DNA of 64,000 bases from Marsupella aquatica (lineage: Eukaryota; Plantae; Marchantiophyta). Made by a program: the position numbers and the translations under genes. The stretch is taken from NCBI GenBank assembly GCA_973895155.1, contig OZ316893.1, forward strand, positions 18,321,836 through 18,385,835. The letters are read 5' to 3'. Below the pieces are notes generated by a model. The model was given only the letters and a program-made list of their open reading frames with translations, was not told the origin of the DNA and ran no database searches. Of the stretch, positions 1-64,000 are shown piece after piece. How positions within the stretch are numbered: the stretch's first letter is position 1; the number at the start of each line of letters is the position of its first letter.

Positions 1-1035
1 AGCGGACATTTGCACTGAGTTCTATCAAGAGCTTCTAGTCCACATCGAAAAGTGATGAATGAGCGCACAAATACCTTGTGAAACAAAATCCAGCCCTCCT
101 CCCTACCTTATGTTCAAGGATTTTCCTTTTGGTCCTATAAGTGTTTGGGCGGGTGGAATGACCCTTCGCTGCTCAAGCGTGAGGGCGTCTTAGTCAAGCG
201 CCCAACTAATGATGGCCCTAGATACGGTTTTCCCATGAGGAGACTACTTATGATCGACCTCCACTCATTACTTAGTAAAGGCATGGTACTTGACATAGTT
301 GGTACACAGACCCCCTTAAGGTCCGATTGGTGGCGATACCTTAAGTACCCATTATGGTCGTCCCAACTATTTTAGCATTAAAACATGCTTTATTGCAAAC
401 AAAAAAAATTGGGGCCCGCATAGCAATGTCATTATGTGTTTATGTGTACCTTGGCCATGGAATTAATAATCAAACGGTTACAAAAAATCACCTAAAAGAT
501 CTAACAGCTGTCATTCATTAATTCCCACTCAAAATGCAATTTGTAAGGGGATGAAGGATTAAAATGAGTGGGATTTGATATTATAGATGTAGATAGGTAA
601 AGCGCTCCTTTCAAGGGGAGAAAACAAGAGCCGTGACACAACACCTAACAAAAGGAACAAAGTGCCCAAGAGAAACTATAGCCTCTGACCTCCAATTTGT
701 CACTAGCTCAATGTGTCCTTGCCGCCATGTGGCTGTTGCGGTGAGGTTGTCCTTGGTGTAACAATATCCGGACATGGCACATAAATGGCAAGGTGAAGCA
801 AAGATTCAGCGTGATTGGCAATATCTCGCATTAAGGCATCAACACGACTCGTTTATAGTTGCGCCTTTTGGATTACACCTAATTAGCATTTGGGGAAATT
901 TTCACCCAATTTGGGCAGACTCTCCCTCTTTGACGATTGGCCTGAGCCACCTGTCCTCAAGGGCAGCATTGGGCTGTCCCTACGCCCAACCCCCAAAGTC
1001 TTGGACCGGTCTAGGGCCCACTTTTGCCTAACCGG

Positions 1036-1340
1036 CAATCGTAGAACTTGACTACCCTACCATTTAGCTTAGGCGTCACTACTCCAATGCCAAGCTCCAC
1101 TACGATCCAAGCCTCTGGGACAACCATCCGGTGGGGACTTGTGGGCAAGGAAGTGCTGCACTAGAAAAGGCAATGTGTTGAGCTAGTGGCGCACACTAAG
1201 GACTTAGACTAGCATCGGGAGCTGGTCAAGTCAGGGGAAGGGCCAAGGTCAGTGTGAACCGTTCGGACCCTGGATGGACCCTGATTTTTAAGGGCTGAGT
1301 GAGAGCTCCTCTTGGGTCCAAGTGCATAGAAGTTCAATTC
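1036..1340 (+). repeat. Diverged copy of Gypsy LTR-derived sequence (same family as 2186-2575 and 2955-3345)
   Basis: Shares motifs such as gaacttgactacc, cacactaaggacttagactag and aaggg(c)caag with the arms at 2186-2575 and 2955-3345. Confidence 0.6.
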
Positions 1341-1370
1341 ATGTGGAACGGATGTTTAGCGCATGAGAAA

Positions 1371-2185
1371 TGTTACGCCCCAAGATCCATTCTTACGCGG
1401 ATTTTGGCTTAGGCTGGCATAAACTTTGTTAGTATTGAGGTTTCGGGCAAGGAGGGATGTGCAAACAGTGTTTTATTCCCATAACCCAATGCTAAGTGCA
1501 CCCAATACTACACTTACACATATCATAGGTATACTTTGTGTTCCGCCGTCGAAACATACCTTAAGTCGATAGCTCAATTGACCTCGGCTTAAGGACTTCT
1601 AAGCCTTTGTGTTGTCTGCCTCCAACCTGGATCCGATGATATGGGTGTCCAACCTGGGCTTGCAACCACTATCTGCAACCAACACCCCGTGCATAGCCGC
1701 ATAATGCATTTTGCCAAACATTTTCTACCCGTATGCGAGATTGACGATTGTGATGGAATTCACAACATACAATCTCGATAATTTACACGAAGGAAATGAT
1801 GAGGAAAAGACTTTACTTTAGAATCCGTCATACACATACACACGGTTGACTCAACTTCTTATGAATGAGCAGGCCCAACGACAGTGAGAGGTACACTACA
1901 ACCGGGACTACAAGGGCTGGCTTTGCACTCACCCAACGAGCTTAGTCGTACACTCACCCCTTGGTGCTCTCTATTCATGAAGGTCGGGACTCTCCGCACA
2001 TCCCACAAATCCCCAATTCTGAACCTAAAATCCCCCCCTTGCCTCTACTGGGGGGTGCACTAAATACTAACTAAAGGCCGCGACCAGGAACGACTACGAT
2101 GCCCAAATCAAACTTAACCTAAATTCCTCTAACTGTCAGGCCAAAAAACAACATGTTTTATTCTAAGATCCTATGCTAAGTGGGA
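1371..2185 (-). mobile_element. Partial Gypsy LTR (promoter/R/U5 end), related to 4335-5200
   Basis: Terminus TGTTACGCCC (+) parallels TGTCGCGCCC at 4335; shares gaggg(t)ttcgggcaaggag, ggaaaagact and gttgactc(a/g)acttct blocks; TATTTA box on the minus strand near 2065. Confidence 0.55.
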
Positions 2186-3345
2186 GTCACGGAACTCGAC
2201 TACCTTAACACTTAGCTTCGGCTTCGCTGACTCCAATGTCGAGCTCCCTTATGGTCCAGGCTCGGATAGGACATCCGGTGAGGACTTAGCATGGGGAGAC
2301 TTGTGGGCATTAGATGTGGCACTAACAAAGGCAAGGCGCCAAGCTGGTGACACACACTAAGGACTTAGACTAGCTGAGAGTTGGTTGGGTCAAGGGGAAA
2401 AAGGGCCAGACTCAAGGTTGACCGTCCGGACCCCCGGATGGACTTTGAGTTCTGAGGACTTGAGTGAGAGCTCTTCTTGGGCCCAAGGCCAATGGAGTTG
2501 ACGGTCAACAGGCGCTTGGGGCACAAATTATGGCCCGATTTGGGTTTGGCCAATCGGGGACCCCAAGCGGCAATGAGATTTGGGGGCCTACGCATGAGCG
2601 CTGGGTCGGCCCGATCACAACGGGCTAAGGCACTCCACTTGCGGACGCCTAACTAGAAAGTTATGGGCGTTGCCAGTTGGTGCCACACCCATACATGTGA
2701 GATAGGGTCCAGGTTGGGGTCCAAAAGTTTGGGGACCAAAGGTGGTCCGGGGGTGGCAGGTCTCCAGAAGCATATATGAGGGGAGTGGTGTCTCCCTAGG
2801 GGCTAAGGGCAAGCCAAAGTTGTGAGCCGCAATGGTCGCGACACTATGGAAAAATGCCAAACGGAAACAACAATAATTTTCCAACAGGAAGTCCATTCAG
2901 TCTTCTTGGGTGCAGAAAGCTCTCGAGGAGGGTTACATCCTCCTAAGCTCAGCTAGGTCTGGGGACGCCATAGGTTCTTGATCGGCCAAACCCAAATCGG
3001 GCCGTAACTCGCGCCCCAAGTGTCCATTGCCCATGGCGTCAACCCCATTGGCCTTGGGCCCAAGAGGAGCCCTTCGAACTCAAAGTCCATCCGGGGGTCT
3101 GGACGGTCGACCTTGAGCCTAGCCCTTTTTCCCCTTGACCCGACCAACTCTCAGCTAGTCTAAGTCCTTAGTGTGTGTGTCACCAGCGCCTTGCCTTCGC
3201 CACTGCCACATCTCATTACCCACAAGTCTTCCCATGCTAAGTCCTCCCCGGATGTCCTATCTGGGCCTGGACCATAAGGGAGCTTGGCGTCGGAGTTAGC
3301 AACGCCGAAGCTAAGTGTTAACGTAGTCAAGTTCCGCGACTTGCA
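2186..3345. repeat. Inverted pair of ~390-bp LTR fragments (2186-2575 + and 2955-3345 -)
   Basis: gtcacggaactcgactaccttaacacttagcttcgg at 2186 is the reverse complement of 3305-3340 with few mismatches; similarity continues for about 390 bp. Confidence 0.8.
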
Positions 3346-3354
3346 CCCCCCCTT
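3346..3354 (-). promoter_or_regulatory. Polypurine tract of the chromoviral Gypsy element
   Basis: AAGGGGGGG on the minus strand, immediately followed by TG (3345), downstream of the chromodomain. Confidence 0.6.
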
Positions 3355-3799
3355 AAAAATGGTCACGCCCACGTGACCTTAGTAAACGTTCCAGCATGCC
3401 TAGACCACTTTAGGTCTTAAAAATATTATGAGGTAACAAATGGTTTGCCCATAAGGCTGATGCAAATCAGGTTGGTATGCACATTCCAGACTTAGGAAAT
3501 TCCAACCTATCCCAATTATCCAAGTAGGATGCCAGTCCAAACGGGTAAGCTAACTCCAAACTTGTCGGACCCATTGTTTTCCCCTTTGGGTACTCCCCTT
3601 TAGTTTGAACCAGCCCGTCCCCAAATGTGAGGCGGGCACCATCAACTTCCGCTTGCAAAAAGAAAATCGGCCACCCAACAACCTCTAGCGCCCACAAAAT
3701 CCAACTTTATCCTCAAGAGGCTAGGAGGAGTGAAACTAGGATACAACTCACAAAGGTAGCTACAGTTGCCTGTACCAGTTCACAACGGCGGTAGGCCGC

Positions 3800-4329
3800 T
3801 TTGCTTGCAATAGCTTCCAAGGATCTCTGGGGCATTACCCAAATTTCTTCCGGTTCCCAAGTACTCTCGGCCTAATCATAGCCAGTCCACTTCACCAAAT
3901 ACTCTAAGATTTGCCTTCCTAACTTGCGTTTGTCACGTGGTCCAGAATTGCCTCCACCTCAAACTCCTCAGCGTCCTCCACCAGCATGGCGTCTGGACGC
4001 AAGACCTGATCCCGGTTGGGATCATTGTCTTGACAAATTTCTTGAGCCAACTAACATGGTAGCTTTTGCCTACGCTAATTTCCTTGGGTGTCTCCAACAC
4101 GAACAAAACCGGATTATCCTTGTGGGCCCATTGTATGATGCAATAGGGCCCCGCATATCTGGGAGCCAACTTCCTACTTATCTTCCCGTGGTATTGTTTA
4201 GGCCTCAATTGCAACCAGACGCTCTCCTTAATTTCAAAGCTTACTTGGCGTCAATGTTTATCCACTTGCGCCTTGTACCGACTTTGGGCAAGGGTCATAC
4301 CCTTGGTAGCCGCTTCCACAACTAGGCGT
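3800..4329 (-). pseudogene. Chromoviral Ty3/Gypsy integrase C-terminus with GPY/F motif and chromodomain (stops, frameshifts)
   Basis: KLAPRYAGPY, YHVSWLKKF, EEFEVEAILDH...EYLVKWTGYD*AESTWEPEE. Confidence 0.9.
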
Positions 4330-5329
4330 CGCTCTGTCGCGCCCATAACCCGGGCCTTAAATCCAAGTTAGTTCCATGGGGCGACCTCGACCACCAGTAG
4401 GGGTGAGGGTTCGGGCAAGGAGGTGTGTAGCGGGCCGGATTAGCCCTATGTCGGGCTAAGTCAATATACTTACCGGTATAATACTTACGCAGCTCGTACT
4501 AGTCATAGGTATATTTGATTTCCACCGCTGGAATATTCCCACAGTTTGTGACTCGGACTAACTCCCGGCTTGGGGCTTTCAAGCCATTGACGCGGCAAAA
4601 CTTTGTGACATGCAATGGGTGGCAATCCCTACCATTAGTCCGCACCCAATACGTCCCTTAAAATGGCGCCTTTGCCCGAACAAAGCATACACACAACACC
4701 AATTACTCGCGGAAAAAATAAGAGGGAAAAGACTATAATTACTCAACGAAGAATCAATTTACATAGTTGACTCGACTTCTAAGGAGGTCAGCAGGCCTAA
4801 GGCAATTGATGCCTAGTCTCCACAAGGCCCCGCCCCGCACTTGCCCAGCAAGCTTGACTCTGGCTCTCACTCCTTAGTGCACTCAGACCCTGCTCAGGCT
4901 GGGACTCCCCGTGCCTCCCCTTTTCTTGCGGCTGAGATAACTAAGCCTTCTCCCCTTCTTCAGCAGAAAGGGAAGCCTAAATACTACAGTTGCGGAAAGG
5001 AACCGAAAGATACTACCTCTCGGGATAATGCCTATTGCACTGACTAACTACCTTCTGACTAACCGGCCGCACTACCTCTGACCGGTTGACCGTGAGTGGC
5101 GGGGGCGCTGACTGGGGTGGTAGTAGCCAAGCCTACTGACCAAAATCCTAGTCCATTGATGGACTCTATCCTATGTCGGCCGATCCTAACTGACTCTGTC
5201 CTAACCCTTCCTACTGCACCGCTAATCGGCGCCTAATGACAGCCATTTTGTCGTTAAGCCTAATCAAAAAGATGCTGCTGACTCAATTGCCTCGCGCGGT
5301 GCCTGCTCACATCCTCTGCTAACCACCCC

Positions 5330-6319
5330 TTACGTGTGTGCTGTGGTCGGGCCAAGGTTTGTCCCCTTGTCGGGGCGAGACCTCGAGCCGCCTTGATCAG
5401 AGGCGGGCCCAGGTCTTGCCCGCTGGAGGACGAGCAGGGTAACGCGGTCTTGCAAGGCCTTGTTGTCCCGTACCACCTCTTTTCTCTCGTTCATAGCTTT
5501 GTCGGCCTTGGTTTGGAGCTGTGCTACCTCCAGGTTGAGCTGGCTAATGGAGTCACGATGGATCTGGTCCTGCGCCAGCAAGTTATCTAGCTTGGCGAAG
5601 AGACTAGCCACCTGCTGAGCTGACTGCAGGAGTTGGTTGTTGAGGTCGTTTAGGCTGGTAACCCGAGCCGAGGATTCTAAGCGCAATTGAAGCATGGTGT
5701 CATCCCGCTTCTTGAGATCTGCTTGCACCGTGCTCAACTCTTGGCTTAGTCCGTCCCGTTGTTCAACGGTGCGGACTAACTCCTCACGGCGGGTAGTGGC
5801 CTCCTCTTCAAGGTGTTCTACTAGCATTTGGAGGCGCCCGATCTCGTTCCCCTTTGCCATGAGTTCTTCCTCCAAGCGGCTTACGATCCGCGGTTGGTGC
5901 TCTAACATGAAGAAGGTTGGTTGGAAGTACGCCGAGACTTGTTGTCCGATGTACGTTGCCAGCTCCCCTGACATAGTCTGGCTAAACTTCTGGACCAGGT
6001 CGTAGGCCATGGTCCCTAGGGCTACTTGGTAGTCCTCCATCCTCTCGGGCACCGGTGGTTCCTCGGGCGGGGCGGCAAGCTCCTCCGTAGTCTGCAAAGG
6101 GGAGGGAAAGGTTTCTTCAGGTGGTGGAGGGATTGGGGGTGGTTGTACCGGGGGTAGCGGAGGCTCGACGGAAGGGGGTGGCGGATTTTCAACAGGAGGA
6201 GGCGACGGAGTATTAGTCGGGGCCGCGGGCTTGGGGTTTTCCCGAGGCGTGGTAGTTTGCTTGCTTGGGGTAGCCTCCTCCGGAGCGAGGGTGACATTAG
6301 TCGAGGCTGAGGTGGCCAT
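5330..6319 (-). CDS. Retroelement accessory protein, C-terminal part (Pro-rich linker + coiled coil)
   Basis: 329-aa open frame, Pro-rich then heptad-rich; same layout as the C-terminal half of the 43501-45363 ORF. Confidence 0.55.
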   Translation of the reverse strand: MATSASTNVTLAPEEATPSKQTTTPRENPKPAAPTNTPSPPPVENPPPPSVEPPLPPVQPPPIPPPPEETFPSPLQTTEELAAPPEEPPVPERMEDYQVALGTMAYDLVQKFSQTMSGELATYIGQQVSAYFQPTFFMLEHQPRIVSRLEEELMAKGNEIGRLQMLVEHLEEEATTRREELVRTVEQRDGLSQELSTVQADLKKRDDTMLQLRLESSARVTSLNDLNNQLLQSAQQVASLFAKLDNLLAQDQIHRDSISQLNLEVAQLQTKADKAMNERKEVVRDNKALQDRVTLLVLQRARPGPASDQGGSRSRPDKGTNLGPTTAHT

Positions 6320-6357
6320 ATTCTTTCCCCTGGCCTCCCGCTATCCGGGAAACCGTT

Positions 6358-9011
6358 TGAAGCGGTCTGAAAACTAGTTTCTATAGTTTCTTAGGGACTG
6401 ATTTGAGGATAAGTATAAATCACTTTCTAGATACTTTATCTTTTATCAAATGTTATTTACTAGTTTCATCTAAGTTTCTAACACTTAAGCATTTCAAAAT
6501 TAAAAAATAAAATTTTAAACGTAAGTTCTTTTAAGAATCTTTCACTTTTTGGTTTATTTTATTGTATTTTTAAGTTTACCCTAATTCTTAACCACTAGTT
6601 TCTGAAGTGTCTCTAAGTTCATTCTTTGTTTTAAATCTAATACATAATCCTTCCTTAAGTTTAGTTCAAATGAAAAACTTTTTGAATATATTCTTTCCAT
6701 CCATTTATTTTGTTACAACATCCATTTCATTTTTAAATTCAAAAGTTGCAATCAATTTTAATGGGTAAGTCACTCATTTATTTCTTAGGATTGAAGTTAC
6801 ATGGCTTTTTGGCTGTCTCAAACTCTAGATTCCCGACGTCATTTCAGCTCAGGTCAGTCTCCGTTCATCAGGTCAGTCGTCAATTGTTTCACCCAGACAT
6901 TTGCTACAGAGCCTCATTCGCCGACAAGCCTCCCTTTTGTCTTCATTTCTCTTCTTTACTTCCCGGGCCTCTCCTTCAAGCCCTCCTTTCCTCGTCGTTT
7001 CAACTTTCCAATCCCATAAAAGGAAGAACTTTCATCCAACTTCCCCTTTACCATCCATCCTTATTTCAAACAGAGCGCCGATCTACTTCCTACTCCTTAG
7101 TTTAATCTAAACAATTCTTGTTTTAATTCTCTTTATGTTCGGTCCATTCCTTTCTTGGCATCGAAGTAGTCATTCCTTAGATCAAAGCTATTTCTTCTCG
7201 TTCCTCTTAACTCAGCCGACTCCTCTCTCTCACTTGAGACTTTCGCAGCTATAATGCCTCCTTAAGTCACTATCAACTTTCGTTTCTTACTGCAAATCGA
7301 TCTTCTTTCCGGATTTTCCCTCAGCGCTTTATCTTCTTTTATCGTTCGTTCAATCTGACGTTTTTTTCTTTCTTTGCCAGTTTTGCACTGTCGCTTCTCT
7401 GCTCTTCTCAGATCGCATTTCTCATTGTAGTTCTGTTTCCAGCACCAGCTCCTCTCTCACATCCGCCATAGTCTTCGACTCTTCACTTGAAAATTTCCTC
7501 TTTTCACAATCACGTTGTCCTGCGCTGTTTCTCTCTCCAAAAAAATCTCAATAACGCTCTTCTGGAGTACCCATTTCAGACATGTTCTAGTTCTTCAAAA
7601 GAAAACATCAACAGCGAAAATCAATGCAGCTCCAATTCCTTCTCAGCTCTCAGCATCTCGCCTGCTCCGCCTTTTGTCTGCACCGCTTTCTACAGCTACA
7701 ACAAAAATGAATGATTTTCTCCCAAGCCCAAGCTCCTTAGCTCTTTTCTATTCGTCTTGCTCACTGGTTCTCTTTGCCTTCACCATAGCCCTGATTCTTC
7801 ACGACCAATCTTCCCCTATTCCCCCAAAAACGACTACGGCTATTCACACTCGCGAATTTCATCAGAACTTTCTCCTCTTCCAGTGACATTTTTCCGAATT
7901 CCATTCATGATCCGTTCTCGTTTCCTACCACCCTCCAGTCCTTCACTGCTCATCCACAAGTTCAAAAGTTATCTCTCACCCATGTTCGTATCACACAACC
8001 ACCACAATCAAGCACACCAAATCTCCAAGTTCTCCTCGACTGCCTCTGGACGCCCTTCTTTTCTCAGTTCCACACTCCACCCCGTTCGATCTTACGTCCT
8101 CTATCCTTAGCCTCAGATGATCACTTCAACACGATCACAGCCTCCCGGAACAACTGATCGACTTTGCTGTAATTTCATTTCCCACATTTGAACACCTTCT
8201 CTGTCCTTAAGCTATCGGTTATTCATTTTTGCCATCTCATCAAAATAGGAGCTTGTCAACACCATTACCCTTCGCTTCCGCCACACCTGCTTCGCCCTAT
8301 ATATTAACCCAGAAAATTTCCAACAGCATCCACGACTACCAAGCTCCGAATTCCTTATCGGACCTTAGCCTTCTCCCAAGATCCAAAATCACAGCGCACC
8401 ACACTCTTTGGCCTATCCCCTCTCTTCTTTTCCTCTGAACTCCCTGGCGCACACACATCACTCGCAACCCATCTCCACAGCTCCTTCGATCTGCCGTTTT
8501 TCTTTCCTTCACTTTATTCCAATGCTCGCCATCGCCCACCTTCCATTTCCTCTTTTCTGCTGAAGTTTAACTTTCACCATGTTTCCACGAACATCCCTTC
8601 ATTCTATCGCCGAACCTCATCACTCACTCCTTCCACTGTAACGATCACCTCCGTTACTTCCATAGCAGTCGCGACCAGACGAGTAACGACCACGCGCCTC
8701 CGCCACTCGAAAAAAAAATCTCCAGATCTCCACACACAACGACCATCATCCTCGGCTGAATCTCACTCAATCACCCCGAGCTCTCTAGCGCGCCCACTTC
8801 CCAAGAATTTTTCTAATTCCCTCCGCGTGTCTAACTGCTATCTCCAACATGTCCTTATGAATTTGAATACTCCCAGGCCGCCACATGTCACTTCCACATT
8901 AAATGCCTCAATTTCCTTAAGCCTAAGCTTCAACTTTCACCCTTTTATTCCTCTTTTGTCTCAATAACCTTCATCTCAAGTTCAGTTTCCTCTTTGTTTC
9001 TTTCTTTCACA
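6358..9011 (+). repeat. CT-rich non-coding repeat, TG...TTCACA; related copy at 40003-41784
   Basis: 8830-9011 aligns with the reverse complement of 40003-40185 (catgtcacttcc.cattaaatgcctca, ccttaagcctaagcttcaactttcac, tttgtttctttct.ttcaca). Confidence 0.7.
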
Positions 9012-9712
9012 AAACAAAGAAAGGTACTGGGAATTGCAAGCTTTGCTGTGGGGTCTTGGAGACGATGCAACATTTGTTCATTGAATGTTCCCATGCCTCA
9101 TGTTGCTGGAGGATGTGTGACAGGATTTTGACGGAGCTTCGCTTACCCATTGGAGGTGGTCTGCTGGCTATTCTTGATGCATCGACAGGACCGGAGCCTA
9201 TTCACACTGCTAGGATCTTTTGTGTATATCAGACTCTCTGGATAATTTGGCTGGGAAGAAATGAACATATGTTCTCTGACAAGGTGGGACGTTCATTTGA
9301 CTTGGGCCTGATGCTTGCTGAGACTGCCTATCACATCCATGCGGTTGGGGCTGGTTTACGCTTTGGGCGGCGTCGCTCTCGGTTGAACCGGGCTCAGGAA
9401 TGGTTGCGGGGAACGAGGCAAATCTGGCTGAGACGGGGTGGGGACAGGATTCTCTTGGTGCCCTCTAGCGGCGGCGTTGCTGATTGAGGGGTCTGCTTTT
9501 TGGGGGGCTGCTGTGGGAAGGGCATGGGTGCTCTCTTGATCGGTGTTATTTCCCTTCTTTGAGGGGGGGCTCTCCCTGGGGCTTTGATGCTCTCTTTTGT
9601 GCTTTTGGGCTCTCTTTGTGGCTCGCTAGTGTGCTGTTGCTGTCCCTGTATTAAGGGCTGTTGTTCCCCCTATCCGTGGGGTCTTTCACGGTATTAAAAT
9701 TTATAAAAAAAA
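9012..9712 (+). mobile_element. 5'-truncated L1-clade LINE 3' end (zf-RVT, 3'UTR, poly-A)
   Basis: CKLCCGVLETMQHLFIEC and LWIIWLGRNEHMF motifs; G/T-rich UTR; poly-A at ~9704-9712. Confidence 0.85.
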
Positions 9713-9737
9713 CCATTCCAAGGAAAACAGAGAAATA

Positions 9738-10378
9738 TTACATTCCGAGCCGGTCAAAAGTAAGTCGACTAGATCCAGCACACTCCACTTCAATTGTCAA
9801 ACATTTTTCCCGACGACACTGCCGTGCTTTGTACCAGGCGAGGATGATGGCGATATGACTTCCCAGGTAAGTCCTCCCCCCAATAGCCATAACTGCCTGA
9901 GCCCGCTTAAGCTCCCCCGAGAACCTACGGTAAAAGAATTGGGCCCAGTTCCACCGTTTGTACTGTTCCACCTGTACGATCGTGCAGAGGGAGATCTCGG
10001 ATCGTGGCTCAATCACATGTAGGGTAGTCCGTATGAAGTTAATCGCTCCATACAGATTAAATTGGTGCACGACCCCTGCTTGTATCCATTGTCTGTCTTA
10101 CCCTTGGGTTTGAAGTGCCGAGGTGTATACTCCTTATCCCAAATTCGGAGTTCAACCAACACCGGCCCGGTTGGCAGACAGAAGATCTGTCCCAGCCGAT
10201 GCTCCGTGAGTGATAAGGTCTGTCCTGAAACCTTGGTGGTTGATACGTCAGTGTCAAAGTTGGAGATGAACTCACAAATCTCCTTTGGCCCGGCTGCGCA
10301 CGGTCTCCATAGCAAGTGAGCGAACTGCTCCAACTGATGCTCCTTGAGATAGTCTGCATGGTCAAGTTTCTTGATCAC
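9738..10378 (-). pseudogene. Retroelement accessory protein, N-terminal conserved domain (frameshifted)
   Basis: EFISNFDTDVSTTKVSGQTLSLT..IFCLP..NGY..SCTN..INFIRTTLH aligns with EFVGSWDHETSSTKIYGRDFYLT..VFGLP..NGF..TCTN..INFFRVTMH of the 45363 ORF; resembles plant transposon accessory domains. Confidence 0.65.
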
Positions 10379-10581
10379 GATCCAGACTACCTCGGGGATG
10401 CAAATTACCTATAATAAGTTAGACTTTGGATTATCCAAGGGCCGTCGGGTCTGGTTTGTCGGGGGTTCACCGAGGTAGGTGCAGGGGCGGCGTTGGTTCG
10501 CGTTGTCGGTTTGGGGGCCGGTGTCGTCCTTGCCCGCTTTCGAGAACGCTGCTCAAGCTGCAGACTAACACGCTCGGAACC

Positions 10582-11175
10582 CTAGGAACACTCGATGTTG
10601 TTCACGGGACGGACTCGAGACCGGTTCGGTGGTACGCCGGTGGTCATTGGCTGAGGGGTTGGGGGTGGTGTCGAGGTAGCCATATCCCAGTTGAAGGCGT
10701 TGGAGCTTTCCCCGAGGAACGTAAGATTACGCGCTGCTTCCCATTGTCTGCTGATGTCTTCTTCACGCTTCTCGACTGCAATCTGTTGGTCGATGTATCC
10801 CAGAATCTTGTCGAACTCTGCTGGAGTCAGTCTTTGGCTGCCCCTCAGCCTAAAGAACTTCATGGGAACTTCAAGAATCGCCTGTGCCATCGATCTAAAC
10901 CCCTCCTTGCTGATATATAGCTCGGTGATGTAATCCCGCAGCTCGTTGTAACTGGAATCCTTGGTGATGGTCGTCTTCTCACAGTTAACCTGTGCTACCT
11001 TGGCCACCAACTTCACGTATCTTCGTTCGTAAGCGGCTTTCTTGGGGTAAGAGTACCAGTAAGTCTTGGAGAACTTACCACCTACCTCGCCAAACAAGGT
11101 CCAAAATCCCAAGGCTGTAAGGGTCACACTAACCTTTGTAGTCTGGTTCGTCGAGTCCGCGTTCCTGCCCGGCAA
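10582..11175 (-). CDS. Uncharacterised retroelement accessory ORF
   Basis: 197-aa frame; EEDISRQWEAARNLTFLGE resembles QEELARLWELQKTAFLGGE in the 45457-45963 ORF. Confidence 0.45.
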   Translation of the reverse strand: MPGRNADSTNQTTKVSVTLTALGFWTLFGEVGGKFSKTYWYSYPKKAAYERRYVKLVAKVAQVNCEKTTITKDSSYNELRDYITELYISKEGFRSMAQAILEVPMKFFRLRGSQRLTPAEFDKILGYIDQQIAVEKREEDISRQWEAARNLTFLGESSNAFNWDMATSTPPPTPQPMTTGVPPNRSRVRPVNNIECS

Positions 11176-11683
11176 TTCCGGTTGCTGGTGGCGGCCTTAC
11201 TCGCCCTGACTAAATCCCGCCACAATCCACTCTTAACCCTCGATAAGTTCCTCGTAAAAGGTACCTTGATGTGACCAAAAGACAAGAGTGAATGGCAGCG
11301 TCCATAAATTCTGAAAGGTAGAAATGAGCAAATGGCCCGCAGCGCCACCGACTCCGCTCTTATGGAGGTACCAGGGTGAGCTCGAGCGTGAGAGGGCAAG
11401 GCCGTTTTGGTCGCTGATAATGAGCTGAAGTTGGCGTCTCGGTCCAAGCGTGATCTCCTAACAGATTTTTACTCCGCCACCGCCACCGTACCTTGGTCGA
11501 TCGTAATAATCCCCCTCCTTAATTCACAATCATTCAGTCAACTAACCTACTCCTAATCTATTCATAATGGCAAAGACGACTATTCCTACTACTCTATGCT
11601 ACAGCTATGGTCCTAATGACCGTATAAGTCCTAATCTAGGACCTGCGCTCGGTTAAGTGACACGTTACCCATGTCACACGCTC

Positions 11684-12420
11684 TCAACAAAAATTGTTTG
11701 TAGAAGGAACCTTGCTTTCCATCGGCCAACTTCCAGATTTATGAACCAGGAGGGCGCCCTTGGCGTCCTCGTTGTGGCTAACACAAACGGTGCAAACCCC
11801 TTCGCCTAATGCTTGGTCAAGTTATACCTAAACTTGGGCATTGTTAAGTGCTTTGCCCAATCCTTTTGATTGGCAGTCACAAAGTGACGCAAGTAGTCCT
11901 CCACAATCTCATTCACTTGTTCCGTTTGGGCATTCGTCTCGTGATGATACGCTCATCCTCTAGTAAGGTCTATTCCGAGTAACCGGAACAATGCCTTCCA
12001 AAAATGGCCCGTGAACTTGGTATCACAATCGGACAAGATATGCAACGACAATCCCCATTGTCGGAAGACATTATCAAATACTAGACCGACAACCTCTCAG
12101 GCCGAAACCATTTTTGTAATCGGCAAGAAATACGCCATCTTGGAAAAATGATCCACAAATTTTGTTAAGATGGAGTTACAGCCGTGGGACTCAGGTAACC
12201 CCACAATGAAGTCCATGGAGATGGACTCCCATGGAGCCGCGACTACTGGTAAGGGTTGCATAAGTCCTTCTTTTGCCCCTATAGACCATTTGGTTCTTTT
12301 GGCACGAGTAACAACTTTGCACGTGGCAAAGAACCGATTGCTTCATGTCCGGCCAGTACACATCTCACGACATACTGCAATACGTTGCAGCTTGTCCGCC
12401 ATGCTCTCCCCAGGGTGAGT
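11684..12420 (-). pseudogene. Ty3/Gypsy integrase core (rve), continues at 4329
   Basis: PWESISMDFIVGLP, VDHFSKMAYFLP, ILSDCDTKFTGHFWKALF, AYHHETNAQTEQVN; several stops. Confidence 0.9.
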
Positions 12421-15400
12421 CGCGGTACTTTTGCAGAACCTCCAATCTTAGAGACTCTGGGATGTACACACTAGAAGAAACCCACCCTTTCTGAGACCAC
12501 AAAGAACGTGACTTGTCCGAGACCTTCATGAAATAGCGACTCCAAAGTTGTTGGTGTCATGTTAGTCACACCTTCTTGACTGAGTTTTGGTGAAGTTTTG
12601 AGGAGTCATGTTTACAACTTTTAGGGAAGTTGTAACTATAACTCAGTTAAGGCAATTAGGTTGAAGTCATACAAGCGACTCTACATTAGAGTACAACTTA
12701 TGAGAGCACAACATTTGAGCCCTTCAACCTTGAAGTATGGGATCTAATCCAATACATATGATTTTGGATACACCATATGTCATCCCACATAGATTTAATT
12801 ATAGTCAGGTCATACCATTTTAAACCATTACTGAGTATTCCATCATTATTCCTGCCCCCATTTAGACACCATGAAGCGCGCCCCAGCCCCATTCAACTGC
12901 AAAAAGGATTTGTCAAAGCTTGCTAACCTAACTTAATGCTTTTTGTAGTCAATCTCTAATTTTTCTATCGCCGTCTTCTGGTCGTGCCAAAGGCGTGCTT
13001 AATTATCACCCAATTTCAGCCTCACATATGTAGGTTGGGTTTACTTATTGCCATGCCCCAGAAACCTTCATGTTTCCCATGCCCCCTTCATATATGACAA
13101 CCAATGCATGGTTCATGTTCAATATAAGTCCAACTTAAATGTCCAACTTAAATATATATGATCAGCTCTTCACTACCCCAACCCTAAAAAAGTGTACTTT
13201 TCATAATGGTAATGTGGGGTCATATCTGACTATTTGGCCACATTTTCACCAAAGGGGGTGGTTCAAAGTTGTGACTAACCACTCACCCCACATATAACTA
13301 TTGCGTAAGTCCTTTGGTTTCAAAGGAAAAAACTAATTAGGCAAATCATAGACTTTTGTGTCTCTTTTGTGAACTAATGTCTCCACTTCAATGTGCGTGA
13401 GTGTGCCTTTGGACACAAGTTTAGGGTGCGCGGGTTTCGTTTAACACGGCAGCAGAGTGCAAAGTTGAGTTGAATGTGCACGGGAACTCGGCGGTTTCAG
13501 AAAAACTCGCTTGTCCATTGTGCTTACGGCCGGGGACATTCATCGTGCCTGAAGGTTTTGTGAAGGGTTTTGTGCGAGGAGCTTTACGGACTTCACTCCC
13601 GCTTGAGAGATGGTGATGGCAAGTAGGTGCAGCAGCAGCGCTTGATCAAGGCTAGACTTTATTGCGTAAGTCCCTGCTCGTCGTCTGGATATGTCATTGT
13701 TGTCGGGGTCTTTATGCTCGTCTGATTCGTCTTCTACTCTTCGTGGCCGAGAGTTGACTACCTCACTCACTGACTTCTTGTCCAATGCATACCACAACCC
13801 TATTCCTCGTTCTCAGTCTGCAAGTTTGGGAGCTTTGGACCAGAGCAGATGATCGGAAGCCTTGGACAAGAGACGCAGACTCCAATATCCAGCTTGAAAA
13901 CAAACGGTGATTGATTTTGTCAGGTGAGAAGATCGAGAGCTCTAGAGATGGCGATGGCGTGCGGGTGTAGCAGCAGCGCTTTATCAAGGTTTGTCTTCTG
14001 CTGCCACTACTGGTGCGATTATTTCTACTCTCGGCTTTTCTCGCGGAAACAACAGCTCGGATCTGAGGGCTATTGGCAGTGACACTAGTGCGCCAATCCC
14101 CGCGGGGCTTATGGGATTGGGATGTTTTGTTAGTTTCATTCCGTAGCGGAGTGGCAGGGTTGAAGGTCGTAGCGGAGAGCGAGTAGCGGAGTGGCAAGGT
14201 TTAGGGAGCTGTGACCTTCATTTGTTGTAAATGTTGGTAAGACGCCGTGACTTGACTGGTGTTGTCGAAGTTTCTTTTTACTTAGGTTCCTTCAAAGTTT
14301 CAGCAGCGCAAATTTTTCTGAAAATGACTGTGACTGTGGGCTGCAGCTGGTGAGGTGGAAGGGATTGCAAACGCGTTACTAATCTACAACCTTGGGCACG
14401 CTATCAACATATATCCAATCATCGAACGCAAAGTCGATTAAACCCTCACAAGGTAAGACCCACTCATTCCTTTTCTTATAAGCTCTTATTGGGCAAACAT
14501 CGCTCTCTGCGTACACCTTGCCAACCAGGCAAGACCCATGATACTGTTTGACTACCATAGACAGTCCCAAGCGGCCAAGTGGTGCTTCTGAATTTCTGTT
14601 GTTGAGTTGCGCCTTCCCAGATGCCGTAGTCACTACTGCTCCTTAGCGTGCACCTACATAGGTGCTGACCCAACGAAGAGAGGGATTGAGCCTTGGTACT
14701 GTACTCCTACACAGTCTGAGCTCGGGTGCCTATTCTTCATTTCCTGTTGAATGTTCCATTTTTTTAGCGGATTGCTGCTCTGCCCTTTTTCCATGGGTCT
14801 CCGGTCTGCCGGATGCTATCAGCAGATTAAGAACAAGTCATCTCCTAAGTCCCGATGTTGCAGTGGAGTCCCCGACCCTAAGATGCCACCCGAAATCATC
14901 TTTCTTGTTTCCTGCTGCTGATGTATGTATGTTCTCCCGTATTTTTGCTTATTGATTGGTCTCTCCACACTTCTTGCTTGACATGACTGTTTTTCTCCTC
15001 CCTGTATCAGAACATGCCTTGTGCCCCGTGCTCTGGTGGTGGGTGGGGGGGGTGAACAGATGACCTTAAGGTCCACTAAATTTATAGGAACCGTGCAATC
15101 GTTCAGCTGATTTTAGCAGCAAGTTCCCTTGCTTTCCCCTATTTTTGCTAAGATCCCTCCCCACTAATCACATGCATCCTTTACTTTTCTCGGTGACCCG
15201 TGCGCCTGCCTTCCTACTTTCGTTCTTATGGACTTTCCTTAGGTTTTCTTTCACCTGATTTTGGACTTTTTGCTCCGGTGGAATCTGTCTTGACAACTTG
15301 TGTTTGTTCTAATTGTTAATATCTCAAGAGGGTCGTCAACTAAGCTGACAGGAGTCAAAGCTAACTACAAGCTAGCAAATACAGAGAATGCTCCCAAGTC

Positions 15401-15767
15401 GAGTCAGGAGGAAGTTACTAAAACTAGACCTTCACAACTCTCAAAACTGGAAAGTGAAATTCAGCCTGAGACACGCAGCTGAAGGCCACAAGGATAACTA
15501 TATGGCCACGCTGTCCCTCATTCAAGTCCAAAGTCCTCTTCAGATTGTCTGAACTCCTATTTGAACTCCTGAACTGGATGAAGTCCTGTCTGAATGTGAA
15601 GTTCAGATTGGCAATCTCAAATGGCAAGTTCTGAACTCTTGTCTGAACTTCATCCACCCTTCTAAACTGGGATTTGTGCTATGTGTATAGACTCCACATT
15701 GTTGCTTCTCCCTTTCGGGCCAGCCCTCCTTGTGAAACGTAGGAGCACGATCATGGCAATTACACTT

Positions 15768-17799
15768 ACCATTCAGTTTACAGAGAGGGAGGTGAAGGTG
15801 CATCTTTCCCACATGCAACATGGGAAAGCTAAAGATCTGTTGGGCCTGAACTTGGAGCTTCTTTTGTGGGGAGGACCCTCTTTATTAACAAACTTGGTGC
15901 ATGAGCTGAATCAAGCAATGGCTTTAGGTTTACCTAAAGCTTGGATGACCAGAAGAGTGGTGCCTATCTTCAAGGCAGGCAACAAGGACGATGTGCACAA
16001 CTACAGAACCATCATGGTAGGCAATACTTTTGCTAAAGTTTTGGGAGGACTACTTGAAGCCAGATTAAGCTCTTGGTTGGAGAGTGAGATGAAAAGGGCA
16101 CCTTCACAAGCAGGTTTTAGGAGAGAATTCAGCACTATGGATCACATTCTCTGCTTGAGGGTGTTGTGTGAAAAGGCCAAATCTCCACATAAACCATTAT
16201 TTTGCTTGTTTGTGGACTTCTCCAAGGCCTTTGACAAAGTTTCCCGATCCAAACTTTGGGATAGGATGGTGGAGTTGGAAGTGCCTGAAGAGCTCAGGTT
16301 GGCTGTTTCTAAATTGTACCAAGAAGTGCGCATCAAACTTTCAAAGGAAACCTCTGAAGAAATCTGGAGCACTCTTGGGGTGATCCAAGGTTGTCCTCTC
16401 TCACCAACTCTATTTGGCATCTTCATTGATCAGCTACACAACATTTTGGAGGAGCATGGTGGAGTTGGCACTCAATTGGGTAGGTTTGTCCTCCAACTTC
16501 TTATATTTGCAGATGATGTGGTCCTACTTGCTCATGCTCAAGAAGCTTTGCAAAGACATCTCAATGCCTTGGAGGAGTTTTGTCAAGCAACAGGGATGGT
16601 AGTCAACCTCAAGAAGACCAAGTGTTTGGGCATTGGCACACGACAAAATCCAGAGCTCTACTTCCAAGGGAATCTGGTGGAATTTGTGAGGACCTACAAA
16701 TACCTTGGGGTGGAGTTCTCTCAAAACTTGAGTTGGGCCTCATGTGTAAAATCTAGGGCTGCCAATGGGTACAGAGCTTTTTATGCATTCATGAACAAAT
16801 GCAAAAGAGCTGGTCTACACACTTGGAGGTTAAGGAAACATCTCTTTGGAGCTTTGGTGAAACCAGTCATTCTTTATGGAGCACCAATTTGGGGAGCAGG
16901 TGTGTCTAAATCTGGGTGGCAACAGATTGAGGGGCTGCAAAAGCTATTTCTTGAGATGGAGCTTGGGATCAAGTCACAAACCCCATATACACTTACACTT
17001 GCAGAGGCAGGCTTGTTTCCTTTGGAGGTGGAGGCACTCTTCCACACACTCAAATACATCATGCGTATAAGAGAGTTGGAGGAAAACAGATTTCCTTTTC
17101 ATGCCTTGCGCTCATCTTCAGCTAAAGGGTGGTATGCAGATGTGTGCAGGTGGGCCCATGCTTTGGATTTTCCTGAACATGAATGGCCAACACACCCAAC
17201 CAAGCTAAGAGCAAAACTTGAGCAAAAGGCTTTGCACAAACTTTGGCATGAACCTAGCCCACGGCAGCAATACTACATGAGAGATGTGAACCCCATGAAG
17301 AAATATCGAGAACAAGAATACTTATCTAGCACTATCTCAGTACAACTTAGACAACTTATTGCTCAGTATAGACTAAGCTCACACCACCTTGAAGTAGAAC
17401 AAGGGAGATGGAAGGATATTGACAGGAAAAAGAGGGTTTGTCAACTATGTGATAGCTCTAGTATAGAGAATGAATATCATGTATTCATTGCTTGCAAGTT
17501 TTATGAGGGGGTTAGGATGGCATCTCAAATCTTGGTGAAAGATTTGTATGCATTGTTTGGTCTGCCCCCTCAGCAACTTGGAAGATTTATCTTTGCGGTG
17601 GATAGGGAAAGGAGAATAGGTTTGGAAAATCTTTCAGGGCTCTCTAGGTCCATAGTTTCTTTGAGGACATAGTTGTCCTCTTCTGAGCAATCTCTTTTGG
17701 TTGCTCTTTTCTTTGATTGCATTGTACTTTACTTTTTGTGGCAGCTCCTTTGACTTTCATGGTCCCGGAGCTTATAATACATTACCATTACCATTACCA
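15768..17799 (+). mobile_element. LINE family A (RTEX/L2-like), 5'-truncated, (CATTAC)n tail
   Basis: RT motifs QGCPLSP and FADD; C-terminal CQLC..ENEYHVFIAC; near-identical to the full-length copy at 50257-54975. Confidence 0.95.
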
Positions 17800-19649
17800 G
17801 TCTGACATTCAAAAAATGCTACTTCTCAGCAGCATGTTTCGAGTAGTTTGCCTGTGTGTTGAGCCTAATTATTTGTTTATTGCTTTAGTAACATGCATGG
17901 CCAATTGGTTTCTCTTCATGTAAAGGCAAGTTTTTGAAACTTACTACTTGAATTGGTGGTTTGCATTTAGTTAAGTGTTGAGAAATTAGCATTCACACTA
18001 ACTATTTTTCTTTTGTGATTGAGTTCTCTTTGCTATTGAATGTATTGAATAATTATTTCATCACAGAAATTTTCAGAACAAACACGGAAGCACCAGGGGG
18101 CTGAGGATTGGATATTGAGGCTGAAGACATTGAGGTAATAAACTGGGTGTGGTTCGGGTGACAATGTTAGCAACTGATGCTTCTTCAAGGGAAGGAGTCC
18201 CTCGGGACATAAAATGAGCCAAATTGTTTCAAAATTGGGAACCTGCACCCGCACTACTCAAACAAATGTGTTGGGCTTGGTGGCCTTGTAAGTCGTCTTT
18301 AGCTTTCGCGATTGAGGTTGAATCTTGCGGTACGTCAAGCGGAACTTGATCTTTGAATCATGGAACTGCTTGGTACTTTCTCCCTTACCGAACTCTATGA
18401 CAAGAAGCCATCTCATCATACATCTGCTCTACAGCTCCGTTCAACATGGTATCACGATATTCCTTGTACATGTTGTGATATCCTGTACGACTCTGATACC
18501 TCACCCAGATACCAAAGTTCTTAATTGTGGTGGGCTTCTTTTCAAAGATCTGGTAGACACATTATTCAGCATTTGCTAACTTCGAAACTAGAAGGGTAAC
18601 ACATTAAACAACAGAGAAACTCACAACATCCTCCTTTGGTCCTTCAGAGTCTGTACTTTGATTATGAAGTTTGACTGAGTTTCTGTTTACTGAAAGAATG
18701 TGACTGTGTAAGAGTTCCGTTTGGCAATGGATTGGTTGAAAGCACTTCATGCTAGTGTGTTGTCCACAGCTCTTCAACCAGCTTTTGTCTTCCTTGTCTT
18801 TCACCACTTACGATGACATCAATTCAGCTAAGACCATAGAAGGTTCCAAAGCATCTAACTTGTCAAATCGCATTCTGTTACATCAAGGACTAAGGTGTTG
18901 GGTATCAAAGGAGACAGCACAACAAACACGCTGAAAAGACTTCAGGACTGGGTTCAACAAGGTAGTGAAGGTGCTTACAGCCATAGTAAGTATGCATTTT
19001 GTATCTTTCTCTGTTGATGTGAGCTTGTGCATAATGGGAGTTGTAGTTGGCAAGAGTTCCATAAGGCCAAATATGAACAGATCCAGAAGTATGTGTATGA
19101 ACCAAGTGTAGAGTTGACTCTCTGAATATTGTAGTCTCTTTCTGAACGTACAGTTTGGTAGGGCCAATGCCATGGGATCATGTACTTGCTCTATAAAGTT
19201 CTGAAGATATAAGCATTTTCTGTTAGACCAGGCAACTTGGGAGTTGGTAAGTGTCACCTACATCTGAGGGGCTACACCGGGGGCATCAGTGGAGGTTCAC
19301 TTGCACAACACGACAGCCAGTGAATTTTCTCTCTGGTGCAACCTGCAAGGTGAGACTTTCGGTCTTTCTGGATGAAAAAACAGGATCTTAATATGATTGA
19401 TATACATGTCCATCAAGATCATGAGTTTATCACCAAGCTCTTTGTCTTAGGAAACTCATAAACTCAGAATCAAATATGTACTATGCACGTTTCATGCTAT
19501 GTGTATACTATGACCTGTAGTTGGAACCAAGACAGTGAATGGGAACTGATTAGTTTAGGTTGGTTGCTGTTGGCGAGGCAAGTTGACCTCTTGCTCGCCT
19601 TGCTCATCAAAGGACGTGAACAGAGGACATCACAACAAAAGCAACACTT

Positions 19650-20155
19650 ATGGTGAGGACCCGCAACGCTGAACATGTGCGGCTTGCACGCAAGGCAGAG
19701 ATGTTGCGCCTTGAGTATGTCAGACTTGGGATCCTTCCAGCCCAGTCTGCATGGTACTTTGAGTACCCTATTGTTTCCAGGAACAACTACAGCCGGCCTC
19801 TACCTGCTTCAATACCCTTCCCGACATCCTTGGTATTTGTGTCTCTTGTACATGACCCGCCACAAATTAGGTGCCAAGGGTGTATGCACAGTTGCCAATA
19901 TGACTGTCCTGCCTGTAGGGCTTCTGGCTCATAATTGGATGACCATTCTCTTGGATGCCGATTTTTGCACAGAGCACAATGTATCATCTGGAACCACTCG
20001 CCATCCTGCAGTGTGCTTGGTGATGTTACTTGTCCTGCCCTCCCAGACCCCACCACCGGTGACTTTGGTGTCTACACATGTTTGGATCACATGCTCTAGA
20101 GGACCACTTGTCACACCGCATGCACAGACCAGATACCATTGATCTATAGCTTAAC
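19650..20155 (+). pseudogene. Cys/His-rich ORF remnant of unknown function
   Basis: CQGCMHSCQYDCPAC; the frame continues Cys/His-rich past the stop at 19932. Confidence 0.25.
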
Positions 20156-20730
20156 ACTCTGACTTCAACACAAAGGATATTTACTTAAAATTTTGATGTA
20201 TGAGTAATTTTGGGTCCAGGGTTTAGGGTCAACAGTACATAACTTATCCTATTATGCCTGCACTAAGCAAAATATCCTAATTTAAGAGGCTAGCAAACTT
20301 GCTTAAAAGTCTCTATTGAAAGATTGCTTTCATGACTGCTTTAACCTGGTGAACATTGCAACGTTCAATGAATTAATGGGCCATGTGATAACCTGTAAAA
20401 TGTGATTTATGCCTCACTTATTTGTCTCAGCCACTATCATAGCCTATTTAGGATGTATACATTTCAACTCTTATGACATTGCTTTGAACATACCAATCCT
20501 CTTTGAAGAATGCCTGTTTTACATGTCACGACTATTGTATGTGATTCAAATGCATGAAATGTTGTTGCAGATCTCATTTGGTGAATCATAGCCACAATTA
20601 AAATTGAGATGTTGGTGGAGCAATTGTATTAGGGGATCAGTTTTGTGTGTTGGCTCAACATACCAAACCAAAAGTATGTCTGCTTTGCATCCTTGTGTGG
20701 CCATTCCAATTCATTGCAGTAGCAAATGCC

Positions 20731-20867
20731 TTTGTACCTTAAATGCTTAAATATATTTTACTTTCTGTGCAGTCTGCTAAATTGTAGAGTCTATCTAAAT
20801 GCTTTGTACCTTAAATGCTAAATATATATTACTTTCTGTGCAGTCTGCTAAATTGTAAAGTCTATCT
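20731..20867 (+). repeat. Tandem duplication, ~72-bp unit x2
   Basis: tttgtaccttaaatgct..actttctgtgcagtctgctaaattgta.agtctatct occurs twice. Confidence 0.85.
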
Positions 20868-20878
20868 CATGCACAGGC

Positions 20879-21558
20879 ATGGCACGACCTAAAATTCAAG
20901 TCAAAAAGCGTGTGATAGAGGTGAGAAACACAGGTGTACTTGGGGCAGATGCTACTAACTTCTCTGCAAGTCAAATTTTCCAGAAGGCAGCTCATTGTTG
21001 TGCCATTTGTGACGATGGTGGGGGCCTGGTCATTTGTGAGGGCCCTTGCATGAGGCATTTCCACCTCAACCCGAGTCTGACCTTGCTGCAGAAAACAATT
21101 ATCCAGGGGTGGGCCTCCCGTCAATACACCAGGGAGACTAGATGTGCATTGATTGTTTGGAGAAGCAGGCTAAGTGTGCACAGTGTGGGAAGTTGGGGTC
21201 CTATGAGGGCTCTGTTGATGCCCCAACAATTGTTAGGAAATGTCCAAACCGTTTTTGTGTGAAATTTTTCTGTTTTGAGTGTTTGCCTGCTCATGCCACA
21301 GCTTGCCCACTTCATAGGTGCAAGGCATGTGGTGAGCATGATCATGAGTACTGGACTGACATAGTCCACTGTGCTAGGTGTCCCACCATGTGGCACTATC
21401 ATTGCCTGAAAGATTGTCAAGCAGAGGGTTATGCTTGTGATAGAGAAATCTATGATCACTCTGCACATGGTGTTGATCGATGGATATTTTATTGTCATCG
21501 CCATGCCATTGATCCTACCTTGCGCACTCCTGTGAGAGATCACATATCTTGGCTGTGA
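20879..21558 (+). pseudogene. EDM2/NSD-type triple PHD-finger module (frameshift ~21075, nonsense codon at 21139)
   Basis: CAICDDGGGLVICEGPCMRHFH, CIDCLEKQAKCAQCGKLGS, CPLHRCKAC, CARCPTMWHYHCL, YCHRHAIDPTLRTPVRDH follow the EDM2 PHD cassette pattern. Confidence 0.8.
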
Positions 21559-22101
21559 AGCTGAACATTGTACATGCACAGTGCACCTGATGTGGATATA
21601 CTATTTTTTGAGATTGCAGAGATTCCAATTTTGAAAAGGAGTTGGGTAGGCGAGTTTATATAGGCAGCACTTATCTTGTGCTCTGGCGTCAGTGGCTGGG
21701 TACATGCCTATAAAAACTTATCCTTACAAGCCTTCTTGGAAGTATTTAGGCTGAGTGGTCATTTTCATAAACACTTTCATCAGACTGCTAAATTAAAACA
21801 GGACTTCTAAGTTGTAAGTGTATAAATTATCAGGCATGCAATTAATCAAATTGTCCTATAAGTTTGTCATTGAAAGTATCCTCCTTTACAACAAAATATG
21901 TATGTGCCATGACAAGTTGGTTGCACTTCATTTCACCTTTGATATGGATTTTGTAGTATACATTCAAACAATGTCCTGCATCCGTGCAGGTGCCTAGTAC
22001 GTATTGTTCACATATCCCTTGTACCTATCAAAATTGGACCTGAGCACCAGTGGGCCAGATCAACTCAAAAAGCAGGAATTTTGTTGTTCTTGTATTGTCA
22101 G

Positions 22102-22487
22102 GTGAATCCATTCTTCCAAAATCCACTGTCATCACGCAGTCATCACGTAGGGTGTGTGTACATGGAGCCTGGGAAACGTAGAAAGTGTGACCACCTAGCA
22201 GTGTTTACAGGGGTCAGAGCCATTTTGGTCCATGGCCAGCATGGGTTGACCAAAGTGCATTGGCCAACTGTACAGAAACGATTCTCTGAGCTCCATGGCA
22301 CTGTAATTCAGGACATCACTCTAGAGACTACACATGTTGTTGCAGGGACATGGCTATCAGTGATAAAGAAGTGGTCATGGTTCTACATGAATTCTGCAAT
22401 TACTAAGCAAGGCCTAAAAGTAGTTGAGGCCTCTTGGATCACAGATTCCATAGCACATCAGATTGTACAGGATTCCATAGTACATCA
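22102..22487 (+). pseudogene. BRCT-domain exon truncated by LINE insertion
   Basis: VFTGVRAILV..LHGTVIQDITLETTHVVA..KVVEASWITDSI fits the BRCT signature; acceptor tgtcag just upstream. Confidence 0.65.
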
Positions 22488-22580
22488 GATTGCATTGTAC
22501 TTTACTTTTTGTGGCAGCTCCTTTGACTTTCATGGTCCCAGAGCTTATAATACATTACCATTACCATTACCATTACCATT
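22488..22580 (+). mobile_element. LINE family A 3'-terminal fragment with (CATTAC)n tail
   Basis: Matches the family A 3'UTR and tail. Confidence 0.9.
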
Positions 22581-22587
22581 TGTGAGA

Positions 22588-25500
22588 GCCACAAAAAGTA
22601 AAGTACAATGCAATCAAAGAAAAGAGCAACCAAAAGAGATTGCTCAGAAGAGGACAACTATGTCCTCAAAGAAACTATGGACCTAGAGAGCCCTGAAAGA
22701 TTTTCCAAACCTATTCTCCTTTCCCTATCCACCGCAAAGATATATCTTCCAAGTTGCTGAGGGGGTAGACCAAACAATGCATACAAATCTTTCACCAAGA
22801 TTTGAGATGCCATCCTAACCCCCTCATAAAACTTGCAAGCAATGAATACATGATATTCATTCTCTATACTAGAGCTATCACATAGTTGACAAACCCTCTT
22901 TTTCCTGTCAATATCCTTCCATCTCCCTTGTTCTACTTCAAGGTGGTGTGAGCTTAGTCTATACTGAGCAATAAGTTGTCTAAGTTGTACTGAGATAGTG
23001 CTAGATAAGTATTCTTGTTCTCGATATTTCTTCATGGGGTTCACATCTCTCATGTAGTATTGCTGCCGTGGGCTAGGTTCATGCCAAAGTTTGTGCAAAG
23101 CCTTTTGCTCAAGTTTTGCTCTTAGCTTGGTTGGGTGTGTTGGCCATTCATGTTCAGGAAAATCCCAAGCATGGGCCCACCTGCACACATCTGCATACCA
23201 CCCTTTAGCTGAAGATGAGCGCAAGGCATGAAAAGGAAATCTGTTTTCCTCCAACTCTCTTACACGCATGATGTATTTGAGTGTGTGGAAGAGTGCCTCC
23301 ACCTCCAAAGGAAACAAGCCTGCCTCTGCAAGTGTAAGTGCATATGGGGTTTGTGACTTGATCCCAAGCTCCATCTCAAGAAATAGCTTTTGCAGCCCCT
23401 CAATCTGTTGCCACCCAGATTTAGACACACCTGCTCCCCAAATTGGTGCTCCATAAAGAATGACTGGTTTCACCAAAGCTCCAAAGAGATGTTTCCTTAA
23501 CCTCCAAGTGTGTAGACCAGCTCTTTGGCATTTGTTCATGAATGCATAAAAAGCTCTGTACCCATTGGCAGCCCTAGATTTTACACATGAGGCCCAACTC
23601 AAGTTTTGAGAGAACTCCACCCCAAGGTATTTGTAGGTCCTCACAAATTCCACCAGATTCCCTTGGAAGTAGAGCTCTGGATTTTGTCGTGTGCCAATGC
23701 CCAAACACTTGGTCTTCTTGAGGTTGACTACCATCCCTGTTGCTTGACAAAACTCCTCCAAGGCATTGAGATGTCTTTGCAAAGCTTCTTGAGCATGAGC
23801 AAGTAGGACCACATCATCTGCAAATATAAGAAGTTGGAGGACAAACCTACCCAATTGAGTGCCAACTCCACCATGCTCCTCCAAAATGTTGTGTAGCTGA
23901 TCAATGAAGATGCCAAAGAGAGTTGGTGAGAGAGGACAACCTTGGATCACCCCAAGAGTGCTCCAGATTTCTTCAGAGGTTTCCTTTGAAAGTTTGATGC
24001 GCACTTCTTGGTACAATTTAGAAACAGCCAACCTGAGCTCTTCAGGCACTTCCAACTCCACCATCCTATCCCAAAGCTTGGATCGGGAAACTTTGTCAAA
24101 AGTCTTGGAGAAGTCCACAAACAAGCAAAATAATGGTTTATGTGGAGATTTGGCCTTTTCACACAACACCCTCAAGCAGAGAATGTGATCCATAGTGCTG
24201 AATTCTCTCCTAAAACCTGCTTGTGAAGGTGCCCTTTTCATCTCACTCTCCAACCAAGAGCTTAATCTGGCTTCAAGTAGTCCTCCCAAAACTTTAGCAA
24301 AAGTATTGCCTACCATGATGGTTCTGTAGTTGTGCACATCGTCCTTGTTGCCTGCCTTGAAGATAGGCACCACTCTTCTGGTCATCCAAGCTTTAGGTAA
24401 ACCTAAAGCCATTGCTTGATTCAGCTCATGCACCAAGTTTGTTAGTAAAGAGGGTCCTCCCCACAAAAGAAGCTCCAAGTTCAGGCCCAACAGATCTTTA
24501 GCTTTCCCATGTTGCATGTGGGAAAGATGCACCTTCACCTCCCTCTCTGTAAACTGAATGGTGTCCCCAAGGGGCAAAGGCATGCCACTAGCATCGATCT
24601 GGAAAGAAATACAAGGATGTGACATAGGTTACCAGGTCCTGGTGATCCAAGGGGGGAGTAGTCTTGCCTGATTGCATTCTCTCCCAAAAACGTTTTGGAT
24701 GTTTGATGAACTCCTCACATAGTGATTGTTGATGACTCTTCAAGAAGCACCTCTTCTTGCGTTTGATGAAGTTCTTGTACATAGTGAATGCCAAAAGTCT
24801 CTTTTCCCCTGAATGTGATCTTGCTTGCATCCTTGCTCTAGCACAATCCTCGTCAAACCAAGCCTTCATGTTGTGCTTTCTAGGGGGTTTGGTGGAGAAA
24901 GTAGAGGCTGCTGCTTGTGCTATGACTTCTGAGAGCTCAATCTGATCATCCAGGGTATGGAGAAGATGTTCAAAGTTGGCTTTGAAGATGACTTCTCTAT
25001 CAGGGTCTAGAAACAGAGATTTGGGTACTGGCTTTCTATGCACTTTGTTTGGGATTGTGGTCAGGTCAAGATGGAACAACAAAGGCAAGTGTGAAGACTC
25101 TGGTTGTTGATCAAGTATTTGAAAGTCAACCACTCTAGTGGCAGAGGTAGGTGAGGCAAGAAGGTAATCAATGGTACTACATCCTTGTTTAGATCTAAAA
25201 GTGTAACCAGATGATTGGGGAAATCTCTCAAGCCCATTCAATATTCTTAGATTACAAGAAGCTCCCAAATGCAAAAAGTGACGTGTCATGTCATTTGTTC
25301 TGGTGTCAAGAGCCTCTCTCACCCAAGGTATCTCTTCACTACATGATGACCAAGGTAAAGTTCCTAAGTCCTCACTTTCAGTAAATTGTTCATTAGATAC
25401 CCTGGCATTAAAGTCCCCCACTATCCATGTCTCCCCTAGTGGTGATATATCATGAATGACTTGGATTAACCTATGAAAGGGATAATGTGCATCAGCAATT

Positions 25501-26206
25501 CCCATCTTATAGACATTCATATTAAGGGGAGCAAAGTAGGTGACAATCAGAAATGATGGAGTACCTTTGGTATGAAGTCTCACCACCATGAACTGCTTGC
25601 TGGGATCTTCATGCTCAATAGAGGTGATGTGTTGAAGTTGATTCTTGGTGTAGACAGCAATGCCTCCAAACCCTCTTCCCCGTGTGGTCTTCTTCTCATT
25701 GAAGATGGATTGTATGCAAGTAAAGCCTTTAATGCTAGGTAGAGCATTTCCCTCATATTCCCAAGTCTCCGTGAAAAGCAAGATATCAAAATTCTCAAAC
25801 AAAGGTTCCCCTCCAATTGCTGTTTCTATGGAAAGTCCTGAAACATTCCATGCCATGACTCTCAAGGTCCCAATCCATCATTTAGAAACAACTCTCTTCT
25901 TATTGGTAACAACAGCTTGTCCATTGCGCAAGTAGGCTACCAATCCTTGGTCTTTGGCTACCCTCACCTTCTCAAGCTCAATTTTCCTTGCTTGGACTTG
26001 TGTGGGAGTCAGATCATCATCCAACCAAATCCTTAGCCCTTTAAGCATGCTCCTGTTAGCCATCACTCTAGCTTTCTCGGATTCAGCTGCAAACTTCACC
26101 AAGATTGGACGTGGAAGGTCCCCCTTCTTTTGCCCAATCCTATATGCTTGCAAAATGATAGGGTCATGCACTTTCATCTGAGATTGGAAGAATGAAATTG
26201 CTACCT
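22588..26206 (-). mobile_element. LINE family A, truncated within ORF1, lacking the extreme 3' end; ORF2 frameshifted by a 4-bp insertion at ~24595
   Basis: APE ORF 24588-25865 and RT ORF 22658-24625; gcatcgatctgg here versus gcatctgg in intact copies. Confidence 0.95.
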
Positions 26207-27210
26207 AAAAATCAGCTTTTCAAGATCCATTGTCTTAACCTTAGGTATCTTCTCTCACAACAACACCTTCTCTTCGACAGGAACATCCCCTACAAGGACC
26301 TTGTCAACTACTAAGGGTTTGGTTAGAGCGATACTTACCTTAATGCCCTTCTGCCCTCCATCCCCACTCGGCTTACCACCCTTTGAGGGGCAGTCCTTAC
26401 TTTGATGGCCCATGGCGCCACATGTGTAGCACAAACCTTCAGCCACCTCTGCTCCATGAGCACTTGCTTCTTTGCTTTTTGCGCCAATGAGGTTCCTTTC
26501 TTGAAGTTGTTGGCCTTCAAGTTGCGCTTTGCTTCTCTATTTTGGGGCTGAGGATCCAAACTACCGGCCCCCGCCCCCTCAGGCTACTTGCGCTTATTCA
26601 CGGGACCTTTTGCTTTCCCATCTTCCCCTTTGGATCCCTTGCCACCCACCTTCGCCAAGTCCAGCCGGTTATTCACCAACGTAGTGGCTTTGCTGAAGGC
26701 GTCAAAAAGCGTTTTAAACTCATGACGCTTTTCCTGCATCTTAGCAACAGCAGGAGCTTCACTATAAAGTTGTGAAGCTGCATATGTAGGGTCTCTTGTC
26801 CTGCCGGGATACATGCCAACTGGTTTTGGTAATAAGTGATGAACTTTTGGATATCACCCCTGAAGCTCATCTCTGTTACATAGTTCTGAGCGTGCCACTC
26901 CGGGTACTTAGTGGTGACATGAGCACAGAGGCCCTCAACCAGGTTTTCCCAAGTTAACAGCAAGGAGGAGTCCTCTCACAATTTCTTCCAAGACTTGTAC
27001 CAAGTCAAGGCATAGTCTTTCAGGTAAGGAGCAGCTGCAGTAGCCCAAGTGGATCACTCAACACACGCTTGGAGATGAATCTCCATCGTGGAGAGCCAAC
27101 TTAGGAACTTTTGTCCACTTTGTAGGCCCCGTCGTAAGTTGGAGGAGTCGGTAGCTGGTTCACTTGGAACATACTCCGTCCAACTACCATTCCCCCCTTG
27201 GGACGCATCG
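26207..27210 (-). pseudogene. Ty3/Gypsy gag remnant with CCHC zinc knuckle
   Basis: LPTPPTYDG, LTWENLVEGL, CYTCGAMGHQSKDC; frameshifted. Confidence 0.8.
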
Positions 27211-27792
27211 CACTCTGACTACCCAGACTAAGTAAGTACTTAATTTGGGCCCCCTTGTTGTGTTCCAATTGCTCATAAATGAGTGTTGGTTTGAGTCAAC
27301 GGACCCAAACCGTCGTCAGCAGCTGGGCCCTTGCGGGTTGTATGAGGACGGTCCTCCAACCATCTTTCCTTTGTGGGCCGCCTGTCTCTAGGTTCTTTTG
27401 TGGACTTTGGTGACACCCCCCACAACTTATAGGCACCATGACCTCCCAGAGAGGATCTTTTTGGAGTACCACTGTGCTCCACAGAGGTCATGGTGGAAAA
27501 TTCCATCTTTTATGGGGATACAGTGAGTATAGATCAAGCATGGGAGAGTGAAGAGAAACAAGAAAGATTGTTCTCATTACACACTAGAGGCAAGAACACC
27601 GGCACGCAGGAGAATTTCAGGTGAGAAATCTTACTGACTTATTCTAAGAAGTGGCACAAAGGTAGATCTGGGATATTGGGGCAACGAGTATCATTTGCTA
27701 TCAATGGATTACTATGGCCCAAGGGTGGGCTCACAGCGCTATGGGAACAATCAGGGGTGCATATCTGGTGCTCGGGGGGCATTGTACACATA

Positions 27793-29242
27793 GGCCATCC
27801 AACTTCTTATATTTGCAGATGATGTGGTGCTTCTAGCTCACTCCCAATCTGATTTGCAACAACATCTTCTAGCCCTAGAACATTTTTGCAAACAATCAGA
27901 CATGCAGGTCAACATGAGGAAGACCAAGTGCCTTGTACTTGGTACAAAGCAAGAGCTTTCTCTCTATTTTGCAGGTGAAAAGGTGGAGATGGTGACCTCT
28001 TACAAGTATCTTGGGGTGGAGTTTTCTCGAAGCATGAGTTGGGCTACATGTGTGACGCACAGGGTGGCTCATGGTTACAAGACCTTCTACAGCATGGTTC
28101 AAAAGTGCAAGGGAGCAAGCCTTTCCGCTTGGAAGTTGAAGAAACAACTCTTCAATTCCTTGGTAAGGCCTGTTATTCTTTATGGGATGCAAGTATGGGG
28201 CCCTTCTACTTCTCAATCTTGTTGGAAAAAGGTAGAGGCCATCCAAAAGTTTTTCTTGGAGATGGAGCTTGGAGTGAAAACCCAAACCCCATACCCCTTG
28301 TTATTGGCTGAGGTAGGTCTTCTACCATTGGAGGTTGAAGCTCTCTATCACACTCTTCAATATGCTAGGAGAGTGGAGGCGTTGAATGATTCTAGGCTAC
28401 CTACGCAAGCCTTTCACATATCTAGAGCTTTTGGTTGGTATGCTGATGTATGTAGCTGGGCCCAATCATGGGACTTATCTGAGCATGAATGGCATACTGT
28501 TTCTTTGAGGACATAGTTGTCCTCTTCTGAGCAATCTCTTTTGGTTGCTCTTTTCTTTGATTGCATTGTACTTTACTTTTTGTGGCAGCTCCTTTGACTT
28601 TCATGGTCCCGGAGCTTATAATACATTACCATTACCATTACCATACTCAACCAAAGAAGCTTTGGTCACTCTTGCGTGATAAAGCTATTAGAAAACTTTG
28701 GAGTGATCCTAGCCCTAGATTACAGTATTTTATGAGGAATGTAAACCCCATGATGTTGTATGAAGAACAAGAGTATCTTAGAGCTCCCATTTCTATGAGG
28801 TTGAGACAAGTGATTGCTAGATATAGACTCAGCTCACATCACTTGGAGGTAGAGGAGGGTAGATGGAAGGGAATTAGGAGGCAGGATAGGGTGTGTAGAC
28901 TCTGTGATAGTGGCAGCATTGAGAATGAATATCATGTATTCATAGCATGTAGACGGTATGAGGAGATTCGAATAGCACATCAAATCCTTGTTTCTGATCT
29001 GCATGATCTATTTAGGTTGCCACCAAAGCAACTTGGATTGTATATCATGGCAGTGGATAGGAAACGATGTGATAGCATTACACATTAGTGACTCTTAAGG
29101 TCCTTAGTTTGTTATTAGTGAGGATGTAGAGATCCTCACATGAGCATTTGACTCATTTCTTTGCTTTGTATTTGGCTTTTTTGCCACAGCTCCCTTGACT
29201 CATTGGGTCGTCGTGGAGCTTAGAATTTGACTTTGACTTTGA
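27793..29242 (+). mobile_element. LINE family B, 5'-truncated, (TTTGAC)n tail
   Basis: RT from QLLIFADD to CRLCDSGSIENEYHVFIAC; candidate TSD ATAGGC at 27790 and 29242. Confidence 0.92.
28499..28641 (+). mobile_element. 143-bp LINE family A 3' fragment nested in the family B copy
   Basis: TSD CATACT (28493-28498 and 28642-28647); the uninterrupted site is seen in the other B copy. Confidence 0.95.
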
Positions 29243-32200
29243 TAGGCGGCACCCTCTTATGCAGTGGATAGATGGATGGGGAGTGGGGTCAACGGCAGAG
29301 GAGGATTTCATGCTAGGGGAGCGACTAATGGCACTGCATATGACAATAGACAACAATACTCTCCTCAAGATGCGAGGATGGGGTGGGCCGAGCAGCAGGC
29401 TGGGGATGCTGCGGAGTTAAGGATCAAGATGGAAGGATCGAGACCGGTATCGTTTCACCTCGCTCAACAACAATGGGAAGAAGAGAGAAATGGGAGACAT
29501 CAAAGGGACTCTCGGGCTGAGGGCGGCCCATTGGATAACTGGCATAGGATGGCACCTGGAAACGAGAGTTTGTCGGAGGGACACAACCAGAATAGTACTC
29601 AAATATGCTCAAAATGGCAATTTGAGAACCAATGATGATTTATAAGCTTATGTTTGGCCTGTCCCTATAGGAATTGCCCTCCCTCTATTCATGAAAGTCT
29701 GTCAGATTCAGTGCTTTACTCTACAATTATGACTCAAAACCAAATCTGATTCATTTGATGAAGCAATCACCAGATTGCTACATTGACAGATTTAACCCCA
29801 TCGAGAGAGTTCTTCTTGAGTAATACGAATGTAGCATGTAGAGTGAGTAGTACATATGAAAACCAGCACCAACCATGCCATGATGTGATGGAAACATCTA
29901 AAGAGTCATAGCCAGTACTCAAATGTATGGAGTTGCCATGGAGTGTGCCGCCATGCCAAGTGCTTGCAAAGCTAAGCTAAGACTCAAGTAGAACTGAAGT
30001 AAATGTGCAATGAGCAATCAAAGTATCTTGGCCCTGGACTGCTCCTAACAAAGACTATTTGCTTCAAGAACAACCAGGGTTTGCTACAAGAACATTGCCC
30101 AAAGTGTTACTAAGAGGATCGAAGAATGCTTGTTGAAGAGCATCATGCATATCTATTGTAGCTTGCATATATGGTCTCTAGATGATCGATAAACCCAAAC
30201 TACCATAATATCCTAGCAAGCGTGTAGAGGGCATGGTGGTGGGTGATGATAAACATGCACTCTTGCACGGCACAAGATCGAGTTTCTGTGCGCAACAACA
30301 ATTATGGAAACTTGTCCACAATTGTTCAGTGAAGGGTACACAACATCATCAGTTATATATCAGTGGTTGATATCACTGATTAGTTTTCATGCTATTTTTT
30401 TAATCGCAGTTGAGTAGCTAAGATGGGGCCTTTGCACCTCTGCTCATCTCAGCTAGGCAGCTGAGATTGATTCAATCTCGGTTGAACTCGTCAAGATAGG
30501 CGCACAGACCAAAAAAATCGGGCGGAAAAAAAGTAAAATTTTGAAAAAAATAAATTTGTGGAACTTTTTGGTGTCCATACCCTACAGACCTTGCCAAGAT
30601 GGGGTGTACGTACACCCCATATTGAAATAAAATAAAATTCTCTCTTAAATGTTGAGAAAATATTTTTTGCGCTGCACTCAGCGGCCTCTTTGAGATGAGG
30701 TGACAGCTGATATCAGATTGACTGATGAGATTACTTATCTCATTCATTGACAATAAAAATTGTTAAGGTTGGGGCTCGGGTTGGGGACAAGGATAAGAAG
30801 GAGGTGCAGGCCAATGACTACTTAGTTTTTGGATTTTGTAGTTTATTTAGAGGTTAGTAGGAAAACTATATCCGCTGGAATAATTCAATTTAGAGGTCAC
30901 CACTAGACTGTCTGTTAGTACTGGTTAGATCATGTCGTACACTACTTCTCAAATTTATTATCTGATTAGATAGTAAGATTTCAGATGTTCATCAGTAGCA
31001 TTAGCACACAAAAACAGATAATATTTAGAGGGTGGCGATCAATGCACCTTTATTCCAGATCTGGCTAGATCAGCACCTGAAACAACAAGAATAGTTTTTC
31101 AACTTTGTCAACCATTGAATGTTTTTACTACTCGATTAACCATGGAAAAAACAGAATTTTTTGAGGACTCAAATTATTGCAGATTTGTGTTTTGCGTCAA
31201 TACTAAAGGGTCACTAAAATTATCCAAGCCTATTGTCTACAATGAAGCTTCTAAGATTCTATCGTGAATCTTACTTATAAAGTGCGGACCCCAAGCTAGA
31301 GTTAAGGTCTAGGCTTTTGGAGTGAAGCTTCTAGACCATAAGTCTATAGCCCACCATGTGGATGGAAAGATTCATGGGTATGTGTATGTCAAATGATGAT
31401 CATACATGCTCTTTGTCATAGTTTCTATTTATCATGCATGTTCTTGGTCATAATTTCTATTACATTCAAGATCACTACTAAGATTGAAAGTTACCCTAGG
31501 GCAAGTGGGGGCAGGAAACACGGACTTGGGCAAGTCATCGATGAATATAAATTGTAGAGAATGTTTATTGTGCAAAAGTCTTTTTTGTCTCGCCTCTATC
31601 AGTTAAGTTCAAAGAACTAGTAGGCGCATAAGAGAGGGAGCCAAGCTCTCGACTGTGTGCTTTGGGGGCAAAGGAGATTGAATTGAAAAGATGGTGAACT
31701 CTCTTCTCTGTTCATGTGTTGCTCTGGCGGCGATTCCCAAGTAAGTATGGCTTGGTCCCAACAATTCTATGTGCGTAGCAGTAGTGCGACAGTGTCATTT
31801 GAATGCTACCGTATCCCGTTTGAGCCGTCTTTTCCTCATGGGCAGGCGTGAAATTGGGCAGGCAATTGGGCAGATTATTACTCTTTGGGTCGCCCCACCT
31901 TTGGTGAGGAGCTCCCTCGATATTGTCCTCGTATTCCAGGTCCTGTGTAATCGAAGTATCGTATCTCTCTGTGTTTCTTGGGTTGGGTGAACAGGTTGCG
32001 AGTTGGGACAGTGAGACACAAGTGAGGGAGGTGTTTCAAGAGAAAGGGCAGTAAGGAGAGCGACAATCGAGAGGAGAAGCAAGTGCTTCGGGATTGAAGA
32101 ATCCGTAAACGTACGTAGACCGTCAAGAAGAGGCTTGGTGATCATTATGAAAGCGTAGAGCTCTGAGGGGCAGTGAAGCAAGACTCACAAGTGGAAATCA

Positions 32201-32590
32201 TTTAAAACGCAGGTCATCGCGTAGAGCAGAGTAAGCTGATTCGAGAGATGTAATCGGAGCGGGAATCGGAGCGTTCAGTGAGATTTGAATTTGACGCACT
32301 AAAATGTCTGCAATCATGGCTCCTGCATTGCACTTGAATGGCACTGCGGCAATCGAGACTCGCGGTTTACGTGGTCTAACAGGAAACTAATAAAATCAAG
32401 AATCTTGTCCGTTGCAGCTCTCACTTCACTGGGGAAGTTGTCCAACTTCTTGTCACAAATGCTGTCCTAGAGTTCAATGCGAACATATTTAGTTCGCCAA
32501 CGAGCAACGCGAAGGTTTTGAATTTTAACTCATTTGGCTGAAGGGTCTCCGGATTTGCGTTGTCCAGGTCCCAGCCTGTTATCTTTGACA

Positions 32591-33513
32591 ATGAAGGCAT
32601 CTTTGAGCATTGCCTGTGCACAATGTAGAGTTGTTTTAGTTCCTGTGGTTAGCTCAAGGATTCGCTTTTGGAGAACAGAGAAAGCAGTAATGATTATTCA
32701 GGGATACTATACTCCAAGGTGTACACCACACCGAAGATGTCATCCCCTTGGATATGCTGCACCTAGCTTCGATGAGGCAGATGAATTGGATTCTTACAGA
32801 GATGAAAAGGGGTTCTGTAAACTTTTCGGAAGTCATTGTGTTCGAGTAATGCCCCAAAATTCCAAGGAGGCACAAAATCCGAATGAAGAAGATTCCCTTA
32901 AAGATGAAATCAGAGATGAGCATGCCCGGCATCCATGTGTTTTAGAGAGCTCTGACAATGAAATATCAACTTTAGTGACCGATGGACTCACCTTGGAGCG
33001 TGCAGATTCACTACTTGTCAGTAGACTGCCAACCTCAAATGATGAACGGTTGGAGGAGCTCGCAAAAGCACTCGAGACTCTTAACCGGAGTTTCCTCTCC
33101 GTAATAGAGCAGCTGGAGAATTTGGTACGTCAGAAAGAGACTCTTAACAAGGGCATGGATCAGTCAGCAACGAGAAGGGATGCCTTTAAAGCTCTTGAGA
33201 AAATTGTCCCGTCGGTAAGAGGGGACGAAGTGATAGCTGAGAAGGACTCACAATCTCCTAGAAGTCGAATGGAAATGAAAGAAAAGGTGCCAAAGAGAGA
33301 GGGACAGAGAATCTCGACTGGTATAATTGGTATTAAGAGCGACAATGGGAAACTAAATCAAAACAGAGCGGCCATACGAAGACTCAGGGAGTATGATGAG
33401 AGATTCATGAGAGCAGCGTTGGAGGAGGCAAGGAAGGCTGCAATGGCAGGGGAGGTCCCAGTGGGAGCTGTCATCGTCGAGAACGGCAAAATTGTAGCTC
33501 GAGCATATAATAG
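32591..33513 (+). CDS. TADA: tRNA adenosine(34) deaminase TadA-like, exon 1 (long N-terminal extension + DERFMRAALEEA..EVPVGAVIV)
   Basis: ATG at 32591 in the 333-aa ORF; donor AG|GTAC after 33513; start codon is inferred. Confidence 0.85.
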
Positions 33514-33757
33514 GTACTTTATTTGGAGAGCTTAGGCCATGGCGACTTTGCAATTTGTCAAAGTAGCTTATTGCATTTTCTGAATGCCCTTGCTTGTGTA
33601 CCCCGCGAGTTTGGACTGTAAGTAGAATCCAAAGGCTGCATGTAATCCTTAAGAGAGATTGATGTAGTATGCCTAAATTGCATCAAACACTTTTTGGGCA
33701 ATCAAGGAGGAATCCGAGTAACGTCATTAGAGTTAATTTTGGTTATTGTGCTTTCAG

Positions 33758-33845
33758 GGTGGAGTCCGATGGAGACCCTACAGCACATGCAGAAATGTTG
33801 TGTTTACGCAGTGCTGCCAGACATCGTGGAGACTGGCGTCTCGTG
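33758..33845 (+). CDS. TADA: TADA-like exon 2 (DPTAHAEM catalytic motif)
   Basis: Acceptor tttcag, donor GTG|gtag; phase consistent with exon 1. Confidence 0.9.
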
Positions 33846-34239
33846 GTAGTCTTGCGAAACTTTTTAATTTGCTGCTTACGTGTTCCTCTCTACCTCCTCG
33901 TTTCTAGATGGCCTTCTTCTCAATGGTTCTACCTATGCAGATTAGGCCATAGTAATGACGGATTATGCTTTGCTTAGGTTCAACCTAAGGTTGTAGTCCT
34001 TTCGGGAACTTTGTTTTTGAAATTCTGAATGTCCTCTTTATTTAGTAGCAATCTGCACGCATAAACCATCCTTGATTAAGATCAAGTGTTTAAGAACAGA
34101 AGTTGGTTGGACAGAGAAGAATTAGACAGATGATGATTTGAACCGGCTCTGCGGGTGGATTATCAAGTCAGTCAGAACTAGCAAAGCAGACTACTGAAAG
34201 TGAAACGAAGCGACGCGATTTCTACAAAATTTGAACTAA

Positions 34240-34536
<297 letters not shown>

Positions 34537-34959
34537 TAATTTTGTGCATTCCTTCCAGAGAGTAAACATTTTGTTTGTTTGTTCAAACTAGAGATTTTGA
34601 CCGGTTGGAAGGAGCTTTCTGACCAAGTTTTGGAGAAAATCCAGCCCACTCCTTTGTTTAACATGCTGACAGAATGGAGAGGATGTGTGTGACAGAGACA
34701 TCCCTTTTGCCCGTTATTATAGATGAGCATTTGGTCTTTTGCTAGAGATGGTCGAAATCTAGCATTAATAGTTTTACATTCGGCATCTTCGATTCAACCA
34801 AAATACCCGACTTTACGCACGTACTGAGAGTGCTCAGTAATTAATCATTCAACCTGTTCGTTTTGAGTAAGTCTGTTGTTATTACTGCTATCTTGCCATA
34901 TTGCCTTCGAGTTGAAAGTTCATGTTACTTCTGACTCGAGTATCTGTCTCTGGATGCAG

Positions 34960-35227
34960 TCTTTTTCCGGAATCCGAGGAAGAAATTTATTTAGAGTCTA
35001 CGAAGTCTGAGCATAAACCATGCAGTCGCCCACTTACACATCCATTCAATATTAGTGTAGGAGTGCGGCGGAAAGTCCTGGCAGATGATTGCGCAACGGT
35101 TTTGCGGAACTTCTTTAAGACTAGAAGAAAGGAGAACGGGCGTTTTATGAAAACAATGCCTTGGTGGCTTCCATTATCAGCTTGGATGCTTTACAAAAGG
35201 CTCCTGCATTGGTTGACCATCTCTTAG
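34960..35227 (+). CDS. TADA: TADA-like exon 4 (LFP..HPF..VRRKVLADDCATVLRNFFKTRR), stop TAG
   Basis: Acceptor tgcag; the four exons total 1407 nt = 468 aa + stop, with no internal stops. Confidence 0.88.
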
Positions 35228-36249
35228 CCAAGATTAGTTGCACATTGCCAGTTGTCCCAATATTCGTTGGTTTCTTCCCTTCATCTTATGTTGTTGCAAC
35301 TCAGTTGTAGAAAGAAATGGGGCTTGACTGAGCTGGTTAACGGTTGACATGGTGATTAGTCTCCAACGTAGCAAGTGAAAGGGAAGTTCCTGTGAACCGA
35401 GGTGATTTTAGCAAGGAGCGAATCTCTACTTGACAGAATTCGCACACAGAACTGACTGGATAAGAGCAAACACTCGCAGGTTCTCAACCATAGACATATG
35501 CTGACAATTGCCCTTGGGTTCTCGTTATTATATAGCCGGCAACAGTGCAAGTCAAGCTAGTGATTTGGTCACTCTTTAGCTTGCTTTGAAAGAGCAATAC
35601 CCCTGTCCTATCTTCGCACAGAGGAGATCGTTGTTGGACGGTTGGAGTTATGGTGGAAAACAGATCGTGTGTTGTCAGTACTCAGTCTGTACTCTAGACA
35701 GGTGCTCGAAAAGATTCAACCTCCTGCCTAGAGTTGCAACTGTAGTCTTTGCTGGCATATCTAGATGCTGCCGGTTTTCATAGGTATGCGCACGTTCTGG
35801 CAGTCGGCAAAGCTTGGTTCATTAGAAAAATGTGTTGTTTAAGTTGTAAATGGAAAGTTCTTTGCATTTCTTCAGCATTTCTCAGTTGAAGGGCATCCGT
35901 AGGGAAAGCAGATTAATTAGTCTCTGTTGCAGGGCACGAGGGAAAGCATCATTTTCCAGCATGCATTGTGTTTATTTGTGACCACCGGGTGCTAAATCTA
36001 CACCTAATTTTGATCTCCTTGCAGCTAGAACTCAAACCAAGACAAGGTATGCGCGATTTGTCAACCAAGCGGCACAAGCAAATGTGTCATGGTTTGAGTT
36101 CTGGCAGTAAGGTAGGTGTATAAGAAAGGTAACATGAGAATTGCTTTCTTTGCTTGCCTGACAACTGTGACCCATCCTTAGACTTATCCTTTGCAGGCAC
36201 CTTCTAGGGCGACTCCAGTCCACTGCAGCAGCCATTCATCCTCTGAGCT

Positions 36250-36756
36250 TTTTCATGGCCGTGCATCCCCCAACCTTGACCTCGGCTGGGGCTAATTAGA
36301 TTCCAAGATAGACTCAAATGTGAAGGGCTGCCTTCTCTGTAGTAACAAATGTCATAGAATATTTGTTTAACTCCAAATACCATGGATAGTGGAGAACTTC
36401 CCACAATCAACTTCCTTGGGGCCACAAATCCCTCACATGGATACATTGAACAATGTCCATATTCTCAGCAGTAGGATACTCCTTCACCCCTGCAATCCAA
36501 GGTGAAAAGCAAGCTGGATAGGACCACCAATAGGTTTTGTCCCCCACTTCTCTATCTACAAAAAAATGAGACATATCTTGTTGCTCTTCTCCAAAATAAT
36601 GAAATGTAGATCTTCTTGGAATTGTCTTCAATCAAGTTTGAAACATCCTTAAAGTCCTCCTCAATGTCCACTACAAGTGAGGTTTTTGTCTTTTCAAAAG
36701 ATGTCTGGATACTCAAATCTTGGACTTTAGGGACCAAGTCAGCCACAATTTCAGAC
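36250..36756 (-). pseudogene. Diverged fragment homologous to the middle of the ParB-methyltransferase-like gene at 55.8-59.7 kb
   Basis: ATRYVSFF..DKTYWWSYPACFSPW..MYPCEG..GSSPLSMV versus AKRYLYQFY..PDYFWAYPAAFQKW..MYPAEG..GENPLSMV; frame continues beyond the LINE at 37508. Confidence 0.6.
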
Positions 36757-37507
36757 ATAAGAGAGTTGGAGGAAAACAGATTTCCTTTTCATGCCTTGCG
36801 CTCATCTTCAGCTAAAGGGTGGTATGCAGATGTGTGCAGGTGGGCCCATGCTTGGGATTTTCCTGAACATGAATGGCCAACACACCCAACCAAGCTAAGA
36901 GCAAAACTTGAGCAAAAGGCTTTGCACAAACTTTGGCATGAACCTAGCCCACGGCAGCAATACTACATGAGAGATGTGAACCCCATGAAGAAATATCGAG
37001 AACAAGAATACTTATCTAGCACTATCTCAGTACAACTTAGACAACTTATTGCTCAGTATAGACTAAGCTCACACCACCTTGAAGTAGAACAAGGGAGATG
37101 GAAGGATATTGACAAGAAAAAGAGGGTTTGTCAACTATGTGATAGCTCTAGTATAGAGAATGAATATCATGTATTCATTGCTTGCAAGTTTTATGAGGGG
37201 GTTAGGATGGCATCTCAAATCTTGGTGAAAGATTTGTATGCATTGTTTGGTCTGCCCCCTCAGCAACTTGGAAGATATATCTTTGCGGTGGATAGGGAAA
37301 GGAGAATAGGTTTGGAAAATCTTTCAGGGCTCTCTAGGTCCATAGGGCTCTCTAGGTCCATAGTTTCTTTGAGGACATAGTTGTCCTCTTCTGAGCAATC
37401 TCTTTTGGTTGCTCTTTTCTTTGATTGCATTGTACTTTACTTTTTGTGGCAGCTCCTTTGACTTTCATGGTCCCGGAGCTTATAATACATTACCATTACC
37501 ATTACCA
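36757..37507 (+). mobile_element. LINE family A 3' fragment (750 bp) with tail
   Basis: Near-identical to family A; CAGA at both junctions; carries the 18-bp GLSRSI duplication. Confidence 0.95.
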
Positions 37508-38549
37508 GATTTTGGTATGAAAGTTACAGGAAATAACCTAGTATGTACAATAGTTAGATCTTACAATAAAAAGTTACTAGTGCATCCCTTTAACCAAATT
37601 TTGGTGTGTCCTGTTCTGTTAGTAAAATCATCATAGTAAATCACCATCCAAGATTAGTATTAGTAATTGTGCATGTAATTTATCACAGTCTATGGAGCTA
37701 GCTTTTCCATAGGAAGAGCCTATGTTGACAGCAGTGCATCATATTCATTTGTCACATGGATCAAAGTAGACCTTCACAAAAAGTTGAAATCAATCAATTG
37801 GCTAGAATCATTCTGCATATTTCTGCTACCACTAGCCCGGGCGATAACAGGGAGACATACATCAACTTTAAGGTAGCAGTACAGCATCAAGAGAGATTAG
37901 TGTATGGAATATCAACAAAAAAAGGATCACTGGATATTTGGTCATACTTGTTGTACACGAGTCATGTGCTGTCGTGTGAATCACTAGTGTTATCTTGGGC
38001 ACTGTGTGCAGTCAGAGAAACTACAGCCACTAGTAATTATGCAAGAGAAGACAGAAAAATCTGTGAACAATATTCTATAGAATCTCTGGCTATGGGGCAT
38101 GCTTACAAGGGTGGCAGCACTGAACTTTAGTAAGTACTACTCTAGAGAACACATACCAAATTGGCAGGACTAAGAAGAGGGAGACAAAATGTTTCAATCA
38201 TGCCGTCAATCCCTTGCGTCAGAAGATGAGTGTGAGTGTGAGGGGTGGGGAATATAAGTAGGGAAGTCCTTTGAGTGTGGTGTGTTGCTGGTAAATAGGT
38301 ATCGACTACTATGTCTGTTTTACCACCGTCAGATTTAGGGCTCTATGTGCTGAACGGTAGATGTGACTTTAATTTGTTTAGTTAGAATCATACAGTTATC
38401 CTTGTTCCTTATGTTTTATGTACCATATTTTTACAAAGCAAGAAAAACCCTTTAATATGTACTTGTAGAGTATACGTGTACTTATTTTAACTGATTTTTT
38501 AAAGTTTATAACATGTCCTTGATTGAAAAAAGTTTTCTTCACGGCCATC

Positions 38550-38551
<2 letters not shown>

Positions 38552-38591
<40 letters not shown>
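38552..38591 (+). repeat. (GA)20 microsatellite
   Basis: Perfect dinucleotide run. Confidence 0.95.
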
Positions 38592-38593
<2 letters not shown>

Positions 38594-38691
38594 TGTGAAG
38601 AGAATTTTTCATGTGGAAGGAATGAAATGTAAGGGGTTAGGGCAAAAGAGTCTTAGCCGCTGACAGAGAATTTTCCTTACAACATTTTATA

Positions 38692-40002
38692 TTTTTTTAT
38701 AAATTTGGCCATGAAAACCTGGTGGAGGAATCAGAAAGAGCCAAAGAATCAAATATCCGAGCAGTCAACAGCAAGAAGGTCAATAATCAGCCCTATCTCG
38801 AATGACACAAAGCTAGGAGGCAGGTCAAAGGCGCCACATATTCTAGCAGCCCCCCACACTGCTAGGCAGCAACTTCTGGATACCTATAAGCTTTGCAGAA
38901 TTGTCTCCTCACCAGATTTTCCTATCCCGATGTGATCCATACATCTCTACGATTCAGCCATTCTATTCTTTCCCTGTAAATCATTTCCCTAGCCCTCAGT
39001 TTTTGTGTTTTCCGGTTACAAGCAGACAATGTAAGCACAGTAGAGACATGATCTGCCGCCTCCAAAAGGATGAATCAGAAGTCCAACTTTCTGATCCCTT
39101 CAACCTGGAACATGTGCTCATTGCGCCCAAGCCACCATGCCCATAGCATCTGAAAGAGCACAACCATCATTACAATCTTGCAGTGGTGCCTTCTTGTCGC
39201 CCAACCCAATCGGTCCCGCTGAGTTACCTGCAAAGATACCACCAAAGCCTTGTGCATCTCGCCCAACATTTCTGTGCGTGAGTGCAGTCCAAAAATAAAT
39301 GAGGGATGGACTCCAGAATCCCTAGGCATAGTTTGCATTCTCCAGTGTCTTTGCTCTCATTGACATGCCTAAACCCCATATTCCAGCCCAGCACACGTTC
39401 CATTACATCTCCGTGTCCCCAATTCCTGTTCAGACTGGGCGTGTCCCCAAGCACCGGCCAAAGTAGTTGGTAAGCCCTCTGATTGGGGATCCTAAAGCAC
39501 TTCAATGGGGCAGGGTTGTTTGCTTGGCACCAGCAGCCAGGGCCAGGTTCATACCCCCACTCACGTTGTGGTATAATATACAAGGCCTCCATGAATCTTC
39601 TGCCAAGAATCCGATGCTCAGGTGTGAATCCCCTAAAAATGCTCCCATTGCCATTCCATCCTATATACACCTTATGCCCAATCTCTTGCAAAGCACCGTA
39701 GTTGCAACCATGTCCTCATTGCTCCATGACTAAAAGCCCTTCAGGCACTAGAACACATCCCCCACTGCCTGTAAAATGTGTCTCACTAGCAGAGATCTTC
39801 TTGTGAATGTCAGCATCTTGTTTGCCCATGAGGATAGTTGCTGTCCAATTTTTTTGAGTACATAGTTGTGCAGCTGCTCCGTCTTCAAATCTACCCCCAA
39901 TGGAGCCCCACGGTGTCATCGGGGAAAATATTTGACGGGTGAAGTGGAGTGTGCCGGAACATGACTACCTGCTTTAAGTTCAGTTTGGGAAGCATCTATG
40001 GT
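38692..40002 (-). mobile_element. Degenerate L1-clade LINE 3' part
   Basis: ECKLCLGILESIPHLFLDC and LWAWWLGRNEHMF; short poly-A at 38692-38698. Confidence 0.85.
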
Positions 40003-41784
40003 TGTGAAGAGAAAGAAACAAACAGAGTTAAAGTTGAAGGATAAAAAGACAAAAGAGGAATAAAACAAGTGAAAGTTGAAGCTTAGGCTTAAGGGATATG
40101 AGGCATTTAATGGGGAAGTGACATGTGGTGGCCTGGGGGGGGGGATTCGAATTCATAAGGTCATGTTGAAGATGGCAGTTAGAAGCGTGGAGGATGTTAG
40201 AAGGATTCACAGAAAGGAGTTGACGGGAACAGATCAAAGAGGACTTCAGGATCGTGGAGGATATGGTGAAGAGGAGTTTTTGAGCAAGAAGGAAGGGAAC
40301 AGAAGGAATGATCACGAGGAGTTTTGAATGAACGAGGGGACGATCGGGCGAGGATAAGCAATTGGAGTGAACCAAGTGAAGAAGGGAATAAGGATGACGG
40401 GAGAGAGAGTTCATAGAAAGTTGATGTCGAGAGAGAGAGGTGTGCGCTCGGGAGTTCAGAGGAAAAGGGGGAGATGAATTCGACCAAGTAGTGGACAGGG
40501 ATTAAAAAACTTCATGGAGAAATGCTGATGCGCGCAATCTGAATTCAGAGCTTTCGAGTAAAGGGGACTTCAGGATCGAAGAGGAATGGAAGACAGCCGG
40601 TTGTGAGCAGGGGGTTGTGGTTGCTGTTAATCTCGTCTTTGGATGAACAGGGCGATGTGGCTTCAGGTGATAGGGAATGGAGGCAGTCGATAAGTGTTCA
40701 GGTGAAGAAGGGGATAGGGAGGACAGGAGAAAGAGGGCACAAAAAGTTGATGTCAAGAGAGAGAACGCTATGGAGAGCTTGTAAGGGAGAAAGGAGAAGA
40801 CAGCAGAAGACTCGAACCAGTAGTAAGAAAAGTTGAAAGGAGGTTGAGGCGCACTTGAAAGCTTGAGGAAAAGGGAGAGATGCAGCGGAGGTGTGGATGA
40901 TAATTTGGAGTTCTTGGAAAAAAAAAAACAGCGAAGCTTAGGAGAAGAGTTCGCGTGGTGCAGAGGAACGAAGCTGGTTGCGTTAGGGAATCCAGAGAAG
41001 AACGATGGCCGGCTGAAAGAGATTGAATGTTATAGCAGAATTGAATTTTTTCTGCCCGTTTTCTAATGGAAGCTGATGGTCCGATAGTATTTTGGTTGAG
41101 AGGAGAGGGAAGCGCTTGAAGGTGGACAGTAAAATCAATAGGGAGTGGCATACTGGTGACTTGAAGCGACGCGGATATGGGGAGAAATTCACGGGCGGAA
41201 ATTGGGGAAAGAGAAATGAGGAAAGGCATAGACGTGATGAAGGTCAAACAGAATGGAGTAAGGAAGCTCAAACAAAAAGAAGAGAGAAAAGAGTGACATT
41301 CCATCGATTCTTACGAGTTGCAGAAAAAGAAGCCAAAAGACAAAAACAAATGTAAATAAAAGTTCATAACGACATTATTGAGAGGAGATCTGTGATAGAA
41401 ACCGGTACTGAGGAACAAGCAAAAGTGAAAGAGACTTAGCGAGAGCTTCAATGAACGACCAAAGAAGGGACAGAATTCAGGCAAAAGAAAACGATGAAGT
41501 TTGCAGGATGGATAACGAAAACGGCCTTGATTGCTACCATCTGAATCAGAATTAAAAGCTGAAGAGAAACCTTAATTTCACGAGATCCTGTAGAAAGAGT
41601 TGTTCTGAGTCTGAAAGAAGTAACCGAGACGACGGAAAGCTACATGCGTAAAAGAGGTTTGCGTGATCTCTTGACTGAAGAAAATGATGGCCAAGTCCAT
41701 GTGATGAAAAGCAAGTGAAAAGAGGAGCCTTGAATGCTGCCGAAGGAGTGATAGACTGTAAAAGTGAAAAATGCAAATAAATAG
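40003..41784 (-). repeat. Second copy of the CT-rich non-coding repeat, ending TTCACA
   Basis: Terminal ~180 bp homologous to 8830-9011; same strand-asymmetric composition. Confidence 0.7.
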
Positions 41785-43500
41785 ATGGTAATGGTAATGG
41801 TAATGGTAATGTATTATAAGCTCCGGGACCATGAAAGTCAAAGGAGCTGCCACAAAAAGTAAAGTACAATGCAATCAAAGAAAAGAGCAACCAAAAGAGA
41901 TTGCTCAGAAGAGGACAACTATGTCCTCAAAGAAACTATGGACCTAGAGAGCCCTGAAAGATTTTCCAAACCTATTCTCCTTTCCCTATCCACCGCAAAG
42001 ATGGAGGAAAACAGATTTCCTTTTCATGCCTTGCGCTCATCTTCAGCTAAAGGGTGGTATGCAGATGTGTGTAGGTGGGCCCATGCTTGGGATTTTCCTG
42101 AACATGAATGGCCAACACACCCAACCAAGCTAAGAGCAAAACTTGAGCAAAAGGCTTTGCACAAACTTTGGCATGAACCTAGCCCGCGGCAGCAATACTA
42201 CATGAGAGATGTGAACCCCATGAAGAAATATCGAGAACAAGAATACTTATCTAGCACTATCTCAGTACAACTTAGACAACTTATTGCTCAATATAGACTA
42301 AGCTCACACCACCTTGAAGTAGAACAAGGGAGATGGAAGGATATTGACAGGAAAAAGAGGGTTTGTCAACTATGTGATAGCTCTAGTATAGAGAATGAAT
42401 ATCATGTATTCATTGCTTGCAAGTTTTATGAGGGGGTTAGGATGGCATCTCAAATCTTGGTGAAAGATTTGTATGCATTGTTTGGTCTGCCCCCTCAGCA
42501 ACTTGGAAGATATATCTTTGCGGTGGATAGGGAAAGGAGAATAGGTTTGGAAAATCTTTCAGGGCTCTCTAGGTCCATAGTTTCTTTGAGGACATAGTTG
42601 TCCTCTTCTGAGCAATCTCTTTTGGTTGCTCTTTTCTTTGATTGCATTGTACTTTACTTTTTGTGGCAGCTCCTTGAAGTCCTTAGCTTGGTTGGGTGTG
42701 TTGGCCATTCATGTTCAGGAAAATCCCAAGCATGGGCCCACCTGCACACATCTGCATACCACCCTTTAGCTGAAGATGAGCGCAAGGCATGAAAAGGAAA
42801 TCTGTTTTCCTCCAACTCTCTTACACGCATGATGTATTTGAGTGTGTGGAAGAGTGCCTCCACCTCCAAAGGAAACAAGCCTGCCTCTGCAAGTGTAAGT
42901 GCATATGGGGTTTGTGACTTGATCCCAAGCTCCATCTCAAGAAATAGCTTTTGCAGCCCCTCAATCTGTTGCCACCCAGATTTAGACACACTTGCTCCCC
43001 AAATTGGTGCTCCATAAAGAATGACTGGTTTCACCAAAGCTCCAAAGAGATGTTTCCTTAACCTCCAAGTGTGTAGACCAGCTCTTTTGCATTTGTTCAT
43101 GAATGCATAAAAAGCTCTGTACCCATTGGCAGCCCTAGATTTTACACATGAGGCCCAACTCAAGTTTTGAGAGAACTCCACCCCAAGGTATTTGTAGGTC
43201 CTCACAAATTCCACCAGATTCCCTTGGAAGTAGAGCTCTGGATTTTGTCGTGTGCCAATGCCCAAACACTTGGTCTTCTTGAGGTTGACTACCATCCCTG
43301 TTGCTTGACAAAACTCCTCCAAGGCATTGAGATGTCTTTGCAAAGCTTCTTGAGCATGAGCAAGTAGGACCACATCATCTGCAAATATAAGAAGTTGGAG
43401 GACAAACCTACCCAATTGAGTGCCAACTCCACCATGCTCCTCCAAAATGTTGTGTAGCTGATCAATGAAGATGCCAAAGAGAGTTGGTGAGAGAGGACAA
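41785..43500. mobile_element. Rearranged LINE family A insertion: minus 41785-42002, plus 42002-42675, minus 42682-43500
   Basis: Three segments in alternating orientation, one tail, overlapping element coordinates. Confidence 0.9.
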
Positions 43501-45363
43501 TGTTATGTGAGCTGCTTCTGCCTTCTTCAGTTCCTGCTTCCACTTCTCCTTCTCCTTGAGGGCTCCAGCCAAGTCTTCTTGAGTCTGGGCTAGTTGCCCT
43601 TGCATGATACTTATTTCATGCTTCCTAACTCGTAGCTCGTCCTGGGCCTGCTTGGCCACCCTTAACTCTCTGGCGTTGGCTTCCACCCTTAGCCGTCGGA
43701 TGACTTCCTCCTTCTTCATCCTCTCCAAGGCTAGTGCATCCATCAACCGGCTTTTCTCCAACATCTCCCTATGGACGAAAGGCCCTGTCTCCAATTCTGC
43801 CCCAAAGATATCAAGGGCGAGTAGCCCGCACATCCTCCCATACTCCAGGGCTCTGGAATGCGCATAGGTGGAGTGGTTAGGAGATGTCGGCATCTCCCAA
43901 CGTGGCCTTACCATCCAAGCCACCCTTCTTATCTCCTCAACCGTGGGCAAGGGCACGGCTTGAACCCTTGCCAGTTGCTGAATGTTCTCCGGCCATCCAC
44001 CGCCTGGCAAGTCCTTCTCCTTGACCAGGGTTGCTTCCTCCAGGTCCATGAATCGCTGTTGCGACTCTTGATCGGCCTGTTGTCTTCCGTCAAACATTGG
44101 TGGAGGTACGTCCGGTGGGGGAGACTCCGGGCTCCCCTGCTGTTGTGGATCCCCCCGCACCACCCTTGGTAGTCTAGGAATAAAACGGCCGCAGGTCCGC
44201 ACTCCTGGTACCAAGCGATCCGACCCGTAACCCAAGTCCTCGTGGTATTCCTCCTCGTATTCCCCGTCCTTCAGGCGTCCTGGTGCCTGTTGGTCCTCTC
44301 TAGGACTAGTCGTAAACCCGGCCTCCTGCCAGGGATTATACAGGCATGCGGCTTGCTCTTCCGGCTTACGTACCTGACTTTCACACTCCTTTTCAGGATT
44401 GGGAACCCTGGGTCCTAGTTCCTCTGAGTCACTAGAGGCTCTTACATACACCCCCGGCTCGTGTTCCGGCCTCCTTCTTTCTTTGGCTCCGGTAAAGGGG
44501 TTTTCCCTTGTCATTTTTCTGGTGCCAGTTGTTGCTGCCACTGGTGCTAGAGCCGCCTTCTCCTTGGTCAGTATATGCAGGAGGCTCTGCATGGCTGGTT
44601 GTTGCATTGGCCCAGCTTCCGGCACCTGTCGGAAGACTTGAGCTATCGTGGGACTGCCTGGCGGGTCGGGCTGCTTTGCTGCCGCTCTCAGGTCTGATTC
44701 CTCTTCTGGCGCTCTAGCCTGTAGGGGAAGAATCGGGGCAAAGATTTGACTTTGGGCGTACCGACATAACAACGGCATGTGATAACCAAGCTGGGATACG
44801 CTTCCTTGGCTAATCACAAGCTGTTCCTCCTTTAATAACTTTCTAAGTTGGTTGAGGAGGTACCCATTGTAATCCCGGCTTGGGTCTGGCCTCTCTACAA
44901 GGTAAACCTGTGCTTTGCCAATCTCCGGCCTCAGCCAGTTGCAATGCATTGTTACCCGGAAGAAATTAATCATTTCTCCTATATGCGGGTTGGTGCAGGT
45001 GCTCCTCAGGAAGCCGTTCTTCGTTGATGGTCCGGGGAACAATCTAAACTCCTTGTCTGGCAAGTTCTTCTGGGTTTCTACCTTAGCTTTGTTGCCCTTG
45101 GGCAAGCCAAACACTTCGGAAATCACGTTGGAGGTGAGATAGAAGTCCCTCCCGTAGATCTTTGTGGAGCTGGTCTCGTGGTCCCATGATCCCACGAATT
45201 CCAATAAGTCCAATTCTGGCACCTCCTTCTTTAGCCACAGCAGTCTTACAAAGCTCTCCAAGCCTGATCCGGCCATGAAGCCCTGGTACTTCTTGGTCTG
45301 CATGGCTGTAAAGCATGCATCCTCCTCTCGTGCAAAATGTAGCTGTACCGCCAGTGGTATCAT
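43501..45363 (-). CDS. Retroelement accessory protein (conserved N-domain, disordered Pro-rich linker, coiled coil), cut at the C-terminus by the LINE
   Basis: ~620 open codons; homologous to 9738-10378 and similar in layout to 5330-6319. Confidence 0.65.
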
Positions 45364-45456
45364 TGCCGCCCATCCCTTCTAGGTGTTGTCTCGGGTAGGG
45401 ACGGCATTGACTGGGTCGACTTCTTGTTCCTTGGGTTCCTCCTCCCTCTGCTTCCC

Positions 45457-45963
45457 CTATTCGGCTGGCTTCTTTGATACTGCCAATCTCGTCCTCTTGG
45501 CCGATGTGTTTTCTTCATTGTTGGTCATCTTCCTCTTCATTTCAGCGGCACCTGAAGATTCTCCCAATACTGTTGCTTTTGTCCATGCCGTTGTGCAACC
45601 CTCCAGGTCCCAATGTTTGTCGTTGCAGTTGTTGATGGCTTGTCGGCTGCCTACGATTTGGTTGTCTTGAATTAGAAGGTTGTCAAGCTCGTCGCCAGTA
45701 GGTGTCCACAGGAATTCAGCCTTGATGAGTTCTCCTCCTAAGAAGGCCGTCTTCTGCAGTTCCCACAGCCGAGCAAGTTCTTCTTGCTCGCGGGCTGCTC
45801 TTTCTGATTCTTCTTCTTCGTAAGTCCCGACGTACTCACTTGCCCGTTCAAACAGGCATCCCCAAAAATGTGCTGCTTGATTGATGTTGCTCATTCCCTT
45901 CTCTGGCCGTGCTTGGTAGCTGCTTATGTCCCTCCCGTGTTCTCCTCCATAAGTCAAAGTCAA
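45457..45963 (-). CDS. Uncharacterised accessory ORF upstream of the 45363 ORF
   Basis: Local similarity to the 10582-11175 ORF and the same gene order. Confidence 0.4.
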   Translation of the reverse strand: MTLTYGGEHGRDISSYQARPEKGMSNINQAAHFWGCLFERASEYVGTYEEEESERAAREQEELARLWELQKTAFLGGELIKAEFLWTPTGDELDNLLIQDNQIVGSRQAINNCNDKHWDLEGCTTAWTKATVLGESSGAAEMKRKMTNNEENTSAKRTRLAVSKKPAE

Positions 45964-46094
45964 ACTCTAATCGTGTTCCCTGCCGTGGCGTCCTTACTTC
46001 TGGCCTCGGCTCGGGTTCCATAGTCACCCTTAATTATTTATATTTTCCTTGTTTTTGTTACTATACTAATGTGTTTTCAGGGTACCCTCCTGGT

Positions 46095-46460
46095 TTTACC
46101 ATTTAAATGGCCTAGTGATTCCTGGCTAGGCATCACACTATGAGTAGTTTTCCAAAATATTTCTCCCAAGGATAAATCCTGTCTGTTGCGGGCTTATTAG
46201 CTGTGGCAAATCCTGATCAACCTAAGTGCCAATATGTTTCCAATCAACTTATAGATGTGTTCAACAAGGTTAGCAGTCTCCAGTCTTTCAACATTCTCTT
46301 ATCAGGCCTCTTGGGGATGAACTTAGCCGTCCCCTCTTTGATCCCACTCGCCAACTTCCCAGTCATCCAGAATTCTTGTACCATGGCGACCAGATTCCTC
46401 TTGCATGAACTCCCAGCACTCCTGGTATACCTCCACTGAAAGTCCATCCGGTCCAAGGGT
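46095..46460 (-). pseudogene. L1 reverse transcriptase N-terminal fragment
   Basis: FIPKRPDKRMLKDWRLLTLLNT, QQTGFILGRNILEN. Confidence 0.75.
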
Positions 46461-46649
46461 CTTATGTCATGACATATAGAGTCGGTAGCATAAGATATCC
46501 AGACATGTATCATATGCATCCAAGTAAAACAACAAAATAGAAAACCAGAAAGATGATACATGGTTGTCCATTAACACCAAGATGAAGAAATGTTGGGGCA
46601 TGAAAGTAAACCCTTGTATCCCCCCCCCCCCCAGACCTGAGCATGGGTA

Positions 46650-47402
46650 TGGTCAACGAGCTGAGATGTCAAAGGTAATTCTCCAATTAAATCACAAAAC
46701 CAGCGGTAAAACAATCCCTGAATCCCAGTAAAGTGGTATAGGCTGTCAAGAAGAGAATGGTAATAATGGTAATGTATTATAAGCTCCGGGACCATGAAAG
46801 TCAAAGGAGCTGCCACAAAAAGTAAAGTACAATGCAATCAAAGAAAAGAGCAACCAAAAGAGAATGAGGTTCTTACTCTGTCACACTGTTCACACCTAGC
46901 TATGATATCCCAAATCTGAGCATGCATCCCCTTCCAATGGTAGTGAGGAGCCAACAAACTATAAGTACGCTTGATTCCAAAATGCCCAAATTCAGAATGT
47001 ACTTTTCTGACCAAGCTAGCCCTATCAGCAATTGGTGGAACCACTCTCTCCCCTTGTGGCAAACAGCGGACTAGGTGATCTCCCTTCCACATGTAACGCT
47101 TAGACCATTGTAGTATCCGATCCCTTTAGTGGTCATGCCTGGTGGGTACTGCCTGTGCTGCAAGAAATTCAGAGTGTCCAAATCCTCCCAGATGTCCACA
47201 ATTGGTTGGTCAACAATGCTGCAACAAAGCAAGGCAAGATAGGCAGAGGCCCCAAGTGTAGAGCTAGGACTAGCATGATCAAAATCTTGCCGTGCATCTG
47301 AAAAATCTGTTGAAATGATCAAAGGACTACGAGACATGGTGTCAGCATTCTGGTGAGTAATTCCAGGTCTATGAATAACTTCAAACTCATATTCTTGCAA
47401 AA
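46650..47402 (-). pseudogene. Ty3/Gypsy pol fragment (RNase H end, HHCC zinc finger, start of integrase)
   Basis: LQEYEFEVIHRPGITHQNADTMSR, HSEFGHFG..CEQC, FYRWFCDLIGELP. Confidence 0.88.
46757..46862 (-). mobile_element. ~105-bp LINE family A 3' fragment inside the Gypsy integrase
   Basis: AAGAGAATG at 46751-46759 and 46858-46866 (TSD overlapping element ends). Confidence 0.9.
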
Positions 47403-50045
47403 TCAAAGTCAAAGTCAAAGTCAAATTCTAAGCTCCACGACGACCCAATGAGTCAAGGGAGCTGTGGCAAAAAAGCCAAATACAAAGCAAAGAAATGAGT
47501 CAAATGCTCATGTGAGGATCTCTACGTCCTCACTAATAACAAATTTAGGACCTTAAGAGTCACTAATGTATAATGCTATCACATCGTTTCCTATCCACTG
47601 CCATGATATACAATCCAAGTTGCTTTGGTGGCAACCTAAATAGATCATGCAGATCAAAAACAAGGATTTGATGTGCTATTCGAATCTCCTCATACCGTCT
47701 ACATGCTATGAATACATGATATTCATTCTCAATGCTGCCACTATCACAGAGTCTACACACCCTATCCTGCCTCCTAATTCTCTTCCATCTACCCTCCTCT
47801 ACCTCCAAGTGATGTGAGCTGAGTCTATATCTAGCAATCACTTGTCTCAACCTCATAGAAATGGGAGCTCTAAGATACTCTTGTTCTTCATACAACATCA
47901 TGGGGTTTACATCCCTCATAAAATACTGTAATCTAGGGCTAGGATCACTCCAAAGTTTTCTAATAGCTTTATCACGCAAGAGTGACCAAAGCTTCTTTGG
48001 TTGAGTATGCCATTCATGCTCAGATAAGTCCCATGATTGGGCCCAGCTACATACATCAGCATACCAACCAAAAGCTCTAGATATGTGAAAGGCTTGCGTA
48101 GGTAGCCTAGAATCATTCAACGCCTCCACTCTCCTAGCATATTGAAGAGTGTGATAGAGAGCTTCAACCTCCAATGGTAGAAGACCTACCTCAGCCAATA
48201 ACAAGGGGTATGGGGTTTGGGTTTTCACTCCAAGCTCCATCTCCAAGAGAAACTTTTGGATGGCCTCTACCTTTTTCCAACAAGATTGAGAAGTAGAAGG
48301 GCCCCATACTTGCACCCCATAAAGAATAACAGGCCTTACCAAGGAATTGAAGAGTTGTTTCTTCAACTTCCAAGCGGAAAGGCTTGCTCCCTTGCACTTC
48401 TGAACCATGCTGTAGAAGGCCTTGTAACCATGAGCCACCCTATGCGTCACACATGTAGCCCAACTCATGCTTCGAGAAAACTCCACCCCAAGATACTTGT
48501 AAGAGGTCACCATCTCCACCTTTTCACCTGCAAAATAGAGAGAAAGCTCTTGCTTTGTACCAAGTACAAGGCACTTGGTCTTCCTCATGTTGACCTGCAT
48601 GTCTGATTGTTTGCAAAAATGCTCTAGGGCTAGAAGATGTTGTTGCAAATCAGATTGGGAGTGAGCTAGAAGCACCACATCATCTGCAAATATAAGAAGT
48701 TGGATGGCCAGTGTTCCCAACTGAGAACCTACGCCTCCCATCTCCTCTAGCAAATCATGTAGTTGGTCAATGAAGACCCCAAAGAGAGTTGGAGATAGTG
48801 GGCAGCCTTGGATCACACCAAGTGTGCTAGGAACCTCCTCATAGCTACTACCAGAGAATCTAATCATTACCTTTTGATACAATTGTGCAATAGCTATTCT
48901 CATCTCAAGAGGAACTTCGAGACTAATCAACCGCTCCCAAAGCTTGTGTCTACAAACCCTATCAAATGCTTTGGAGAAGTCTACAAACAAGCAAAATAGA
49001 GGTAGCTTGAGTCTTTTAGCCCTCTCCTCTAACACTCTAAGGCAAAGCATGTGATCTAGAGTACTAAAACCTGCCCTAAAACCAGCTTGTGATGATGCTC
49101 TTTTCATGTGTTTTTCAACCCAAGAACTAAGTCTAGCTTCTAGTAGTCCTCCTAAAACTTTAGCAAAGATACTAGCTATCATGATAGTCCTATAGTTGCT
49201 CACCTCATTCTTAGAGCCTCCCTTGTGAATAGGTACCAATCTCCTTGTACTCCAATCTGGAGGTAAGCCACCTTGGACCACTTGATTCAAACATGCAGTG
49301 AGTGCTGATACCAACGAAGATCCACCCCATTGTAGGAGCTCCACTGTGAACCCTTGCAAATCTGCAGCCTTGCCCTTTTGTATTCTAGATAGTTGAGTTT
49401 GCACCTCTATATCTGAGAATTGAATAGCTTCCCCAATCTCCAAAGGCATGGAAGTAGCTTCGGGATAGAAGTAGAGAGACTTCACATAGCTTACCAATGT
49501 TTGTTGCTCCAAGCAAGTATCTTCTTTTTTCACCAGAAATCTCTTCCAAAAGCCTTTAGGATTCTCTTGAAGTTCTTGGGAAAGCACTTGTTGATGTTGC
49601 CTCAAGAAGCATCTCTTCTTGTGCTTCACAAAGTTACTATACATTCTCAATGCAAGTAACTTTACATCTTCAGCTTGTGCCATGGCCCTCCTTCTAGCTT
49701 TCTACACACTCTGCATCAAACCATGCTTTCATGGTTTGTTTTGTGGACAATGATCTTTTAGAGAATACAGTAGTAACTGCTTTTGCTATCAGTTGTGATA
49801 GTTCCAACACATTGGAATGTGTTGGTAGTAGGGCCTCAATCTCCCCTCTAAATACATCAACCTTATCATGATCCAGAAAGAATCTAGAAATATGTCTTTT
49901 CCTTGTTATCCCCTCTCTAAAACTTGTGGCCAAATCTAGATGAAATAACAAGGGTAGATGTGAAGACTCTGGTTGTTGATCAAGTATTCTAAAATCAATC
50001 ACTCTACTAGCTGAAGATGGTGATGCTAGGAGATAATCAATGGTG
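47403..50045 (-). mobile_element. LINE family B, 5'-truncated within APE, (TTTGAC)n tail
   Basis: 706-aa RT ORF 47563-49683; APE end STIDYLL..SSHLPL; frameshift ~49700. Confidence 0.95.
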
Positions 50046-50378
50046 CTGACCATCAGCAAGAACGACTTGATCAAACGAGAACCAATCCGCAAATTTGCGT
50101 GGAGTCTGTCGGTCGCCAGTCCACGGAATATTTCTCTCCCCAAGACTAATCGCCTCGTCGTAAGGAAGAGAATTATGGTTCCGAAAAGTCGATGTCTCGG
50201 TCTCAGTGTCGACATGAACTGATTCTAAGGAGCTGAAGTGGCTCTCCATCGGTCAAATGGTAATGGTAATGTATTATAAGCTCCGGGACCATGAAAGTCA
50301 AAGGAGCTGCCACAAAAAGTAAAGTACAATGCAATCAAAGAAAAGAGCAACCAAAAGAGATTGCTCAGAAGAGGACAA

Positions 50379-53300
50379 CTATGTCCTCAAAGAAACTATG
50401 GACCTAGAGAGCCCTATGGACCTAGAGAGCCCTGAAAGATTTTCCAAACCTATTCTCCTTTCCCTATCCACCGCAAAGATATATCTTCCAAGTTGTTGAG
50501 GGGGCAGACCAAACAATGCATACAAATCTTTCACCAAGATTTGAGATGCCATCCTAACCCCCTCATAAAACTTGCAAGCAATGAATACATGATATTCATT
50601 CTCTATACTAGAGCTATCACATAGTTGACAAACCCTCTTTTTCCTGTCAATATCCTTCCATCTCCCTTGTTCTACTTCAAGGTGGTGTGAGCTTAGTCTA
50701 TACTGAGCAATAAGTTGTCTAAGTTGTACTGAGATAGTGCTAGATAAGTATTCTTGTTCTCGATATTTCTTCATGGGGTTCACATCTCTCATGTAGTATT
50801 GCTGCCGTGGGCTAGGTTCATGCCAAAGTTTGTGCAAAGCCTTTTGCTCAAGTTTTGCTCTTAGCTTGGTTGGGTGTGTTGGCCATTCATGTTCAGGAAA
50901 ATCCCAAGCATGGGCCCACCTGCACACATCTGCATACCACCCTTTAGCTGAAGATGAGCGCAAGGCATGAAAAGGAAATCTGTTTTCCTCCAACTCTCTT
51001 ACACGCATGATGTATTTGAGTGTGTGGAAGAGTGCCTCCACCTCCAAAGGAAACAAGCCTGCCTCTGCAAGTGTAAGTGCATATGGGGTTTGTGACTTGA
51101 TCCCAAGCTCCATCTCAAGAAATAGCTTTTGCAGCCCCTCAATCTGTTGCCACCCAGATTTAGACACACCTGCTCCCCAAATTGGTGCTCCATAAAGAAT
51201 GACTGGTTTCACCAAAGCTCCAAAGAGATGTTTCCTTAACCTCCAAGTGTGTAGACCAGCTCTTTTGCATTTGTTCATGAATGCATAAAAAGCTCTGTAC
51301 CCATTGGCAGCCCTAGATTTTACACATGAGGCCCAACTCAAGTTTTGAGAGAACTCCACCCCAAGGTATTTGTAGGTCCTCACAAATTCCACCAGATTCC
51401 CTTGGAAGTAGAGCTCTGGATTTTGTCGTGTGCCAATGCCCAAACACTTGGTCTTCTTGAGGTTGACTACCATCCCTGTTGCTTGACAAAACTCCTCCAA
51501 GGCATTGAGATGTCTTTGCAAAGCTTCTTGAGCATGAGCAAGTAGGACCACATCATCTGCAAATATAAGAAGTTGGAGGACAAACCTACCCAATTGAGTG
51601 CCAACTCCACCATGCTCCTCCAAAATGTTGTGTAGCTGATCAATGAAGATGCCAAAGAGAGTTGGTGAGAGAGGACAACCTTGGATCACCCCAAGAGTGC
51701 TCCAGATTTCTTCAGAGGTTTCCTTTGAAAGTTTGATGCGCACTTCTTGGTACAATTTAGAAACAGCCAACCTGAGCTCTTCAGGCACTTCCAACTCCAC
51801 CATCCTATCCCAAAGCTTGGATCGGGAAACTTTGTCAAAGGTCTTGGAGAAGTCCACAAACAAGCAAAATAATGGTTTATGTGGAGATTTGGCCTTTTCA
51901 CACAACACCCTCAAGCAGAGAATGTGATCCATAGTGCTGAATTCTCTCCTAAAACCTGCTTGTGAAGGTGCCCTTTTCATCTCACTCTCCAACCAAGAGC
52001 TTAATCTGGCTTCAAGTAGTCCTCCCAAAACTTTAGCAAAAGTATTGCCTACCATGATGGTTCTGTAGTTGTGCACATCATCCTTGTTGCCTGCCTTGAA
52101 GATAGGCACCACTCTTTTGGTCATCCAAGCTTTAGGTAAACCTAAAGCCATTGCTTGATTCAGCTCATGCACCAAGTTTGTTAGTAAAGAGGGTCCTCCC
52201 CACAAAAGAAGCTCCAAGTTCAGGCCCAACAGATCTTTAGCTTTCCCATGTTGCATGTGGGAAAGATGCACCTTCACCTCCCTCTCTGTAAACTGAATGG
52301 TGTCCCCAAGGGGCAAAGGCATGCCACTAGCATCTGGAAAGAAATGCAAGGATGTGACATAGGTTACCAGGTCCTGGTGATCCAAGGGGGGAATAGTCTT
52401 GCCTGATTGCATTCTCTCCCAAAAACGTTTTGGATGTTTGATGAACTCCTCACATAGTGATTGTTGATGACTCTTCAAGAAGCACCTCTTCTTGTGTTTG
52501 ATGAAGTTCTTGTACATAGTGAATGCCAAAAGTCTCTTTTCCCCTGAATGTGATCTTGCTTGCATCCTTGCTCTAGCACAATCCTCGTCAAACCAAGCCT
52601 TCATGTTTTGCTTTCTAGGGGGTTTGGTGGAGAAAGTAGAGGCTGCTGCTTGTGCTATGACTTCTGAGAGCTCAATCTGATCATCCAGGGTATGGAGAAG
52701 ATGTTCAAAGTTGGCTTTGAAGATGACTTCTCTATCAGGGTCTAGAAACAGAGGTTTGGGTACTGGCTTTCTATGCACTTTGTTTGGGATTGTGGTCAGG
52801 TCAAGATGGAACAACAAAGGCAAGTGTGAAGACTCTGGTTGTTGATCAAGTATTTGAAAGTCAACCACTCTAGTGGCAGAGGTAGGTGAGGCAAGAAGGT
52901 AATCAATGGTACTACATCCTTGTTTAGATCTAAAAGTGTAACCAGATGATTGGGGAAATCTCTCAAGCCCATTCAATATTCTTAGATTACAAGAAGCTCC
53001 CAAATGCAAAAAGTGACGTGTCATGTCATTTGTTCTGGTGTCAAGAGCCTCTCTCACCCAAGGTATCTCTTCACTACATGATGACCAAGGTAAAGTTCCT
53101 AAGTCCTCACTTTCAGTAAATTGTTCATTAGATACCCTGGCATTAAAGTCCCCCACTATCCATGTCTCCCCTAGTGGTGATATATCATGAATGACTTGGA
53201 TTAATCTATGAAATGGATAATGTGCATCAGCAATTCCCATCTTATAGACATTCATATTAAGGGGAGCAAAGTAGGTGACAATCAGAAATGATGGAGTACC

Positions 53301-53600
53301 TCTGGTATGAAGTCTCACCACCATGAACTGTTTGCTGGGATCTTCATGTTCAATAGAGGTGATGTGTTGAAGTTGATTCTTGGTGTAGACAGCAATGCCT
53401 CCAAACCCTCTTCCCCGTGTGGTCTTCTTCTCATTGAAGATGGATTGTATGCAAGTAAAGCCTTTAATGCTAGGTAGAGCATTTCCCTCATATTCCCAAG
53501 TCTCCGTGAAAAGCAAGATGTCAAAATTCTCAAACAAAGGTTCCCCTCCAATTGCTGTTTCTATGGAAAGTCCTGAAACATTCCATGCCATGACTCTCAA
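50379..53600 (-). CDS. LINE ORF2: AP endonuclease + reverse transcriptase + C-terminal Cys/His finger, 1073 aa
   Basis: AWNV, FTETW, VGDFNAR, IDYLL, SSHLP; FVDFSKTFD, QGCPLSP, FADD, YKYLG; start codon uncertain (TTG 53600 or ATG 53591). Confidence 0.97.
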   Translation of the reverse strand: MRVMAWNVSGLSIETAIGGEPLFENFDILLFTETWEYEGNALPSIKGFTCIQSIFNEKKTTRGRGFGGIAVYTKNQLQHITSIEHEDPSKQFMVVRLHTRGTPSFLIVTYFAPLNMNVYKMGIADAHYPFHRLIQVIHDISPLGETWIVGDFNARVSNEQFTESEDLGTLPWSSCSEEIPWVREALDTRTNDMTRHFLHLGASCNLRILNGLERFPQSSGYTFRSKQGCSTIDYLLASPTSATRVVDFQILDQQPESSHLPLLFHLDLTTIPNKVHRKPVPKPLFLDPDREVIFKANFEHLLHTLDDQIELSEVIAQAAASTFSTKPPRKQNMKAWFDEDCARARMQARSHSGEKRLLAFTMYKNFIKHKKRCFLKSHQQSLCEEFIKHPKRFWERMQSGKTIPPLDHQDLVTYVTSLHFFPDASGMPLPLGDTIQFTEREVKVHLSHMQHGKAKDLLGLNLELLLWGGPSLLTNLVHELNQAMALGLPKAWMTKRVVPIFKAGNKDDVHNYRTIMVGNTFAKVLGGLLEARLSSWLESEMKRAPSQAGFRREFSTMDHILCLRVLCEKAKSPHKPLFCLFVDFSKTFDKVSRSKLWDRMVELEVPEELRLAVSKLYQEVRIKLSKETSEEIWSTLGVIQGCPLSPTLFGIFIDQLHNILEEHGGVGTQLGRFVLQLLIFADDVVLLAHAQEALQRHLNALEEFCQATGMVVNLKKTKCLGIGTRQNPELYFQGNLVEFVRTYKYLGVEFSQNLSWASCVKSRAANGYRAFYAFMNKCKRAGLHTWRLRKHLFGALVKPVILYGAPIWGAGVSKSGWQQIEGLQKLFLEMELGIKSQTPYALTLAEAGLFPLEVEALFHTLKYIMRVRELEENRFPFHALRSSSAKGWYADVCRWAHAWDFPEHEWPTHPTKLRAKLEQKALHKLWHEPSPRQQYYMRDVNPMKKYREQEYLSSTISVQLRQLIAQYRLSSHHLEVEQGRWKDIDRKKRVCQLCDSSSIENEYHVFIACKFYEGVRMASQILVKDLYALFGLPPQQLGRYIFAVDRERRIGLENLSGLSRSIGLSRSIVSLRT

Positions 53601-53612
53601 GGTCCCGATCCA

Positions 53613-54383
53613 TCATTTAGAAACAACTCTCTTCTTATTGGTAACAACAGCTTGTCCATTGCGCAAGTAGGTTACCAATCCTTGGTCTTTGGCTACCCTC
53701 ACCTTCTCAAGCTCAATTTTCCTTGCTTGGACTTGTGTGGGAGTCAGATCATCATCCAACCAAATCCTTAGCCCTTTAAGCATGCTCCTGTTAGCCATCA
53801 CTCTAGCTTTCTCGGATTCAGCTGCAAACTTCACCAAGATTGGACGTGGAAGGTCCCCCTTCTTTTGCCCAATCCTATATGCTTGCAAAATGATAGGGTC
53901 ATGCACTTTCATCTGAGATTGGAAGAATGAAATTGCTACCTTCTTGGTGTCTTCCTTCTCCTCCTCAACAAGGCCTGATATTTTGCAGTTGCTGACTCTT
54001 GCATGCTGGTTCTTGTGTTCTTCTTCTAGTGCTCTCCTCTCCTCCTCCTTGGCTTGGACAAATTCCATATGTGATTGTTTTGCAGCCTGTGCAAAGGTTT
54101 TGAGCTTCTCCTCAATCTCCCCTACAGCCTCATGTATCACTGATTTCTCTGGGCACATACTCTTCTCCATGTCTCCAAAACACGATGCAAGCAATGAGAG
54201 TTGCTTACCATTCTCCTGAGTTTGAGATCGAAGATCACTAATCAACCTCTTTTGCTTGACATTCTCATTCTTTAGCTCCGTCACCTCCTTGCTGAGCGTG
54301 GTAATCTCAATTGCGGAGTTTTCAGCCACAACTAAGATTTTCTCAAGCAAAGCCTTGAGATGGGCAATCTCCTCCGTTGCCAT
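53613..54383 (-). CDS. LINE ORF1: coiled coil + RRM + CTD (L1/Transposase_22-like), 256 aa
   Basis: ATG at 54383 (MATEE); NCKISGLVEE, AYRIG..PRPILVKF, IWLDDDLT. Confidence 0.9.
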   Translation of the reverse strand: MATEEIAHLKALLEKILVVAENSAIEITTLSKEVTELKNENVKQKRLISDLRSQTQENGKQLSLLASCFGDMEKSMCPEKSVIHEAVGEIEEKLKTFAQAAKQSHMEFVQAKEEERRALEEEHKNQHARVSNCKISGLVEEEKEDTKKVAISFFQSQMKVHDPIILQAYRIGQKKGDLPRPILVKFAAESEKARVMANRSMLKGLRIWLDDDLTPTQVQARKIELEKVRVAKDQGLVTYLRNGQAVVTNKKRVVSK

Positions 54384-54390
54384 CACAAAG

Positions 54391-54975
54391 CTTTGCCAGT
54401 GATACACTCTCGCTATTTGCAACACTCTGCCAAAATCTGAGCTCAAACCCCAGCCGATTGCCCTTCCAACTCGAAGTGAAATTTCGCCCCAAGCTCAGAA
54501 TCCCGAAACTGGACACGTAGCAGATCGTGCATGCTAAAGTGCATACCAAACGATGTCGGTTGTAGCTCTAACTTTGCCAGTGATACATTCTCGCTGTTTC
54601 CAATGCTCTGGCAAAGTCTGAGCTTAAACCGTAGCCAATTTCCCTTCCAACTCGAAGTGAAATTTTGCCCCAAGCTCAGAATTGTGAAACTGGAGACGTA
54701 ACAGATCGTGCATGCTAAAGTGCATATCAAACAATGTCGGTTGCAGCTCTAACTTTGCCAGTGATACATTCTTGCTGTTTCCAATGCTCTGGCAAAATCT
54801 GAGCTCAAATCACAGCCGATTGCCCTTCCAACTCGAAGTGAAATTTCACCCCGAGCTCAGAATCGCGAAACTAGAGACGTAGCAGATTGCGCATGCTAAA
54901 GTGCATACCAAACGATGTCGGTTGCAGCTCTAACTTTGCCAGTGATACATTCTCGCTGTTTCCAATGCTCTGGCA
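54391..54975 (-). repeat. 181-bp tandem monomers (~3.2 copies) in the LINE 5'UTR
   Basis: ctttgccagtgataca recurs at 54391, 54572, 54753 and 54934. Confidence 0.92.
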
Positions 54976-55034
54976 GATTGAAGAAGGCAAGCATCTCGTC
55001 CAACGACATTGGTTCCTTCCTCTCCATGTGGTTG

Positions 55035-55245
55035 CACCCAGCTCGACAACGTCCACACGCAGCTCGACAACGTCCGCACCTTGCCTTAAGGTCCGCACCC
55101 AGCTTGACAACGTCCACACGCAGCTTGACAACATCCGCACCTTGCCTTAAGGTCTGCACCCAGCTCGACAACGTTCCCACCTTGCCTTAAAGTCCGCAAC
55201 CAGATCGACAATGCCCGCACCCTGGTCGACAACGTCCGCACCTTT
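55035..55245. repeat. Minisatellite of ~20-bp units (cagctcgacaacgtccgcacc / ttgccttaaggtccgcacc)
   Basis: About ten interleaved degenerate units of two types. Confidence 0.85.
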
Positions 55246-55771
55246 ATCGACCTAGTGACTCCAAAAGGTTGACATAGTGACTACCAAAGGACGATGATCG
55301 GTGGACACCCATAACATGCAAGCTTCAACAAGTAGAGGACCGTTGAGTAAACAGTCCAATCGCGACACGATATTTTGAAATAGACCCGACTGAATTATGT
55401 AACGACAATATACGAATGGCGACAGGATGGTGACAGAACGCATGAACGATATTATGATGTAAAGGTTCGAGGAAAACATGCACTTTGGGGAGCGCCCGAC
55501 GCTACTAAAGGAAGAGACCAATTTAAAACCTTTTATACAAGAAATACATGTATCTCGATAACAGCGCCCGGCGCTACTGAAGACAACAAGTGGTTTTTAG
55601 AATTTTATTATGAGCATATGAAATGAAATACATGTCTTTTCATAACAGCGCCCGGCGCTAGTAAAAGCTGGAAAAGAAATATACATCAATTATCAGTTTA
55701 TGATTCAGAGCTCTGTGATCTTTCGGTAGAGATTGCTTTGTCATCGACATACTTGCTCTTAGAAACGTCGT

Positions 55772-58700
55772 CTACATACGGGTTTCTAACAAAAAATTTG
55801 TCAACTCCTCTTCAAAGGTGGAGACCTTTGTTTTCCCAGCACAGAGTCCTTTGACTATCCTCCTTTCTCGCAGCGTTCTCAGCGTAAGACGGCAAAACAA
55901 ATGGTTTCTCCGCTGTATCCATTTCAAAACGTAACTTTTCTTCTGAGTGGAAGCGCTTTCTGGTATTCCATTTGGACCTGGGTAGATAACCAAGTAAGAC
56001 AACCGATTGAAAGATACAATCAATAGCACAAAATGCATGAAGGAGCTGGAAAAGAGAAAGAAGCTTACGAGTTTCAGAACATTACTCGAAAGAGTCATTG
56101 CTATCACTCTCGCCAGCAGATTGCTCCTTACCCCCCCTGAGTTGTCTCCCCATCCACTTCATCTACGGTCCCCCCACTTGACTCATCATCGGAGTCAAAA
56201 TTAAGTATAGACCGGAGCTTGTCCCTCTTTTTCTTTTCCGGTGGTTGAATTGGGGGAGGCAAGGTTTCTACTTCCTTAGACGAGAGTAGATTTAAGAACA
56301 CCTTGGAACCAGTTTCAACAAAATCCTTCCGATTCTCCAGTCCAATTACAAACCTCCCATAATAGTCTCCAGCTACAAAAGAGCTACCCAAACCAACTGT
56401 CCAATCTATGAAAATATCCTGAGGCTGAGTGATGAGCTCTATCACAGACTGCATGAATCCAACCAACAAACGGGCATTCCCTGTGAATTCCATCTCAGGT
56501 GTTGGATCTATGTTGAGAGTGGGAAGCCCAATTAAATTAGTGATGGAGGGATCTTCTGTAACAGACCGAGGTCTAAACCTCGAGTCTTTGGGTACTTTCC
56601 CTTTCTGAGATACTCGGCAAAAGACGTCTAGCCTAAGCGTGAATATCTGCGTGATAAACCAAGAATGATATGTCATTCCATGCATTCATACACATTCTTG
56701 AGTGTAAAAAACAGAGATCACGACTTGGAATTTACCTGTCGGTCAGTCTTTGGCGCGTATATAGGAACTGACATAACAACATTGTGTGTGGAGATGCAAT
56801 GAAACTTCTTTGATTCCTGACATGCGGATATAACCTAAGAGATAGGATCGTACTCCCCATTATGCAAAACTGCTAGCATTCCGTCATCTGATAAAAATGG
56901 GTCCATTCCACGAAAGAATGATGTTGCCAGTGTGTGGTCGGGTATTCCATTTCGGGACTTTTCTGTCTAGCAGCGATGGTTTCAGACCCGTAGGAAGGTA
57001 AATGAATCCTGCGTATACTCCAAAGGATCTTTCCTTCCCCCCACGGACAATGCCTTGTCTCGATATCCCAACTTTATGAGGTCCTTTGCCCATTTCTCTA
57101 CACCATTTACCCAGTCAGGCTTCTCCTCTTTGTTGAACGTTGTGTCATAGAATTTTGAGATGCTAGACTCAACCATGCAATGCCTTGAAAGAGTGTTTTT
57201 GAAGTCACCAACTTCACGTTGAACACCCGTTGCAGCCGCACTTTCCCGAGCGGAGGAGGATCCACCTTCAATTGCCCTTTTTTGCTTCTTTCTAGTACTG
57301 ACCGCATCTACTGGAGCAATTGACTTCCCTTTCTTGATGGGTGTAAGTGGGTCAGATGGAGGCCCTGTATTGGCTTCAGATGCCTCTGGGGTGGCATCTA
57401 TCTTTGTATCACCACTGCCGATGGCGTCTGACTTTCTCCCTACTCAAATGGAAGCCGATGTTAGATTTTGAGCGTATGGAAAACGCAAAGTATACTAACG
57501 CCCGGCGCTGGCCAAACTTTCTCGAAGAGATGGAAGCAAATATATATATTTCTGGAACAAATGAGACAAATGCAATCTAACATATATTGAATGGCATAGC
57601 AGCGCCAGGCGCTAACCAAAGAACTACAAATTATACTTACGTTTTTTCCCGTACCTTGTTGATTCACTGGGGACAGCAGTATCAGCTTTCCCTTTCGCGC
57701 GAGGCTTTTGGCTTTGGTCAACGTGAACAACTGTGGTCTCACAGTTCATTTGCAATTTTATTGTGGACTTATCTACATCGTCCGCTAGTCCCTGCTTCAT
57801 GTCAGAAACAATATTGACTGGTATCTAGGACTTAGAGAGCTTGTGGAAAGCATCCTTTTCTCGGTGATCAAGGGCCAGTCCCATCTGTCTGTATCTAGGT
57901 ACCATGGACAGTGGGTTCTCTCCCATTCACTTAAAGGTCTCACTGGGAAATTCCCTCCGCAGGGTACATAGAGTACAAATCAGATAAATTGTCACCTTCT
58001 GATATTACTGTCCACTTCTGAAAAGCGGCGGGATATGCCCAGAAGTAATCAGGTCTAGTTACTTCCATGTGGATATAAAATTGGTAGAGGTACCTTTTTG
58101 CTCGCTTCTGGTTCTTCAAAGAGTAGTCCTCTTTGTTCGGATACTTCGAAGGCCACATTGTATTAAAAAACTTACTCTTGATTCACATGCCCAGGCTTGC
58201 AAGCGATTCTCGGGAATGATTTGTTGGACCTCTCTCAAAGCACACTGTAACATCCCCACTGCAATCCCCTCTACATTGTTCCACATAATCCAGGTATGAC
58301 ACCACTGTTTTACTGGATCATCATTGACGCTATTCGGATGGAAGAATTGCCTTCAGAGCTCCGGATTGCAATGGACGACAAGCAAAGTACTTTTGAGCTT
58401 GGGTTTGAGTGTGGAAACAGCAGTAAAAAGCCTGGCTCGGTCCATCGTACACAAGACGGTATCAAGTTTCTTCTCTCTCTTATTTCTATATGTCACAGCA
58501 TACATTTCTGCGCATGTAGACAGAAAGTCCTCAAATTATGGACTCAACAAGGGAGTGATTTTTGATGTTTTCACTGCCCACTCCTTGGTGGCCTCCTTCA
58601 TCATTACGGCATGCCTTGTGGAAACCTCCTCGGCTGACCAAGGGGTACCTAGGGCCGCAGCGGACTCCATGTCAAGCTTGAACTGGTTAGAATATGATTT

Positions 58701-59746
58701 AATCTTATTCTCACATAGAATATAAACAAGAGCCTCTTGAGGCATCTTCTTTGTGTACCAGGATCCTTTCCGTGTCTTCAGCCTGATCTGCTCAAACTTC
58801 TTATAATTGGCAGGGTCGATGAGCTTACTATAGTACTCCAGGTCGTGAATCAAAATCCTCTTGATTCGATCTGCGTCAAGGATCCATGACGGTTTGACCA
58901 CGTCTTGTCCAAGCCTGAAGGAAAAGAAAGCAATTAGAAAAACATTTAAGCAGCGCCGGGCGCTCGTAAAACAATTTCTCTCCAACATATGCTATAAAGA
59001 CAAACTTACTGGTTCACGGTGTGCATCGCCTCTTCAATTTCAATCAGTGAACCCTTGTCCCCATTGAAGACAATACAGAGCACTCGTGAGTGGTATTTCT
59101 GGTTTTCTGGATTCTCCTTAGTGACAAGCGTCCAGGAGTACAACCGATGGTTCTCATCAAAAACTGAGAACATATTATCCTTCAGAACGAGAAAATTGGG
59201 GTCTGTCGCACATTCTTCCTTGAACTTTTTGTTTTCGGATGTCCATATTGGATCCCAAGTATCACGAATTTCCTGTGTGCAAGTGAGCGTCACACCCTCA
59301 GCGTCCGTCGGCTGAACATAAAACCTCATTCCTATCGAAAAATTGTATCCCATACTATGAAAAGAGTCTTTCAACTTGTCAATGGAGGAGCTATCTTTCT
59401 GCAAAGTGCGGACGACCTCCATGTGCACCAACCGACACAGCGGAATCCTAGGAGGCTCTTTGTTAAACCCTCAGAAATCCTTCCCAAAGAACATGACATG
59501 TTTTGAAATAAGGTCGGTCTCCGAGAATGAGACATCTCCGATTGCAAATGTGTCAACATTCTCCATCTTTTTTCGCGTCGGCTTCGGAAACGAATTACTT
59601 GAGATGGGAACAAGCGATGCGCTTGACCTTGTCACTTGACGTGTATACACCAAACCTGAAAATGAAGACTTAGAAAACTCGCAATAGCCACGATCACGAT
59701 CCCCAACTACACTATACCCCCTCGACGAGGAGGGGACTACATCCAT
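55772..59746 (-). pseudogene. Multi-exon ParB/Srx-like + beta-class amino-DNA-methyltransferase-like gene, decayed
   Basis: IPLCRLVHMEVVRTLQ..KLKDSF..GY..FYV and FSVFDENHRLYSW (ParB DGNHR-like); FIYLPTG, FLSDDGMLAVLH and ELITQPQDIFIDWTVGLGSSFVAGDYYGRFVIGLE (MTase motifs); GT-AG introns 58915-59009 and 56647-56735; stop at 59471 and frameshifts; the 3' boundary is uncertain. Confidence 0.7.
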
Positions 59747-59828
59747 CGTCTCCCGCGATGAGTATTGTACGAACGGTCATACACTACAATTCTCACGATC
59801 GAATACTGAATCTCCATACCAAATTAAT

Positions 59829-59854
59829 ATGGTAATGGTAATGGTAATGGTAAT
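59829..59854 (-). repeat. Isolated (CATTAC)4 tract, probable tail-only family A insertion
   Basis: atggtaatggtaatggtaatggtaat with TAATA at both junctions and no LINE body. Confidence 0.65.
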
Positions 59855-60719
59855 AGTTGATGGAGTATTATACCCGATTGATCAGTGCTATCTCCCTCCA
59901 TGTAATCTATTTAAGAGACGTTACGATGAAATTGGGTATTACTTATCGTTAAAACAAAGCGACAATCTAAGAACTGTGACAGATATTAATGTAAAATCCG
60001 CTAAACTGTTTTCGTGAAGATCACGCTAACCGTAGTTACCGTTAAATATTACCGTTGACCAGACTACTAAAACTTGGTAATGCATTGCTAGCATCGGGCG
60101 CTAGTCAAGCTGTACCCACATTGGTCATAAAGTTTAATGTTTTCAATAGATAGCGCCAGGCGCTACCCATTCCGTGGTCTATTCACGGTTCTGTTTTTGG
60201 TCCCAGTTTATGTGAAATTTTTGAAAATGAAGAACTTTAGGACGTAGGAAGTTTAATTTTGTTCACATTTGGTCCTTAAATATGGTGTACCAATACTAGC
60301 GCCCGACGCTAGTACATATATCACTGTATGGTGCTTAAATTTGGACAATATTGCATTTTAGATACAAAAAAGTAGACTTATTGGTGTCCACTGTAATGCT
60401 AGCGCCCGACGCTAGTCTGGTGTGTGACTGAATTCTGACCTTATAAATCCTGGAATTTTTGGTAGCGCCAGGCGCTGCTGAAATCATGTGAATTATCCTA
60501 GCCTATCCTAGCCTATATGTGTTCATTTTGACACAATAAATATCCCTGACACCCGCACTTACCGGGGCAAAAAGGACAAACTCTACATTTATGATTTCAA
60601 CGGACACAATTCTATGTCGTATTCAAACAACTTTTATAACGGTTAGTCATCTTCACGCATGAGTATAAGCATTCCATTTGGGAGGAATTTGCTTTGTTGA
60701 TTCCTTTATTTTCTCCACA

Positions 60720-61634
60720 ATGTCTCACTCAATTGTAATTACACGTGCTTGTACTGGAGACGTCGTCAAGATCCCCATGCAAGTTTCTGATGCTTACAAG
60801 CAAGTTAGTGAAACCTACCTTTGCGGGAGATTTGATTTGAGGATGAATGATATTGAGTCCATTGTTCCGCAGGAATCGACGAGTGGAGAACTTCAACGGG
60901 CTGCGGCATTTGATGTAGATGAGGGAGTACGCTTTTGGCATATTAATGTCGGGGTTAGTTACACGCTTAATGTCAGACGTGTCGCTCCGGAACCAGCAGT
61001 CGGGAACATTCCTGTTGTTGTTGTTGACATATCTGATAGTGAAGATGGTGATGTTGCACCCACTCCTCCATCGCAGGACAAAGTTCCGGTTTCCGCTTTT
61101 GTTAAGGATGAGCCGGTGGCTACCTCCGGAGGTTGTCATAAAGTCTACCGGAGGAGTGCGATTGATGCCTTACTCAAGGCCATGAGACATAGTGAACTGT
61201 CAAGATTTATCTCGGCAGGGGACTTCCGGCATGAGCAAGTTCCTTGTTTGCCAGACAAGTACAACAGAAATGTTGTATTTGAATTGCCTCCCATTGAGGG
61301 AATGCTCTCCAAGGGATCTAGACTTCGTGACATGGACCGCGCCAAAGATTGTTACATTTGGACCCAAATTTTTCCAACAACTGCGAACGTGCATCCAAAG
61401 AAACATTGGGAATTTGGTAAGGTTACGTGTACCGGGTTCATCGAGTGCAGGAACAAGTCTTGTGAGTACTTTCAGCGAAAGAAAAGATGCAATGCAAAGG
61501 CCTGGCATGGTGCTCCTAAACTCAGTGGCCAGCACGTGGTGGGTTCGTTGATTGAAGAGGGTGGTGTAGTCTATCACTATTGTGAGCAGATTCCTTTATG
61601 TGTGAAGTCTTGCCCTGCTCGCTTGTTTTATATG
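60720..61634 (+). CDS. Putative DNA transposase N-terminus with GCM/WRKY-like zinc finger (Mutator-related?), interrupted by a LINE
   Basis: LPDKYNRNVVFELPP..MDRAKDCYIW..CTGFIECRNKSCEYF..N..W..YC..P.CVKSCPARLFY; the stop is supplied by the LINE tail; catalytic domain not in window. Confidence 0.55.
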
Positions 61635-64000
61635 TAATGGTAATGGTAATGGTAATGGTAATGTATTATAAGCTCCGGGACCATGAAAGTCAAAGGAGCT
61701 GCCACAAAAAGTAAAGTACAATGCAATCAAAGAAAAGAGCAACCAAAAGAGATTGCTCAGAAGAGGACAACTATGTCCTCAAAGAAACTATGGACCTAGA
61801 GAGCCCTATGGACCTAGAGAGCCCTGAAAGATTTTCCAAACCTATTCTCCTTTCCCTATCCACCGCAAAGATATATCTTCCAAGTTGTTGAGGGGGCAGA
61901 CCAAACAATGCATACAAATCTTTCACCAAGATTTGAGATGCCATCCTAACCCCCTCATAAAACTTGCAAGCAATGAATACATGATATTCATTCTCTATAC
62001 TAGAGCTATCACATAGTTGACAAACCCTCTTTTTCCTGTCAATATCCTTCCATCTCCCTTGTTCTACTTCAAGGTGGTGTGAGCTTAGTCTATACTGAGC
62101 AATAAGTTGTCTAAGTTGTACTGAGATAGTGCTAGATAAGTATTCTTGTTCTCGATATTTCTTCATGGGGTTCACATCTCTCATGTAGTATTGCTGCCGT
62201 GGGCTAGGTTCATGCCAAAGTTTGTGCAAAGCCTTTTGCTCAAGTTTTGCTCTTAGCTTGGTTGGGTGTGTTGGCCATTCATGTTCAGGAAAATCCCAAG
62301 CATGGGCCCACCTGCACACATCTGCATACCACCCTTTAGCTGAAGATGAGCGCAAGGCATGAAAAGGAAATCTGTTTTCCTCCAACTCTCTTACACGCAT
62401 GATGTATTTGAGTGTGTGGAAGAGTGCCTCCACCTCCAAAGGAAACAAGCCTGCCTCTGCAAGTGTAAGTGCATATGGGGTTTGTGACTTGATCCCAAGC
62501 TCCATCTCAAGAAATAGCTTTTGCAGCCCCTCAATCTGTTGCCACCCAGATTTAGACACACCTGCTCCCCAAATTGGTGCTCCATAAAGAATGACTGGTT
62601 TCACCAAAGCTCCAAAGAGATGTTTCCTTAACCTCCAAGTGTGTAGACCAGCTCTTTTGCATTTGTTCATGAATGCATAAAAAGCTCTGTACCCATTGGC
62701 AGCCCTAGATTTTACACATGAGGCCCAACTCAAGTTTTGAGAGAACTCCACCCCAAGGTATTTGTAGGTCCTCACAAATTCCACCAGATTCCCTTGGAAG
62801 TAGAGCTCTGGATTTTGTCGTGTGCCAATGCCCAAACACTTGGTCTTCTTGAGGTTGACTACCATCCCTGTTGCTTGACAAAACTCCTCCAAGGCATTGA
62901 GATGTCTTTGCAAAGCTTCTTGAGCATGAGCAAGTAGGACCACATCATCTGCAAATATAAGAAGTTGGAGGACAAACCTACCCAATTGAGTGCCAACTCC
63001 ACCATGCTCCTCCAAAATGTTGTGTAGCTGATCAATGAAGATGCCAAAGAGAGTTGGTGAGAGAGGACAACCTTGGATCACCCCAAGAGTGCTCCAGATT
63101 TCTTCAGAGGTTTCCTTTGAAAGTTTGATGCGCACTTCTTGGTACAATTTAGAAACAGCCAACCTGAGCTCTTCAGGCACTTCCAACTCCACCATCCTAT
63201 CCCAAAGCTTGGATCGGGAAACTTTGTCAAAGGCCTTGGAGAAGTCCACAAACAAGCAAAATAATGGTTTATGTGGAGATTTGGCCTTTTCACACAACAC
63301 CCTCAAGCAGAGAATGTGATCCATAGTGCTGAATTCTCTCCTAAAACCTGCTTGTGAAGGTGCCCTTTTCATCTCACTCTCCAACCAAGAGCTTAATCTG
63401 GCTTCAAGTAGTCCTCCCAAAACTTTAGCAAAAGTATTGCCTACCATGATGGTTCTGTAGTTGTGCACATCGTCCTTGTTGCCTGCCTTGAAGATAGGCA
63501 CCACTCTTCTGGTCATCCAAGCTTTAGGTAAACCTAAAGCCATTGCTTGATTCAGCTCATGCACCAAGTTTGTTAGTAAAGAGGGTCCTCCCCACAAAAG
63601 AAGCTCCAAGTTCAGGCCCAACAGATCTTTAGCTTTCCCATGTTGCATGTGGGAAAGATGCACCTTCACCTCCCTCTCTGTAAACTGAATGGTGTCCCCA
63701 AGGGGCAAAGGCATGCCACTAGCATCTGGAAAGAAATGCAAGGATGTGACATAGGTTACCAGGTCCTGGTGATCCAAGGGGGGAGTAGTCTTGCCTGATT
63801 GCATTCTCTCCCAAAAACGTTTTGGATGTTTGATGAACTCCTCACATAGTGATTGTTGATGACTCTTCAAGAAGCACCTCTTCTTGTGTTTGATGAAGTT
63901 CTTGTACATAGTGAATGCCAAAAGTCTCTTTTCCCCTGAATGTGATCTTGCTTGCATCCTTGCTCTAGCACAATCCTCGTCAAACCAAGCCTTCATGTTT
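61635..64000 (-). mobile_element. LINE family A copy running off the window edge
   Basis: 741-aa open RT frame, (CATTAC)n tail, GLSRSI duplication. Confidence 0.96.

Follow-up and report, generated by a model that had tools for sequence, protein, structure and literature searches.

In the 64,000-nucleotide stretch of Marsupella aquatica DNA analysed here (the window), a five-exon pseudogene runs along the minus strand from 59746 to 55700 and encodes a ParB/Srx fold, a helical middle region, and a beta-class amino-methyltransferase domain; a Cys-rich open reading frame (ORF) at 60669-61637 on the plus strand diverges from this passenger gene (Table 1). A previous reading based on sequence only had proposed a single spliced, fused minus-strand gene lying head-to-head with a transposase-like gene, and this arrangement was confirmed: the frames of the model, which comprises about 1190 codons, are consistent with four GT-AG introns. 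The motifs quoted in that reading were found where it had placed them, with VFDENHRLYSW in 59009-59470, FLSDDGMLAVLH in exon 3, FIYLPTG at 57006, and the block ITQPQDIFIDWTVGLGSS..GRFVIGLE in 56131-56685.

Table 1. Features of the element and its surroundings (window coordinates)
Feature	Position	Strand	Description
Exon 1	59010..59746	-	Low-complexity N-terminus and ParB/Srx-fold domain
Intron 1	58915..59009	-	95 nt, GT-AG, phase 2; one palindrome inside
Exon 2	57641..58914	-	Helical middle region, homologous to Riccia proteins
Intron 2	57440..57640	-	201 nt; two palindromes inside
Exon 3	56736..57439	-	Linker and N-terminal half of methyltransferase-like domain
Exon 4	56069..56646	-	C-terminal half of methyltransferase-like domain, SAM-binding motif I, acidic tail
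Exon 5	55700..55977	-	C-terminal tail; one frameshift, one stop
5' part of Cys/His-rich ORF, GCM-type ligand spacing	60720..61636	+	Likely Mutator-like transposase N-terminus (inferred)
Young LINE inside zinc-finger ORF	61637..64000	-	(GTAATG)n 3' tail at break; foreign to element
21-22-bp tandem repeats near presumed left end	55034..55290		Member of element or of adjoining LINE
Three palindromes, 3' flank	55490..55660		At 55490, 55562, 55646
Five palindromes, spacer between divergent genes	60089..60477		At 60089, 60151, 60297, 60400, 60463

The start codon of exon 1 is a putative one, and the exon contains a single in-frame stop (59471-59473); 40 of the 66 homologues that extend as far as the intron 1 boundary terminate there. 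Several stops and frameshifts were found in exon 2, and two frameshifts and one stop in exon 3; with the lesions in exon 5, they bear out the description of the window copy as a pseudogene. The C-terminal tail shares LPxYA..AAR and RNPYVDD with the Riccia protein P0023 (pairwise E value, 1e-5).

The zinc-finger ORF is interrupted by the LINE at 61636, and because this insertion cuts off the catalytic part, we can only infer that the partner ORF is the transposase, an identity that we consider likely. Two homologues with 61-71% identity, both of them fragments on contigs of 1.0-1.3 kb, extend the ORF beyond the break through an HxH pair. The pattern in P0156/P0157, C..CxxxxC..CxxC..C..HxH, fits the Zn-ribbon-insert GCM type, as set out in the accessible part of PMC1702500, with no profile match; the same source identifies the WRKY-GCM1 finger as the part of MULE transposases that binds DNA. 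Neither profile nor fold searches gave GCM or MULE support for the ORF; the protein model had a pLDDT of 33, which made the fold searches uninformative, and a word-based homologue search for longer proteins yielded none from 136 candidates. The earlier label of a GCM-like finger derives from Cys/His spacing and not from profile or fold. The element's right end falls beyond the window, in which neither a DDE domain nor a terminal repeat could be recognised; nor did the left LINE show a target duplication on its flanks.

Domains of the passenger protein

The AlphaFold model of the N-terminal domain had a pLDDT of 94.5. The best 10 Foldseek rows were all ParB, Noc, or KorB, at E values of 0.008-0.025, and no row reached E ≤0.001; in VIA structure comparisons, all eight rows with a Z score of at least 5 belonged to the ParB/Srx superfamily (best Z, 7.5; rmsd, 2.7; 92 aligned). 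These model-based scores are modest, but they agree with the ParB/Srx-like core originally proposed. At the level of profiles, none of 41 family members matched Pfam ParB_N (PF02195) at E ≤0.1. In the ESM Atlas, one cluster set with a similarity of 0.92 carried ParB_N on 11% of its members, and the nearest feature-level neighbours of the domain were eukaryotic clusters. A TRAPP identity for exon 1 (Pfam E value, 4e-4, below the cut-off, in one of 41 members) was dropped, the fold result being given precedence. The ParB/Srx fold is also used by sulfiredoxin, SerK, and SbnI, and a common fold does not equate to a common function.

The core of exon 1 reads DENHR in the window copy, one substitution away, as the earlier reading had noted, from the DGNHR that is restored in sister copies. 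Polar residues were conserved across the family alignment of 41 sequences at R21 (36/41), G106 (39/41), N107 (41/41), R109 (37/41), and N153 (39/41), which may correspond to the nucleotide pocket of ParB (an early Arg, a GxxR-type motif, and a late Asn). In an unrooted tree of 66 ParB-domain rows, the window sequence grouped with 11 rows and, more broadly, with 10 Riccia rows (99/94), while four Adiantum rows stood apart from this grouping.

Pfam recognised no family in the accessory protein beyond a methylase domain. Against PF01555 itself, the window exon scored an E value of 0.027 and a Riccia homologue one of 9.4e-6 (26.2 bits; cut-off, 26.7). Similarity of the methyltransferase exon to N6_N4_Mtase clusters in the ESM Atlas was 0.95, and HHalign matched the domain to phage enzymes at 95.8% over 196 columns that span motif IV and then motif I (reversed control, 0.0%), which confirms the beta-class order. 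A word-based homologue search with the methyltransferase exon for longer proteins gave none from 1173 candidates.

The SAM-binding motif I is DWTVGLG in the window, DWTVGSG in most of the sister depth (G-S-G in 78-100%), and DFAGGWG in Riccia. Motif IV, the F-I-Y-L-P-T-G of exon 3, aligns to the DLPY motif of the Synechococcus phage ACG-2014f enzyme, but reads Y-L-P-T, with Tyr at the acid position and Thr at the aromatic position. It is D-L/M-P-T/S in Riccia, where the copies that reach the motif have no aromatic residue, and D-V-P-F or D-F-P-I in Adiantum. The canonical (D/N/S)-P-P-(Y/F/W) is thus partly retained in Riccia and Adiantum and has no match in the window or in a deep sister contig (depth, 577), which is identical to the window across the motif. 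No change of at least 60% at motif IV was seen in four runs among the 40 of 47 rows listed, a view in which minority subfamilies are not visible. Because Y-L-P-T occurs in the deep sister contig too, active methylation in this family is doubtful; we think it probable that the domain has kept SAM and DNA binding and lost catalysis.

Repeat family, selection, and palindromes

The multicopy nature of the element, which the sequence-only reading had assumed, is evident from public contigs: all 30 bins of 54300-62300 were covered in four of four runs, and an 831-bp methyltransferase stretch matched 186-248 contigs per run, at identities from >99% to <90%. At 58355, 57827, and 56837, where the window copy has stops, the sister contigs remain open, and they carry inserted bases at 55947, 57052, 57869, and 57947. 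Differences common among copies comprised 20 synonymous and 10 replacement changes, versus 1 and 8, respectively, for those private to the window copy (Fisher P = 0.006); judged by these substitutions, the methyltransferase-like exons are under purifying selection in the family. The non-coding spacer and flanks are repeated together with the genes. No contig among those listed spans both ORFs, and their linkage in sister copies rests on continuous cover, short bridging contigs at 60033-60680 and 60547-60841, and two joints of equal depth.

Outside Marsupella, the liverwort Riccia has the complete fusion, in the 1207-aa protein P0154; a full-length protein of Riccia sorocarpa has the accession KAL3677308.1. 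When 30 of 150 matches were followed into their clusters, these held 16 Riccia gene models, dispersed on seven contigs and many of them partial, and five from the fern Adiantum. Scans of viral contigs and prokaryote genomes returned no related loci, and 16 loci from a metagenome scan were discarded, all being chance TEDPSITN matches in large unrelated proteins.

The C-to-T changes specific to the window copy numbered 12 at CG, 7 at CHG, and 8 at CHH, against 510, 477, and 1940 available sites (39 of about 1376 rows listed); this enrichment at CG and CHG makes it probable that the host once methylated this copy. The observed/expected CpG ratio is 0.78 in the element versus 0.09 in the LINE. We considered the higher CpG content as a sign of protection and rejected it, since other parts of the window equal it and it lacks specificity.

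The best clue to mechanism, absent from the earlier account, is a 15-bp palindrome, TAGCGCC-N-GGCGCTA, with 11 sites at ≤2 mismatches in the element and none in the remaining 57.5 kb of the window or in 100 Markov controls. All 11 sites fall in the non-coding part (32% of the element), in introns, spacer, and 3' flank; seven are internal or intronic rather than terminal, and one more lies in the spacer. By analogy, they may be likened to parS or VANC sites.

Relationship to known systems

The ParB-methylase design has already been published for Sola1-1_Ec32 of Ectocarpus and for red-algal Plavaka elements; what is new here is the 15-bp palindrome. As far as the accessible text of PMC12477816 goes, the accessory gene of Sola1-1_Ec32 carries ParB-like and N4C/N6A methyltransferase domains, for which self-binding and self-modification are proposed. 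Compared by domain description, the likeness extends to the combination of both domains in one protein of about 1100-1200 aa, encoded in the alga on the strand opposite the transposase; in the window, the passenger lies opposite a likely transposase fragment, with the element ends beyond view. The algal case differs in its host, a brown alga instead of a land plant; in the family of the window, the partner ORF has a GCM-type finger and is not identified as Sola, and the catalytic motif is lost. The portion of that paper available describes no dispersed palindromes. Likewise, in the accessible part of bioRxiv 2025.02.11.637652, PAG2/PAG3 of Plavaka in Bostrychia and other red algae include a transposon-borne ParB-like domain and a PF01555 methylase, and the ParB-like gene adjoins inverted repeats that are proposed binding sites. 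There, however, two separate genes are involved, one joining ParB to a 2OG oxygenase and the other the methylase to SET, and the repeats form tandem arrays, whereas here there is one fused gene and single palindromes are scattered through introns and spacer. Since such accessory genes were known from algal transposons and the ParB neighbours are eukaryotic clusters, the suggestion of a fresh prokaryotic capture by a plant element is not supported.

No report of a ParB-methylase transposon gene from a land plant came up in the literature search; the 2011 study by Iyer et al., which the Ectocarpus paper appears to cite as its reference 50 for green algae, may cover plants.

VANDAL elements of Arabidopsis belong to the Mutator class and have an accessory gene, VANC, with a short motif concentrated in non-coding DNA; according to the available part of PMC5735166, the VANC21 motifs of VANDAL21 sit in introns, between genes, and in the non-coding DNA at its termini. 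The motifs bound up with VANC measure 8-9 bp and are arrayed in one orientation, unlike the 15-bp palindrome, and anti-silencing is demonstrated for VANC but only proposed for the family in the window. Phage and prophage PF01555 methylases and bacterial ParB/parS share the fold, the motif order, the DLPY-type motif IV neighbourhood, and the ParB/Srx N-terminal fold, but here about 600 helical and low-complexity residues separate the domains, four spliceosomal introns are present, motif IV is eroded, there is no ParA, and the ParB core has a helical insert of 30-40 residues. MpDN4MT1 of Marchantia and N4CMT of bdelloids are further bacterial-type beta-class amino-methyltransferase domains in eukaryotes; both belong to the host, have a functional catalytic motif (in MpDN4MT1, TSPPY), and lack a ParB domain, in contrast to the high-copy repeat described here.

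Proposed role of the passenger protein

What the data show directly, at this locus and in its relatives, is a pair of folds joined in one gene with introns, a family of many diverged copies whose methyltransferase-like exons are under purifying selection, and palindromes restricted to non-coding DNA. We interpret the locus, with a probability of about 0.5, as a decayed multicopy plant element, likely a Mutator-like DNA transposon, whose passenger, with its ParB and methyltransferase folds, should by prediction recognise the eleven palindromes that the element carries and probably acts to shield or organise it, not to add methyl groups to it. By analogy with ParB at parS, we lean slightly towards a protein that would dimerise on the palindrome and spread from there; the methyltransferase-like domain would keep SAM and DNA binding and not catalysis. 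Tentatively, the element may gain a defence against cytosine methylation by the host, comparable to what VANC gives VANDAL elements.

Transposases bind short repeats within their own elements. The palindromes could accordingly be sites for the zinc fingers of the transposase, leaving the ParB-methylase-like protein as a transposition helper or general cargo without sequence-specific self-binding. MULE transposases contact DNA through their WRKY-GCM1 fingers (PMC1702500, accessible part); moreover, the zinc-finger ORF has five sites directly upstream of it, another three are close to the presumed left end, and no helix-turn-helix was identified in the ParB-type protein. We regard this explanation as rather unlikely, however, as three sites are intronic within the ParB gene and remote from the ends, the two-fold symmetry of the palindrome suits a dimeric ParB-type binder, and inverted-repeat arrays adjoin the ParB-like PAG3 in Plavaka elements that have a different transposase (bioRxiv 2025.02.11.637652, available portion).

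While the folds, the fusion, the repeat family, and the head-to-head layout of the sequence-only reading all held, its proposal of a self-marking element with an active N4C or N6A methylase, which might act at CCNGG or GCGC within the palindrome, fared worse. The beta-class order, the alignment of motif IV to the phage DLPY, the prevalence of G-S-G in motif I, purifying selection, and the D-V-P-F of an Adiantum homologue all favour it, and bacterial-origin 4mC enzymes work in Marchantia and bdelloids (bioRxiv 2021.02.12.428880 and PMC8885841, accessible parts). Nevertheless, both critical positions of motif IV are substituted in the window and in the identical deep sister contig, and the Riccia copies also lack the aromatic residue, so that we consider an active modification module improbable. 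It is very improbable that no transposon is involved and that an expanded host gene family or segmental repeat adjoins a zinc-finger gene by chance: the window shows no catalytic transposase domain, ends, or target duplication (the right end being outside), and the gene has spliceosomal introns and is under purifying selection, but the repeats take in spacer and flanks as well as genes, the Riccia homologues are spread over seven contigs with many partial models, and the same gene type is found on algal DNA transposons (PMC12477816, accessible text).

ParB-methylase accessory genes have been noted in algal transposons, with a function there that is proposed. With the Marsupella family come a putative binding site of sharp consensus, homologues that look intact in a liverwort whose genome is sequenced, and naturally occurring variants that have or lack the catalytic residues; together they make the question of self-binding, protection, or marking directly testable. 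A bolder version, which we hold to be unlikely, is that seed-free land plants carry transposons with a working parS/ParB system, in which a nucleotide-gated clamp would load at intron and spacer palindromes, slide, and pull with it a domain of methyltransferase fold by which cytosine methylation of the host is blocked or rewritten. If so, a bacterial-style CTP clamp would operate in the nucleus of a plant, the second anti-silencing invention after VANC and independent of it, and the DUF3723 proteins of fungal Starships might be distant kin. If our preferred reading of a self-binding, shielding passenger is true, transposon anti-silencing reaches beyond VANDAL/VANC and would yield a sequence-targeted chromatin tool.

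Structure and copies of the element

The window overall is eukaryotic DNA rich in LINEs, and every motif quoted in the sequence-only reading was found in it. The ParB-methylase gene is interrupted in this copy by several stops and frameshifts. At the end of exon 1, 40 of the 66 homologue matches reaching that point terminate, which suggests that the intron is common to the window gene and its homologues. Clusters of the 30 matches examined out of 150 included 16 gene models of Riccia sorocarpa, spread over 7 contigs, along with 3 from Adiantum nelumboides and 2 from A. capillus-veneris. Riccia P0154 (1207 aa) has the complete ParB-helical-methylase order and aligns to window exons 1 and 2; P0155 aligns to exon 4 and P0023 to exons 3 and 5. 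In UniRef, P0152, P0154 and P0155 are named 'Trimethylguanosine synthase'; the evidence points rather to a transposon protein that combines ParB and amino-methyltransferase-like parts.

Features of the window
Feature	Position	Strand	Remarks
Five-exon ParB-methylase gene	59746 to 55700	minus	~1190 codons, four GT-AG introns
Its introns	58915-59009, 57440-57640, 56647-56735, 55978-56068	minus	GT-AG, phases consistent with frames
Cys-rich partner ORF	60720-61636	plus	~970 bp upstream of ParB-methylase gene, divergent
Palindrome sites	55490 to 60477		of 11: 3' flank 3, intron 2 2, intron 1 1, spacer 5
Very young LINE family	50256-54975	minus	copies 15768-17795, 22516-26206, 36758-37507, 41792-43500, 61637-64000
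Second LINE family	47400-50255	minus	~67% identical to first LINE, (TCAAAG)n tail
337-codon frame	32522-33532	plus	coiled-coil region, then start of cytidine/deoxycytidylate deaminase domain (PF00383, E 5e-8); may be an exon of a host gene
Long frames without Pfam match	43465-45966, 5333-6340	minus	probably other repeat-borne genes

Part of the stretch is present in five public runs. In each of four aligned runs, contigs covered 30 of 30 bins, with hundreds of contigs ranging in identity from >99% to <90%. Depth itself is no copy number, but individual sites are covered by many distinct contigs (as many as 14 in run X1 and 23 in run X4), which shows that the ParB-methylase element, non-coding spacer included, is a repeat family. 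Contigs of sister copies read through three stops of the window copy and carry inserted bases at four of its frameshifts. The copy comparison proposed earlier yielded a multicopy family. No contig among those listed spanned both the ParB-methylase gene and the zinc-finger ORF.

Copies of the young LINE are 98-100% identical, with an open 1077-aa ORF2, 181-bp 5' monomer repeats, a (GTAATG)n tail and extreme CpG loss (o/e 0.09). The second LINE is broken in its endonuclease region exactly at the start of the first LINE's tail. The spacer separating the two genes contains an (ATGGTA)4 run (59829-59854) identical to the LINE tail repeat; it could be the minimal trace of a LINE or a site preferred as a target.

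The ParB-type and methyltransferase-like domains

With exon 1 as the query, a full HMMER search with a threshold of E<=0.001 recovered 186 proteins, of which the best were 50-58% identical. The proposed ParB/Srx-like core was borne out as a fold: the N-terminal model, built on an alignment of 41 sequences, reached a pLDDT of 94.5; in Foldseek its best 10 rows, at E 0.008-0.025 with none reaching 0.001, were structures of ParB, Noc and KorB; and 8 of 8 VIA structure-comparison rows with Z>=5 belonged to the ParB/Srx superfamily (best KorB, Z 7.5, rmsd 2.7, 92 aligned). A ParB profile match was not obtained, Pfam ParB_N matching 0 of 41 family members. DGNHR is almost invariant in the family alignment (G 39/41, N 41/41), and the Glu of DENHR is private to the window copy, since at 59154 Gly makes up 82-100% of contig depth across four runs.

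By language-model features (ESM Atlas, query 59009-59470), the clusters nearest to the ParB domain are eukaryotic: one holds fungal proteins with DUF3723 (0.96) and another is cnidarian, with ParB_N coming next (0.92). The N-terminus of those fungal proteins may itself be a ParB/Srx fold, and DUF3723 is described as conserved cargo of Starship elements (bioRxiv 2021.12.13.472469). A literature search for DUF3723 together with ParB found no paper, and the connection is a lead only.

For the methyltransferase-like domain, the PF01555 profile matched the window exon at E 0.027 and, slightly below cut-off, a Riccia homologue at E 9.4e-6; the only 3 PDB matches at E<=10 were solved DpnA-type and CcrM methylases, and ESM Atlas similarity was 0.95. 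A plant alignment (9 rows, the window row carrying X at its breaks) matched two phage methylases across 196 columns with a probability of 95.8% (reversed control, 0.0%), and motif IV came ahead of motif I; the beta-class order of the sequence-only reading is therefore correct.

At the position of phage DLPY, Riccia has D-L/M-P-T/S and Adiantum has D-V-P-F and D-F-P-I; the window gene has Y-L-P-T and lacks the usual beta-class catalytic motif. Because the motif IV codon showed no change of 60% or more among 40 of 47 rows listed (contigs aligned on 56250-57080), and one sister contig of depth 577 is identical to the window across the motif, the Tyr is not a private lesion, although another residue is possible in minority subfamilies. 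At motif I, 78-100% of sister depth reads G-S-G. In the 39 exonic rows among those listed (1 intronic row excluded), differences common to several copies were 20 synonymous and 10 replacement, versus 1 and 8 private to the window copy (Fisher p 0.006; class boundary of 78%, chosen after the data were seen). This difference indicates that selection maintained the domain despite its changed motif IV.

Partner ORF, palindrome and possible function

The partner ORF breaks off where it meets a young LINE's (GTAATG)n tail, and two homologous proteins, 71% and 61% identical to it, extend beyond the break. Together they give the ligand pattern C..CxxxxC..CxxC..C..HxH, which is consistent with a WRKY-GCM1 finger of the GCM type, in which a Zn ribbon separates ligands one and two. 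The GCM-like finger proposed earlier stands as a Cys/His pattern; profile searches and structure prediction gave no supporting match for the ORF. WRKY-GCM1 superfamily fingers are described as DNA-binding domains of MULE transposases (PMC1702500), and the partner ORF probably encodes a Mutator-like transposase.

At <=2 mismatches, TAGCGCC-N-GGCGCTA occurs at 11 sites in the element, at 0 in the other 57.5 kb of the window and in 0 of 100 Markov controls; its 13-bp core was observed 10 times versus 0.05 expected. All 11 sites lie in non-coding DNA, which makes up 32% of the element; introns 3 and 4 have none. ParB dimers read two-fold sites at parS, and the palindrome is a sharply defined candidate binding site. 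VANC21 motifs of VANDAL21 are likewise placed in non-coding DNA (PMC5735166).

We infer that, most likely, the accessory ParB-methylase protein would recognise the palindromes as a dimer, its ParB-type domain would then spread or bridge along the element, and its methyltransferase fold would serve as a SAM- and DNA-binding module; the element would stay active against host methylation, or be organised for transposition. The main rival assigns palindrome reading to the zinc finger of the partner ORF; next comes a methylase that is active after all, against which the Y-L-P-T of the window gene is set. The window copy was probably methylated by the host, since the C-to-T changes found only in this copy show enrichment in CG and CHG contexts. 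The raised CpG content of the element is not specific as evidence of protection.

Relation to known systems

The observation is real, with folds largely as first read, and the gene is one variant of a type that has been described recently. The same design is already in print for Ectocarpus Sola1-1_Ec32, where a 1104-aa gene with ParB-like and N4C/N6A methylase parts lies opposite the transposase and self-binding and self-modification are proposed (PMC12477816). Similarly, red-algal Plavaka elements are reported to carry ParB-like plus PF01555 accessory genes with inverted repeats adjoining (bioRxiv 2025.02.11.637652). Other eukaryotic ParB-linked methylases have been catalogued, few of them in land plants (PMC4738411); MpDN4MT1 and N4CMT, unlike the window gene, are described as host enzymes without ParB. 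The literature searches found no published account of this gene in land plants, though Iyer et al. 2011 may bear on that, as may the supplements of both algal papers. New here are the land-plant distribution of the ParB-methylase accessory gene, the apparently GCM-type partner ORF beside it, the selection on a methylase domain whose catalytic motif is eroded, and the palindrome as a sharply delimited candidate for a binding site.
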